A stretch of 64,000 nucleotides of DNA, taken from assembly GCF_036588685.1 (NCBI RefSeq), contig NC_086375.1, forward strand, positions 75,950,001 through 76,014,000, in the 5' to 3' direction. Position numbers and translations under genes: made by a program. Positions 1 through 64,000 of the stretch are shown one piece after another; the stretch's first letter is position 1; the number at the start of each line of letters is the position of its first letter. The stretch is from Mytilus trossulus (lineage: Eukaryota). Below the pieces are notes generated by a model, which saw nothing but the letters and a program-made list of their open reading frames with translations, was not told the DNA's origin and searched no databases.

Positions 1-115
1 ATGTGCATGGAAAAGACATTATATTATGTGCAGTTGTCATATGATGTGCAGTTGTCATTATATGATGTGCGTTGAAACAATATGGAAACGACATTATGTG
101 ATGTGCATTTGTTAT
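1..115. repeat. Degenerate short tandem repeat (ATTATGTGATGTGCAGTTGTC-like units)
   Basis: ATGTGC recurs about 6 times, with GGAAA(A/C)GACATTAT twice; truncated by the window start. Confidence 0.5.
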
Positions 116-3100
116 TATAAGATTAGCAAATAACGTAACAATACCACACGTATTTGACTAAAACAAAGATCTTTAAGTGATATATTTAGCTCTTATTAGA
201 CAAGTTATCACTATAAAAAATCGCAGTCTTGAGTTATGTCAGTAATTGAAATGCAACTGGTTAAAGGTAGATGAAACTGGTTAAGATTAAACCCTTTATA
301 AATGAATTACAACTGTGCTTTTCGTGAGTGAAACTTTAATTCGAAATATAAACAGATTACAACCGCTGTTTGTGAGAAATTCTTTTATTTCACGTAACCT
401 AAAATAGATTTCTTCGAAAATTGTCAGTGAAATAATTAATTCCGGTACTCAGCAGTTTAAGTTCTATCTTTCTTGAATATTGTTTCCACACCAAATATGC
501 ATCACGGGGTAGCTGCACAATAGTTTTAATCAATGCATTATGGACATGTCTCCCGTTTGTTGCCTTCTTTTGAAAACAATTTAGTTTATAGTATCAAAGT
601 TGTATTTATGATGAAATTCGTATACTATTTTGACAGAGAAGAAATGTAATATCGATAATACAAAAAATATACAACTTATCCTAGTTCAGGACCACTTTTA
701 GTGCTATCTTGTTGATTTTATGATGTTTAGTTGCTGTTTTATTCAGTCGTTTAATTAACAATTTTATCAAATAAATTATTTTACAGTCAATCTAAAAATT
801 AAAAATACGAACAACAATTTCAGTGCGAAAGCACGACACTTGGCTTTGAAACGGGAACACAATTATGAAAATAAAGGCATGAAAAATAATATATTGAACA
901 AATAAATTGTCAATTACTGAGGTAAATATGTTTGTTTAAGAAGTCTCTCTGTAATGATAAATGTATTTAGAACTTAATTTAAATTTTATTGAAATAAAGT
1001 ATCAGATATATAAATGGAAATCCTTCATAAAATATTTAGAGATCTGAAAAAATACCCGGCTAATCGTTCAGTGCACATGCACGCACTTAAAAATGCAGAT
1101 ATATAATAAAGTATAACCTAAGACGTTTATTAAAGGGGTAGTCATATGCATAAAATAAAATGCTATAACGACAGCTTACGGAGCATCTATCGCACACCTG
1201 ACAATTTAGCATAAAAGATCATAAAACTTGTACAATGCAATAGGAATTCTGACCAAAATCTTTTCTGATAATTTGGACGGTCAGAGAATTGACTGTCCTT
1301 GAAGATGTTCAAATAACAAGCCATTATGAAAAGAACAACAACAACTGGATTCTATTGCCAATTTCAATTTTATTGAACTATTTGTAGATCAAGATAAACT
1401 TTTTTTATACTAGTATACGTTTTGCTTTTTCCTTGGGTTAAAACACACAGTAGATAGATCTTACCATTCCAAATACTGTTGTCCTATCAGGTCTATAACG
1501 GCTGTTGGTTAGGTGGGTTTATCAAACACAACTCAAAAATTGATATCATAAAGATTACTATGGCCAAGCTTGGTTGTAGCTTTTTATTCTGTTAAAGTTA
1601 ACGGACGACGGACATGTGCCAAATGAAGGAAATGGCTCGAAATGGTTTTTGGAAAATGGAACTAAAATGAGGTTCAATAGATAATGTATTGTCGGCCTTT
1701 CAGCACAAATGTAAGTAAAATGATAAAACATGCCGCACCAAAGTAAACCTCAACCACACTCTTTGTAGGGGAGCTCAAGTTTCTTTGCTTTCTAGACAGG
1801 TAATTTGCAATAGTTTCTATCGTCATTTCTTTTTTAAATGTGTTAATTAACAAAAGATGAATTAAAGTTTAATTAAATATATACAGTTTTGTAGAGTATG
1901 TTCAGTTGAAATTTTATTCTTTATGTTTTTGTATGGAACAAAATTAAAATAACCTCGGATTTCTTATAACATGCGATTTTAAACTAAACCAAAATCACGT
2001 CAGTTCTACTTGGTATGCTATCAACAAAATCTTTGATAAACAAAGGGTATACGTGGGTTCACATGCAGTTGTTTATATCTGTTTATTGAAATAAACAAGT
2101 ATAACAATTGACGTAAATAAAATGTACAAGGCCACACTGTTGACAGTAATTGTATGATCTTGAAAATATCGTTCGAATATGTCGAATAAAGATTTATAGA
2201 AACTTTGACTTTTAACATAATACAGGTGTTTAAACGGTCACCTCACCTATAAATTACAAATAAGAATTAAAAAGATCAAACACTTTAAAATAACTATTAA
2301 ACCATATAGCCTGAAGATATATAAGATACTTGATAGGAATCGGTTATGAAATTCAGATTTGCTGACTCGACTAGCTTTAAATTATTCCGAAGGCAATAGC
2401 GGTATTATATTGAATTATATAAAAAAAAAAAGTAGATGGTCAAAATATGAGAAAAGCGTTTCATTTAAACTTTAATATATGAGAGTGAAATCACGACTTG
2501 TGCCGGTTAAAGGACTTAACGGTTGCAGTATAAGATGTACTATTCAAGATTTATGATATCCGTTTTATCAATGATTTTCATTTTATTTTGCTGATGTAAA
2601 AGTACACCTTTTCTCGTTAAAACATTACTCAAACACCTACATAATATGATAATTATTATATTATTATAAGTTATTCATATTTTAGATCTACGTTTACGAT
2701 AATCATATAAGGCAATTAATTCACCGAAACGAAAATAGATGTGTTAGTCATTTTAGAGGAAGAAATAAACTGTTGATTTTACAAGGAAGGATGGATGGAA
2801 TGATGATTTGTCTTTTAAAATATTTGTTACAATGAGGGATTGTTTTTTTCCCTAACCATAAGCTACTCACAAATATATTTTAATAAACACAAGTCTAGTC
2901 ATTACAGGAAATCAGCTTTCCTTCTACATTTTTTAATACGTTTTTTTTTTAATTTTACATACGAAACAAAGTATTTGGTCTTAACATTAAATAACGTTTT
3001 GCTGGTACGTTGCTTATTGGTAATTTGAAATACCAAATTTTGCTGAGAACGCATGTTTCTAATTGTCGAGTTTGATCGTCTTTCAAAAAACGATGAATCT

Positions 3101-3345
3101 GTTATGATATCCTAGATGACCAGTTGCATGTAAGCTTTCTAATGTCCATAGATGGTGCATTTTAATTTCCTTGAATGTAGAAATTATATAGAGAGAAAAA
3201 GAAGTGATTTGTAATTTGTTTGAATTTATTTGCATGTGTTTATCTTTGCAGTCTATGTATACTACTTGAATCATTGAACTTGATTTCATAAGCTGTTTAT
3301 TAGCCCTGTAATTTGGAAAATAAAATATTTTATTTTATTCTCATA

Positions 3346-3489
3346 TTCGTAGCCAGGAGGGAGGCGTACGACCCCCCCCCCCCTTTGAAAACAAATAAGC
3401 ACTGTTAAAGTTGTGACTGTTAAAGTTGAGTACGTGAGTCCAAATACCCCTCTCTCCTTTTCCCTTGGAAATTCATGGCTACGGGCCTG
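3346..3489. mobile_element. Short MITE-like element with poly-C tract
   Basis: CGTAGCCA near the left end is the inverse of TGGCTACG(GGCCTG) at the right end; GC-rich island in AT-rich DNA. Confidence 0.4.
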
Positions 3490-4869
3490 ATTCTACTATA
3501 CTATTGTTAATTTCACATCTCTACAGTACTTTATAGTACTGTTGATATTGCTTGTAAAATTGAAAATCGTCTTTTAAGTAGAATACCCCTTTAATATCAT
3601 AATGACACATGTACACGAATTGTATTCGTGAGTTTTTCGAAAAATATGAATAAATCCAACCAAACATTGATTGCGTATAACTCGTCTCACATAGCCTAAC
3701 AAAACAAGGCGGCCTTGAAGATATTTGACTAGTCAACATTTTACATCACACACAATGCAAACCTCTCCGATATCTGATATTCGTATATTCTAACATCTCC
3801 AAATTTTCAAATCATAAGAGTCCATCAGCTTTAACCGACATGTTCAGGGTTATTATTATAATTTAAATGACTCATACATATTTTTTTTCTCACTTTTAGA
3901 GTTCATAGAGAAATGCTAACCGTACTGAGTGAATTCATTTTTAAAAGTTTATATTTTTTTAGATTTAAGATTAATTTTGGATGTACGTAATATCTATTTC
4001 TGAGGTGTATCACTAACAACGTCAATGGTAATGAATGATTTGTCTAATCGCACGATTACTTGATTTTATGGCCTACGAAGTATAAATTAGCATACGTATT
4101 AGACCGAATGGGCTATCGGCATACGATTATATTAATTTTCATATGCTGATTTTGAAAGTTTATTCTGTTCAGAGTACTAAATCACGGTAAACAAATTTGA
4201 CGACATATATGAAGGTTAGTTAATCAGTGCGGAGAGGTTATTTTAACCTTGAGTTCCTCTGAACTCGAGGAAATTACTTTGAGCGCTTCTATTTTCACTA
4301 TTAATTTTGTAATATGTGTTAATTTAAGATGACGAGAAAGGCAAAAAAACATGTTATGGATAGTTTCGAGTTATATACAAAATCACTGTTTGGCCAGAAT
4401 GTTTGCCATATTGGATGAAACATGGCCTCGGCGAAATGTTGAACATACTCGATCATACTTACACCGCTGTAAAAGTTACTTAAGTAAATAATAGGAGATG
4501 TGTGGTATACGCCAATGAGAAATAACATATAACAATCAAAGGACATTTAGGTATCTACATACAGTATTTAACAATAAATAAGTGACGCCCCAAGTGTGAA
4601 TATATCAAAATAGGACAGTCGAAGATTCACCATCAACACCAATTCTCTTAATGAGAAATAAATATAAGATATAACTAAAGACAAGCACTGTTATGTAAAC
4701 TTTGTCTACAAGTCAGTCATTAAATGAAACTACCAATCGTAGATCTAATCTAATAATTTTTATAATAACAGATATTATACATTTGTTCATGTCTTGTTAC
4801 AACACACATACATCAAGCTCAAATACTAAGATATAAGCACTGATATATCTTATATGAATTTTTATAATT

Positions 4870-5175
4870 AATTGTGTTGGACGGTTCGTCTTCGATGGTA
4901 TCACCAGCCCACTAGTCAACACTGTGTTGACACTGGGACAAATTATTGTCATTTCATTTTTGTGCTGTTTATAAAACGACAAATTATTCGGAACGCTAAG
5001 GGTTTTTACCCTATGCATAGATTACCTTGGCCACATTTGGCCAAACTTGTTGGCCTTTTAGTTGAAGTGCTCTTCAATTTCGTATTTGAATGACAAACTA
5101 ACTGCTTGGATTCGAGTGTCACCATGATACATCTTGTGTTAATGAAATTTACACCTGGCTTACTAAAATATAAAG
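4870..5175 (+). repeat. Highly degenerate copy of the hammerhead/retrozyme-type repeat
   Basis: Shares TATCACCAGCCC, TAGATTACCTTGGC and CTCTTCAA(T/C)TTCGTA blocks with the reverse complement of the copies at 31062-31292, 38270-38500 and 44708-44970; ribozyme core destroyed. Confidence 0.5.
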
Positions 5176-7029
5176 GTAAATCTCAGACGAGTTTTACATA
5201 ACGACTGACTTTGACTTTCAAGAACTACGGATTGTTTGACTGCTTGTTGCATAGATGCAATACGTCTATGGTTGTAGGTTTTAAATGCCTTATCAGCTCT
5301 AATTTCTATATCGTGGAAGTCAGTTTTTATTGGTGGAGAAAGCCCGAGTGTCCGGGGGAGAACCACCAACCTTGTGCAGAATATCTGACAATCCTAGCTA
5401 AAGAAAAGTGGATAGAACGCACCAGCCTTGTGCGGGATTCGAAAAACAACTTCTTTCAGTTTAATTCAAATATTTAAAATTTATACACAACAATTACATA
5501 ACACAAGAATATTCACAAAACAATGATTCGATACATAATTTATCATCAAATCAGCAATTTAAAATATTGAATGCAATGACACCTTCATTCACTTTCACAA
5601 GTTGATATTATCTCCTGAAAAGTTTTAAAACATCTCTCGTGGAAAATATAACCAAAATCGTTTGTTAAACGAACGGATGAAAGTCTCCTAGTTCAAAAAT
5701 ATGTGATATTTTTTTCTCCATTTTTGAAATACATTATACGGTGATATATACATTAATAAGTTTAATGGTCACAAATTTAAAATTAGTAAAACTTTCAGCA
5801 TTTATGAAATAATACCATAAAGTAGTTTTTTAACCTTTCAATATATTTGGATCACAAAATAACTTAAAGGATCGATTGTATATATATAGTTTTAATGTTC
5901 AGATCAAATTCAATATGATCTAGTATGCGATCAATAAACCTTGAACATTTCTTTATATGAACAGTAGGAATACATATATACAGTTTAATGGTAAAGACAT
6001 GAATAATATTTTCATGATAAATTCGTATTTTTTTTAAATGAAATATGTTAATGTAGGCTTTCATAGCACTTTATATATCCTCGGCTATTGAAACCCATAT
6101 CAAATAACTGTAAACCTCCATCACACTTTAGTCAATAATGAACTAAGCATGTGCACTTTTATTCAACACAAAACTTACACAATTAATGCAGTTTTCAATG
6201 TTATAAAAAATGATCTCGCATAGGTGTAACAAGCTAGTCTACCTCGTATTATTAGATGAACTACTATAAGACCACTGGGGCACCGAGGTATGTATATCAA
6301 TTTATCTTGAGAAACTCCAAGTGCAGCATTCATATACAGATGGACAGAGTGGTTCAGTTTCAGAGCAAATGATATATGTTTAAATAAAAGTTATTTTCAT
6401 TGATATTTTACACCTTAGTAAGATCAGTGGTACGTAACAAATAATTATACACCCAATTTTGGACTTCCATATTTTGAAAAGTTTCATGAATTAAAATGTT
6501 GCGTGTTTATATTGAATAGGTAAAATAGCTCAATATAATTGCAGTCATTGACCTAATTAATTGGAAAGTTGAAGGAAAACAGAGAAAGAAAAACTAAGTA
6601 AAAAAAGTTCAATTAACCCAGATAAAATCGGTGAAGTTAAAGATCTATCTGCATGAATAAATTGCATATATTGTCCACAGTACAGGAGTAGACTTGACAT
6701 GCAATGTAAATGATTAACAAATATAAAAATTGTATTATTTTAGCTTTTTTCATGACTGCCATTATGTGGAATGTAAGGTTATAAAATCTATAGAAATCAA
6801 TGTGATTTTTTTTGATTTTGGTTTTACCAGGTGTTTGAAGGGTCTGTGTGTTATTAATACAAATATATATCATAAACCAATTCTTCAAAGAACAATTTAA
6901 GCTCTTTCCACCTCGACAATAAGAATGAAATTTAAAAAAAATGATGTTAGAAAATGTCACTCCGCGTTGATGTAATGTGGTAAATCAAAGTATAATAGGT
7001 TTATGCAGAAGACATCATTGTTTTATAAT

Positions 7030-7806
7030 GAACCAGAAAGAATTTTACGCAAAGGTCAAAATCAAGAACGTCAAATTTACCTTTGACCTTGACTCAATTT
7101 CGAGGTCATAGGTCAGTGATCTCAAATTTCAAATCAAAAGACCCCAGGTCAATCACTTGTATGGTTGTGGAGTAATACTGATTTCAAATACACAACGGGG
7201 AAACTCCTATAAGGGTTAACCAAAACTCTTCGACTTAAATAGGTTGAAGTTTGCGCCTTTTTTGCAAACAGTTATTTGTCAACAAACACATTATATCATT
7301 TACTGTCACAGTTTCTTTGGAATAACGATAACAAGCAAAAATCAAAATTTTTAACTTTGACTTCTGACCTTGACCTCAATTTTCTTCATATGGACCATGG
7401 ACTTCATATCAAAAGACTGTATGCCTCTACGATTTATAACGTATGAATTTATCCAACAAAATCGCCTATCTTATATTTTCTAAGGGAAATAACTTCAATA
7501 AGATGTCTTCCGATCACTCAAGTCAAAATAAGTAAATCATTCTTAAGAGTAGACCAACAATTAGATGAAAACAGTTTGCCAAAATCTTTTACGGTTTTAG
7601 AGATATAGCGATAACAAGAAAAAGGGGACGCGGGGAGATAACTCCTATAAGAATAAGTGTTCGGTCACACAGGGTGGGTTTTGAAGCATTACTGTACAAC
7701 ATCATTTGCCAAAAATCCATTCGATATGTTGTAAGACAAACGAAAACAAAAAAATATAATCAGAAGAAAAACAAAAGGTCTTTCCACGAAAAGTGGAAAG
7801 ACCTAA
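7030..7806 (+). mobile_element. Helentron-type non-autonomous element (HINE/DINE-like)
   Basis: Starts AACCAGA, contains repeated TTGACCTTGA motifs, ends in the hairpin GGTCTTTCCAC-GAAAA-GTGGAAAGACC followed by TAAT. Confidence 0.55.
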
Positions 7807-8764
7807 TTATGACCCTTCATATAAATTCATGTCCAAAGCATCATGGGTCTCACTCCAAAATGATTATTTACGTTAACGTCTTCGTTTAGCTCTACATCAG
7901 TACATGAAACCGATGCCATTCTTGCTTAATATAAGTGAATTTATCTGAAAAGCAAACAGTATTAAATTTGAGGGCATTCAAACGTATATGACATCGACAC
8001 CAATTGTCTAGTCAAATTGATATAAGAAGAACAAGATGTATAGATTTCAAATGCAGCAACTATACCTGCTAAGAATTGTATTTGGACAGTAAGGACAACA
8101 GTTACTATTCATAATTTGTTCTGGATAGATCGCGCGCAATCTGAGGATTGGAATGATGTTGTGTTGTAACTCTCGGACGTACTGACTTGTGTCTTGATGG
8201 TTTAAACCGATGATTTATCAAATATGACATGGTAATAAGGATTACACAAAACTGACCCAAAGATTTTCAAGCTTATAAACCAAATCTCAGCATTCCAATC
8301 ACTCTACTTTCATAATTTTGTAATTTATGACATTTAAACTTATATATTTATATCACCATTTAAAAGGAACTATATACATAAAACACCGTAAAAGTTTAGC
8401 GTACGTAAAAAAAAAATCTTACACACAATTATATTCAGCCATAATAATAATAGTTGAAATATCTCCATTAAAAGACTCCACTGTTTCTTTCTGAAGGACG
8501 AAGATTTAGTTCTTTTATCCAGAATCTTGTGTCATCCACGCATATTTACCATATCATTCACGCGGTTGAAGTCAACGAGAGTGTGATGCCTTACTGGGAT
8601 ACATGGTGCAATTTCTACATCCGCGGCTTGCATGTATGTCCATTGAGGCGTTTACATATATAATGGCTGTTTATATTCACAAATTATTGAAAGAAGACCA
8701 AAGAAGCAAAATAAAAAAATCAATAAATGAAAATGATATCCAAACTTTTGCAATTTATATCAAA

Positions 8765-9640
8765 TTTAAAAAAAAAAACATCTCCGAGGAAAATTCTAAA
8801 CGGAAAGTCCTTAAGCAAATGGCAATATCAAAAGCTCAAACACATCAAACAAATAAATAACAACTGTCATATTCCTGACTGGATACAGGCATTTACTGAT
8901 GTAAAAGTAGTGAATTAAACCTGGTTCAATATCTGGCCGAACCTCTCATTTGCATGATAGTCGCATACAATTCATTTATATTGGCAATTATGTGTGCACA
9001 AAACAGACATAATAGTTTAAATGTCAAAAATAGGGGAACACCAGTCAACATTGTGTAAATAACTTTAACAATATAAAATCAGAAAAATGTCAACAAAGAA
9101 AAGCAAAAAGGCAAAATGTCATCTAGCACATTAGCAAAAACAAAAGACGAGAATACAAAAAAATACCATACCTCAATAACACAATGACGGGATGTATAAA
9201 TATTGAGCCATTTCAAATGGATTACAAAAAAATAGACAGCTGCACATTCACATTAGCAAAAACAAAAGACGAGGATGCAACATATTAGAATAGCTCAATA
9301 ACACAATGACGGGATGTATAAGTATTAAGTCATTTGGATTTTACAAAACATAGACTAAACAGTAAAAGAATACTATAACACATTATTAAGATAATAAACA
9401 ACGTCAGTACCTGGAATCTATACTAGACCATTGTGTATTATTTGGGAAATTGATACGGAATATTTATCAACAATATCTTGGTATCTTCTGATGACAATCT
9501 TTGATATAACAATGGTTCATCAACTCTCTGTTCAGACACTGGTGACTTTTTGTCAAAGTCTGAGTAGCAGCTGCAAGCTCTTTTAAATACCAAAAATGAG
9601 TTGGGAAATATACCCGATATACGCAGGTGAAATGGCATAC
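8765..9640 (-). mobile_element. Penelope-like element 3' relic (RT thumb end plus downstream repeat)
   Basis: Frameshifted minus-strand translation gives AY-x-YISQL..RACSCYSDF..L.NQ..LxDKYSVS, typical of the Penelope-like (PLE) RT C-terminus, followed by the abundant GTCAGGAATATGACAG repeat; internal ~125-bp direct duplication at 9127-9330. Confidence 0.55.
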
Positions 9641-10039
9641 TGTGTATTCATTTATGTTCGTTGGTACCAATTTGCATGGATTGAGGAAAACTTGTGTAAC
9701 AAGTAAGTACACGAAAATTGTCATCCAACGAAAAATATTAAAAAAAATAAAATCACAAAAAAACCCGATTTTCTAGGAAATTCAAATGACAAAACTTGGT
9801 ACATGCGTTTTCTTATGCAGACAAGGGTGGATTAAATCTGGTTTATATTTAGCATAACCTCTCACTTGTATGACAGTCACACACAATTCTGTTATAATGA
9901 CATCAAATCCACATTATTACTACTAAGTTAGAATAATTTGATAATTTCAAAATTAAAAATCGTCTCTTTTGTCATAGACTCTGGTACTGAGATGACCGCA
10001 TTTGTCAAATTTGAGGTATATCATTTAATTAAATTATCT

Positions 10040-10210
10040 GCCTTCTATGATCTTCTTGGTTTTGGCAAGTGTCTGAAAAAACTCCGTCTCATATGAAATT
10101 AAGAAGAGCTCAACAAGGAAGGTACACAGTTCGTTCCCATAGGAATGCCGATAATTTGTTGAAAAGTCTCCAAATTAAACATGTTGTCAATGAGAAAATC
10201 CAGCATACCG
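10040..10210 (-). pseudogene. Penelope-like RT fragment
   Basis: Minus strand reads MLDFLIDNMF..FQQIIGIPMGTNCVP..LFL..YETEF (PLE RT motif GIPMG) with indels. Confidence 0.75.
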
Positions 10211-11239
10211 ATCACTTGTTCCTCTGTGTGGCATGTTTTACTTTTCGTTCATTTTTAACAAAATATGCCGTTTGGTATTTAAAAGTAAGACATTTATAGC
10301 GTATGCTACCATTTTTATGTTAAAAAGAATTGTATATTATTTCTTTTAAACGATTTTTTAATTTCACATGGGGAATGGTGGCATACAAGGTCGAAAAATT
10401 AAAAAAAAATATTCGAAATTATTTCAGAAAGATCTCCATTTAAAATAATCCAAAAGTACTTTACATTTTTTTTAGAATCCACATACAGTTAATACCTCTT
10501 CGCGAGTTAACAGTTTCACAGTATTTCTGAAGACCATCTTTTACTGCGGTCAGAATTTTTGTCAATCTAAAAGACAATTCTTTTGTCATGCAGATGAGCA
10601 GGCAATGTACCATAATTTAAAGAATTTTATGATGGTATCCGATACAAACAAGGTAAGTAGTGTGATTTGATGTTCAATGCAATGTTCATTGGAGTCATGA
10701 AGGAATTCGCTAAAATCTCATCTTTATAAAATGATATGTTTTGTAAGCCGGATTTGTTTTTCTCTATCGTTTTATGAATTTTGAACAGCGGTGTACTACT
10801 GTTGCCTTTATTTGTATGTGGAATTACTTGAGTGTTTGTTTATTCTTTATTCTTTTTGAAAACACTCGTAGTAATGCGAGATTTACCTACATATACAATT
10901 TATTGGAAACAACAACCTTCTTATCGCGAAGAGATGATAAACATTTCATAGCCTATTTGTCTTTTGAAACGGACTGTGGTTGATCATTCACACAGCTTTT
11001 CAACTTATGAATAAGACGTTTTATCAGATATCTTATTGTTTTGACCCATTCAGACAATGTGTCTAGTTCAACTTCTTCCCGTTTAGCCATGTGTTAACGT
11101 AGTCCTCGATGGAACCCTTAACTATTTTGAAGTTATGGTTCCAATTGATGTGTTAAAAAAAACCTTCTGCTGTTGTTTTTTATTTGGTCGGGCTGTTGTC
11201 TCTTTGACACATTCCCCATTTCCATTCTCAATTTTAAGG

Positions 11240-11460
11240 TTCTATAAACGTAGGACCATCATATATCACTTTTCGGAGATTTTCATGTTGAGTTATGTTA
11301 AGATCCCAAGTAATAACATGGCCAGATGGTCTGTCAATATAAAGTAAGTGAGAACAGTCACATATCAGAAGGATTTGTTTAGGTATTGTTGTAAATCAAG
11401 GTCCTGCAATGCTTGCTTATCGTTAAATATAAGTGCAATGGTTTTGGTGTAACTGTAACG
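11240..11460 (-). pseudogene. Penelope-like ORF fragment (region upstream of RT)
   Basis: Minus strand reads YSYTKTIA..CDCSHLLYIDRPSGHVITWDLNI..LRKVIYDGPTFIEP, matching the CxC..GHVITGDL..KGPKYREP motif of PLE ORFs as I recall it. Confidence 0.6.
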
Positions 11461-13400
11461 TTTATAAAAAAAAGGACCGAATGATACCTACCAGAGACAG
11501 TCAAACTCATAAATAAAAAAACCGACAAAGCCATGGCTAAAAAAGAAAAAGACAATTAGACAAATAAAAGTACACAAGACACATCATAGAAAACTCAAGA
11601 ATAAGCAACACGAACCCCACCTAAAAACTGGATGCGATCGCACTTATAACTTTGAGGTATAGAGAGCATACCTATTTTAAACGCATGCCTTACTTAGGTC
11701 TATAATAACATTTAAGGGGCGAAGACAAACTCTATCTTATTTTCCAATGTCCTATAATAATTATTAATTTGTGGTATGTAACGGATTTAACTTTTTCATG
11801 ACGACACAATAGCTAGAAAAGATGACGACCAAGACAGACGAAAAACTGAGATACACGCTTATTATTAAACACAGTTCAACCGGTCGGGGCAATTACAGAT
11901 CGGCTAGGAGTTAGAGAATGTGGTATATTGTATTGGTCCTAATATAAGATTATAATAAGATAAGATAAATTTTATTTACCCATTATAGGCTTATATGTAG
12001 TCAGTATATTGATTTTTTTTTATATCAAACAATTACAACAGACAATACAAAAGAATAGAAAAGAAAAAGAAAAAAAAATGAAATTTAAACTGAGTTAGTA
12101 AATCATAATAAATGTAAACCAGTATGTTAAGTTTTTATTGGCCATGCACCAGGAGCAGCCTCACATGCATTATAAAAATAGCTTTTTGTTAGTCAAGTCC
12201 CTCCTCGTGGCTGATGCATATGAACAAATAGTATAGTTGTTAATACTTAGGAGTCACCAAGGGCAGGTGCTTAAAGGACACTTAAGACAATACACAGAAT
12301 TATGAATACTTAAACATAATGTATGATTTGAACCAATTGAAAACAAATAAACAAAGAACTATAACTTGATTGTTATTTTTTGTTAAATCAAGAGTTTCCT
12401 TCTAAATTTTGAAGGATGGTTGTTCATTTCTAATGAAATTCATATAAACACAAAATTAACAGGAAAATGTAATCAATTCCTTTTATGTAGTATTAAGCTA
12501 TACTACCACTTCATAACTAGACAACATGGAGTGTATTTTTTTTTAGAAAATACTGCATGAGTCATTCTAATTTTGTTTTATTTTAAAAATAGAAATTTAC
12601 CAACAAGAAGCTAGTCAATTTGAATTTCTGAATTTCGGAACTAAGCTCTAAAGCTTTCCTATCATAACTGTATATTATCATCACACTTTGTTTAAGGTAT
12701 ATAAAGCAAGCATTGGCAAGCAAGAGTAATGTTTAAAGCAAATAGGAATTCTACAAACAAAAAATGTGTACTGTGAATGAGGGAAAGAAATAGTGAGTTT
12801 GGGTTCATTTTGCTCCTTAACCAGGTATTTACTGTATATTAAGAAGGTCGAAAGCGCTCAAAAATCGATCCTCATTTGAAAGAAAGTTCTTCTCTCAAGT
12901 TTACCTCAACCTGATAGATTTCCCTACTTGGAATACTTACCTCTACAATGTAAGCTTGATAGCTGAAATTATGGCGATGTTTAAAAATTAAACAAATCGC
13001 GAAAAAAATTAAGGAATATCATTATCTATGATTTTTTTAAGGTCTTTGCAAGTCAGTTGTGTACATACGAATGATTTTAAGATACGACGAATCTTAATTC
13101 TTCGATGCAATAATCACTTAAACAAAATTTTATTCACTGAAAAATTGCGTAGTCAAAGGGCAATAACTAAAAAAAAAAAAAAATCAATTTGTTTTAATTT
13201 GATATTTGATTGCCTTGTACCACACATTTGCAATTACCTATTAAACTTCATTTGAAATCATAAAACCACTAAACAATCTGCTATCATATTTACTTGATAA
13301 ACGTTAACATCTAAGAATTTCTATAGATTTGTTGGCACCTGCTAATTGATGTCTTCCCAAATGATGAAATGACTGTGTAAAGATTTTTTAAATATGCAAG
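11270..13400. repeat. Diverged direct duplication, copy 1 (copy 2 at about 17080-19690)
   Basis: Collinear shared blocks: AGATCCCA(A)GTAATAACAT (11302/17111), GCATGCCTTACT (11683/18191), AATCAAGAGTTTCCTTCT (12386/18475), CATTTTGCTCCTTAAC (12807/19120), CATTTGAAATCATA (13249/19549). Confidence 0.85.
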
Positions 13401-13720
13401 TATTTTAGTACTCATACTGAGAAATGAGAAAACAATCTGTTTGGAAAGTCAAATCTTGTCATAATGTTTATATTTCGTTCGTAGCTCAGTGGTTATTGTT
13501 AGATTTGAGTCAAGAATAAAGAAGTCCCTATTGGTTCAGAAATGTCCATATTTTATTTATTAGCTCGTCGGTATATAGATGGAATCAGTTCTTTCTAACC
13601 TATTATCATATTTTCACATATTACGACTTGTCCTCCGATGGTACTGCTTGAGCTGTCTTTCTAAGTTTCATAGTACATTAGTGAAGCCGACACGGTTCAG
13701 CATTGAAAAGCTTTCATTTA

Positions 13721-15834
13721 TGCCCGCGTCACACTGTCCCGATTTTTATATACGATGGACACCCGAATGCTAAAATTGTAAGTGATCTCGTTAAAATACA
13801 AAAAAGTGACCGAAGCAGGTACGATGAATAAGGAAGTCTACAAGATGGTGCCGAAATTATATACGATAGCAAAAGATGGACAGACGAATGTTACCCGAAA
13901 ACGGGTATTTGAGCTTCATATCTCAGCCGAAGCCTGCACGATGGATCACGAAGGCTACACGATGGATTACGAAGGCTACACGATGGATTACGATGATGGC
14001 GCGATGGCCATACGATGTCTAAAAGACGTCGTCATCTTACGATGCATTTTAATTATATACCGAAGGCATCACGCGTTTTGAATTGTTTGATCAATATTGA
14101 ATATAGATTTTATTGTAAGAAAATACAAACGATCTACAAAAGCGTTCTACCTGTTTTGGACTTTTTTACGATACGAACAGAATTTCGACAACAAATCGTT
14201 TCTCTATAAGTCTGCCATGCATCGCGGCAAATCGATCTTTTTGTCTAATTCTTATAAAACTTAGTTTATTATCCCCTCGCCTACTACATGTAAGTTGCTT
14301 GTAGATAAAATTGTTATGGACACTCTAGAACCAAAGTGCTCAAAACTTGGTATGGTGTTACTCGTTAAGAATATCTTTTAAAAGCGCAAGTTCAAAGGTC
14401 AAGGTCACAGTGGCAGTTGTAATACAAGGCAATATCACCATTGTGGACACTCTAAAACCAATATGCTTCAAAAGATTTTAACCACATTTGGTATTTTGTT
14501 CCTCTTGGTACTGATCTGATATTTTTTACGTTCAAGGCCAAAGGTCAAGGTCATGGAGATGGACTTGTTTTTTTCTCCTTGAAATAGCATAATACACAGG
14601 AAATTGGTTGCTCATTTTTTTACCTGCTGGTTCTACTGAATGTTTTGGTTGATTTCTAAAAAAATAGTTTATGTATCAAAAATGCATATTCAATTACTAA
14701 ATTACAAATATAGTGTGTCTTTAGTGTCCATATTTGTCCCCAATATGTTACATACGAGGGGATGCCACGCTCGGCATTGCCTTGTTTGAACTGTAAAATG
14801 TGTGTCTAAATAATCACCCATAATTATGCCCATGTTTACTGATCTATCTTAACGGTAAGGTAATGGGTTCGTTGATCCCTTTTATTCAAAAAGAGCTCTT
14901 TCCAGGAGAATATCATTATAAAATAGACAAAAGGAGGATGTGGGGAAATCAACAAATGCGGCAAAATATGACATATAGAAAACAAAATGGTTATGGAGTA
15001 AACATTCGTGTGACAACAACTAGACGATACATAAAAAAATCAGAATAATGAAGAAAAAGTTGGTTTCCCTATGTACGTGTACCTGCAGTGTTGGTGTACG
15101 AGGCGCGTTATTTTCATTATGTTACTTGATATGAAAAAATAACAAAAAATAATATTTTACTTGTAAAAGTAAATCCTGAGTCTGTAATAGCTGCTCTTTT
15201 TGTTCCATTTGAATTAATAGAAACAACGCTATCGCCTTTCTTGTTCTCATAGAATCATATGATATGAGCTCCTAGCTCTTTCTTAACTGTCGTATTAGAC
15301 TGACCATTGCATATCGCGCATGGTACTTTAAATGTATTTTAGCGCGAAAGTTAACTTAAATTTAGTTGGATTTATTGCCGTCGTAGTTCCATATTGTCGC
15401 CTTCGTACTTTTATTCGATGGCAACACGATGGGATTATGAGGTCTTCACGAAGTCGTGTTGCCATCGGGTAGCTTCGTGATTCATTCGTGTAGACATCGT
15501 AATGTCAAAATTGCCCGATGGAAACGATGGAAACACGAATGCAATACGATGTTCAAGGATGCATTCCCGGTGATATTACGATGGTGAGGATGGTGATACG
15601 AACTCAATACGAACCCTCAACATCGGACGCACCTTCGGGGATTTTTTAACATGTTAAAAAATTTAGAACCCTTCCCGAAGTTGTCCCCGAAGGCTAGAAA
15701 AAGTGGCCGATGGTTCTATGATTGTTACAGATGGCACTACGAATAGTCCGATCTATTACGATCAGTCCCGATTTTGAAAATTTCTATAATCGTTTTGCCA
15801 TCGGCGTAAAAATCGGGACAGTGTGACGCGGGCA
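13721..15834. mobile_element. Non-autonomous TIR DNA transposon, PIF/Harbinger-like
   Basis: Perfect terminal inverted repeat TGCCCGCGTCACACTGTCCCGATTTTTA / TAAAAATCGGGACAGTGTGACGCGGGCA, flanked by TTA and TAA; ACGAT-rich subterminal regions; 21-bp tandem repeat at 13938-13996. Confidence 0.8.
14268..14787 (-). mobile_element. Helentron-type non-autonomous insert nested in the TIR element
   Basis: TTATCCCCTCGCC at one end, GGGATGCCACGCTCGGCATTGCCTTGTT at the other; two internal repeats with CAAAGGTCAAGGTCA and TGGACACTCTA. Confidence 0.45.
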
Positions 15835-15954
15835 TAACAGAAAGTAAAAGACAAAAGAAAGGATTTCATGATTATTAATAAATATAATAATGTTTAGACA
15901 AAAAAGTGATGATGTAGCATAATTTTTTTCTGCTTAAATACCGGTGATTTGTCT

Positions 15955-16125
15955 CCTTTTTTTGAAACTGACATCACCAAGATGCTTGATTTCTTGTTTG
16001 ACCAGATACTTATTATTCGTTCTTTAACGAACAATCGGCTTTCCCATTGGAACCAACTGCGCCTCTTCGTGCCGAATAGTTCCTTTACTCATATTAGGCT
16101 GAATTCATACCCACTTTTGTTCAGA
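15955..16125 (+). pseudogene. Penelope-like RT fragment
   Basis: ETDITKMLDFL..IGFPIGTNCA..FLYSY*AEFI across frames. Confidence 0.65.
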
Positions 16126-16254
16126 AGCAAACGGAAGCCCGTCTCTGAGTGTGACATTTTCTCGCTTGTAATCTTGATCTGTTGTATGCTTTTTGTTTTG
16201 TTTAGTCAAGTTGTCGTCCCTTTGACACAATCCCCATTTTCCTTCTCAATTTTG

Positions 16255-16635
16255 TAATAGAGTTATGTTGTACTGTTTCACCACTGTACCAGGTTATGTG
16301 GACGGTTGGGATCCTTTTTATATGTTAAACCCCGCCACATTCTCTACATGTGTGCCTGTCCCAAGTCAGGAGCCTGTAACTCATTGGTTGTCGTTTGTTG
16401 ATGTGTTACATATTTGTTTTTCATTCAATTTTTGTACATTAATGAGCCGTTAGTTTTCTCGTTCGAATTGTTTTACATTTGTCATTTCGGGGACTGTTAA
16501 AGCTGACTATGGACTATGCAGTATAGGCTTTTCTCATTGTTGAAGGCGGTACGGTGATCTGTAGTTGATAATATCTATGTCATTTTGTATCTTGCGAAGA
16601 ATTGTCCCATTTGCAATCATACCCCATCTTTCCAT
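16255..16635 (+). repeat. SINE-like dispersed repeat with Nin/Deu-like core
   Basis: TTAAACCCCGCCACATTC..TGTGCCTGTCCCAAGTCAGGAGCC core; related pieces at 28940-29250 and 60050-60360. Family name is from memory. Confidence 0.5.
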
Positions 16636-17049
16636 TAATATAAGTGGATATAAAACATTATTCATTCTGATGCAAGTATCCTCCAATCTTATTGTTTGAT
16701 TGCTAGTGTGTAAAAAACACTCTGTCCTTTAAAGCCTTGGATAAATGAACAAAATATTTGATTACACACAGATATATGATTTAATATACTTAAATAGATG
16801 TCCATGATAATCAACAATAATCTGTGTAATAGATGACCATTTTTGTTTCAAAAAATCATAAGCAGGAAATTGTGTTTCAATGAGTTATTTTGGTAACGTT
16901 TATAGTCCTCAGTAAAATATTCAACTATCAAAGTTTGGTATGACGGCCACATAAAAAGAAATAATATTTTTTCGTTACAACCTTCATAGAACTGTATTAA
17001 AAGCTTCTTATAAAATATGTTTAAAAATGAAAATGATGTGTTTGGATTC

Positions 17050-18095
17050 ACTTATTAATTAAAAACCATACGATATCACCTTTTAGAAAAGTTCATGTTG
17101 AATCATGTTTAGATCCCAGTAATAACATTGCCAGATGTACTGTAAATATAAAGTAAGTGGGAACAGTCCCATATCATATAGTTTTTTTTATGTATTGCTC
17201 TAAATCAAGGTCCCGCAATACCTGCTTATAGCTATATATTTTAAGTGCAACCGTTTTGGTGTAATTGTAATATTTAATAGAAATAGACTCATTTTAATAA
17301 TAAAGTGGAGTTCTAGATGTTTCCTCATTGTGATGTAGAACGTTGCTGATGTTGATTGCGTCAATTCCTTGATTGGTAAACTGATCAGAAAGGCATGTCC
17401 TCTCTCCCTCGTTTAAAAGACATAAAAGAGCTACATTACAAATTATACTGACCATTCTGTATATTTAAGAAAATGTATTTATGCTTCCTTTGTCAAGTGT
17501 ATATTCCCTCAAATATTTTAGAAATTAAACAGGCTGTAAAAAATTCCAATGTAATGCAACCGATTCGAATGATTTAGATGTAAAATAAGATAATCAAAGC
17601 TCCTAGAGGGCGGTCTAGATTTTGAAGACTTTTTTTTTCATTAGACAAAGGTAATGTTTCTATATATGTTTACGTTCGTTTGTGTTTTGAAATAGTATTA
17701 CAAAAGCCCATACATTTAGATCACTGCAAGCTGGACTTGACAAATTTGCTTCTTCTCTGATGTTATCAGTTCAACTATATAAAATTGCATTTACTTGTTC
17801 CCTTATTCAAAAATTGTCTCTATCTTCTCAGAAAGGAGTACTTAGTATAAGGATTTTGTTGTGATGATACATTTGCTCTAGGATCATGGTTTTAAATGGT
17901 TATAAATAACCCTGAATTGCGGATCTTTATTATGTTCATAAGGTGTTGATTTATTCTTTCAGTTTGTTGAGATTCACCAAGTCTCGTAAACGGCATTGTC
18001 TGTTGAACAGTCAAGGGTTCAAGAGATTAAATATAATAATTTCATGTCAAGTTATTTGTGAAATCAGGAGTCGTGATTAACATTTTACATGTGCT
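17050..18095 (-). pseudogene. Degenerate Penelope-like element with N-terminal GIY-YIG endonuclease (Naiad-type)
   Basis: Minus-strand order across stops and frameshifts: CKMLIT..LDCSTDNAVY..GE..LKERINxH..YNH (GIY-YIG), then LSSPACSDLNV, then FTNQGIDAINISNVLHH, YNYT and SGNVITG. Confidence 0.55.
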
Positions 18096-19710
18096 TCTTT
18101 TTTTTCTTTTTTTGTGTTCATTCCAAGAAGAAATGATTGCAGTTGAATCATGTAATGTTTATAACTTCACGATCTATAAATATCTAATATGCATGCCTTA
18201 CTGAGGTATAATCTCTAATTAATTTTAAGCAATGAAGGCAAACTTTATCTTATTTTCCAATGTTCTGCAATGATATCGTTCTATGTATCGGAGTCACCTT
18301 TTTCATGACGTCACAATAGCTCAAGAAGATGAAAGCAAGAGCATGTGACGGTCATATTTCAATTATGACCAATGAAGAACTGAGATTAATCGAACCATAC
18401 GTTTATGAAAAATAATATTCAATTGGCTAAGAATTATAGAAAGTGGTGTAATGTATTATTATTATGTTTTTTTTAATCAAGAGTTTCCTTCTTAATTTCG
18501 AAGGATGGTTAATTTCTGATGAAATTCGTATAAACACAAAATTAACAGGAAAATATAATATCAACCCCTTTTATGTAGTAATGAGCTAAACTGCCACTTC
18601 ATAATTAGTCAACAAGGAGTGTATTTTTGATTAATTAATGATGAATGAGTCATTGTGATTTTTAGAATTTGAAAACTAGAACATAACCAGCAAAAAAAAC
18701 CTAGTACAGTTTGAATTTCTGAATTATTTCTAAAGCTTCAATTTTAGATCTGTATATTTGCATCACTCTTTATTTAAGACATAGCCATGGTGTAAAGAAC
18801 ACTGATGTATATCAATCTTGTTTTATTGCGTGTTCTGTGTCAAGGTTTCTAGCAAAGATCTTCATAATGCAAGAACATGATTACTGTACCGCAGAATATT
18901 TTTTCAATAAAAATCAATCAAGAACTTATGTTTCATTTTGATTGTACATATTATATATGCCAAGTTGAAATAACTAACGAGTTTATTTACTCACTTACGT
19001 ATTATGCATAAACAATACGTGTTTAGCAGCAATTATAATTAATCGAAAAAAGAAAAAATAGCAGTGCTACAAACAAAAAATATCTACAATGGATGAAGGA
19101 AATAGATAGCGAGTTGTTTCATTTTGCTCCTTAACTAGGTATTTACTGTAGTATATTAAGAATTTCGAAAGCGCCCACAAATAGACCCTTATTTGAAAGA
19201 AGGTTCCTCTCTGAAGCTTCTTTTAACCTAAAATCACCCCCCTAAAATATATACCTATGCAATTCAAGTATAGCTGAAATTATAGCTATGATTTTAAAAA
19301 TTAAACGAATCGCGAAAAAAGAAAATGAATATCATAATCTATAATTTTTTAAGGTCTGCAAGGCAATTGTACACAATCGATCGATTATGAAAGACGGCAA
19401 TTTTTAATTATTCGATGCGACAATCACTTAAAATAATGTGTTCACTGGAAAACTGGTTGTCAAAGGGCAATAACTTAAAATTCGAAAATTTCTAATGCGT
19501 TTTAATTAATTGCCTTGCAGCACACATTTGTAAATGTAAATTAAACTCCATTTGAAATCATAGAAACACTGAACAATTTGATAAAATAAAAAATCTTGGA
19601 ATTTCTGTAGATACATAGGCATTTTATTCACAAAGCGATGTATTCCTCAATGATGAAATGACCGTATAAAGATTTTAAACTACTTCAATGTATGAGTATG
19701 GTACAGTATT

Positions 19711-21924
19711 TAGTGCAGCGGCGAAATCTGAAAAGACGCTTAGTTAAGGAGTTTAATGCACCCAAAGAACACACACCTGGATTTTTTTTAAATGAAAGAA
19801 TACATGTTAAACTTGTATTTTAAACATGCCGTAAGAAAATCGTATGGTCGAATTTCCGTAAAAATGGCTTTTTAGAGCGTTATGTAGTGTATAAAAAAAA
19901 ATTCACTGATACACTAAAATGTAAATTATTATTACAAATTACAATATTACGGCTATTTTTTAATTTTATAATGTAATAATATATAAATGACGATAAAACT
20001 AGTCAATAATTGTTTTTAAAATATTTACAATCAACATTTTAAAAACCGTTTTACTTCAGTAGTTGTGGTTAAAACGATTCTTACCGGTTTCCGTTAATAA
20101 CAGGATAATTATAAAACACTTCATTTGTGTTTATTTGGCATAAATATACACTTCGATATTTACTTTATACAAAACAACTTTCGTTTGGAACATTTCTTAT
20201 TCGATTTACAAGAAATTTTTAATTTGAATATAACACATCAATCTGTTACACAATTTATCTAAATCTGGAATTACCGTCCGGGACGTTATTTTTTGTTTAA
20301 TCCTCACTCCATTCAGTTCTATCACTGCACAAGCCAAATGTCGATTACATTTCACATTGAAATTGTTTAATTAATATCAATTTTAGGTTTTATATTTGTC
20401 TTTACACTAGTTTTATATTTGCTTTGTTTTTGATTTCATTGTTTTTTTGTTATTTTGAATACCCAGAGTGGTAATATATTGGTTTTTTTTTATCATTGTT
20501 TACATTGTGTTAAGTAATCGCTTAAAAAATATTCCGGATCTGTTGTGAAAATTTTCCAGATAATGTCACAGTTCGGTAGTCCTTTAAAACTTACCCCAAC
20601 AGGTGCCAAGAGAGGGAAGTCTTCCTTAGATTGGCTGGAATGCATTATTTGTCAGATTAAAAGCCCGGAAAAAATATATATTTTCACTGAGAAAGGCAAA
20701 GTTAGTTTTATTGAAGCTACTAAAATACGGAAAGATGAGATCTATTTGAAGATTGTAGAAGAGTTGTCTTCTATTAATCATTTTTTTTTCGGAAAATGTT
20801 GATGTTAAATATCATAGATCTTGTTGTAAATCTTACACCAGTAAGCAGAATCTATCTTGTTATAAACAAGAATTTATGGAAACGGAGGAGAATATAGGTG
20901 GTGCTAGCATTTGTTCACCTGCTGCAAGCACATCTAGAATCACAACTCGATTAGAGTGGTATTCCTGTATTTTTTGTAAGAACAAAACTTACAAAAAAAG
21001 ATGCTAAATTGCACAAAGTGAAATCAGAAGACAGAATTAAGAATATACTTGAGGCAGCTAGAAAAAAATCGGATCATGAAATTGAGTCAACGGTTTTACA
21101 TGAAAATTTTCCTGAAATGACCTTTATCATTCGGCCTGTATAACTAAATATCTGCTGAAAACACCCCAAAAAGTAAAAACAGAATGATTTAATATACGTT
21201 TAGTTAACTTTGACACTGAAGCTATTTCCGTTTATTATGGAAGGACGATCGGGCATTCCGAATGTTAAAAAACGTCAAAAAACGTTGATATGATGCCAAC
21301 ATATTTTATAAACCTTATTTGAATACATTTTGATTTTACAGCAAAAATATATATGGCAGCCTTTATTTGAAAAAAAAATGTAAACATTTTACGAAAATAA
21401 CCATCATGACCATTGAAACTGAAATTAATGAAATTAACTTTTATCCCTTCTTTACCTGACTTTAACCTTTTGTATAGTAGCAAGTCGTCTTCAGACTTCA
21501 TTTTTATCGAAAAAAAATATTACCAAATTTCAAGGTCATCCTTGTATGAAAACTAAATGAAGTCATATATAAACAAAATGTATCATATAACGAAAAACGT
21601 CAATTTTAACGTTAAAAATGACGTGTTTAGAAAAAAATTGGTATTCACTACAGGTTTCATATATGTTGAATGAAATATTGTCCCCTGATTGTTTAATATG
21701 TTTTATGATCCTAAATGTAGCCCAAAACAGACAGTAAAGACAAAATTTTGTAATATTCAATTGTTGACCTTTGATCTCAATTATGCAAAATTCCGACCAC
21801 TTCTCATGCTTACGGCATCATTAATATTAAAGTTAACAATTTTATCTTTTCAATGATATATAATTTAGCCGTGTGTTCGGTGGGTGCACTAAAAAAAATA
21901 TTTTTGGATTCTACCGCTGGTCTA
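19711..21924 (+). mobile_element. Academ-like DNA transposon, internally deleted
   Basis: Termini TAGTGCAGCGG.. / ..CCGCTGGTCTA with inner IR TGCACCCA..GAACACAC; 3-bp TSD ATT (19708-19710, 21925-21927); internal transposase relic. Confidence 0.75.
20563..21185 (+). pseudogene. Academ-type transposase N-terminal fragment, frameshifted
   Basis: DWLECIICQ..KYHRSCCKSYTS..EWYSCIFC..YHSACITKY, i.e. two CxxC/YHxxC modules. Confidence 0.6.
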
Positions 21925-22421
21925 ATTCGACAGTCGTTTGATTCGACATATTTTATTTTGTAGTATAATTATCTTGTCAACTGTACTCGATCGTAATGCA
22001 ATATATAAGTATTTTTATAAAGTATTATAAAGAAATGAAAACAAAAATATTTGTAAAGTAAAATCTTTTTTTTTGTTGTTCTTAATTAAATGTTCATTGT
22101 TAGATTTGAGGCAAGGGATAAAGAAGATCCTACTGGGCAAAAGTGTTCATATATTTTTATCTCGCATATTCAGTTCTACCTTACCCTTCAGCGCATATTT
22201 ACGACTCCACCTCTACTCATTTTGCTTGAACTTGAGATTAAGAATAGCAGGTACATTTTATGCAATCGATATTTTAACAGCCGATATACAGAATCAGAAT
22301 AACTTGTGTAACTATATTCTTATGAAATTTGATGTAATGATTGTCAAATTTTAAATGTTTAATGTTCAATGCTCTTCAACTTTGTACTTGTTTTTTTTCT
22401 TTTAAAACTATGTTGATATGA

Positions 22422-22465
22422 GCGTCACTGGTGAGTCTTATGTCGACGACACGCGCATCTGGCGT
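22422..22465 (+). ncRNA. Degenerate minimal type I hammerhead ribozyme in retrozyme-type repeat (22362-22490)
   Basis: GCGTCA CTGGTGA GTCT TATGT CGAC GACAC GCGC ATC TGGCGT; core mutated at two conserved positions. Confidence 0.6.
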
Positions 22466-23429
22466 ATTAAATCACAACCCTGGTACCTTATGGTTTGACA
22501 AAATTGTACTCATTTAGCTGTCTTGCACCTGTAAGAAAACAAACAGAAAACTGATTAGAACATTATGAAATCTTATAACTGTCCCGCAACCCTCCTGTAA
22601 AAAAACAACTAGAAAACTGATACAAAACTTTATTTCTTCTGTGGCAATCTAATTGTTTGATGAATAACTCTCCACCCTATTTTATCTGGGGATAACACAC
22701 AGAAATATGACTACATAATCTTAGATAGATGGTCCGAATACACAGTTATCTCTTAGTGCATTTCTTTTAGACAAAACATGAAAATAAAATAAAACCACCT
22801 GCTTTCTCAATAATATTTTTACAGTATGTTGTACTAATTTTGGGACGAATCATATCAAAAATATAGACAATTTCATGCTAAGGAGGTCTTGAAATCTTTT
22901 TACAGCTTCCAAAGTGCTAATTTTAAGCCTTTTTCATCTAAACCAAATCACTACTTTATAATTTATGACCCAATTCTTTTACAGTACACTTGCACCCCCT
23001 TCTTGCTACTTGAAGCATACAACATGAAGAAATACATTTGTAAGAGGTATTAGAAAAATGGCAAGTGACAAACTGTCCACAGTAGGGATTATATATACTC
23101 ATTTTGTTTTAAAGAAACAAAATAAAGCAGGATATCTTGTTTCAATTTGTTTTGTTCGTTAAAGGTTGTAGTTATCAAAAAGTTAAATAGCGAAAATGCC
23201 GAACTCTGAGGACCTTTCTAAACGAAAAGTTCATAAGCATATGGCAAAATCAAAAGCTCAAACACATCAAACGAATAGATAACAACTGTCATATTTCTGA
23301 CTTGATACAAGCCATATTTGTATGTAGAAAATGGTGAATTAAACTTGGACGGGAAAAAGATGAGGGATGCAATGGTGACACTCTGCAAAAATAGAAAGGA
23401 AATACTATAAACAATCGTACAAGTTGGGA

Positions 23430-24560
23430 TATCTAAACACCGATATAGTGACAAGGGAACGTCACTATCTAAAAATGGATAATTTACGATATGAAATAAA
23501 AAATCATCTCTTTTACCATATTTAGTGTTAAGCTTCCATGTTAATGATAAAGATATCAAGATCGAGGAAAGGGCAGTGGTCATTAGAATTGGTATTAGCT
23601 TTATTTAAAGTAAGTTCGATCAACAGGATACATTTCTTTAGTTTGCATACTGATGTTGTCATTATTGAGAGCCAATATATCATCCAGATATCTAAAAGTG
23701 TTATTAAATTTTTGTATCAAATGTTGTCTCGGTGGGTCTTTGCTGATTTTTGTATTAAATTGTAACTCATAACAACACAAAAACAGGCCCACAATAAGTG
23801 GTGCACAGTTATTTCCCATTGGAATTCCAATAACCTTGCGATATACGGAATATCCAAAGCGAACAAAAATGTTATCTAGTAAAAATTCAAGGGCAGATAT
23901 ATTATCAAGGCATGGCCAATTGACATAGTTATTTTGTTTATTGCTGCTAAAAAATGACCTAAAAGAGTTTGAACATATATATTCACATTCTGACTTTTCA
24001 AATGCCCATTTAATTAAGTGTACGATTGTTTTCTTAATAAAAATGTGAGGCAATGAAGTATATAGGATAGAAATATCAAAACTTTGAACAAATTCAAAAT
24101 CACCAATATAAGCATGCAATTTATCAAGTACCTCCAACGAGTTTTTAACACTCCAAAAGTAATTAATTCCACTATTTTTAAAGGCTTTATTTGAACAATT
24201 TATTATCAAGTTTTTCATTGTACCAAGTGTACTGTTAAGAATAATAGCCAATTAAGTAGTGAAACAATGGCTTGAAGACCAAAAAAAATATTTGTAAGGT
24301 GTTTTGTGTAGCTTCGGAAGCCAATATATAGTTGAGACTTTCATTGTATTTGGTTCTGCTTGTAAAGAGGAAGCTAAAAGCTTATGTTTGTTTCAGGAGT
24401 TAAGAAAGCTACCAGGATTATAATTTCGTACGCCAGACGCGCGTTTCGTCTACATAAGACTCACCAGTGACGCTCATATCAAAATAATACAGATGTCGTT
24501 TTCTGAAAATGAAGTCAGTTGGAATGTTGGTGAATTGGTGATTTCTTTTTCAGAACCTCA
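23430..24560 (-). pseudogene. Penelope-like reverse transcriptase, disrupted
   Basis: YWLPKLHK, SFDISILYTSLPH, GIPMGNNCAP, FRYLDDILA, KRDDFLFHIVNYPFLDSDVP motifs in the correct order, with frameshifts. Confidence 0.9.
24430..24473 (-). ncRNA. Minimal type I hammerhead ribozyme, variant core CUGGUGA
   Basis: Minus strand: GCGTCA CTGGTGA GTCT TATGT AGAC GAAAC GCGC GTC TGGCGT; stems I-III pair, single core substitution. Confidence 0.8.
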
Positions 24561-25446
24561 ATGTAAAATGAACGTCAAACAATAATAATATTATTAGCTG
24601 ACTTATCGAGCGGGACAAAATCAAAGTCCTTGGCTAGTTCTTTTAGTTTATGTTTGATACGAGAAATAGGTTTATTGTTGTTGTTGTTAATAGTAAAATG
24701 TTCCTGAAAATGTTGAATAAGTATATCAACTATGTTCATTACTGAACTAAAAAAATGTCCAAAGATTTTTTGTCAGATTTTTCGCGTTTTATCTATAATG
24801 CATGAATGTCAACGTATATTTCCGTCTTCTGCTTTACCAAGTGTGTAGAATCTGGACGCTACCATGTTTTACCTCCAAATTGAAGAGTACATCTATTGGT
24901 CAACCATAATGTATTCGGAATGGGCGTGACTTTAATCTATCAATAGATGGCGCAACATTGTTATCACAAATGTTGGATTAATTTGTCAAGGGTGGAGAGG
25001 ACGGAAGTGGATCATAACCCATTGTTAGCGGAGGTAATTTTTCCTCAGACTTTGGTATTTTTTTTATTTTACTGTTTGATACAGATTGGAAAGTACCCTC
25101 AATTTAACAAACTCCTTCAGTGGACAGAGTTCAGATATGTAACGAATATAATGTTGTCTGCTCTATGGTCAGGTTGTTGTCGCTGTGGCACATTTCCTTT
25201 CTCAATTTTATATAGGGATTTAAAAAAAATTTCTCTAGATTTTTTCTACATGTTGTGGCACAGAAAAAAAAAGCAAAACAATATTTGTTGGAAATTTTAT
25301 TTTCGACATAATGAAACTTTTTTTAGGCATTGTAGGTTTTTTTGTATGCGTCGTAGTAACTTATTTTTGTTCGTATATGTTAATAGTAATATATATTTTG
25401 ACACATTTATGTGGGTATAAATATCTTATTTGCAATGAAGTTTTTC

Positions 25447-27624
25447 TTATTTTCTCCTGACTTTTCTTTTTTTCCTATTGTTTAATAAAGGTTTATTGAA
25501 TGTATCTAATAATTTTTGTTTGAATGAAAGCTTTCGATTAGTTAGGATAAATCCCATTCCGAAACGATTCAGAGCTTTAGATTTTTTATATTGAAATTTG
25601 TCAAAATCGGGACTGTCAAAGCTTACAACGAGAATTTTTTCAATTTTTTCATCGATAAAAAAATGCCACGCCAATTTGTACTCTAATCGATTGGTGATGA
25701 AAGTAGAACTTCTAACATCAGAATTGTACATATCATTCGACTGAACAATAAGTGCATATTTACATTTTCTGATATTTGATATGACATTTTCTTCGGTATG
25801 AGAACCAATTAAGTCATCCCGACAAGGACAGTATGTTTTTAATTTATGTTTTCTTAACATAGGTTCTAATGTCTGAAGAATGAACACTCTTACGTTATCA
25901 TTGTCGTCATCAAACGAAAGGTATACGTCGAATTCCCAGAAATTCGGATTCTGTCTTTTTTGTTTTGTAATTTTTCTTTTTAGAAGTAATATGTGATATA
26001 CAAAAAATCGAAAGAGAAAGAAAACAATGATTCCGATAATCACAACAGGAAGAAAAAGTGGCAGCACAATTTTCGAAAAATTATCGAATTCCTCATCTTT
26101 GCATCCTTTCATCTGATCAACCATGTCTTCTATCAATGCATTGTTGTAATTTGAACACACCAAAGGATACATCTTTTTAGCCTTTTTGAATTTTCTCCAC
26201 TCTCCAATCCATATGTTTCCACAGTCGCATATAATACCATTGGTTCCAAAACGAAACATATCTGGATGTAATTTCTGAATTGATTTTGGTAAGGTTTGTA
26301 AGTCATGATCATAAAGTGTGACAATAACTTCAGGATTATTACTCAAACTAGCTATATCAGAATTGATAATTTTCACAGGATTCTCAGTAAGGTCTAAAAG
26401 TGTGATTCTGTGAAAATAATCTTTCGCATTTAAAAATTGAACGCTGTTTTTGTTCATTTTCAAAATTATGCCGTATCTAGTAACTGGTACCTTCTGTGGC
26501 AAATCAGTACAAGACTGATTCGAGCAGTCTACTACTAATCGTTTTTGACTTGGTTGAGAAATACAAGTGCATTCACAAACGGATTCAATACTGTGACAGA
26601 AGTCCTTTATATCACATGTCATCTGATCGATAAGGTTCTTATTTGAATACACCACGTCAATGCTTATATTAAATAAACTTATGGGAGTCTGGCAATAATA
26701 TTCAGATAGTGATTTATTATAAAGTCTAATAATGTCAGAAAACGAAAGTGCAAAAAACTCTACAAATTCACAGTCACATATGGCCCCGGATCCTCTATAC
26801 ATATATGTACCACATGGTACATGCTTTAACATCTGGTTCGTTTCAATGTCACCCCTTGCACCTATTAGAACGTTCGGGGAAGGATTCATTCCGGAAAAGT
26901 CAACATCATTACATATTGTTCCTGTTTCAAGTTTATAGTTTAAGTTATTAGTAACTTCTACATCTTGCACTTTATTGTTTCTATATATAACCTTGCACAT
27001 TGTTTTGTTAGGAGCTACAATATTAGATGTATCAATTTCAAGAAACTCATTGGATTCAAAATTATAACTGAGCACACCATTACTAGTCAAGATATTTAAA
27101 TCCATTGTTTGAATGCGGTTGAATGATAAATCCAACACTCTCAGTTTGTCCATCCCGACAAAGCTATAATTAGATAAATGCGTTATGATATTTTTTGCCA
27201 TAATCAAAGTGTCAAGATTTAATAAACAATTCAAATTAACAATCTCCCTAAATTTGTTACTTGTGACATTTATCTTGACTATGTTGAAGTCACAGCAATT
27301 CTCCGGAAATTTTTCCAGTTTCCCAGCTACAAACTCAAAACTAAAATATGTAGAATTGTTGTCACTTAAAAGTTTTGTTCTGTGGAATTGCACATCAAAT
27401 ATTTCTAAATCAAGTTGGTGGTATGACCCATTTGTGAAGGATAATTCCCAAATAGGCTTTGCTGTACACGCACAACACTGATTCGTTCTAATTGTTGTCG
27501 GTTCAGAAAAGCAATTTTCCTGACACAAAAGATCTTTAACACCATCAGGACTCCAGTATCTGTAGCTTCCATCGCACAACAGAATCTGATACAGAATAAT
27601 TAAAAATGTTTTTGTTAAATCCAT
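25447..27624 (-). CDS. Toll-like receptor, intronless, short multiple-cysteine-cluster type (725 aa)
   Basis: Signal-peptide-like N-terminus; LRRs (LDTLIMAKNII, LRVLDLSFNRI); internal CDC LRR-CT and CxC..VDCS LRR-NT; second LRR-CT (ICDCGNIW); TM segment IVLPLFLPVVIIGIIVFFLF; TIR domain starting FDVYLSF. Confidence 0.95.
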   Translation of the reverse strand: MDLTKTFLIILYQILLCDGSYRYWSPDGVKDLLCQENCFSEPTTIRTNQCCACTAKPIWELSFTNGSYHQLDLEIFDVQFHRTKLLSDNNSTYFSFEFVAGKLEKFPENCCDFNIVKINVTSNKFREIVNLNCLLNLDTLIMAKNIITHLSNYSFVGMDKLRVLDLSFNRIQTMDLNILTSNGVLSYNFESNEFLEIDTSNIVAPNKTMCKVIYRNNKVQDVEVTNNLNYKLETGTICNDVDFSGMNPSPNVLIGARGDIETNQMLKHVPCGTYMYRGSGAICDCEFVEFFALSFSDIIRLYNKSLSEYYCQTPISLFNISIDVVYSNKNLIDQMTCDIKDFCHSIESVCECTCISQPSQKRLVVDCSNQSCTDLPQKVPVTRYGIILKMNKNSVQFLNAKDYFHRITLLDLTENPVKIINSDIASLSNNPEVIVTLYDHDLQTLPKSIQKLHPDMFRFGTNGIICDCGNIWIGEWRKFKKAKKMYPLVCSNYNNALIEDMVDQMKGCKDEEFDNFSKIVLPLFLPVVIIGIIVFFLFRFFVYHILLLKRKITKQKRQNPNFWEFDVYLSFDDDNDNVRVFILQTLEPMLRKHKLKTYCPCRDDLIGSHTEENVISNIRKCKYALIVQSNDMYNSDVRSSTFITNRLEYKLAWHFFIDEKIEKILVVSFDSPDFDKFQYKKSKALNRFGMGFILTNRKLSFKQKLLDTFNKPLLNNRKKRKVRRK

Positions 27625-28084
27625 TTTTAAATAATAGGAAGTAATTTAACAAAGTCCAGCGATTAAATTCTAGTTGTATACTGTACAACGATTATCACTC
27701 GGTAAATATTTGAAACTATCGGGGTGATACGCTCCATTACTCAATAATAATGGAATACATTATTTCTCTTTTTTTTGTCAATATACCAGATACTAATCAC
27801 AAATCAATATTAAATGTCTTTAAAAATTAAATGGAAAAATCATTAAAAAAAATCTTGGTTGCTACTATGATCCACATACCACATAAGTAGCTAAATATTT
27901 CAATTACACGATTTAAGTTTCTTCAGATTGACGACCTAAATCGGATCCTCTTCAATATTGCAAAACCAAGCAAATAACAGATGCTAATGTAAAAACTATG
28001 CTTACGTCATTAGATTGGGTTTAAGACTATTCAGCAACATATGTTTTTCTATAGGTGAAGGGTATTCAAATACAAACACAAAAT

Positions 28085-28440
28085 ACTTCGTAGATAGTAG
28101 ATGTTGTTGTGTCCTGTTAAATTGTTATACGATGATGACTGATGTTCCCATATTTTGACTATTTTATTGATTGTGACTGTTTATTTAACGCATCATGTAA
28201 ATGTAACGGAATTTGATGAGACTGTTATTAAAGTGAGAGGGTTAGCGCTATAGAACCAGGTTTAATCCACCATTTTCTACCTTTGAAAATGCCTGTACCA
28301 AGTCAGGAATATGACAGTTCTTGTCCATTCGTTTTTGATGCGTTTTGTTTTTTGTTTTTTGTTTTTTGATTTTGCCATGTGATTATGGACTTTCCAAATT
28401 GATTTTCCTCTGAGTTCAGTATTTTTTTGATTTTACTTTA
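28085..28440 (+). repeat. Abundant SINE-like dispersed repeat (GCCTGTACCAAGTCAGGAATATGACAG family)
   Basis: Highly similar to 30625-31062 (+) and 41325-41770 (-); partial copies at 23185-23345 and 41970-42112. Confidence 0.85.
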
Positions 28441-30624
28441 TAATAAATGCAAGCACAACATTTAGAAAAAGAAATTGTTCTTTGAAGATTTCTTTATAAT
28501 AATAATTTGTAGCAATTGCCATCACTTCGATACCGTCGTCGTCGTTTCAAACATCCTCTGAAACAATTTGTAGATTGACCTGAATAATCCTTATGGCATC
28601 AAGTATAGCTGTACTTGCTTAAAAGAGGGACGAATGATACCAAAGGGACAGTCAAACTTATAAATCTAAAAACATAGACCTTAAAAATAGAAAAATCAAA
28701 CATTGTCTTTTATCTTGAAAACAACTTATCAAATACTTGTGAAAAGACCATTGTCGAGAACACTTCTCTTTTTGAAATATGTTAACCAATGACAAAATAC
28801 TTCATAAATTTGAATCACAGTCCTTAATTACAAATGGAGTCAGTCGAAGATTATGCAAGACAATGGATTAAACAAGAGAAAGAAGACCTGGATAATCTTT
28901 CCGACACTCAGACTTGTTCTTTGTGGTTTTGTATTCTTTTGATGGTTTTATGTACTTTGTATCGATCTGATAAGTTAATATTTTTCAACTGATTTTTATA
29001 ATTTGTTCTTATAAAGTACAGTTATACCCCTAGTCATGTAATTAAGCGGTTGTCGTTTGTTGCTGCATATCTTTTTGGTTTGATTATTGCTAGAACACAA
29101 ATTAAACGTTTTTGTTATTCCTCAGAATTGTTTTACGTTTGTTATTTTGTATTGGTAATTGTTGCAGGCTTAACGGTGACATGAAATTGTAAACTTTCAT
29201 TTTATTTGGTCTCTGTTAAAAAATTGTCACATTGGAAATCACACATTATATTCCTATGCCTTCGTTAATTCGACATTTAACGACAATCCTAAAAAAAAAA
29301 CCAGAGTGACAGTCACTGACAATATTGAAAAAAAAATCACTATTGTAGATGGTAAAAATCGTCATTAAGGTCAATTACTCCAATTAAGAGTCGTCAAACT
29401 ATGTCATCCACAGTGTGTTGCTGATCATTTTTCCTGATTTATGTTTCTATCAATCTTTTTCAATTTTAAAGATATGAGGCACAAACACAATAATATGGTA
29501 AAACAACGTCATCAAAGGGCAATTACTCTCATGAGGAGTCGACTGACGATAAAGACCATTCGAATAAAATTTTCAACATATTTATTACAGTTTTAAAATT
29601 AATAGACAACCTTGCATTTTACCCCTCTTGTTCGATTTTAAGCCATGTTGGTCATTTTGGTTGGAAGGCGAGGTTAAGATTTTATAATCTAGATACCTTA
29701 ATAATGATTGTAGTCAAGTGTTGTTAGATTTGGCTCTGTAGTTTCAGAGCCATCTTGGCTTTTTTAAATGCATGCTCTTGTCAACGTTTTGTTCATTTTA
29801 TTATTTAGTTTTAACCATTCTCATGTTTAAGTTCATACATGTATTAAGAATGCACTATGCCTTGTCACATTTTTAATGATCATCTTCTTTTTTTATAAAG
29901 AGTTTCTCTTTATTTGCACATGACCATAATCTTAAACTATACACTTTTGATGTATAATCTAATAGATAGCAAAATATATACAACGATTTTTAATAGACAA
30001 CCATCTATTCATTTATTTAAGAAAGTTATGTTGAATAAACACAGCCAATAGTTAAATGCATTGCAGAATATTATGATATTACAAAGGCTGATTGGATAGA
30101 TACTACATATTTTTGATTCATTCAAAATGGATATCTGTTGTATATCTTCTGTTGCAGCAGTTTTTTGACTACTGAGTCTTTTATTTTTAAGATATATGCA
30201 TTTTTCTATTATAAATTTTCCTTTAAATTAATGTTAACGCTTTTATATTGGTTTGTTTCAATGATAAACTGTTTCTATGAATATATATAGAATTATTAAG
30301 TTTCTTATGTCATTTTTATCATAAAAAGATATAATCAAATCTTTATTGTAAGTGCGAGCTCTTTCTGTCTTTTAAAATATCCCATACGTTCAAGTACTGA
30401 ATGTATGTTCTATTTTCGCAAGCCTCCACACACACAACTGTACTTCTTTGTACCTTTCACTTCTATTTGAAGAGAGGTTCATTCGTACCTGAAATTCGAT
30501 ATATTATTCTGTGTCGAAACCACTATTTTTCGAATTGTTATCTGTACTGAGAAATTGGTTATCACATTCTTTTGTTTAATGTTTGACTTTTTGCTATTTG
30601 AATAAATAGAATAAATGCGAAATT

Positions 30625-31062
30625 TTAAAATTGTTTATATAACCATTGAACGACAAAAATTTGTGACGTATAAAATTTTCTGACGTCAGCCACGGGAATC
30701 AATGAATTTGTTTGTAGATAGATGTTTTTTGTGTTCTGTTTATTGATCTTTTTGAAATTGTTACACGATGATGACTGCTGTACCCATATTTTGACTATAT
30801 TGTCTATTATGTCTGTTTAGTTCACGCATCATTGTATATATAATGGAATTTGATGAGACTGTTAACAAAGTGAGAGTTTTAACGCTAAAAACCTAGGTTG
30901 TATCCACCATTTTCTACATTTGAAAATGCCTGCACCAAGTCAGGAATATGACAGTTCTTGTCCATTCATTTTTTATGTGTTTTGTCATTTGATTATGCCA
31001 TGTGATTATGGACTTTCCAATTGATTTTCCTCCGAGTTCAGTATTTTTGAGATTTTACTTTT
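30625..31062 (+). repeat. Same SINE-like repeat family
   Basis: Aligns by eye with 28085-28440 and with the reverse complement of 41325-41770. Confidence 0.85.
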
Positions 31063-31292
31063 TCATCAAAGATAACAGGATTGAAATTTTATACTTGCTC
31101 CAGACGCGCGTTTCATCTACAAAAGACCAATCAGTAACGATCAAAACAAAAAATATTAAACACCAAAATAAAAGTACGAAGTTGAAGAGCATTAAGGACC
31201 AAAAATACCTAAAAGTTTTGCCAAATACAGCTAAGGTAATCTATTCCTGAATTAGTAACGTCTTATATAGTATTTAAAAAATTCAAAGTTTT
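31062..31292 (-). repeat. Retrozyme-type repeat fragment with degenerate hammerhead (31097-31140)
   Basis: Minus strand: CGTTA CTGATTG GTCT TTTGT AGAT GAAAC GCGC GTC TGGAGC; collinear with 44708-44970. Confidence 0.7.
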
Positions 31293-31396
31293 TAAATAGA
31301 GTCAACAGTATTTTGAGTAACGTCCCTTGATATGTTAAGACGTATCGTACAATACTCCATACAAAAAGTGATTTAACTAGTTGGAAAAAGCTGAAA

Positions 31397-32686
31397 ATGA
31401 ATGCAGAAGTAGAAGCATTATGCAGAAAAATTACTCAGGATCGCCTTCAAAGGCTTATAGAAGGACTACAGGGTACTGATACATTTACATTACAAAATGA
31501 AGCGACGGTCAGTTCAGATGTAAACAATGACAAAATGGCGACGTACGCCGAGGCAGTTTCAGATATTCACAAAAATCAAAGTAACATTCAATCTGATCAA
31601 TCATATACAGAGAACAATACTCAATATAAAGCACCAAGAGAACAAAGTGACCCGGGCGATTTTGTAAAACCTATTTTCTTGAAAGATCAAGATGTTCACG
31701 GCTCGGTCAAACCTCCTCGCGCCCAATGGCTCACAAATGTCGAAATATACAAGTCAATTGGTGCTAAAGTCCCAGAAGAGTGCATTAAGGGGATACAGAG
31801 AATAAGAGAGATGTGGCGTATATACATGGACAATGAGGGTGACAGACTGTCTTTGTTAGTACAGGGGTTAAACTTACGTGGCAGGCAAGTACCCCTTCTC
31901 TCACAAAACCCTCACAATCCATCTACGTTACAAAGTGACACAATCCGCATAAAGGTGAAGAACATCCCCCTTTCTGCGGACGATGGGCAAATACATCGAG
32001 CCCTATCCCTTCAAGGCTGTAAAATTCAGGGATTGTTTAGGGAGCGTTTGCGCATAGACGGAAAAGTAACCAACTGTGAGACTGGTGATAGACTAGTGAT
32101 TAGCAAGACACTAGATAAACCTATACCTAGAAATTTGCAAATTGGAAAATACATGGGCAGAATTTTCCATTCGGGCCAACCTGAATTCGAAAACAGAAAT
32201 AACAATTCAGAAGAAAGAATTTGTCACAAATGCCTTCAACCGGGACATATGCTGTTCCAGTGCCCTAATGATTGGGCTTGTAAAATTTGCAAAGAGAGTG
32301 GACACAAAATGATTGACTGTCAAAAAAACTTCCAGGACAAAGATGAGAATAATCAGCAATTAGAGCAGAATTGCATTGAGGCTGTTGATGACAATGTACA
32401 GGAGGAGAGTGTAGAACTTACAAATATTCCAACAAAATCTCCTTCTTCAAAAACATCTGAAAACACAAAAGGTGGTAGCAAGAAACATGCAAACAAGTCA
32501 GGACAACAAAAAACCAATCTTGGCAATAGTGGTAGCACAGACAAAACACAACCATCTATGGAGAGGTTTGTCAGAACACCACATAGAAGAACAGTTAATG
32601 CAGGAGACAGAACACCACCAACACCAACTGAAGCTCTACATGAGAAAACTACTGGAGTTCATGGAACTAAAAAGACTAAAGCATAA
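31397..32686 (+). CDS. LINE ORF1 (gag-like nucleic-acid-binding protein with two CCHC zinc knuckles)
   Basis: CHKCLQPGHMLFQC and CKICKESGHKMIDC (CX2CX4HX4C); RRM-like IKVKNIP; intact 429 aa. Confidence 0.9.
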   Translation: MNAEVEALCRKITQDRLQRLIEGLQGTDTFTLQNEATVSSDVNNDKMATYAEAVSDIHKNQSNIQSDQSYTENNTQYKAPREQSDPGDFVKPIFLKDQDVHGSVKPPRAQWLTNVEIYKSIGAKVPEECIKGIQRIREMWRIYMDNEGDRLSLLVQGLNLRGRQVPLLSQNPHNPSTLQSDTIRIKVKNIPLSADDGQIHRALSLQGCKIQGLFRERLRIDGKVTNCETGDRLVISKTLDKPIPRNLQIGKYMGRIFHSGQPEFENRNNNSEERICHKCLQPGHMLFQCPNDWACKICKESGHKMIDCQKNFQDKDENNQQLEQNCIEAVDDNVQEESVELTNIPTKSPSSKTSENTKGGSKKHANKSGQQKTNLGNSGSTDKTQPSMERFVRTPHRRTVNAGDRTPPTPTEALHEKTTGVHGTKKTKA

Positions 32687-33231
32687 TCAAATGTTCAAAT
32701 TAATATCTTAATGACATTTAAAGATTGTATTATAGTTTTATCATATAAATTAAACTACAAAAATATTTAAAATATGTACAACAAATTCAAGCTCAGATTA
32801 AGATTTAACCAATCATACATAAAAAACATTAGTGAATGTTTTATATGTCTCAGCTTACTTTTTTGTTTTGCTGAAATTTTATTTTATATCAAATACATGA
32901 AAAAAAAATTAATAAAAGTATATAAAAGTTTTAAGCTCTTTGAAAGAGTTCAATCATGTTGTAGAAAAGTGTATAACAAATGTAACAAATTGAATGTGAT
33001 GAAATTGAATGTGTTAAAAGTTGTTAAAATACTATATGCCTTCTATGTACGGGTATAACAATCTTTAGACAGATTAACGACTTAGTAGTAAAATCAATAT
33101 GTACAAATTGCTACAAAACTATTGAAAGTTATAGTAATGACTCTCGCATAGAACAATCTTGTATAGAACAAACTTTTAGAAATCAGCTGTTCAATATTAT
33201 CAAAACAAGTAGACTATTTGGGTTTTTACCT

Positions 33232-34092
33232 ATGCTATTTTTAGTAACACAACACGCAGTGTCAATCAACGCTAAGCCATACACGAGATTCGTTAGTCTC
33301 AGTACAACATTTTCTCAACAACACCTGAAATTCAATAAAACATACGATAATAAAATGTTTATAAAAAATAGTTACTTACCTGCAAAATATAGATATGGTC
33401 ACATGAACCACTCATGGTTACATAATCCAAAACAATTGATTGAAAAACCGCACACATATTTATACAATCCAACACTTGATAAACTTCAGATTCATTTTTT
33501 TGAGCTAAAGATGCAAAGCAGTGTAGAAGTGTATAATACACAAATAACTTTAATCCCGGTTGAAATTTTGTCTTATAAAATTGGCAGACTTGTAAATACA
33601 ATTACATCATCATGCACACACGAAGCGGAAGAATCTTTTTGTTTCGAACTTTCACAAAGATATTCCATTACACAACTTAATCGAATACATAATGCGTGGA
33701 TAAATAAAATATCAAATAGATGGTATACACAATCGAAAGCACATAGTTCACACAGGGAATGTATAAAATTTATGTATGTCTTTTTTCCGAACTTAGCCAA
33801 TTATCTTTATTGGTATGTATCAACATGTATTAAAGGGCACACGATAGACCCGTGGTTTAGTAGCGTATCAATAATTATGTGGAGGTCACACCAGGGTATA
33901 CCTACTGGTAAATATTATATGTTTTTATTTTATAGAAAATTGTGTTATAAATATGACTTTATTAAAATGATGTATATTTATGTCAATCTTATAGTAAATA
34001 TGAGCAGTACTATACATGCTATAGTTAATATATCAAAGCTAATAAGATCATTAATTTGTAACTTTAATAATGGCTTTAGCACATACAATTAA
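33232..34092 (+). CDS. Unknown 286-aa ORF between LINE ORF1 and ORF2
   Basis: Frame is open from 33028 to 34092 (354 sense codons) in very AT-rich DNA; overlaps the ORF2 start by 23 nt; no recognised domain. Confidence 0.45.
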   Translation: MLFLVTQHAVSINAKPYTRFVSLSTTFSQQHLKFNKTYDNKMFIKNSYLPAKYRYGHMNHSWLHNPKQLIEKPHTYLYNPTLDKLQIHFFELKMQSSVEVYNTQITLIPVEILSYKIGRLVNTITSSCTHEAEESFCFELSQRYSITQLNRIHNAWINKISNRWYTQSKAHSSHRECIKFMYVFFPNLANYLYWYVSTCIKGHTIDPWFSSVSIIMWRSHQGIPTGKYYMFLFYRKLCYKYDFIKMMYIYVNLIVNMSSTIHAIVNISKLIRSLICNFNNGFSTYN

Positions 34093-37000
34093 TTTATGTA
34101 GTCTCAATGTAAACGGCATCGGTTCTAGAGGAAAAAGGAATAGAGTAGTAGAATGGATAAAAGCACAGAAAAGTCAAATTACATTTTTACAAGAAACACA
34201 TTTTGACGAAAATATTGAAAGAGAAATTAAAAATAAAACAGAATATGAAACTTTTTGCAGTAACGGTACAACAGCTAGTAGGGGTGTAGCTATTTTAATT
34301 AAAAAGTCACTGAGCTTTGAATTTATAAATAAATTTAGTGATAGTGAAGGGAGATTTGTACTTATTAATGTGCAATTAAATAATACTATTTTCACATTTT
34401 CCAGCATATATGCACCGAACTGTAAAACTTCAAGAAATTCTTTTTTTAAAAAAGTAAGCGATAATTTGAAAGAATACAGTCTTGGTATACATATACTAGG
34501 GGGAGATTTTAATGATGCACTTAAACCAATCGATAGAAAGTCTTTATGTCCTGGTAAATTTATTCAACCTGTTAACGGATTAAATAAAGCAATTAATAAA
34601 AACTAACAAATTAACGGATGTTTGGAGAAATTTAAACACAAATAAACAGCAATTTACATGGAGAAGAAAGGATAAATCACAAGCTAGTAGAATAGACATG
34701 ATTTTTATTGGGTCAGAATTTTTACCTCTTATAGAATGGTGTAAAATTAAACCGGCTGTTATACAGTCAACTGATCACCAAAGTGTATTTTTAAATTTTA
34801 AGCCAGGGTTATCAGAAAGGGGAAATGGGTATTGGAAAATAAATAACTCAGTATTACAAAATAAAGATTATCAAGAATGTATAAAATGTTTAATTGATAA
34901 ATATACATTTAAAAAAGACTCAATAGATTGTAGGCTTTTATGGGATGGATTTAAAATCGAGGTAAGGGAAGTAACTACAACTTACTGTAGAAATAAAGCG
35001 AAGTTAACAAGAGAGCGAAGGCGTAGTTTAGAAAAAGATCTGGAACAAAAGATGGAACTTATAGATGAGAGAAATAATGATGAAAATCAAAATTTGGAAA
35101 AAGAAATTAAAGATATAGAAAAAGAATTAAGTAACATTTATGACGAAAAGGCAAGAGGGGCACAAATTAGATCTAGAGAAAAATGGGTTGAGTTTGGGGA
35201 AAAGAACAATTCCTACTTCCTCGGTCTAGAAAAGAAGAGGCAAGTGAAAAAATCAATAAGCAAACTAAAAGGAGAGGATGGGGAATTAATTACTAATCAA
35301 GAAAATTTACTCCATGAAATAAAAAAATTCTATGAAAACTTGTATAATGTAAAATCTGCAAATAAAAATTTAACTGAAAAATATATCAATGACACAAAAC
35401 TAGAAAATCGAGTAGACGAAAAGGATAAACTGATATGCGATGGAAAAGTTACAGTAGAGGAATGCACGCAAGGCATTTATAAAATGAAACTAAATAAATC
35501 ACCAGGGCTTGATGGTCTAACGGTTGAATTTTATAGACAATTTTGGGATAAACTTAAATTTTTAGTTGTGGATGTTCTAAATACAGGCTACGATAAACAA
35601 AGTTTATCATACTCACAACGTACCAGTATATTAACTTTAATATTTAAAAAAGGAGATCCTTTACTTTTGGAAAACTACCGTCCAATTTCACTTCTAAATG
35701 TAGATTTTAAACTTTTGTCATATGTTCTAGCTCAAAGATTAAAAAAGGTACTGCCAAAAATTATAAATGAAGACCAAACTGGTTATGTTAAAAATAGATT
35801 TATTGGTTTTAATTTGAGACAAATTCAAGATGTAATAGACTACGCAGACACATACAATATTAAGGGGGCATTAGTTTTTGTAGATTTTACAAAAGCGTTC
35901 GATTCATTGGAATGGGATTTTATGTTTGGAACATTGAAACATTTTGGTTTTAACGATTCATTTATTAACTGGGTTAAAGCAATGTACACAGATATACAAA
36001 CATGTGTTATGAACAATGGGTGGGTATCAGAAACTTTCAAAAATTCACGTGGAATAAGACAAGGCTGTCCTTTATCGGCTCTTTTATTTGTTTTGGCTGT
36101 TGAAATTATGGCCCAGAGATTAAGAAATAATAAAAATGTAAAAGGAATTAATATAAAATTAGATGGGAAAAGTCATAGTATCAAGATTTCACAATTAGCA
36201 GACGACACAACACTATTTTGCAAGGATAAAAACGATGTGGTAGCTGCAATGAACGAAATAGAAATTTTTGGTTCCTTTTCAGGTTTACTACTAAATAGAA
36301 ATAAAACAGAGGGATTATGGATTGGAAAATTGAAATCTTGTAAAGATAAAATTGTTGGGATTAAGTGGGGAGATAAACCTATTAAAGCTTTAGGGGTGTT
36401 TTTCGGACATGACAAAGAAGAATGCAAAAATTTAAACTGGAATAGTAAAATAGAAAAGATGAATAAATTATTTATGATATGGAAAAAACGAAATCTTTCT
36501 ATTTTAGGAAAAATCCTAATTATAAAGACTTTAATATTGCCTTTGTTTACTTTCTTGGGAAGCGTATGTCTAACCCCAGAAAATTATATAAAAGAAATAG
36601 AAAACAGTAGCTATAAATATATTTGGGATGGAAAACCAGACAAGATTAAAAGAAACATGATGATTGGTCCATATGAGAAGGGGGGTCTTAAAATGGTAGA
36701 CTTTAAAAGTTATTTTGTGGCTTTAAAAGCATCATGGGTAAATAGATTGGTAAATGGTAAACTTGAGACTTGGAAGCTTATACCATTTAAATACTTAAAT
36801 GTCTCAAACAATATTTTGTCAATATTTAATATGAATTTTAGTGATATCAAATCTTTAAGATATCTTAAAGATATTCCTGTGTTTTATAAAGAAGTAATAA
36901 AGTCTTGGAATTTGACTGGCGGGGGGCAAACAAAACAACCAGACACATTTTTTGATATTAGAAAGCAAGTAATATGGGGAAATAAATCTATAAAATTTGA

Positions 37001-37862
37001 TAATAAACCTATTATATTTGAGAACTGGATTAGGAGTGATCTAATTTACATAAATGATATCTTAAATGATAAAATGTCATTATCAGAAATCTACATTCTT
37101 AACAAATTAAAGTTCAAAATAAACTGGATCACCGAATTTCAAAAATTAAAAAAATCTATACCAGCAGAATGGATTCAAATTGTTCAAAAAGAGAATTCTG
37201 TCAAAACTACAATTAATATTCAGAGAAATAAAATCGTATGGAAAAATAATTTTATTGAGACTACATTATTAACAAATAAAATGTTATACAACTCTTTGGT
37301 AAATACAAAACTAGAGTCGTCAATAGGGATAAACAGATGGCTTAAAATCCTACCAATACAAGAAACTCTTAATATGAATTCATTGTACAAATTTATTTTT
37401 GAATATACATGTATGACTGAAAATAAATTAAAAATATTTAGATGGAAATTATTACATTATATTGTTCCAACTAAAAAACTGTTATTGCAGTGGAAAGTAA
37501 CTAAGACAGATAAATGTAATTTTTGTAAGCAAGAAGAAGATTATGCTCACTATTTTTTGAAGTGTAGATATTTGAATAAATTTTGGCAAAAAATCTATGA
37601 ACTCTTTAGAAGAAGTAAAATAGATTTTGATATTAAATTGCAACATCTGGTATTTGGATATAAAATCACAGACAGTAATTATTATTTTCTGAATTATATA
37701 CTAACAGTATTAAGTTTTTCTATATATAAGTCATACTATGTATCCGAGCAGAGAACAAAAACTGTTGATGTCTTTAGCATTTTTGAAAATGAATTTAATA
37801 AAAGATTAGATGCATATAAATCAAGATGTCCAATATTATTGTCAATTAAAAAGAATTTTTAG
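34070..37862 (+). pseudogene. LINE ORF2 (AP endonuclease - reverse transcriptase - C-terminal zinc finger) with one frameshift
   Basis: SLNVNG, FLQETH, YAPN, GGDFN, then DVWR, SRID, TDH (APE); KSPGLDG, YRPISL, DFTKAFD, GIRQGCPLS, LADD (RT); CNFC..HYFLKC; frameshift at TAAATAAA 34581-34588. Confidence 0.93.
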
Positions 37863-38269
37863 CATTGATAAATCTCTGCATGAGACAACTATACAACTTT
37901 ATATTATTTTTTATTACTTAATAAGTTGGATCAGCTGTTTATTTCCCTGGATAATCAGTGGAGTGTAACAGGGTAAATCAAGAGAAGCTTGGACTCTTGG
38001 TGAAACTTGTAACAAGCAAGATTAGATGAATAAATATTATTATGTTGTTAAAAAAAAAAAAAAACAGTATTATACCATTATTCGAAAGTCATAACTCGAT
38101 TGAGAGAAAACAAAACCGGTTTACAAACAAAAACTGAGGTTAACACATCAGATATAAGAGGAAAACAACGAAACAACAGAAACACTAAAGTGCAAAAAAA
38201 AAACCAACCAAAGACAATGCAACAAACACAAAGGTGTAAATATGTTATTATTATTATGACCATAGTAAT

Positions 38270-38500
38270 GTTAAATCATGTCAACACAGAAATGCTGACT
38301 ACTGGGCTGATGATATCCTCGGAAAATAAAAACAAAACCTGCAGTGGCATCGACCCGGATGGTTGTAAATAAACTTATCAAAGATACCAGGATTGAAATT
38401 TGATTTGCGCCAAACGCGAGTTTCGTCTACAAAAGACTCACCAGTGACGCTCGAAAAAAAAACATGTTAAAGGCCAAATAAAGTACGAAGTTGAAGAGCC
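38270..38500 (-). repeat. Retrozyme-type repeat fragment with degenerate hammerhead (38407-38450)
   Basis: Minus strand: GCGTCA CTGGTGA GTCT TTTGT AGAC GAAAC TCGC GTT TGGCGC. Confidence 0.7.
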
Positions 38501-40292
38501 ATTTTACATATCTTTTAACCTCTCTGGGATTTAAAGAAATTTTTTTTGACTGAAGGCAAAAACTGGATCGTTTTCTTTCACTAAATCATTGGGACATATA
38601 TAATATTTCTAAATACCTTTTATTGCAGAAATTTAGTCTTGATATTTAAGGAAAGAAACATATATGTCTCTGTTGAGGAATAAGTTTTAATACTGTATAC
38701 ATTTTTAAGTTATCAAAAGTACTGAAATTTCCACATCCGTCTACTAACACATTAATTAGTCGAGCCCTTTGTTGTCCAATCGTAAATAGAATTGATTGAT
38801 AACCAATCTTATTTGATAATTCTTATATATATATCATGTTTTAATTTGAGATTTGTATTGTATATCTAAAAGATCTTTCCATGCGACATATACTTCTTTT
38901 CAAAACATACTTTTCTTTTCAGTTTTTTATAAGGACCATGATATTGCATTTCCTAAAATCTTTTATCTTCTGAAAACATGAATAGATTCGAATAATTTCT
39001 AAAAAATATTTTAATCCAGGTTAAGTTAAAACCTTTTACGTGCAATTTTTAGCATTGTTACACCCTCCTGCACAGTGTGGTTTGTATAAAGTATTTTATT
39101 TCTCACTTTATCTGTCTTTTGTACCTTCTATTTTTATGTATTGTTGGTTTAATTTAGAACATACTGAGTGGGTTTGTTAGTGAGTTATTTCACTGTAATT
39201 GTAAGGGAAATTTGAACTAATGTTCAGTTATTGTGTATATATATGTACCGTAGAGAAATATAGAGCTTATTTTCATTTTAGTGTGTATCTACCGACTCAC
39301 TTGCAACATAAACTTAAATGCGTATGATGTAAATCTATGTTGTTCCAAAAAATGAAAAGCTCTTAACAAATACGAAGCAGTCCAGTAAAAATAAATAATG
39401 ACTTCAATCATGAGCTACCAACTTTTGACGTGTTATTTGCCCTGAAATTAAGAAAAGATTATTCGAACAGTAAATTATTTTAGATACACAGTTCAATAGT
39501 CTCTTTCTAAATCAAAATTTATGACACATCACTATTTATGAATTAATGAAATTTTGTATTCTGCGGTTTATATTTACGACACATTGTCTTTATTTCTTGA
39601 GGAAATCCCGTATTATAATGGGGCTTTTTTTTTTAATTTATAAAGCAATCAACAAAATTTATTATTATTGGTTCTTAGTAATCTGCAACAACGTATTCAA
39701 TTACATCTTTTAAATGTATCAGTTCTTTGCCTTTTTTTCAGAAAATGTAATGAAGTTTGTATAAATGTGTCTTAATGACCAACAGTAATTTTTGAAATTA
39801 TATATATTCTGTCTGATTTTTGCAATATTTCGTATTGCAAGAATTTTAGTGGTTTTTTTTATGGTAAAACAATTTAAACAAGAAAACTAACGGCTTGTTT
39901 TCATAAGAACCCAATTACTCGCAATTTATCACAGTAAGTTCAAAAACAATAACAACAAATAAAACAAACGCTGCATCAACAAATAAATTAACAAACATCC
40001 AATGGAGTCAGTGTTAAGACTTGAATCATAAACAGTCAGAGTTATCGACAGATTGTAGAGCCATGATGTGCATATGTATATTACAATAATATTCTAGTTT
40101 GATTTTAATTTACTGATAACAACATTGATATAATGGAAACATTAATCAAAGATCTATAAATTACAGTCTTGAATTGGTAATCTTTTAGAACAAGTTTATT
40201 TAACGAATCGATAAGTTTCCCGGATCGTTTCTAAATTTCCAGGCTCGGTAAACACCTTCTCCGTTAATAAAATCAACGGTACCAATTTTGTT

Positions 40293-40336
40293 GCACATGA
40301 TGCGCATTTCGACAAAACATGTCTCTTCAGTGATGC
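40293..40336 (-). ncRNA. Hammerhead ribozyme copy with damaged stem I
   Basis: Minus strand: GCATCA CTGAAGA GACA TGTTT TGTC GAAA T GCGC ATC ATGTGC; core intact, two stem I mismatches next to the cleavage site. Confidence 0.75.
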
Positions 40337-40641
40337 TCGTGGCCAAAATATTTGAAGTCCAAAGCTTATATAAAAGATGAAGAGCTATAATCCAAAAGGT
40401 CCAAAAAGTATAGCCAAATTCGTGAAAAGAATCAAAGCTTTGCATGAGGGAGATACATTCCTTTATTTATAATAATTTTTAATACTTTGTAACAGTAAAT
40501 TTTAATAACACAAAAAATCCGTATTTTCATGCAGGTACCGAAGTACTGGCTACTGGGCTGGTGATACCCTCGGGGACTAATAGTCCACCAGCAGAGGCAT
40601 TGACCCAGTGGTAGTAATAAAATCAACGGTACCAATTTATT

Positions 40642-40685
40642 GCACCAGATGCGCATTTCGACAAAACATGTCTCTTCAGTGATGC
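40642..40685 (-). ncRNA. Intact minimal type I hammerhead ribozyme
   Basis: Minus strand: GCATCA CTGAAGA GACA TGTTT TGTC GAAA T GCGC ATC TGGTGC; CUGANGA and GAAA cores, AUC cleavage triplet, stems I and II fully paired, palindromic GCGC loop III. Confidence 0.9.
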
Positions 40686-41324
40686 TCGTGGCCAAAATAT
40701 TTGAAGTCCAAAGCTTATATAAAAGATGAAGAGCTATAATCCAAAAGGTTCGGATTTTCTTACCCTTTTGAAATAAGTTGTCTACAGTGTCTGCAGGTAC
40801 AATCAAACTCTATTTGTTTATATCTACTGAAAGTTTAAACAAACCAAATGGTAAATCTTTGATTTTTTTTTAATTTTCTCCACTCTCCGGATATTTAATT
40901 GTATTTGATTGAAGTTGAAGAAATTCATGAAAAGAAATATAATGTTTACAGGTGCTGTGTATGCTTCACATAAGTCTTGGTCAATTTCAATCTATGGAAT
41001 GTGACGTAATCAAGCAGGTATCCCATAAACATATACTAGTATATAGATCAAGGACAGATAGCGACTGTGATCATTGTCCTCAATTTGCAGATACCAGACA
41101 AATCAATTGTATGAGTTTTCATAACTAACTGTTTATAAGAAGTGAGGAATTCTGATGAGAACATTGAGATCCCTAGATATCCTTGTAGATGAAGAAGGGA
41201 AATGAAACAAAGAGGGGAAAATTTCAAGTCATGAAACACCGTGCAATCTGGTCTTCAAGTAATAGAAACTACCAGAAAAACAAATCCTTTTTTTAAATTA
41301 AAATAATGTCGCTCGATAAAAAGA

Positions 41325-41770
41325 AAAATCACAAAAATACTGAACTTAGAGGAAAATCAATTCGGAAAGTCCATAATCACATGGCAAAATCAAATAACAA
41401 AACGCATCAAAAACGAATGGACGAGAACTGTCATATTCCTGACTTGGTACAGGCATTTTCAAATGTAGAAAATGTTGGATTAAACCTGGTTTTATAGCGC
41501 TAACCCTCTCACTTTAATGACAGTCTCATAAATTCCGTTATATTTACATTGATGCGTTAAATAAACACATACAATAGATCAAATAGTCAAAATATGGGTA
41601 CATCAGTCATCATCGTATAACAATTTAACCTTGTAAAAGGGACAATTTAACAGAACACAAAAACAACTACTATCTACAAACACATTCATTGACTTGAGTG
41701 TCTGACGTCAGAAAGTTTTATACGTACAAATATTTGTCGTTCAATGTGCTTACAAACAATTTTAAAATTT
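41325..41770 (-). repeat. SINE-like dispersed repeat (same family as 28085 and 30625)
   Basis: Reverse complement contains GCCTGTACCAAGTCAGGAATATGACAG and flanking blocks. Confidence 0.85.
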
Positions 41771-42733
41771 ACATAGGTAATGTTAGCATACAGGTTTAAA
41801 AATCAAAAGTATGTAAGAATAGATTACAGAAATAGACTGAGATTTAAACTAGTCCAAAAGTTATATATAGAATTAATAGGAATCCACAAATAGTTAATTC
41901 CACAAATAGTTAATTAATTGTCAAATGATAGAAAAGCCATTTCTTCATCCAATACCGCATTGATGAACGTAGTGCCTGTACAAAATCAGAGATATGATAG
42001 TTATTTTCCATCCATATGATGCGTTTGAGCTTATGGATTTTTGCCATTTGATAACGGATTTCTCGTTTTGTATTTTCCTGGGAATTCGGTGTTTTTTTTT
42101 ATATTTTACTTTATTTAGAAGAATATTGAACTTCTGTTTAGGACCAATACTTAGAAGAAAAATCTGGCAATGAGTATATGCTGAATATAATGTATGGTTC
42201 TATCATATATCTCTTATGAAAAGATATCTTATTCAACTATTGTAAAACTGTGGTTTTTTTAAAGTTCAATCCGTCTGAATAAACAACTACGTTTGCGGTA
42301 AGCAATACTGGTTAAAATATCAGCAACACATTAAATGCTATTTACATAATGTAAAATGTAATTCATCTTTAGGACATGATAAATAATTGGTTTAGCAGGT
42401 AGTATGATTTTGTGTTGCAATATTGTGGAAATAGCTTAAAAAAACAGAATAATAGAAAAAAGTAACTATACGTTTTAATTTAAGAATATATACCCCCAGT
42501 TCTCAAGTAAACTGACATCAGTTTTCCCATTTTTGAAATAAATATGAAGAAATTTCCGTTCAATTAAACTACATTGGAATCTAACAAGACTACAATTCTT
42601 TTATCTGACAAATCTCCAGTTACAGTAAATCCAGAAGAACGACTGAAATTGTGTTATTTTGTTATAGTATACTTGCGCTTTGACGTGACTGTAAACATGA
42701 TCATTTTACTTGAATTCAAAATATTCTTTTGAA

Positions 42734-43354
42734 TTATAGAATTCCGATGCAATGTTTTGTACAGTGATAAAGATTCCAGATAACGTCAACTACATATAAA
42801 ATGATAATTAGATGAAATTCCCCAAACAATAAGATTCGGACACAGTTTAATATGGTAACACACTTAAAAAAAGTCATCCATTCTCTTGCATCCTCGTATT
42901 TGACAGATTTTCCGAATAATTTTAAAAGGGAAATAGTCAAATGACCTATCATCACAATTTGCAGAAACATTTGCATAGATTGACATGTAGAAGCATCATT
43001 TCTTTCAGTAGTTTCGGTAACTGTAAACGCCAAGATATCGCAAAAATATCCAAGAAAGATCCGTATAAAATATCGGTATCCAAAGCACTGAACACTTGAT
43101 AGTCCAAGTTTAGAAACTGCTTTCATAACATAATCTTCGCTAACATCGTTCTCTCTTTTCTGAGAAATCTTCCCGTCTGTTTGTTTGTCATTTGTTGCTT
43201 GCGTCTTGTCATTTGTTACTTGCTTTTTGCAATTTGTTTCTTGCTTCTTGTCATTTTTTACTTGTTTCTTTCCATTTTTCACTTGCCCATTTGCTTGGTT
43301 TGTGCTAATCTGTGACGAATTAGGCTTTTTGCTCTGAGGTCTCTTCTTTCCCAT
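42734..43354 (-). CDS. Hypothetical intronless membrane protein (206 aa) with N-terminal 7-aa repeats
   Basis: Long ORF starting AAGATGG; about five KQ(V/E/A)(K/T)N(D/G/C)K repeats; 3-4 hydrophobic segments in the C-terminal half; TATAAAAG about 40 nt upstream. Confidence 0.65.
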   Translation of the reverse strand: MGKKRPQSKKPNSSQISTNQANGQVKNGKKQVKNDKKQETNCKKQVTNDKTQATNDKQTDGKISQKRENDVSEDYVMKAVSKLGLSSVQCFGYRYFIRIFLGYFCDILAFTVTETTERNDASTCQSMQMFLQIVMIGHLTISLLKLFGKSVKYEDAREWMTFFKCVTILNCVRILLFGEFHLIIILYVVDVIWNLYHCTKHCIGIL

Positions 43355-43390
43355 CTTTTCAAAAAGGATATTTGTCTTTCCGATTGTAGT

Positions 43391-43398
43391 CTTTTATA
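43391..43398 (-). promoter_or_regulatory. Candidate TATA box for the 206-aa ORF
   Basis: Minus strand TATAAAAG just upstream of the ATG at 43354; weak evidence in AT-rich DNA. Confidence 0.3.
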
Positions 43399-43570
43399 AA
43401 CCAAAATTGTTGCATACTTTTTAAAATTAAATTGGAATTTTGTTTATTCAATTACTGGTAGTTCCCATTTTAGAATAGTACTAGTTGCATAAATATTAAA
43501 TATAACTTGTATTTGTAATTGTTTGTTAGTTGGATTTTTTTAACGACACATGAATTCAAAATAATTTCAA

Positions 43571-45841
43571 TAGTGACGTGACGTTTTTAAATAATTACAG
43601 GTTAATTATCCATTCCAAAGATTTTTTAAAAATCGTATTTTTTTATAAACATAATAGTTAAATATAACTCCAATACATTCACGTCTCATTGGCTATACAT
43701 ATAGCTGGTAAAAATATACTTCCTTTATAAAGTCATAAGTATTAAAGAGACTATGTCAGGAATCACTGAGCCTTGAATAGAATGTCTTTTTGTTTTGTAT
43801 GAAATTGGAATTAAACAAATTGTATTTCATAAGATGCTTGCCAAAATATAACCTAAAACTAGTTAATACATTTTACAAAGTTAAAGAAGGAAATCAACAC
43901 TGTAAATTAAAATGAAAATAACATAAATATTGAACTCTAATAGAAATTCGAAAAGGAAAAATTGGCAAGTTAAAAGGTCAAACACAAGTGGTTTTATATG
44001 GCTGTATAATGGCACGTCTATGTCGCCGCCAACGTCGTCGGATTTTTTTTATTTGTATAAGTGTATAGACCCCTTTGACATTATATCACAAGTTTTATGC
44101 CACAAAAGGAAGGTTCAGGTTGTGTTTTTTTTTTTGGTTTTGTTATTGTTCTAACCGTGAAGGAATTATTAATAAACGACCAAAAACAAGGTTTCTGGTT
44201 TCCGGACAATAGATTCAGTATACAGTGGCGGATCCATAAATTTTCATAAGTGGGTCCCACTGACTGACCTAAGAGCGGGCCCGCTCCAGTCACGCTTCAG
44301 TGATTCCCTATATAAGCAACCAATTTTTTCCCCAAAAAAAGGGGGGGGGGCTATTATGCATTCGGTGATCTATACGATATGTCTGTGTCTAAACTAACAA
44401 AATAATGAAACTTTTACCACGTTTTTTGTTGTTTAACATCTTTGTCATCTGTCAGCTAAGTACTAAACATAACCTATTCCCTAATATGATTGTTATACCG
44501 AGTGTGCTTTTTCATTGTTATACGACGTGTCTCTGTATTTTGTACATCAAATATTTATTTATTTATTTTTTAATGTTTCTGTTATGGGTTAGTTTAGATA
44601 ATGTAATATGTCTTATCGTTTGTAGTTCGAATACATTATGTAGTTATAACTGCATAGTCCTGACTTGGTACAGGCATTTGCTTATTTTAAAATTGTCTTT
44701 CAATAGATATCAAAGTTACCAGGATTATAATCTAATACGCCAGACGCGTGTTTGCCTACATAAGACTTATCAGTGACGCTCAGATCAAAATAGTTATAAA
44801 ACAAACAAGTCAAAAGTTGAATAGCATTGAGCATTCAAAATTCCAAAAAAGTTGTGCCAAATACAGTTAAGGTAATCTATTCATGGGATAAGAAATCCTT
44901 AGTTTTTCGAATATATCATAGTTTTGGAAATTTGGAAATTTATGAACATAACCATATAATTGATATTCAATGCCACCATTGCCATGAACACAATTTGCGC
45001 GAGTAATGTTAAAATAATTTTATAATGTTTAAGATAACATGTAAGATACGTAGGTGCGTTACTGTTTGTGATTCTGTGGTGTCTGTCTGTGATGTAATAT
45101 GTTCGTTGTTGTTCTACGGTTTGTATGTTGAGTCGAATACTATATTATTCTTTTGGTGCGTTCCTCTGTAATGAATGTTCTTGCTTGTATTTGTTCTGTA
45201 TTCCTGTCACGTAGTGTGGTCATATTCTTTAAACATTGTCATAAAGTGGGAGGTTTGGCTACCCATTAAACCAGGTTCAACTCATCACTTCTTTTGTTAA
45301 AACGACCTGTACTAAATCAGGAGTAAGGCAGTTGCTATCAAATAGTTCGTTTCTATGTATGTTGGCGTTTGTTTTGTTGCACTCCAGTGTTACTTTTGTT
45401 TCTTTGTTTTCGTCTTATATTTGAAGTTTTCCCCTCGGTTTTAGTCTATAACCCGGGTTTGTTGTCTCTCAATCGATTGACGACTTTTGAACACCGGTAT
45501 AATACTGCTGCCTTCGTTAATTCATAAAAAAAATTGATGATTGTGGATAATTACCGTTGTAAAAGATTTTATAGTTGGGGCCCCCGTTTTCAAATAGGTT
45601 CAAAGTAACGTGCAAAGGGTCTTATACTAAACTTTTGTCCGTTTTTATCAAAAATGATTGAGGTTCTTTAACAGTTGACTTTTAACTTTGTTTTGAGATT
45701 TTTAAAGGAAGTATACCAGCTATATTTAAAGCCAATGAGTTTAATATATTTAACTCTTATGGTGTTTTTTTTAAATACGATTTTTAAAAATCTGTGGTAA
45801 GAATAATAGTCTTGTAATTATTTCAAGACGTCACGCCACTG
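43571..45841. mobile_element. Old TIR element (hAT-like ends) containing nested repeats
   Basis: TAGTGACGTGACGT..ATAATTACA..TTTTTAAAAATCGTATTT (43571-43642) is an imperfect inverse of 45770-45841 (..ACGTCACGCCACTG); no TSD found. Confidence 0.5.
44708..44970 (-). repeat. Retrozyme-type repeat fragment with degenerate hammerhead (44737-44779)
   Basis: Minus strand: GCGTCA CTGATAA GTCT TATGT AGGC AAAC ACGC GTC TGGCGT. Confidence 0.7.
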
Positions 45842-47530
45842 TTCACCAGTCATTCAAATTATTTCAAGAACGTAAATTATGGGCCTGGTCTTCAAATTGG
45901 GCCACAAAAGGTCCAAATTATAATTGTTTGATTTTAAACGTTGGCATGATGAGTTCTTGTGGTTCTTTGATATGCTGAATCTAAACATTTTGATTGTCAA
46001 TTATTTATTTATGTCGATATGTTCGATTTGCTTGTGTATGTAATAAAGTATTTGATTTAAGCTACAGTAATCGCTGTATTACTGAAAAATAATCAAACCA
46101 GGGTATTCGATATCACAATCTTGTCCGCACTCACAAAATTACTAAATCGATTCAAATACACCATTTGTAATAATAAATCACAAAACCACTTACGGGGGGA
46201 TGCTTGATTTTCAATAAATTAATAGACAGAATCTTTAATTAGTTTAATTGAGGACTGGAGCTGGCATGTCAGTAACTGCTAGGCGTCCGTTGTAAATATT
46301 AATGTATGTATCATTGTCTTTTCAACTTAATTTCGTTTGTTACCTATTCTGACATCAGACTATCGACTTCATTTGATCTGAATTAAACTTTGTGTATTGT
46401 TTGTGGATTGTACATATGCTAAGTATAGGGGTAGGGTTGAGATCTCCAGTTTAACACCACCAGATTTGAGCGCATGTCCCAAGTCTCTGGCCTATTTTAG
46501 TCTTATTTTTTTTTAATTTTAGTTCATTTATAGTTTGGAGTTTAATATGACGTCCATTCTTTTGTCTGTTTATTGCCTTTTATTCGGGTTATTATTTTGT
46601 TGACACAGTCCCCATTTCCATCCACAAGTTTATGTTTGTTGACACAGTAGTCCTGGATAACTGAACAGATAACAGAGATACCCACCCCTTAGGATGATAG
46701 TGGCTAAGTATGCTTTTTATTTCGCTCTGTAGTTTCAGAGGAGATTGATGTAAAAATTAATGTACAACTATGATAGATGTTGACCTTATAGGAATTTGGG
46801 TTCTCAACGCTCCTCAAGTTTGTACATTTGTATTTTACTTGGCCTTTTAACTGTTTTTTTTTTAAATTCTAGCATTACTGATGAGTCTTTTGGTGATGAA
46901 ACTTTTTTACACTTGGTGTTTGGGCAAACCAGCTATACATACATGTAAGATAAGATAGATATTGTGGATTCATTATTTTTCTTTTGGTACTAGATTTCAT
47001 GGATTTTGTAAGTATAAAATTAAATGAACCACAAATTCAAATCTTTCAAGAAGAACAAATTTCCCATTAACCTATATGCATATGCAGGATTTGTCCCACC
47101 CACAACAACAAGTAGCCATTAAAACAATATTTCCTTTATCCACAAATTCATGTAAATCCCTACCTAGTATGTTTTGTATATTCAGCATGTTTACATGTTT
47201 GATAAATAATAAATTAAATACATATGTAGTTATAAATTTGTAATTAGTAAATAAATTTGATTGTTAAGCTACAATACATTTCATTCAAAAGTAGTTGATC
47301 ATAAATAGTTACTTCCCAGTGAAATCTAAATGAAAATATGTGTAGCTACATGTAATGTATAAATTGATGACCTGCCTGCTCATTAATTGGTTTAATTGTC
47401 TGGAAAACAGAATATTGTCTGTTGAGCCTTTTGATAATGTTGTGTTTTATGTGAACATCTTATTTCCACAAATCTGAACCACTAGTTTTAAATAAATACA
47501 AGATTTCATATGACAATTTATATATAACAG

Positions 47531-47536
47531 TTTATT
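47531..47536 (-). promoter_or_regulatory. Candidate polyadenylation signal of TRAPPC1
   Basis: AATAAA on the minus strand about 40 nt after the stop codon. Confidence 0.5.
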
Positions 47537-47577
47537 GCACATCAAAAAATCAATTAGCTATTAGGTAAATAAGTTCA

Positions 47578-47706
47578 CTAGTTTATTCTACTTGGAAAAA
47601 ATGGTAGTCCTCTTATAAATTCATCAAGTTTTGTTTGAAATAGTTCACTTGTTATTGGTTTATCTAAGTCACATACTGGATTCCGTACAACATATTCCAC
47701 ATATAT
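47578..47706 (-). CDS. TRAPPC1: TRAPPC1/BET5 last coding exon (129 bp)
   Basis: TTTCAG acceptor, then IYVEYVVRNPVCDLDKPITSELFQTKLDEFIRGLPFFPSRIN*, matching the TRAPPC1 C-terminus (LYVELVVKNP..SELF..LD..LPFF). Confidence 0.95.
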   Translation of the reverse strand: MYVEYVVRNPVCDLDKPITSELFQTKLDEFIRGLPFFPSRIN

Positions 47707-47950
47707 CTGAAATAGACAATAGAGAAAATAAGTGCAGTTAGTATACATTGAATAATAATTGTTTAATTTTTTATCTAAGCAGTATATTTGCTCAAAATTT
47801 CAAAGATTAAAACATCTAGAAATTTTGCTAAAGCATAGATGATACTCATGTATCATTCACCTTGCAAGTTTACCCCCTAGTGTTTCTTACAGGATGATTC
47901 AGTGTGGTATGGCGATCTGCTATTATTTCTCGACACCCTGTCCATTTTAG

Positions 47951-50725
47951 AACCAGATGCTCCGCAGGGCGTAGCTTTATACGACTGCAGGGTTGAACCC
48001 TGAACGGTTGGGGCAATTATGGACACAACATTCAAGCTGGATTCAGCTCTTAATTTGGATTGTGATTAAATAGTTGACACAGCATAGGTTTCTGACACAG
48101 AATGAATGTGTTCTAATGAACTTAAAATTTTTGTTTTCTCTTAGAGCAATTCACTATGGTGTTGAATATTAATCCTCTCAAAAAAATGTTTAAAGAAATT
48201 TTCTATTTATTTATGAAATTTCAAATGAGAAAATTGAACCCAATTTTTTTAATCACATCCCCCTTTCCCTTATTCTAAAACTAATCTCAATCAAAATTTC
48301 TAATGGAGTTTGCAACAACAACTACTCATTCAAATACATCATAAAATATTAAGATGTAAAAAAACTGCTTGTTTAATATCACTGAATGGTAAAGATTATT
48401 TTAATTTATCAGATGGTAGTAAAAAGTGAATATACATTGTATATTGTATATAACAAAGATTTAAGTTGATTCTGGACAAAGAAAGATAACTCCAAATAAA
48501 ACAAATCTTGAAATTAGATATTTCTTGCTTACTATTCTGGACAAAGAAAGATAACTCTAATTAAAAAAAAAATTGCTATTTCACAATATTGTGCAATTAG
48601 ATATTTCTTGCCATTGCGCAATACTGTGCAATTGAAAAGACTTGCTATTGCACATTGCACAATACTTAATATATTAATTTCAGATCCTGATTTGAACCAA
48701 CTTGAAAACTGGGCCCATAATCAAAAATCTAAGTACATGTTTGGATTCAGCATATCAAAGAACCCCAACTTTAAATTTTTGTTAAAATCAAACTTAGATT
48801 TAATTTTGGACCCTTTGGACTTTAATGTAGGCCAATTTGAAAACAGGACCAACCAGATGCTCCGCAGGGCGTAGCTTTATACGACCGCAGAGGTTGAACC
48901 CTGAACGGTTGGGGCAAGTATGGACACAACATTCAAGCTGGATTCAGCTCTAAATTTGGATTGTGATTAAATAGTTGACACAGCATAGGTTTCTGACACA
49001 GAATGAATGTATTCAAATGAACTTAAAATTTTTGTTTTCTCTTAGAGCAATTCACTATGCTGTTGAATATTAATCCTCTCAAAAAAATGTTTGAAGAAAT
49101 TTTCTTTTTATTTATGAAATTTCAAATGAGAAAAATTGAACCCAATTTTTTAATCACATCCCCCTTTCCCTTATTCCAAAACTAATTTCAATTAAAATAT
49201 TCTAATGGAGTTTGCAACAATTACTACTCATTTAAATACATCATAAAATATTAAGATGTAAAAAAACTGCTTGTTATCACTGAATGGTAAAGATTATTTA
49301 AATTTATCAGTTGGTAGTAAAAAGTGAATATACATTGTATATTGTATATAACAAAGATTTAAGTTGATTCTGGACAAAGAAAGATAACTCCAATTAAAAA
49401 AAAATCTTGCAGATATTTCTTGCTTACTATACTGGACAAAGAAAGATAACTCTTAATTAAAAAAAATTTTGCTATTTCACAATATTGTGAAATTAGATAT
49501 TTCTTGCCATTGCACAATACTGTGCAATTGAAAAGACTTGCTATTGCACAAAACTTAATATAATAATTTTAGATCCTGATTTGGACCAATTTGAAAACTG
49601 GGCCCATAATCAAAAATCTAAGTACATGTTTAGATTCAGCATATCAAAGAGGCCCAAGAATTTAATTTTTGTTAAAATCAAACTTAGTTTAATTTTGGAC
49701 CCTTTGCACTTTAATTTAGACCAATTTTAAAACTGGACCAAAAATTAAGAATCTACATACACAGTTAGATTTGGCATATCAAAGAACCCCAATTATTCAA
49801 TTTTTGATGAAATCAAACAATGTTTAATTTTGGACCTCAATATGGACCAACTTGAAAACTGGGCCAATAATCAAAAATCTTAGTACATTTTTAGATTCAG
49901 CATATCAAAGAACTCAAAGGTTTTAATTTTTGTTAAAATCAAACTAAGTTTAATTTTGGACCCTTTGGACCTTAATGTAGACCAATTTGAAAACGGGACC
50001 AAAAATTAAGAATCTACATACACAGTTAGATTCGGCATATTAAAGAACCCCAATTATTCAATTTTGATGAAATCAAACAAAATTTAATTTTGGACCCTTT
50101 GGGCCCCTTTTTCCTTAACTGTTGGGACCAAAACTCCCAAAATCAATACCAACCTTCCTTTAATAGTCATAAACCTTGTGTTTAAATTTCATAGATTTCT
50201 ATTTACTTATACTAACGCTATGGTGAGAAAACCAAGAAAAATGCTTATTTGGGTCCCTTTTTGGCCCCTAATTCCTAAACTGTTGGGACCGAAACTCCCA
50301 AAATCAATACCAACCTTCCTTTTGTAATCATAAACATTGTGTTTAAATTTCATAAATTTCTATTTACTTTAACTTAAGTTATTGTGCGAAAACCAAGAAT
50401 AATGCTTATTTGGGCCCTTTTTTGGCCCCTAATTCCTAAACTGTTGAAACCAAAACTCCCAAAATCAATCCCAACCTTTCTTTTGTGGTCATAAACCTTG
50501 TGTCAAAATTTCATAGATTTCTATTAACTTAAACTTAAGTTATAGTGCGAAAACCAAGAAAATGCTTATTTGGGCCCTTTTTGGCCCCTAATTCCTAAAA
50601 TGTTGGGACCAAAACTCCCAAAATCAATACCAGCCTTCCTTTTATGGTCATAAACCTTGTGTTAAAATTTCATAGATTTCTATTCACTTTTACTAAAGTT
50701 AGAGTGCGAAAACTAAAAGTATTCG

Positions 50726-50769
<44 letters not shown>

Positions 50770-51895
50770 CAACGTGATAGCAATATACGACGAAAATTTT
50801 TTTAAAATTTGCGGTCGTATAAAAATGAAGAATTTACATACCGGTACACAGTTAGATTTGGCATATCAAAGAACCCCATTTATTCAATTTTTGATGAAAT
50901 CAAACAAAGGTTAATTTTGGACCCCGATTTGGACCAACTTGAAAACTGGGCCAATAATCAAGAATCTAAGTACATTTTTAGATACAGCATATCAAAGAAC
51001 CCAACCGATTCATTTTTTGTCAAAATCAAACTAAGTTTAATTTTGGACCCTTTGGACCTAAATGTAGACCAATTTGAAAACGGGACCAAAAGTTAAGAAT
51101 CTACATACACAGTTAGATTCGGCATATCAAAGAACCCCAATTATTCAATTTTGATGAAATCAAACAAAGTTTAATTTTGGACCCTTTGGGCCCCTCATTC
51201 CTAAACGGTTGGAACCAAAACTCCCAAAATCAATATCAACCTTCCTTTTATGGTCATAAACCTTGTGTTTAAATTTCATAGATTTCTATTTACTTATACT
51301 AACGTTATGGTGCAAAAACCAAGAAAAATGCTTATTTGGGTCCCTTTTTGGCCCCTTATTCCTAAACAAATGGGACCTTAACTCCCAAAATCAATACCAA
51401 CCTTCCTTTTGTGGTCATAAACATTGTGTCTAAATTTCATAGATTTCTATTAACTTAAAACTAAAGTTATTGTGCAAAAACCAAGAATAATGCTTATTTG
51501 GGCCCTTTTTTGGCCCCTTATTCCTAAACTGTTGAAACCAAAACTCCCAAAATCATTCCCAACATTTCTTTTGTGGTCATAAACCTTGTGTCAAAATTTC
51601 ATAGATTTCTTTTAACTTAAACTAATGTTATAGTGCGAAAACCAAGAAAATGCTTATTTGGGCCCTTTTTGGCCCCTAATTCCTATAATGTTGGGACCAA
51701 AACTCCCAAAATCAATACCAACCTTCCTTTTGTGGTCATAAACCTTGTGTTAAAATTTCATAGATTTCTATTCACTTTTACTAAAGTTAGAGTGCGAAAA
51801 CTAAAAGTATTCGGACGACGACGACGCAGACAACGACGCCGACGTGATAGCAATATACGACGAAATTTTTTTCAAATTTTGCGGTCGTATAAAAA
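47951..51895. mobile_element. Helentron-type non-autonomous element (outer copy) in TRAPPC1 intron
   Basis: Starts AACCAGATGCTCCGCAGGGCG; subterminal IR TATACGAC(T/C)GCA / TGCGGTCGTATA; terminal hairpin; ~160-bp internal tandem repeats; (GAC)n; ends in A-run. Confidence 0.8.
48851..50825. mobile_element. Second copy of the same Helentron-type element nested in the first
   Basis: Same start and end sequences as the outer copy; about four 160-bp repeats at 50090-50700; (GAC)14 at 50726-50767. Confidence 0.85.
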
Positions 51896-52337
51896 CCAAT
51901 TGGCCCCTTTTTACTCCATAGAAGATAAATTCTTTCTTATTCAACTTTAGACAGCTTTGTTCTTTTAATAAATGACCTCAAGCTTTTAGACAAATTATTC
52001 AATGAGAAGTCCAAATTGCATTTGGCACTTTTCCACCGACTAGAAGGCTAGAAAGTTTATACATATATGTAAAGGACCTTTAATACATCCTTCCTGTTAG
52101 TATGGTTAAAACTAAATTCTTAGTTGACTGACTGACTGACCTACATGGGGGGCCAGTCATGCTTCAGCAATTCCCTATATAACCAACCAACTTTTTTTCC
52201 AACAAAAGGGGGGCCAGGAAATGCACTGTATTATTGATTGGTTTAACCAATTGTTCTATTAGCATGATTGGTAAAATAACAAAATGCACATTAAAATATT
52301 TTAAACACATTAATATTCGAACTACAGATGACCTTAA

Positions 52338-52888
52338 GGGGGCTCCTGGGTATAAATGAATTTTTTTTTCTAATATAGGATTTAGCTATATTTTTTCATA
52401 AATGAACTTTATCATATACTTAAACGAAAAATGAAATAAAAAAATGGGGTCACCGTTCATTTAAGCTAAAATCTGCCTCTGGGAGAAGCATACATTTTTG
52501 TTAATGTCCTTTTTTTCTGTTGAACTAATAGGAGAAAAAGAGGAAATAAAAAAATAAAAAAATAACCTAATATAAGAAATCGCTTAAATTTTACAATTAT
52601 TTAGTTTATGTACAGCTTATTTGAAAACAATAATAAAAAATATAGGTCACCGATGAGTTAAAAAAGATATTTCAAATTTAAGGCCAAAAAATGGAATTTT
52701 TGCACCAAAGGGAGATAATTTGGAGCTTTTTCAATTTTTAAAGTCATCTGGGGCCAAACCAAATAATTTTGTTGGGTTGTTTTTTGTACCATATCATAAA
52801 GTAACAACTAATAGTGTAACAAATAAAATTTGTAATGAAAAAATTAAGGTTTAATTTTTTGCTAAAATTTTTGTACCCACGATCCACC
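52338..52888. mobile_element. MITE with TTAA TSD (Kolobok-like)
   Basis: TTAA|GGGGGCTCCTGGGTATAAA ... TTTGTACCCACGATCCACC|TTAA, imperfect TIR. Confidence 0.7.
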
Positions 52889-53065
52889 TTAACACACCTG
52901 CAAGTAAACCTATAATAACCCATATCATATCACAGAATGTTCTAAGTTACTGAAAGCAAGTGTTTAAAATAATCTGCTAATGTAGAAATCATGCATAAAA
53001 GTGCAGATATAGCTTTATTTGTTAAAAGAAATCATTAGGCACATGTTTTGGTTTTTTTCTCCCAT

Positions 53066-56000
53066 TAATCAGAAGCATGATACTTACATTACTGTATATC
53101 TGATGAAGAGTGTCCCTAATCAGAAGCCCTATAGTGATACTTACATTACTGTATATCTGATGAAGAGTGTCCCTAATCAGAAGCCCTATAGTGATACTTA
53201 CATTACTGTATATCTGATGAAGAGTGTCCCATAGTGATACTTACATTACTGTATATCTGATGAAGAGTGTCCCTAATCAGAAGTCCTATAGTGATACTTA
53301 CATTACTGTATATCTGATGAAGAGTGTCCCTAATCAGAAGCCCGATAGTGATACTTACATTACTGTATATCTGATGAAGAGTGTCCCTAATCAGAAGCCC
53401 TATAGTGATACTTACATTACTGTATATCTGATGAAGAGTGTCCCTAATCAGAAGCCCTATAGTGATACTTACATTACTGTATATCTAATGAAGAGTGTCC
53501 CTAATCAGAAGCCCTATAGTGATACTTACATTACTGTATATCTGATGAAGAGTGTCCCTAATCAGAAGCCCTATAGTGATACTTACATTACTGTATATCT
53601 GATGAAGAGTGTCCCTAATCAGAAGCCTTATAGTGATACTTACATTACTGTATATCTGATGAAGAGTGTCCCTAATCAGAAGCCCTATAGTGATACTTAC
53701 ATTACTGTATATCTGATGAAGAGTGTCCCTAATCAGAAGCCCTATAGTGATACTTACATTACTGTATATCTGATGAAGAGTGTCCCTAATCAGAAGCCCT
53801 ATAGTGATACTTACATTACTGTATATCTGACGAAGAGTGTCCCTAATCAGAAGCCCTATAGTGATACTTACATTACTGTATATCTGATGAAGAGTGTCCC
53901 TAATCAGAAGCCCTATAGTGATACTTACATTACTGTATATCTGATGAAGAGTGTCCCTAATCAGAAGCCCGATAGTGATACTTACATTACTGTATATCTG
54001 ATGAAGAGTGTCCCTAATCAGAAGCCCTATAGTGATACTTACATTACTGTATATCTGATGAAGAGTGTCCCTAATCAGAAGCCCTATACTTACATTACTG
54101 TATATCTGATGAAGAGTGTCCCTAATCAGAAGCCCTATAGTGATACTTACATTACTGTATATCTGATGAAGAGTGTCCCTAATCAGAAGCCCTATAGTGA
54201 TACTTACATTACTGTATATCTGATGAAGAGTGTCCCTAATCAGAAGCCCTATAGTGATACTTACATTACTGTATATCTGATGAAGAGTGTCCCTAATCAG
54301 AAGCCCGATAGTGATACTTACATTACTGTATATCTGATGAAGAGTGTCCCTAATCAGAAGCCCGATAGTGATACTTACATTACTGTATATCTGATGAAGA
54401 GTGTCCCTAATCAGAAGCCCTATAGTGATACTTACATTACTGTATATCTGATGAAGAGTGTCCCTAATCAGAAGCCCGATAGTGATACTTACATTACTGT
54501 ATATCTTATGAAGAGTGTCCCTAATCAGAAGCCCGATAGTGATACTTACATTACTGTATATCTGATGAAGAGTGTCCCTAATCAGAAGCCCTATAGTGAT
54601 ACTTACATTACTGTATATCTGATGAAGAGTGTCCCTAATCAGAAGCCCGATAGTGATACTTACATTACTGTATATCTGATGAAGAGTGTCCCTAATCAGA
54701 AGCCCGATAGTGATACTTACATTACTGTATATCTGATGAAGAGTGTCCCTAATCAGAAGCCCTATAGTGATACTTACATTACTGTATATCTGATGAAGAG
54801 TGTCCCTAATTAGAAGCCCTATAGTGATACTTACATTACTGTATATCTGATGAAGAGTGTCCCTAATCAGAAGCCCGATAGTGATACTTACATTACTGTA
54901 TATCTGATGAAGAGTGTCCCTAATCAGAAGCCCGATAGTGATACTTACATTACTGTATATCTGATGAAGAGTGTCCCTAATCAGAAGCCCTATAGTGATA
55001 CTTACATTACTGTATATCTGATGAAGAGTGTCCCTAATCAGAAGCCCGATAGTGATACTTACATTACTGTATATCTGATGAAGAGTGTCCCTAATCAGAA
55101 GCCCGATAGTGATACTTACATTACTGTATATCTGATGAAGAGTGTCCCTAATCAGAAGCCCGATAGTGATACTTACATTACTGTATATCTGATGAAGAGT
55201 GTCCCTAATCAGAAGCCCTATAGTGATACTTACATTACTGTATATCTGATGAAGAGTGTCCCTAATCAGAAGCCCTATAGTGATACTTACATTACTGTAT
55301 ATCTGATGAAGAGTGTCCCTAATCAGAAGCCCTATAGTGATACTTACATTACTGTATATCTGATGAAGAGTGTCCCTAATCAGAAGTCCTATAGTGATAC
55401 TTACATTACTGTATATCTGATGAAGAGTGTCCCTAATCAGAAGCCCGATAGTGATACTTACATTACTGTATATCTGATGAAGAGTGTCCCTAATCAGAAG
55501 TCCTATAGTGATACTTACATTACTGTATATCTGATGAAGAGTGTCCCTAATCAGAAGCCCTATAGTGATACTTACATTACTGTATATCTGATGAAGAGTG
55601 TCCCTAATCAGAAGCCCTATAGTGATACTTACATTACTGTATATCTGATGAAGAGTGTCCCTAATCAGAAGCCCTATAGTGATACTTACATTACTGTATA
55701 TCTGATGAAGAGTGTCCCTAATCAGAAGCCCTATAGTGATACTTACATTACTGTATATCTGATGAAGAGTGTCCCTAATCAGAAGCCCGATAGTGATACT
55801 TACATTACTGTATATCTGATGAAGAGTGTCCCTAATCAGAAGCCTTATAGTGATACTTACATTACTGTATATCTGATGAAGAGTGTCCCTAATCAGAAGC
55901 CCTATAGTGATACTTACATTACTGTATATCTGATGAAGAGTGTCCCTAATCAGAAGCCCTATAGTGATACTTACATTACTGTATATCTGATGAAGAGTGT

Positions 56001-59000
56001 CCCTAATCAGAAGCCCGATAGTGATACTTACATTACTGTATATCTGATGAAGAGTGTCCCTAATCAGAAGCCCGATAGTGATACTTACATTACTGTATAT
56101 CTGATGAAGAGTGTCCCTAATCAGAAGCCTTATAGTGATACTTACATTACTGTATATCTGATGAAGAGTGTCCCTAATCAGAAGCCCTATAGTGATACTT
56201 ACATTACTGTATATCTGATGAAGAGTGTCCCTAATCAGAAGCCCTATAGTGATACTTACATTACTGTATATCTGATGAAGAGTGTCCCTAATCAGAAGCC
56301 CTATAGTGATACTTACATTACTGTATATCTGATGAAGAGTGTCCCTAATCAGAAGCCCTATAGTGATACTTACATTACTGTATATCTGATGAAGAGTGTC
56401 CCTAATCAGAAGCCCTATAGTGATACTTACATTACTGTATATCTGATGAAGAGTGTCCCTAATCAGAAGCCCTATAGTGATACTTACATTACTGTATATC
56501 TGATGAAGAGTGTCCCTAATCAGAAGCCCGATAGTGATACTTACATTACTGTATATCTGATGAAGAGTGTCCCTAATCAGAAGCCCTATAGTGATACTTA
56601 CATTACTGTATATCTGATGAAGAGTGTCCCTAATCAGAAGCCCTATAGTGATACTTACATTACTGTATATCTGATGAAGAGTGTCCCTAATCAGAAGCCC
56701 GATAGTGATACTTACATTACTGTATATCTGATGAAGAGTGTCCCTAATCAGAAGCCCGATAGTGATACTTACATTACTGTATATCTGATGAAGAGTGTCC
56801 CTAATCAGAAGCCCTATAGTGATACTTACATTACTGTATATCTGATGAAGAGTGTCCCTAATCAGAAGCCCTATAGTGATACTTACATTACTGTATATCT
56901 GATGAAGAGTGTCCCTAATCAGAAGCCCGATAGTGATACTTACATTACTGTATATCTGATGAAGAGTGTCCCTAATCAGAAGCCCTATAGTGATACTTAC
57001 ATTACTGTATATCTGATGAAGAGTGTCCCTAATCAGAAGCCCGATAGTGATACTTACATTACTGTATATCTGATGAAGAGTGTCCCTAATCAGAAGCCCG
57101 ATAGTGATACTTACATTACTGTATATCTGATGAAGAGTGTCCCTAATCAGAAGCCCGATAGTGATACTTACATTACTGTATATCTGATGAAGAGTGTCCC
57201 TAATCAGAAGCCCTATAGTGATACTTACATTACTGTATATCTGATGAAGAGTGTCCCTAATCAGAAGCCCGATAGTGATACTTACATTACTGTATATCTG
57301 ATGAAGAGTGTCCCTAATCAGAAGCCCGATAGTGATACTTACATTACTGTATATCTGATGAAGAGTGTCCCTAATCAGAAGCCCGATAGTGATACTTACA
57401 TTACTGTATATCTGATGAAGAGTGTCCCTAATCAGAAGCCCTATAGTGATACTTACATTACTGTATATCTGATGAAGAGTGTCCCTTATCAGAAGCCCGA
57501 TAGTGATACTTACATTACTGTATATCTGATGAAGAGTGTCCCTAATCAGAAGCCCTATAGTGATACTTACATTACTGTATATCTGATGAAGAGTGTCCCT
57601 AATCAGAAGCCCGATAGTGATACTTACATTACTGTATATCTGATGAAGAGTGTCCCTAATCAGAAGCCCGATAGTGATACTTACATTACTGTATATCTGA
57701 TGAAGAGTGTCCCTAATCAGAAGCCCGATAGTGATACTTACATTACTGTATATCTGATGAAGAGTGTCCCTAATCAGAAGCCCTATAGTGATACTTACAT
57801 TACTGTATATCTGATGAAGAGTGTCCCTAATCAGAAGCCCGATAGTGATACTTACATTACTGTATATCTGATGAAGAGTGTCCCTAATCAGAAGCCCGAT
57901 AGTGATACTTACATTACTGTATATCTGATGAAGAGTGTCCCTAATCAGAAGCCCGATAGTGATACTTACATTACTGTATATCTGATGAAGAGTGTCCCTA
58001 ATCAGAAGCCCGATAGTGATACTTACATTACTGTATATCTGATGAAGAGTGTCCCTAATCAGAAGCCCGATAGTGATACTTACATTACTGTATATCTGAT
58101 GAAGAGTGTCCCTAATCAGAAGCCCGATAGTGATACTTACATTACTGTATATCTGATGAAGAGTGTCCCTAATCAGAAGCCCGATAGTGATACTTACATT
58201 ACTGTATATCTGATGAAGAGTGTCCCTAATCAGAAGCCCGATAGTGATACTTACATTACTGTATATCTGATGAAGAGTGTCCCATAGTGATACTTACATT
58301 ACTGTATATCTGATGAAGAGTGTCCCTAATCAGAAGTCCTATAGTGATACTTACATTACTGTATATCTGATGAAGAGTGTCCCTAATCAGAAGCCCTATA
58401 GTGATACTTACATTACTGTATATCTGATGAAGAGTGTCCCTAATCAGAAGTCCTATAGTGATACTTACATTACTGTATATCTGATGAAGAGTGTCCCTAA
58501 TCAGAAGCCCTATAGTGATACTTACATTACTGTATATCTGATGAAGAGTGTCCCTAATCAGAAGCCCTATAGTGATACTTACATTACTGTATATCTGATG
58601 AAGAGTGTCCCATAGTGATACTTACATTACTGTATATCTGATGAAGAGTGTCCCATAGTGATACTTACATTACTGTATATCTGATGAAGAGTGTCCCTAA
58701 TCAGAAGCCCGATAGTGATACTTACATTACTGTATATCTGATGAAGAGTGTCCCATAGTGATACTTACATTACTGTATATCTGATGAAGAGTGTCCCTAA
58801 TCAGAAGCCCGATAGTGATACTTACATTACTGTATATCTGATGAAGAGTGTCCCTAATCAGAAGCCCGATAGTGATACTTACATTACTGTATATCTGATG
58901 AAGAGTGTCCCTAATCAGAAGCCCGATAGTGATACTTACATTACTGTATATCTGATGAAGAGTGTCCCTAATCAGAAGCCCTATAGTGATACTTACATTA

Positions 59001-59809
59001 CTGTATATCTGATGAAGAGTGTCCCTAATCAGAAGCCCTATAGTGATACTTACATTACTGTATATCTGATGAAGAGTGTCCCTAATCAGAAGCCCGATAG
59101 TGATACTTACATTACTGTATATCTGATGAAGAGTGTCCCTAATCAGAAGTCCTATAGTGATACTTACATTACTGTATATCTGATGAAGAGTGTCCCTAAT
59201 CAGAAGCCCGATAGTGATACTTACATTACTGTATATCTGATGAAGAGTGTCCCTAATCAGAAGCCCGATAGTGATACTTACATTACTGTATATCTGATGA
59301 AGAGTGTCCCTAATCAGAAGCCCGATAGTGATACTTACATTACTGTATATCTGATGAAGAGTGTCCCTAATCAGAAGCCCTATAGTGATACTTACATTAC
59401 TGTATATCTGATGAAGAGTGTCCCTAATCAGAAGCCCTATAGTGATACTTACATTACTGTATATCTGATGAAGAGTGTCCCTAATCAGAAGCATGATACT
59501 TACATTACTGTATATCTGATGAAGAGTGTCCCTAATCAGAAGCATGATACTTACATTACTGTATATCTGATGAAGAGTGTCCCTAATCAGAAGCATGATA
59601 CTTACATTACTGTATATCTGATGAAGAGTGTCCCTAATCAGAAGCCCGATAGTGATACTTACATTACTGTATATCTGATGAAGAGTGTCCCTAATCAGAA
59701 GCCCCATAGTGAGACTTACATTACTGTATATCTGATGAAGAGTGTCCCTAATCAGAAGCCCGATAGTGATACTTACATTACTGTATATCTGATGAAGAGT
59801 GTCCCTAAT
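53066..59809 (-). repeat. Minisatellite of about 120 units (57 bp; rare 51- and 43-bp variants) made of the TRAPPC1 exon 3 / intron 3 junction
   Basis: Minus-strand unit: ATTAGGGACACTCTTCATCAGATATACAGTAAT|GTAAGTATCACTAT(A/C)GGGCTTCTG; the first 33 nt are identical to the end of the exon at 59777-59809; array length fits 110x57 + 5x51 + 5x43. Confidence 0.98.
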
Positions 59810-59915
59810 ATTTCCAACACCAAGGTCTGTATTTATCACGATCTTCAGTCCAGATGGGGTTTCATAAAAATGGAGTTTGTATTTGTTTGTCTTAAAATTC
59901 AAAAATCCATCTTTT
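59777..59915 (-). CDS. TRAPPC1: TRAPPC1/BET5 coding exon 3 (139 bp)
   Basis: CTAG acceptor, KDGFLNFKTNKYKLHFYETPSGLKIVINTDLGVGNIRDTLHQIYSN, GTAAGT donor; phase-compatible with flanking exons. Confidence 0.95.
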
Positions 59916-60581
59916 CTAGTTATAAGTCAAGGAAATCAAGTATACAATATATAAAAGACATGACACATTATTAATAAAATTTGTTTTTTTTCTAAATTTG
60001 GGGTTGTTTTTAAGAAAAGTGCTTGATGTTTATTTTTTTTTACATAAATCAGGCTATTTGTTTTTTGGTTTTGAATTGTTTGCAATTAACATTTCAAAAG
60101 TGGATCCAGAATATAAAACTTAACCAACATTTTCAGTGAAACAGGTAAAAAGAATGAATTAACCATTTAACAATAAATGTTGTGTCATTAGTGAGGGAGG
60201 TCTGGGCAGCTGTATTTGTCATGCCATGTCAAGCTTGTATAACAAACTATGCAGTTAGTATGGGTTTTGCTAATTGTTGAATGCACTATTGTGAACTATA
60301 GTTCCTTTGGTCTTTGGTGGAAAGTTGTATCATTGGCAATCATACCTAATATATTATTTTCATGTCTATAATTGTTGACTGTTAATCATAACAAATCTGA
60401 GCTCCATAGTAAAATTTCAAGAATATTTCTATAGTATATTGTTTTGTTTTTTGAATATATTTTTTTCAATTGGGATGGTATTTTATAAATTGTAAAATCA
60501 AATTAAGAGACAACGCTCTCGGAGTATGTTAATAATCTTCAATTATTCAAGGATAGCTAGCTATATAATATAGGACTTTAA

Positions 60582-60846
60582 GGTGGTACCTAACCCTACA
60601 GGGAGATAACTCTGTAAAGTCAGCTAAACGTTTTAATTACATTGTGTTGTAAAAGGAATATTAAGCTTCTCAATGATCAAAATTGGTGTTTGTCAAACTG
60701 CTATATAAACAGTGTAATTTTTCTGACAAAACGGTTGGTTCATAAATTTTTATATTTTCGTTAAAGGGTCAAAGTAAATAATTTGACCAAATTTTATGAA
60801 AATTAAACAAGCCAAATTAATTTTAGTGAAAGTGTTGGGTACCACC
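60582..60846. mobile_element. MITE with TTAA TSD (Kolobok-like), 265 bp
   Basis: TTAA|GGTGGTACCTAAC ... GTTGGGTACCACC|TTAA. Confidence 0.8.
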
Positions 60847-61025
60847 TTAAAGAAGAATATGTTCATTCATTGTACATGTAAGGTTTTTTAAATTGAAATA
60901 CTGGCATTTGATGTATATTTAAAAGTCTTGCCTTCTTGCATAGTGATACATGTTGGGGTTAGTTTAATAAAGAATCATTGAACATTTAAATGATAAAGTA
61001 ATTTTCCTGAATTCTATAAGGATAC

Positions 61026-61096
61026 AAATCTGCTGGTGATATCCTACTGACAAACGACTTGATGGAATGTATCATACCATACATCAATTTAAACTC
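61026..61096 (-). CDS. TRAPPC1: TRAPPC1/BET5 coding exon 2 (71 bp)
   Basis: TTTGCAG acceptor, EFKLMYGMIHSIKSFVSRISPADL, GT donor in phase 2; matches TRAPPC1 EYKLMYGMLFSIRSFVSKMSP. Confidence 0.95.
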
Positions 61097-61137
61097 CTGC
61101 AAAATATATATATCATTACATTTTGTGCAATAATTAT

Positions 61138-61412
61138 AGATTATCGTTGATTATCTCAACGAGATTGATTTTCTCGCTTGAGCTGGAACAGCGAAAGTGA
61201 GAAAAGGAATCGAGTTGAGATGACCAATGATAATCTGTTTATCGCCATTTTACCTATATATGAGACGTTGTCAATTTAAATGTCAATTTCGTTAGCAACG
61301 CCATGTGACCTCCTTAGTTTCTAGCAATAATTTTTCCATATCAAGCGAGTAGCATGATATGAAAATTATCACAAAAAAAGATCAAAGGAAAAATGCACAA
61401 AATAGCGATAAA
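61138..61412. repeat. Short hairpin-rich element
   Basis: AGATTATCGTTG..TCTCAAC..TTTTCTC pairs imperfectly with GAGAAAA..GTTGAGA..CAATGATAATCT; second IR TTTATCGCCATTT / AAATAGCGATAAA. Confidence 0.5.
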
Positions 61413-62653
61413 CACTTTTCTATACTACATGTACGTAACAGTACATGATGTACATTTTTTTTCATCATACAAATGCATTTAACATTATAAAGGCGACTTC
61501 TTCAATATATATGTTTGCAAAGTTTTAGACTGCAGTTAATAATTAATTAAAAATTATTCAAATAAGAATATATGTACATGTACAATCATGCCCTGCTGGC
61601 ACGTAGTTACATATATCACATTTCAATGTTCAGCAAAAATATGAAATCTAATTTTCAATACATTGTATCTATATCTAATAGTTCACTTCATAGCTGCATT
61701 TAATCAAACTGTTTTTTACCTTATACAATGTACTGAATTTATACTGGATGGTTGACAACAACACATAATGATATTAATGGGCCTCTTAAATCCCCTCATA
61801 GTGTTTTTAGGACTTTTTGGCCATCAGAGCCCATTACACATTACATGTAGAAAACCTTGAAATTGCTGATCAGTACCGAGATGAAAAGTTTCTATCTCAA
61901 AATTATAAAAGATCCACTGTCAACATGGTAAAGCAAATAAATCACATGCCATTTGTATCCTTACTCTTTTCTCCTCATAAAAATGAAAATATGTACATTT
62001 TAATTATTTTAATCAATAATAACCTCCTGTGGTCCATGGCATTAATAAACAAAAGTTGTATTCCCCTTTAACCACCAACCTAACTAATTGGCAGTAAGAA
62101 GTCACAGCAAAAATTGAAATTTAATTGAAGATGTCATTATTTGGAATGTATGTACCATCAACCCTAAAAAAAAATACAAACTTCAGTCAGATAATGTTTA
62201 AATGTTAACCATGTTAACAGAACCTAATTACAGGTCACTGTTCAGGCTTCAACAACATGAACAATGAGGAAATCCATACTGAATAGTAACAAAATATAAA
62301 ATGACAATAAGGCCAAAATAAAAATATGGTTTGTTTCCCCTCGCCCGACCGACTCAGAGAAATCCCGCCGACTCAAAAGTTTTTATTCCGTTTTTTTGCA
62401 ACATTTTTTTTTTATTTCCGGAAATTTTTCGGGGTTGTTTCCAGTGCCGATGATCATTTTATGGTGACCAAAAATCAGCGGTATTGTTTTTGAATTTCAA
62501 ACATCCTGTATTATTTTGAACACATTCCGATCACGTGATCGACTGGTTTATTTATCCGAGAGATCGTTAATTCACCCATGTCAAATATCGTAGGGACCAG
62601 TTCAATAAATGATCAAAATGGCGCCATTTGCAAAACTTTTACTGCCAAATTAA

Positions 62654-63368
62654 CACAGGCACTTGTTTCTGTCAATATGGGGTTTACTATCAATACCAGT
62701 ATAAAAAAAACACAAGGTAGCTAACGGGAATTTTCAATGTGTTCGCTTCAACCAATATTTTATTACTTTCCCTTGCCCCTTTCACGAATAAAAATACACC
62801 AGTCTTTCGGTAATTGATTTATCTTTACAATGAAACAACTCTCACGTACCTTGAGAATACCCCTCAAACAGAATAACACACTTGAGATGAGAATTATTGA
62901 CCTTTTTCCAGACCATTGAATTTGGAAGTACTAAACTTCCGGTTTACTTAGGAAGTTAATAAAACTGTGTAATCTGATTGGTCACATTTTTCTGGTTTCT
63001 GGTAACTAATATAAATAAACAGGTAACCAGATGAATTCGACCAATCAGATTGCTGTGTTATATTAACTTCCTAAGTAAACCGGAAGTTTAGTCCTTCCAA
63101 ATTCAATGGTCTGGAAAAAGGTCAATAATTCTCATCTCAAGTGTGTTATTCTGTTTGAGGGGTATTCTCAAGGTACGTGAGAGTTGTTTCATTGTAAAGA
63201 TAAATCAATTACCGAAAGACTGGTGTACTTTTATTCGTGAAAGGGGCAAGGGAAAGTAATAAAATATTGGTTGAAGCGAACACATTGAAAATTCCCGTTA
63301 GCTACCTTGTGTTTTTTTTATACTGGTATTGATAGTAAACCCCATATTGACAGAAACAAGTGCCTGTG
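62654..63368. mobile_element. Fold-back MITE, P-element-like (715 bp, ~308-bp near-perfect arms)
   Basis: CACAGGCACTTG.. / ..CAAGTGCCTGTG termini; 8-bp TSD CAAATTAA (62646-62653, 63369-63376); only two arm mismatches seen. Confidence 0.92.
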
Positions 63369-64000
63369 CAAATTAACATTTCCTTCCTCCAATTTTTCGC
63401 TTTTAAAAGATACCGAAACTTAAGAAAGGAATGGACAGAGACATTTAATGCATGTCTCAGGTGCTGAAAAGTTCATTTCTAAAAAAATATAAGGGAAGTG
63501 TTACCCCCTTCTCTGACAACGTGGTCTCGACCATTGATTGAACCATCTATGACTATATCATTACTTTTTCGCGTTTACTACCGAACTGTCAAACCTGCAT
63601 TGTTTGAAGGAGGCAACCCTGTTATCAAGAGATTCATTATAAGCCCGTATATTACGATTACTCGTCCATCCGTGGCTCTTTTTCAAATGGAGAAGGGAAT
63701 AAGACAAAACGAAAATTTTGTGTAGATATATATGAAATATCGATATTTGTCAACCAATCATCAATATATATTGTTTAAATATTGCTTTAAATTTAATGTA
63801 AACAGAGGATGGCTTGGATTAGGAATAGTATTTAATGCTAAAAAGGCCACAAATGTAAACAGGAAGTTATGTCAGCCAGTAAGGGAGATAATTTGGGAGG
63901 GAAAGACCTAAAAGAAGTATTGTCAAATCTTCAAAAAACAAAAAGAAAATGTACAACACTACCTTTTTGAATGTGACATGTATTCAGATGCCCGAGACAA

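Follow-up and report, generated by a model that had tools for sequence, protein, structure and literature searches.

The retrozyme insertion described here appears to be a 5'-truncated and likely dead-end copy, likely inserted by a Naiad-type Penelope-like reverse transcriptase that would bind a stem-loop common to both elements and initiate copying roughly 6 nt upstream of that structure; from the sequence comparisons below, we put the probability of this reading at roughly 0.7. The insertion lies in a 64,000-nucleotide stretch of Mytilus trossulus DNA (contig NC_086375.1, positions 75,950,001 to 76,014,000), the whole of which is called the window. Its family, here family A, is, judged by sequence, a metazoan non-LTR retrozyme of a kind already described in mussels. 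Family A bears on the open question of which enzyme spreads animal retrozymes and how the circle is primed; with a helper that has been named and has open reading frames, a candidate signal of 64 nt and a predicted nucleotide for the start, the helper question becomes testable. An answer would also supply Naiads, which have no hammerheads, with a defined RNA signal. The features of the insertion are listed in Table 1.

Table 1. Features of the retrozyme insertion, in window positions.
Feature	Position	Strand	Remarks
Whole insertion	40265..40749	-	485 bp, equal to 1.39 units of family A (350-bp unit)
5'-truncated partial unit	40648..40749	-	unit positions 249-350; the apparent terminal repeat
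Upstream type I hammerhead	40642..40685	-	all helices intact; predicted cut after 40648
349-nt unit between predicted cut sites	40299..40647	-	11 differences from the 350-nt family majority
64-nt element common to Naiad 5' ends	40550..40613	-	predicted bulged stem-loop; outer stem 40609-40552
Downstream hammerhead	40293..40336	-	core intact; predicted cut after 40299; stem I broken by TG-to-AT at 40298-40297
34-nt tail	40265..40298	-	its T-rich end marks the fixed 3' end of the family

When both strands of the window were scanned for the motif, two strict type I hammerheads and no others came up, both on the minus strand, with CUGAAGA cores at 40679 and 40330 and C17 after AUC at 40648 and 40299, which places the predicted cuts 349 nt apart. 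An earlier sequence-only reading of this DNA had described such a same-strand pair, and the scan agreed with it on both cut sites and on the spacing. The conserved CUGANGA, GAAA and UH were present in both copies. In the upstream hammerhead, stem I forms 6 of 6 pairs (GCAUCA/UGGUGC, including one G-U), stem II is GACA/UGUC, and stem III consists of two pairs and a GCGC loop. Its description as fully canonical held for the core and all helices but not for the model and folding scores: the proposed search with hammerhead models gave no Rfam match at gathering score in the window, and the isolated motif folded no better than shuffled sequences (z +0.6). In the downstream hammerhead, for which two stem I mismatches had been reported, both pairs adjoining the predicted cut are indeed broken (AUGUGC), and closure of the core by helix I fails. 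The 38-nt hammerhead motif had 427 exact matches in the genome and the reversed control none; the paired hammerheads are therefore confirmed not to be a chance observation.

The two hammerheads are the leftover of a 5'-truncated insertion of 1.39 units and not a designed pair. The insertion, 97% identical to the majority unit of family A, covers the family unit from position 249 onward, extends 34 nt beyond the second cut site and is not flanked by a target-site duplication. A reading of the 136-bp repeats at 40749-40615 and 40400-40265 (97% alike) as LTRs was rejected because the 5' ends vary among the copies of the family; the terminal repeat is a partial unit, and family A, judged by its ends, has no true LTRs. 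The T-rich end of the tail may correspond to the start point of reverse transcription. A Pol III SINE reading was dropped on inspection, since the unit is full of T-runs. As weak candidates for an empty site, possibly derived from paralogous repeats, one contig (depth 5) ran past the site with 8 letters instead of the insert, and in three runs contigs skipped the insert together with about 25 flanking bases, the short side being only 21 letters long.

Next to these structural features stands the question of whether the locus gives rise to RNA. The RNA data consisted of one raw-read run from a different individual, of which about 6% was read, and 2104 family reads were aligned. In the unit body, first mates on the plus strand were about three times as frequent as those on the minus strand; under the usual library convention, on which this strand reading depends, the family RNA is mainly of the ribozyme strand. 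Reads spanning the ribozyme junction fit circles and uncut multimers alike, and read ends showed no pile-up at the cut sites or at +33 in the approximately 6% of the run that was read. The sequence-only reading had proposed that the window locus itself is transcribed and cut twice, and that the freed 349-nt RNA could close into a circle. In its favour, neither catalytic core is damaged, their spacing is 349 nt, the family is transcribed, and mussel retrozyme circles are in print; we nevertheless regard this proposal as improbable, given the two broken stem I pairs beside the second cut and the composition of the family RNA. The TG-to-AT change at that site was found in 1 of 101 family copies examined, that is, it is private to the window copy, and the reads carried the family letter at 40298 in 236 of 236 cases and at 40297 in 230 of 236. 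Only 9 of the 2104 reads were at least 99% like the window copy, and its flanks had no depth in the portion read (about 6%). Because the second-cut mismatches are private and absent from the family RNA reads, the window locus is probably no source of monomers and, from its sequence, probably cannot release the 349-nt RNA; pairing as a double hammerhead, given the known arrangement of such dimers, would be expected to use the same broken 3' strand at the second site. The window copy is ordinary and probably inactive.

Family A as a whole has a unit of 350 bp, within the 150-450 bp of retrozyme repeats, with a type I hammerhead, and occurs dispersed and in tandem, from single partial copies up to arrays of about 60 units. 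Together with the family RNA in the reads, these properties uphold the earlier assignment to the non-LTR retrozymes. Ends were mapped in 105 elements, comprising the best DNA matches and the exact-motif matches listed for the first four contigs; the counts leave out 4 duplicates, 3 stretches inside arrays and ends cut by an edge. The 3' ends proved to be fixed, with 87 of 94 at +31 to +40 past the cut site and 74 of 94 at +32 to +36, and two elements below the identity filter (L044 and L099) ended at +35 and +34. The 5' ends, in contrast to this, varied over the unit (95 copies), with a cluster at positions 346-4 round the cut site in 10 of the 55 copies that were long enough (scan-corrected p 0.005), four of them at +1 to +4 and six 3-5 nt beyond the cut site, a pattern that bears indirectly on self-cleavage. 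Family A therefore displays the pattern of Penelope-like mobilisation, namely a fixed 3' end, 5' truncation and partial tandems. A general target-site duplication was not seen, only 1 of 84 copies having one (15 bp); anchored flank matches of 5-7 nt were in slight excess (19 against about 8 expected), which may reflect microhomology. Units differed by a median of 2.1% within an array and 4.2% between arrays, and subfamily sites were concordant within arrays at 76 of 95 sites.

Three independent copies (L009, L011 and L086) all begin at unit position 46, within the element, and further 5' ends cluster at positions 90-97, the 3' base of the stem; both groups are perhaps stops caused by structure. 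One 165-bp copy occurs with identical flanks at three places (L031, L114 and L125), and hence rides inside another repeat or duplication.

The fixed 3' end of family A lies about 6 nt before a GC-rich stem-loop at unit positions 40-97; neither this end nor the element common to Naiad figured in the sequence-only reading. The genome contains at least four hammerhead retrozyme families, and the element is found in all four (A to D). Their tails measure 33, 39, 41 and 47 nt, and all four end at a T-run 5-6 nt before the same stem, so that the end follows the element and not the ribozyme. In family D, whose ends were read directly from the sequence letters, 13 of 16 tail ends fall at the T-run; the ends of families B and C are looser, with 18 of 33 and 9 of 13 matches near the junction, respectively, and this looseness counts against the reading favoured here. 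The differences in stems II and III between the hammerhead families preserve pairing, and the compensatory changes that the sequence-only reading had pointed out relative to a second family are real, though the window copies of that family are decayed. Such decayed copies of families B and C, most with core changes, lie on the minus strand at 38302-38499, 44702-44828, 24398-24484 and 31065-31193 and on the plus strand at 22368-22489 and 46827-46902. Family D (L217, L221-L245) has a 349-350-bp unit and a different hammerhead, with a UUC cut triplet and a short stem II, and its 23-nt marker has 542 exact copies.

The same element opens two autonomous Penelope-like elements of this genome. Naiad-1, found by a GIY-YIG search in which 150 of 615 endonuclease candidates were scored, has a 4277-bp unit and a 1056-aa frame with an N-terminal endonuclease (PF01541, E 6e-7, residues 183-273) and the motifs CxC, GPKF, DKA and YIDD; it begins with the same letters as the published Naiad_Mgal consensus, and its opening element is more diverged and comes with a hairpin insert. 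Naiad-2, found by a pattern search, has a unit of about 3.37 kb, and 2 of the 18 copies examined have its 998-aa frame without interruption; it carries the Naiad motifs, matches RVT_1 with an E of 9e-6, which is below Pfam's cut-off, and its protein is 55% identical to that of Naiad-1. Both have the make-up of Naiads (N-terminal GIY-YIG, CxC, GxKF/Y, DKA and a C-terminal reverse transcriptase), and no hammerhead was found in either unit. The start of Naiad-2 agrees with the family A element at 56 of 64 positions with no gap (E 7e-20), and with the window copy at 55 of 64; this is the only significant match between Naiad-2 and the retrozyme unit.

The ends of the Naiads fall at the same place as those of the retrozymes. 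Among 18 Naiad-1 loci with the open reading frame, 16 show a 3' end, all within -1 to +7 of the element junction; when all fragments are counted, 37 of 60 stop at the junction. For Naiad-2, 32 of 42 non-continuing ends fall 3-7 nt before the stem. Family A and an autonomous Naiad thus have a signal in common, at the same position relative to their ends. The element motif also opens at least 16 Naiad consensus entries in the accessible supplement of PMC8557442 (14 of the 22 matches of one 8-mer, plus two from a second term). A protein search for further Naiad families returned only relatives of Naiad-1. Some of the abbreviations of the motif-bearing consensus sequences we take to be those of corals, oysters and hemichordates.

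Fragments of the Naiad-1 3' end lie in the window on the minus strand at 41317-41555, 8772-9003 and 23164-23348 and on the plus strand at 30816-31063, 28200-28453 and 41973-42112, one of them on the retrozyme's own strand, 570 bp upstream of it; such fragments may have arisen by 5' truncation, or by copying of the pseudo-LTR upstream of the element and nothing more. Two Naiad-2 3'-end fragments, at 11467-11642 and 28620-28671 (both minus strand), stop just before the element. In two further loci (L254 and L255), tandem units of about 200 bp combine the 3' end of Naiad-2 with the element and a short stretch beyond it, and contain neither an open reading frame nor a hammerhead; from their make-up they are a candidate ribozyme-free non-autonomous Naiad derivative.

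Comparison of the retrozymes with the Naiads argued for a conserved RNA structure. In the majorities of families A-D and Naiad-1, 13 of 13 core pairs are kept while six pairs change, a count whose anchors favour conserved stems; in the outer stem, three pairs are changed on both sides relative to Naiad-1. These counts were made without the MAFFT alignment, which was out of register. Relative to Naiad-2, one C-G pair becomes U-A, and an alignment fold including Naiad-2 returned the same nested stem-loop, with 96.7% of cells paired and 3 pairs changed on both sides; these paired-change figures come from a few related families, which tempers their support for a shared RNA signal, and 96.7% is not a probability. 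A pseudoknot was rejected in favour of the nested stem-loop because its extra helix has no both-side changes and is partly broken in Naiad-2 and Naiad-1. In the window copy, a G-to-A change at 40601 breaks one pair of the element.

Such paired changes bear on the suggestion that the element is mainly an internal promoter at the DNA level, taken from Naiad, with the ends being set by something else. The position of the element at the very start of the Naiad consensus sequences would suit a promoter, as would the sequence conservation of its cores, CTGCTGGTGGA and CCCCGAG. Pairs with both members altered, however, point to RNA structure, and a promoter would not give six families the same 3' end offset, so that we consider this explanation very improbable. 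An RNA-processing signal, either a self-cleaving ribozyme or a nuclease site, that makes an RNA end 6 nt upstream at which copying then starts, would account for the fixed end equally well. Consistent with such a signal, Naiads have no hammerheads and 2 of 20 Naiad-2 loci start exactly at the element. Against it, 5' ends of retrozymes at positions 30-38 are at chance level (2 of 95), RNA read ends do not pile up at that site, the junction is intact in most full Naiad copies, and the element has no Rfam match. On balance, processing as the origin of the end seems unlikely.

It is also conceivable that the helper is a canonical, hammerhead-bearing Penelope-like element or a LINE, and that the likeness to Naiad reflects only ancestry. 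We examined 14 stretches with canonical Penelope-like elements, which have a C-terminal endonuclease; none held the element, and none matched the retrozyme unit outside separate retrozyme copies. The coincidence of retrozyme ends with Naiad ends likewise speaks against a canonical helper, and although the scoring of 150 of 615 endonuclease candidates leaves room for other helpers, we give this explanation very little credence.

We therefore favour a Naiad-type helper, for which the following sequence of events may be proposed. Multi-unit copies elsewhere would be transcribed, as the observed family RNA suggests; the hammerheads would cut out unit-length RNA, and a host ligase would close the circle, as is in print for a mussel family. 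A Naiad protein would then bind the element, nick AT-rich DNA and start cDNA synthesis inside the RNA at +33, the position indicated by the fixed end, and reverse transcription would continue back through the ribozyme junction of an RNA that is circular or multi-unit. Copying would stop at variable points, here after 1.39 units, and near the cut site more often than expected by chance; the window copy would later have gained the changes that block its second cut and weaken its element. Only 33 nt separate +33 from the cut site; to produce any longer copy, the enzyme must have passed a junction that was joined or never cut, which makes the template a circle or an uncut multimer. That the helper is a Naiad, that it binds the element, where it starts and that the template is circular are each what we infer from the sequences.

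This proposal draws on the fixed 3' ends, the variable 5' ends and the cut-site cluster, on the greater likeness and subfamily concordance of units within arrays, on the common offset of retrozyme and Naiad ends before the element, on the both-side pair changes relative to Naiad-1 and Naiad-2, and on the lack of the element in the 14 canonical stretches. The motif at the start of 16 published Naiad consensus sequences (PMC8557442, accessible supplement) and the behaviour of a purified Penelope-like enzyme, Anolis Poseidon PAc, point the same way: in the accessible account of that enzyme, reverse transcription begins within the RNA, 3' of the hammerhead, and depends on RNA lying 3' of that position (Frangieh et al. 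2024, PMC11167929). On the other side, a circle and an uncut multi-unit transcript are indistinguishable in these data, the Anolis enzyme did not need ribozyme cleavage according to the same account, and RNA read ends do not pile up at the cut sites. Ligation scars were not evident at the junction, where changes showed no excess (0.026 against 0.05-0.06 elsewhere), and the hammerhead fold is disfavoured in the predicted family circle (stem I probability 0.0). Within arrays, 19 of 95 subfamily sites were discordant, and one locus (L061) is a mosaic. Nor does internal initiation alone explain why the 3' end of most full Naiad copies is not followed by a second element.

A broader version, to which we give slightly less than even odds, would be that animal Naiads open with a conserved RNA stem-loop that recruits a telomerase-like reverse transcriptase and sets the cDNA start 6 nt upstream, and that mussel hammerhead circles captured this 64-nt module and are copied by rolling-circle reverse transcription. 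If so, module and ribozyme together would make up a minimal, portable cassette by which any small circular RNA could be inserted into DNA.

The retrozymes of M. galloprovincialis are the closest described relatives of this kind: hammerhead repeats of 350-390 bp have been reported with circles on Northern blots, and a cloned monomer, from a family that may differ from family A, cleaved itself as a single unit at a rate of about 0.1 per min (Cervera and de la Pena 2020, PMC7229834, accessible text). Like family A, they are AT-rich repeats of about 350 bp with a type I hammerhead, dispersed and in tandem and transcribed, and the hammerhead is blocked in some predicted mussel circles, as in the predicted family A circle (PMC7229834). 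The accessible text lists two ribozyme families, one of which may be family A, against at least four in this genome, and it reports no fixed end or helper, unlike here. A review describes retrozyme repeats, in its accessible part, as lacking a conserved motif that would name the autonomous partner (PMC7761336).

On the Naiad side, Naiad_Mgal and Naiad_Mcor (Craig et al. 2021, PMC8557442) have the 5' element and the same 3' end offset as the retrozyme, and Naiads also resemble it in 5' truncation, partial tandems and the lack of a general target-site duplication. They differ in encoding an endonuclease-reverse transcriptase and in lacking hammerheads, the retrozyme sharing only about 64 nt with them. 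The accessible text of PMC8557442 does not describe the element, and the start of Naiad-2 does not match the two Mytilus consensus starts compared with it. PAc resembles the mussel proposal in its internal start past the hammerhead and its AT-rich targets (PMC11167929), a likeness drawn by description; unlike the retrozyme, it is autonomous, belongs to the canonical clade and has an AC-rich stem-loop and two start sites. A general link between retrozymes and Penelope-like elements was proposed in 2014 and 2020 and has been argued for Xenopus (Li, Clavereau, Pollet 2026, preprint 10.64898/2026.07.22.740005). The Xenopus retrozymes are alike in being non-autonomous users of Penelope-like machinery; as far as the accessible preprint text goes, the link there rests on pseudo-LTR likeness and co-occurrence, mussels, bivalves and initiation do not appear, and Naiad is named only as present in coral. 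In the accessible literature, a scope that leaves most subscription journals and some supplements outside, no link between Naiads and retrozymes was found in print.

Two other kinds of repeat were seen in the window. At 53078-59809 lies a 57-bp satellite of about 115 near-identical units, which contains CTGATGA; as it has no GAAA, it was ruled out as a hammerhead by the motif scan. Short tandem arrays of 135-bp and 161-bp units occupy 49579-51801 and are presumably typical mussel Helitron-associated repeats.

Follow-up and report, generated by a model that had tools for sequence, protein, structure and literature searches.

In the mussel Mytilus trossulus, the junction between exon 3 and intron 3 of the gene for TRAPPC1 has been reiterated into a minisatellite of exactly 120 units, each of which repeats the end of the exon together with an intact splice donor. 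The array is probably a young intronic VNTR that was seeded by microhomology and is excised with intron 3. Judged by its sequence, it belongs to the minisatellites with a first monomer that straddles an exon-intron boundary; striking as it is, it can be explained as an instance of a class known in human genes since the 1980s-1990s. An earlier note on this DNA had described a tandem array of about 120 donors at this position, with no described function known to it; the array itself is confirmed and its copy count refined, and such arrays are already described, with human F7, IFI6, CBS, LMNB2 and PDGFA (PMC1557585) and ABCA7 (PMC5954066) as precedents.

The TRAPPC1 gene around the array

The window (the whole stretch of DNA that was analysed, 64,000 nt in length) is free of N runs and holds exons 2 to 4 of the gene, whilst exon 1 sits 2.1 kb past its end (Table 1). 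On the strength of homology, the product is taken to be the TRAPPC1 / Bet5 Sybindin protein of 145 aa. Searched and compared one by one, as separate pieces, the exons all match Pfam Sybindin (PF04099), and the four translations agree residue for residue with XP_063425945.1, the 145-aa RefSeq model from Mytilus trossulus: exon 2 (Sybindin E 1e-4) with residues 34-56, exon 3 (E 1.5e-11) with residues 58-103 and the last coding exon (E 2.5e-10) with residues 104-145. Exon 3 additionally matches the TRAPPC1 chain 2j3t_C in the PDB (E 1e-19). Towards its 3' end, intron 3 has TACTAAC (47743-47737), then a pyrimidine tract and finally the acceptor TTTCAG; an AATAAA lies beyond the last coding exon at 47536-47531. 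Pfam, PDB and XP_063425945.1 thus bear out the previous identification of the gene as TRAPPC1, with the array at its exon 3 / intron junction; the position given for the array was right, but the strand required correction, as gene and donors both lie on the minus strand.

Table 1. Features of the TRAPPC1 locus, in window positions
Feature	Position	Strand	Remarks
TRAPPC1 exon 2, 71 nt	61026..61096	minus	encodes EFKLMYGM...SPAD; donor GTATCC
TRAPPC1 exon 3, 139 nt	59777..59915	minus	last 33 nt are the exon part of repeat unit 1
Authentic donor 1	59769..59776	minus	AAT followed by GTAAGTAT; read from sequence
Intron 3, 12,070 nt	47707..59776	minus	array, two 161-bp repeat blocks and a (GAC)14 run
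TRAPPC1 minisatellite, 120 units head-to-tail	53066..59809	minus	unit of 33 nt exon tail and 24 nt intron head
Donors 1-19	58725..59776	minus	one frame with exon 3, stop-free; read from sequence
Last unit, 51-nt type	53066..53120	minus	3' boundary between ...CTTCTG and ATTAATGGGAG
TRAPPC1 last coding exon (exon 4)	47578..47706	minus	IYVEYVVRNP...SRIN, then stop

Anatomy and birth of the array

Tandem Repeats Finder places a single array at 53078-59809, with a period of 57 (also 114 and 171) and 96-98% matches, and the summed unit lengths give a total of 6,744 nt (~6.7 kb). The minus strand of the array carries 120 exact copies of GTAAGT, comprising one authentic donor and 119 copies, and the previous remark that none is mutated holds for 120/120. 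The exon part of unit 1 (59809-59777) is the final 33 nt of exon 3, and this tail is found in each unit, as had been proposed, so that the pre-mRNA of this conserved housekeeping gene carries 120 donors whose local context agrees over at least 57 nt: ATACAGTAAT directly followed by GTAAGT is exact at 120/120 donors and is reiterated unchanged into the intron, and the extended motif GTAAGTAT is present at 119/120. The unit length of 57 nt that had been assigned throughout applies to 110 of the donor-to-donor intervals, but not to the rest, which measure 43 nt (five intervals) or 51 nt (four intervals).

An array of this kind cannot be a product of chance. The 57-nt units fall into two main variants that differ at a single site and number 46 and 45 copies; variant units recur in blocks along the array, and the internal variant map is non-periodic. 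Mean pairwise identity between units is 98.3%, with 10 of the 57 positions variable. High identity, few variable positions and blocks of variants are typical of a young or homogenised minisatellite. Both flanks of the array are unique, with the last unit continuing straight into unique intron sequence, and units of 51 nt stand at both edges, as the last unit and after donors 4-6 near the 5' edge. The tetranucleotide ATTA is common to the 3' boundary of the array and to the boundary on the exon side, where GGAAAT is followed by ATTAGGG, which suggests that microhomology seeded the first duplication.

We infer that the array was born as a 51-nt tandem duplication across the junction of exon 3 and intron 3, probably seeded by the 4 nt of microhomology in ATTA, and that a 57-nt variant would then have grown to 120 units through slippage and unequal exchange. 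With one end of the duplicated segment in the exon and the other in the intron, all copies except the first fall entirely inside intron 3.

A unique locus with many units

A 171-nt query taken from the array returned 54 matches in the 1.3-Gb genome, all 54 of them inside the TRAPPC1 array, and a dispersed satellite or a transposon-borne repeat is rejected on the grounds that the unit occupies a single locus. The 24-mer combining exon end and donor had no exact match when metagenome contigs were scanned for it. In DNA run X1 the unit contig has a depth of 1387 against ~25 for the unique flanks (~55x), and in DNA run X2, which bears another organism label, a depth of 407 against ~4 (~107x), ratios that express contig depth and not copy number. 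The array lies at a unique locus, and the copy number of its unit is high in independent DNA runs. It is worth noting that assembly errors classically arise at tandem arrays, and that support for this one comes from contigs. An artefact in which the array was misplaced or its copy number inflated is nevertheless very unlikely: contigs from two DNA runs under two organism labels carry the unit far above single-copy depth, the map of variant units is non-periodic, unique sequence flanks the array on both sides and the surrounding gene structure is correct.

Choice of donor

The protein junction in XP_063425945.1, where ...HQIYSN meets IYVEYV..., needs donor 1 to be joined to exon 4, 12 kb downstream. 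RNA contigs from runs X11 and X14 contain the joint 59915->61026 with GT..AG ends, in which exons 2 and 3 are spliced, and cover exon 3 at depths of 31-106 over the two runs. In the contigs of run X14, exon 3 has a depth of 55-106 and unit 2 a depth of zero. In run X11 the unit contig reaches a depth of 56, against 31.5 for the exon and 4.3 for intron 2; this contig could be pre-mRNA, lariat, contaminating DNA or repeat-containing transcripts. As a separate observation, repeats of very high copy number swamp the contig coverage of intron 2. The RNA evidence consists of Logan contigs, from which rare variants are dropped and in which ends are not shown, such that minor use of donors 2-3+ would escape, and neither the junction of exon 3 to exon 4 nor a loose donor end was seen among them. 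The peptide that the repeat would encode is absent from all proteins of 80-254 aa in a set of 5.8 billion. The major TRAPPC1 product is free of repeat units, and a transcript in which donor 1 is spliced to exon 4 fits both the protein model and the RNA contigs. That the spliceosome picks the first donor, as had been anticipated, holds for the product on record, namely the junction in the 145-aa protein.

We infer that commitment of the first donor takes place across exon 3, with its 139 nt, once that exon has been transcribed, in keeping with a rule of most-upstream-site use that has been shown experimentally for human F7 and is here applied to the TRAPPC1 array. The spliceosome would join this donor to the acceptor 12 kb downstream, the remaining 119 donors would leave with the lariat and the normal 145-aa protein would be made. 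The array would then be close to neutral, acting at most by its length, as reported for ABCA7.

It is highly improbable that the array instead serves as an isoform generator, in which donors 2-19 would add blocks of 17 or 19 residues and later donors would give frameshifted targets of NMD. There are 19 in-frame donors, offering up to 1008 extra nt; the interval of 43 nt that separates donor 19 (G at 58768) from donor 20 (G at 58725) puts the latter and all later donors in a shifted frame. IFI6 and CBS do use their first two pseudo-sites (PMC1557585). The in-frame run is, however, an automatic outcome of units of 57 and 51 nt, and an insert would interrupt the conserved Sybindin domain of a 145-aa complex subunit; moreover, no protein on record carries the repeat peptide and no X14 contig lies on unit 2. 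A ladder of isoforms, as the earlier note had envisaged, finds no support in a search of 5.8 billion proteins that returned no repeat peptide, nor in run X14, which covers exon 3 and not unit 2; tuning of expression through NMD is likewise without support. A recursive splice site (ratchet point) is also rejected, as the donors are preceded by CAGTAAT and not by a pyrimidine tract and AG.

Donor strength, U1 and selection

Positions +1 to +8 of donor 1 are complementary to nucleotides 1-8 of U1 snRNA. The U1 genes of the Mytilus trossulus genome start ATACTTACCTGG, and 8 contiguous base pairs to the genome's own U1 5' end are possible in 119/120 units. The integrity of the donors is not evidence of selection, because only 10 of the 57 unit positions vary: the chance that none of these lies in GTAAGT is 0.30, and the chance that none lies in positions -3 to +6 is 0.15. 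Purifying selection on the donors is rejected, intact GTAAGT being expected with P about 0.3. Four units folded as RNA gave z = +0.8, with no special fold or masking structure. In mammalian cells, the cellular U1 pool dwarfs a few thousand extra binding sites, and a U1 sponge acting in trans is implausible given that so few added sites would be negligible beside it; the earlier suggestion of a sponge finds no support.

A role in cis is unlikely. Up to 120 U1 snRNPs on the nascent intron, or the 6.7 kb of length alone, might tune TRAPPC1 by copy number, with effects on TRAPPC1 output, splicing efficiency or exon skipping proposed by analogy with the ABCA7 VNTR. In addition to the 8 contiguous base pairs to U1 in almost every unit, such a role could draw on the capacity of two strong donors on one RNA each to bind U1 in complex E (PMC3413131), on an effect of ABCA7 VNTR length on expression and alternative splicing reported in PMC5954066, and on the ratio of unit-contig depth to flank depth, which differs between the two DNA runs (~55x vs ~107x). 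Against this, unit RNA has no special fold, and conservation of the donors is no higher than expected for a young array.

Comparison with human minisatellites

The array shares with its class tandem units of ~10-100 nt, a first unit that holds the end of an expressed exon together with its donor and use of the upstream-most donor, the last of these for the major product and from RNA data that are contigs. A close known relative is the VNTR in intron 18 of ABCA7, for which PMC5954066 gives a 25-bp unit, about 12-427 units, a length of up to 10.7 kb and a start at the donor; one extra unit can be retained via a cryptic donor, and the length of the VNTR has been associated with disease risk, reduced expression and skipping of exon 19. 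As described there, it resembles the TRAPPC1 array as a large intronic VNTR at a donor with a size range that covers the latter, but its unit is C-rich, starts at GT and holds no exon sequence, where that of TRAPPC1 holds 33 exon nt.

In F7, IFI6 (6-16), CBS, LMNB2 and PDGFA the first monomer lies across an exon-intron boundary (PMC1557585). The VNTR in F7 intron 7 comprises 5-9 copies of 37 bp, whose pseudo-sites are functional once the upstream donors have been inactivated (PMC1557585). As in TRAPPC1, its first monomer crosses the boundary and identical donors are reiterated in the intron, but it has 5-9 copies against 120, 4 exon nt per unit against 33 and a weak donor (TGG before GTGGGT) against GTAAGTAT; furthermore, donor choice in this vertebrate gene has been proven by experiment, whereas that in TRAPPC1 is read from a protein model and contigs. 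The minisatellite in IFI6 intron 2 and the VNTR in CBS intron 13 reiterate the donor 15-25 times (cited in PMC1557585), and both genes constitutively use the first three donors, being the authentic one and two pseudo-sites (PMC1557585). Upstream-most sites are used in these genes as in TRAPPC1, but no TRAPPC1 product from pseudo-sites is on record. In LMNB2 (100 bp x 10-15) and PDGFA intron 4 (81 bp x 16-18; both cited in PMC1557585), as in F7, the most upstream of the identical donors alone is used (PMC1557585). These two arrays are like that of TRAPPC1 in spanning the junction and, as far as the major TRAPPC1 product is concerned, in using the authentic donor alone, with ~1/10 of its copies.

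Zhuo et al., in PNAS in 2007, reportedly described how tandem arrays in human genes gave birth to introns, with arrays in exons creating new alternative introns. Those arrays are said to be, like the present one, tandem repeats with splice-site motifs inside genes; they make new introns, however, whereas in TRAPPC1 a pre-existing intron would merely have grown.

Junction arrays across the mussel genome

Periodic triples of GTAAGTAT at a spacing of 43-73 nt gave 5560 matches genome-wide, against 532, 998 and 1040 for composition-matched controls, in a comparison with three control motifs; a few large arrays make up most of the match counts. As a single 8-mer, GTAAGTAT occurs less often than its reversed control (73,993 vs 101,235). 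Among the matches listed for contig C1, those to GTAAGTAT represent at least 8 distinct loci over 33.4 Mb and those to GTGAGTAT represent 6-7 over 36.9 Mb; control loci on all 113.5 Mb of that contig number 7 for TGATAGTA and 5-8 for TATGAATG, depending on how close neighbours are split. Of 15 arrays that were sampled, six have their first donor immediately behind an exon end supported by homology, in KRI1, FARSA, RTCB, an Alg9-like transferase and, twice, one calcium-channel gene. The genome-wide count, a rough one, suggests that strong-donor minisatellites are over-represented in the Mytilus trossulus genome, and this excess is a hint that neutral accident may not be the whole explanation.

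Exon-intron junctions could, as a tentative alternative, be preferred birthplaces or safe havens for minisatellites in the mussel genome, whether through mutational bias or through selection favouring U1-binding units in long AT-rich introns. Such a process is compatible with excision of the array with intron 3, as far as the handling of the transcript is concerned, but not with a one-off neutral accident. The excess of GTAAGTAT triples despite the rarity of the 8-mer, the greater number of GTAAGTAT and GTGAGTAT loci per Mb than of control loci among the matches listed for contig C1, and the adjacency of six in 15 arrays to conserved exon ends all argue in its favour. Conversely, matches to GTGAGTAT are only 1.3x those of its reversed control, the counts are driven by a few large arrays with three control motifs as yardstick, and a minisatellite-rich genome would yield many junction arrays by chance. 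The mutational process amplifying exon-intron junctions that the earlier note had raised among its explanations gains some rough support from the genome-wide counts.

Significance

As far as could be traced, this is the first array of the junction-spanning class to be documented in a housekeeping gene of a mollusc. It is extreme twice over, in its 120 copies and in the 33 nt of exon context and 8 contiguous U1 base pairs that each unit provides. It offers a stringent natural test of the most-upstream-donor rule, as against the preference for intron-proximal sites observed in vitro. Loci of this kind will also trip up gene predictors and short-read assemblers. The wider point is the recurrence of junction arrays in the Mytilus trossulus genome, in which exon-intron junctions could be hot spots for minisatellites. 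Were that the case, hundreds of genes, many of them conserved and with housekeeping roles, would carry from tens to more than 100 identical strong donors downstream of the real one, and would constitute a natural allelic series in which the spliceosome's choice between identical donors could be studied.

Anatomy of the array and its host gene

The earlier note, written from sequence alone, had placed about 120 tandem copies of the TRAPPC1 exon 3 splice donor at window 53066-59809; the location is right, the strand of both array and donors is corrected to minus, and the count is confirmed, with 120 exact GTAAGT motifs and unit lengths summing to 6,744 nt, exactly the span of the interval. By script, all 120 donors lie within the exact 16-nt context ATACAGTAAT/GTAAGT, as expected from the claim that no unit carries a mutated GTAAGT. 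The units, taken to be uniform, are not: successive donors are spaced 57 nt (110 times), 51 nt (four) or 43 nt (five) apart, and units of these three lengths form 17 variants, two of which, both of 57 nt and one site apart, make up 46 and 45 units. Mean pairwise identity is 98.3%, with 10 of 57 positions variable, the usual picture for a young or homogenised minisatellite. Tandem Repeats Finder reports a single array (53078-59809) of period 57, with further scores for periods 114 and 171, and 96-98% matches. On the minus strand, the open reading frame of a unit closes in CAGATATACAGTAAT, followed by GTAAGTATCA; donors 1-19 are in frame and without stops, and from donor 20 onward the frame is shifted by a 43-nt interval that follows donor 19.

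Every exon translation, compared singly, is identical to the corresponding part of the 145-aa TRAPPC1-like Mytilus trossulus protein XP_063425945.1, and exon 3 matches residues 58-102 of the solved TRAPPC1 chain 2j3t_C (E 1e-19). In exon 3, a contig of RNA run X11 differs from the window by two synonymous third-codon changes, at 59810 (AAT to AAC) and 59840 (ATC to ATT), which is compatible with RNA from another individual or population, of this species or a closely related one.

TRAPPC1 exons and repeats in and near the window
Feature	Position	Strand	Remarks
TRAPPC1 exon 1	2.1 kb past window end	-	
TRAPPC1 exon 2	61096-61026	-	Pfam Sybindin match
TRAPPC1 exon 3	59915-59777	-	Pfam Sybindin match; 139 nt
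161-162-nt repeat blocks	50089-50713; 51176-51801		intron 3; ~3.9 copies each, 87-88% matches
(GAC)14 microsatellite	50726-50768		perfect
TRAPPC1 last coding exon	47706-47578	-	Pfam Sybindin match; TACTAAC, pyrimidine tract and TTTCAG upstream
Dispersed repeats	60302-60355; 60578-60850; 61130-61200		intron 2 and upstream

Among Logan contigs of two DNA runs, X1 and X2, the unit contig has a depth of 1387 against ~25 for unique flanks and of 407 against ~4, giving ratios of ~55 and ~107 for runs that carry different organism labels and for a measure, contig depth, that is no copy number. The X1 ratio is consistent with the assembly, where that variant makes up ~55-60 units, and it is unlikely that the array is an assembly artefact.

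Origin of the array

The array meets the exon side at GGAAAT/ATTAGGG, all internal unit junctions read CTTCTG/ATTAGGG, and the far end reads CTTCTG/ATTAATGGGAG. These three boundary types therefore point to an ancestral 51-nt segment (33 exon nt plus 18 intron nt) flanked by ATTA at both ends, which, judged from the sequence, would be the signature of microhomology-mediated tandem duplication. The 51-nt form is kept by the last unit and by units 4-6, the interior is a 57-nt derivative, and 43-nt derivatives occur at five places; growth may have proceeded by slippage and unequal exchange, with the 57-nt form filling the interior. A dispersed repeat was rejected as the source, since a 171-nt query matched only inside the TRAPPC1 array when the whole 1.3-Gb genome was searched.

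Other repeats occupy the same gene. The two 161-162-nt blocks, 1.1 kb apart, resemble a pair of copies of one composite element that carries repeats, and the microsatellite follows the first of them. The dispersed repeats are of very high copy, with a summed contig depth of 0.5-1.6 million in X1 against ~25 for unique sequence, and the element boundaries show as sharp loose ends (60578, 60850 and 61130).

Donor usage and strength

Contigs of both RNA runs, X11 and X14, contain the exon 2-exon 3 joint with GT..AG ends. No X14 contig lies on unit 2, though exon 3 is covered at depth 55-106. In X11 a contig on the unit reaches depth 56, next to 31.5 for the exon and 4.3 for a contig in intron 2, and the run therefore contains either RNA that is unspliced or DNA; the exon contig of X11 ends 3 nt short of the exon 3 end, probably a forced branch of the 31-mer graph where exon and array share sequence. 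The protein junction HQIYSN/IYVEYV occurs in the RefSeq model and in the orthologues of M. californianus and M. galloprovincialis, and the repeat peptide is absent from all 72 TRAPPC1 relatives found with a query of exon 3 plus 99 repeat-encoded residues. Taken together, the protein junctions, RNA contigs and peptide search argue for a major product with a single exon-tail copy, and hence for donor 1 being spliced to an acceptor 12,070 nt downstream. The expectation that the first donor is chosen over some 119 copies thus holds for the major product, on RNA evidence in the form of contigs, and later donors may be used rarely.

U1 genes in the M. trossulus genome start with the canonical ATACTTACCTGG, so that GTAAGTAT, which 119 of the 120 units carry, gives eight contiguous base pairs from +1 to +8; beyond these, a further pair forms at -2, with mismatches at -1 and -3. 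With 10 of 57 positions variable, the chance of finding none in the six donor core positions is 0.30, and the lack of mutated donors is therefore no evidence of constraint. Four units folded as RNA were no more stable than shuffles (z = +0.8). At least 42 full-length U1 snRNA genes (146-148 bits) lie at G000:C14:50057228-50217257, most of them head to tail with a period of ~1.3 kb.

Simple first-come kinetics would be insufficient alone, because all 120 donors precede synthesis of the acceptor. Donor 1 is probably committed upon transcription through exon definition over exon 3; formation of the A complex would displace surplus U1, and the lariat would carry the array away. The cellular U1 pool is large in mammalian cells, and a pool of such size makes it implausible that the array acts in trans as a U1 sponge.

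Known junction minisatellites

The earlier note knew of no described function for such an array; exactly such an arrangement was reported in human genes by Borensztajn et al. 2006 (PMC1557585). F7 intron 7 (37 bp, 5-9 copies) uses its most upstream donor alone, whereas the first two of 25 pseudo-sites in IFI6 (6-16) and two pseudo-sites in CBS intron 13 (15-20 repeats) are used too; LMNB2 (100 bp, 10-15 repeats) and PDGFA (81 bp, 16-18 repeats) are further cases, and donor choice was shifted solely by a downstream perfect-consensus site (PMC1557585). The ABCA7 intron 18 VNTR begins at the donor GT and has ~12 to ~427 units, its maximum size being 10.7 kb; splicing and expression are reported to be affected by its length (PMC5954066). 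The TRAPPC1 array belongs to this known class. Against the human arrays it is notable in copy number, in the 33-nt exon context of each unit and in donor strength, and its recorded product obeys the in vivo most-upstream-donor rule, like F7. Of the earlier interpretation, partly supported overall, the choice of donor 1 holds for the major product, and a U1 sponge in trans is implausible.

Similar arrays across the genome

Periodic triples of one 8-mer, spaced 43-73 nt, were counted across the whole genome (G000).

Periodic-triple matches of donor and control 8-mers
Motif	Role	Matches
GTAAGTAT	strong donor	5560
TATGAATG	control, reverse of GTAAGTAT	532
TGATAGTA	composition-matched control	998
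ATGATAGT	control, reverse of TGATAGTA	1040
GTGAGTAT	second strong donor	883
TATGAGTG	control, reverse of GTGAGTAT	671

As single occurrences the donor 8-mer is the rarer (73,993 against 101,235 for its reverse). On contig C1, the matches listed include at least eight distinct GTAAGTAT loci in the first 33.4 Mb and six to seven GTGAGTAT loci in the first 36.9 Mb, against seven TGATAGTA loci and five to eight TATGAATG loci, depending on how close neighbours are split, over the whole 113.5 Mb: a rough ~3.5-fold excess in a crude comparison, with few control motifs, match counts driven by large arrays and exon ends judged by homology. In 6 of the 15 donor arrays fetched on C1, a homology-supported exon extends to the codon that directly precedes the first donor.

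Donor arrays on C1 with a homology-supported exon
Locus	Gene	Support	Array
L023	KRI1	Pfam 1.5e-15	33 donors, 66 nt
L024	FARSA	PDB 3e-15	4 donors
L026	RTCB	PDB 0.003	16 donors
L030	Alg9-like transferase (mannosyltransferase)	Pfam 1.5e-14	37 donors
L036	voltage-gated calcium-channel gene	Pfam Ion_trans 3e-5	4 donors, 75 nt
L037	calcium-channel gene of L036	Pfam GPHH 0.004 (below cut-off)	10 donors, 110 nt

The two calcium-channel arrays lie 20 kb apart in one gene. Another four of the 15 lack an upstream open frame and resemble plain satellites. A large array (>8 kb) of 64-nt units with GTAAGTAT and a higher-order pattern lies at about G000:C1:33348021-33363000 (L029 is part of it); it was rejected as a junction array, having no open frame before its first donor, and as a plain satellite it inflates the donor-motif match count.

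Further arrays were seen in passing. A second one with donor-like units lies 2 kb upstream of the RTCB array, and the chromosome of TRAPPC1 carries a 72-nt array with GTAAGTAT donors (G000:C3:52323733-52328044; 13.5 copies in the piece fetched) as well as one of 51 nt, 13.5 copies long, whose units carry GGGTAAAT (GTAAAT; G000:C3:72700443-72703134).

Junction minisatellites may be common, and perhaps over-represented, in M. trossulus, a proposition that is tentative and rather doubtful. As a single locus the TRAPPC1 array is of modest interest, to which the recurrence of such arrays across conserved genes adds somewhat.
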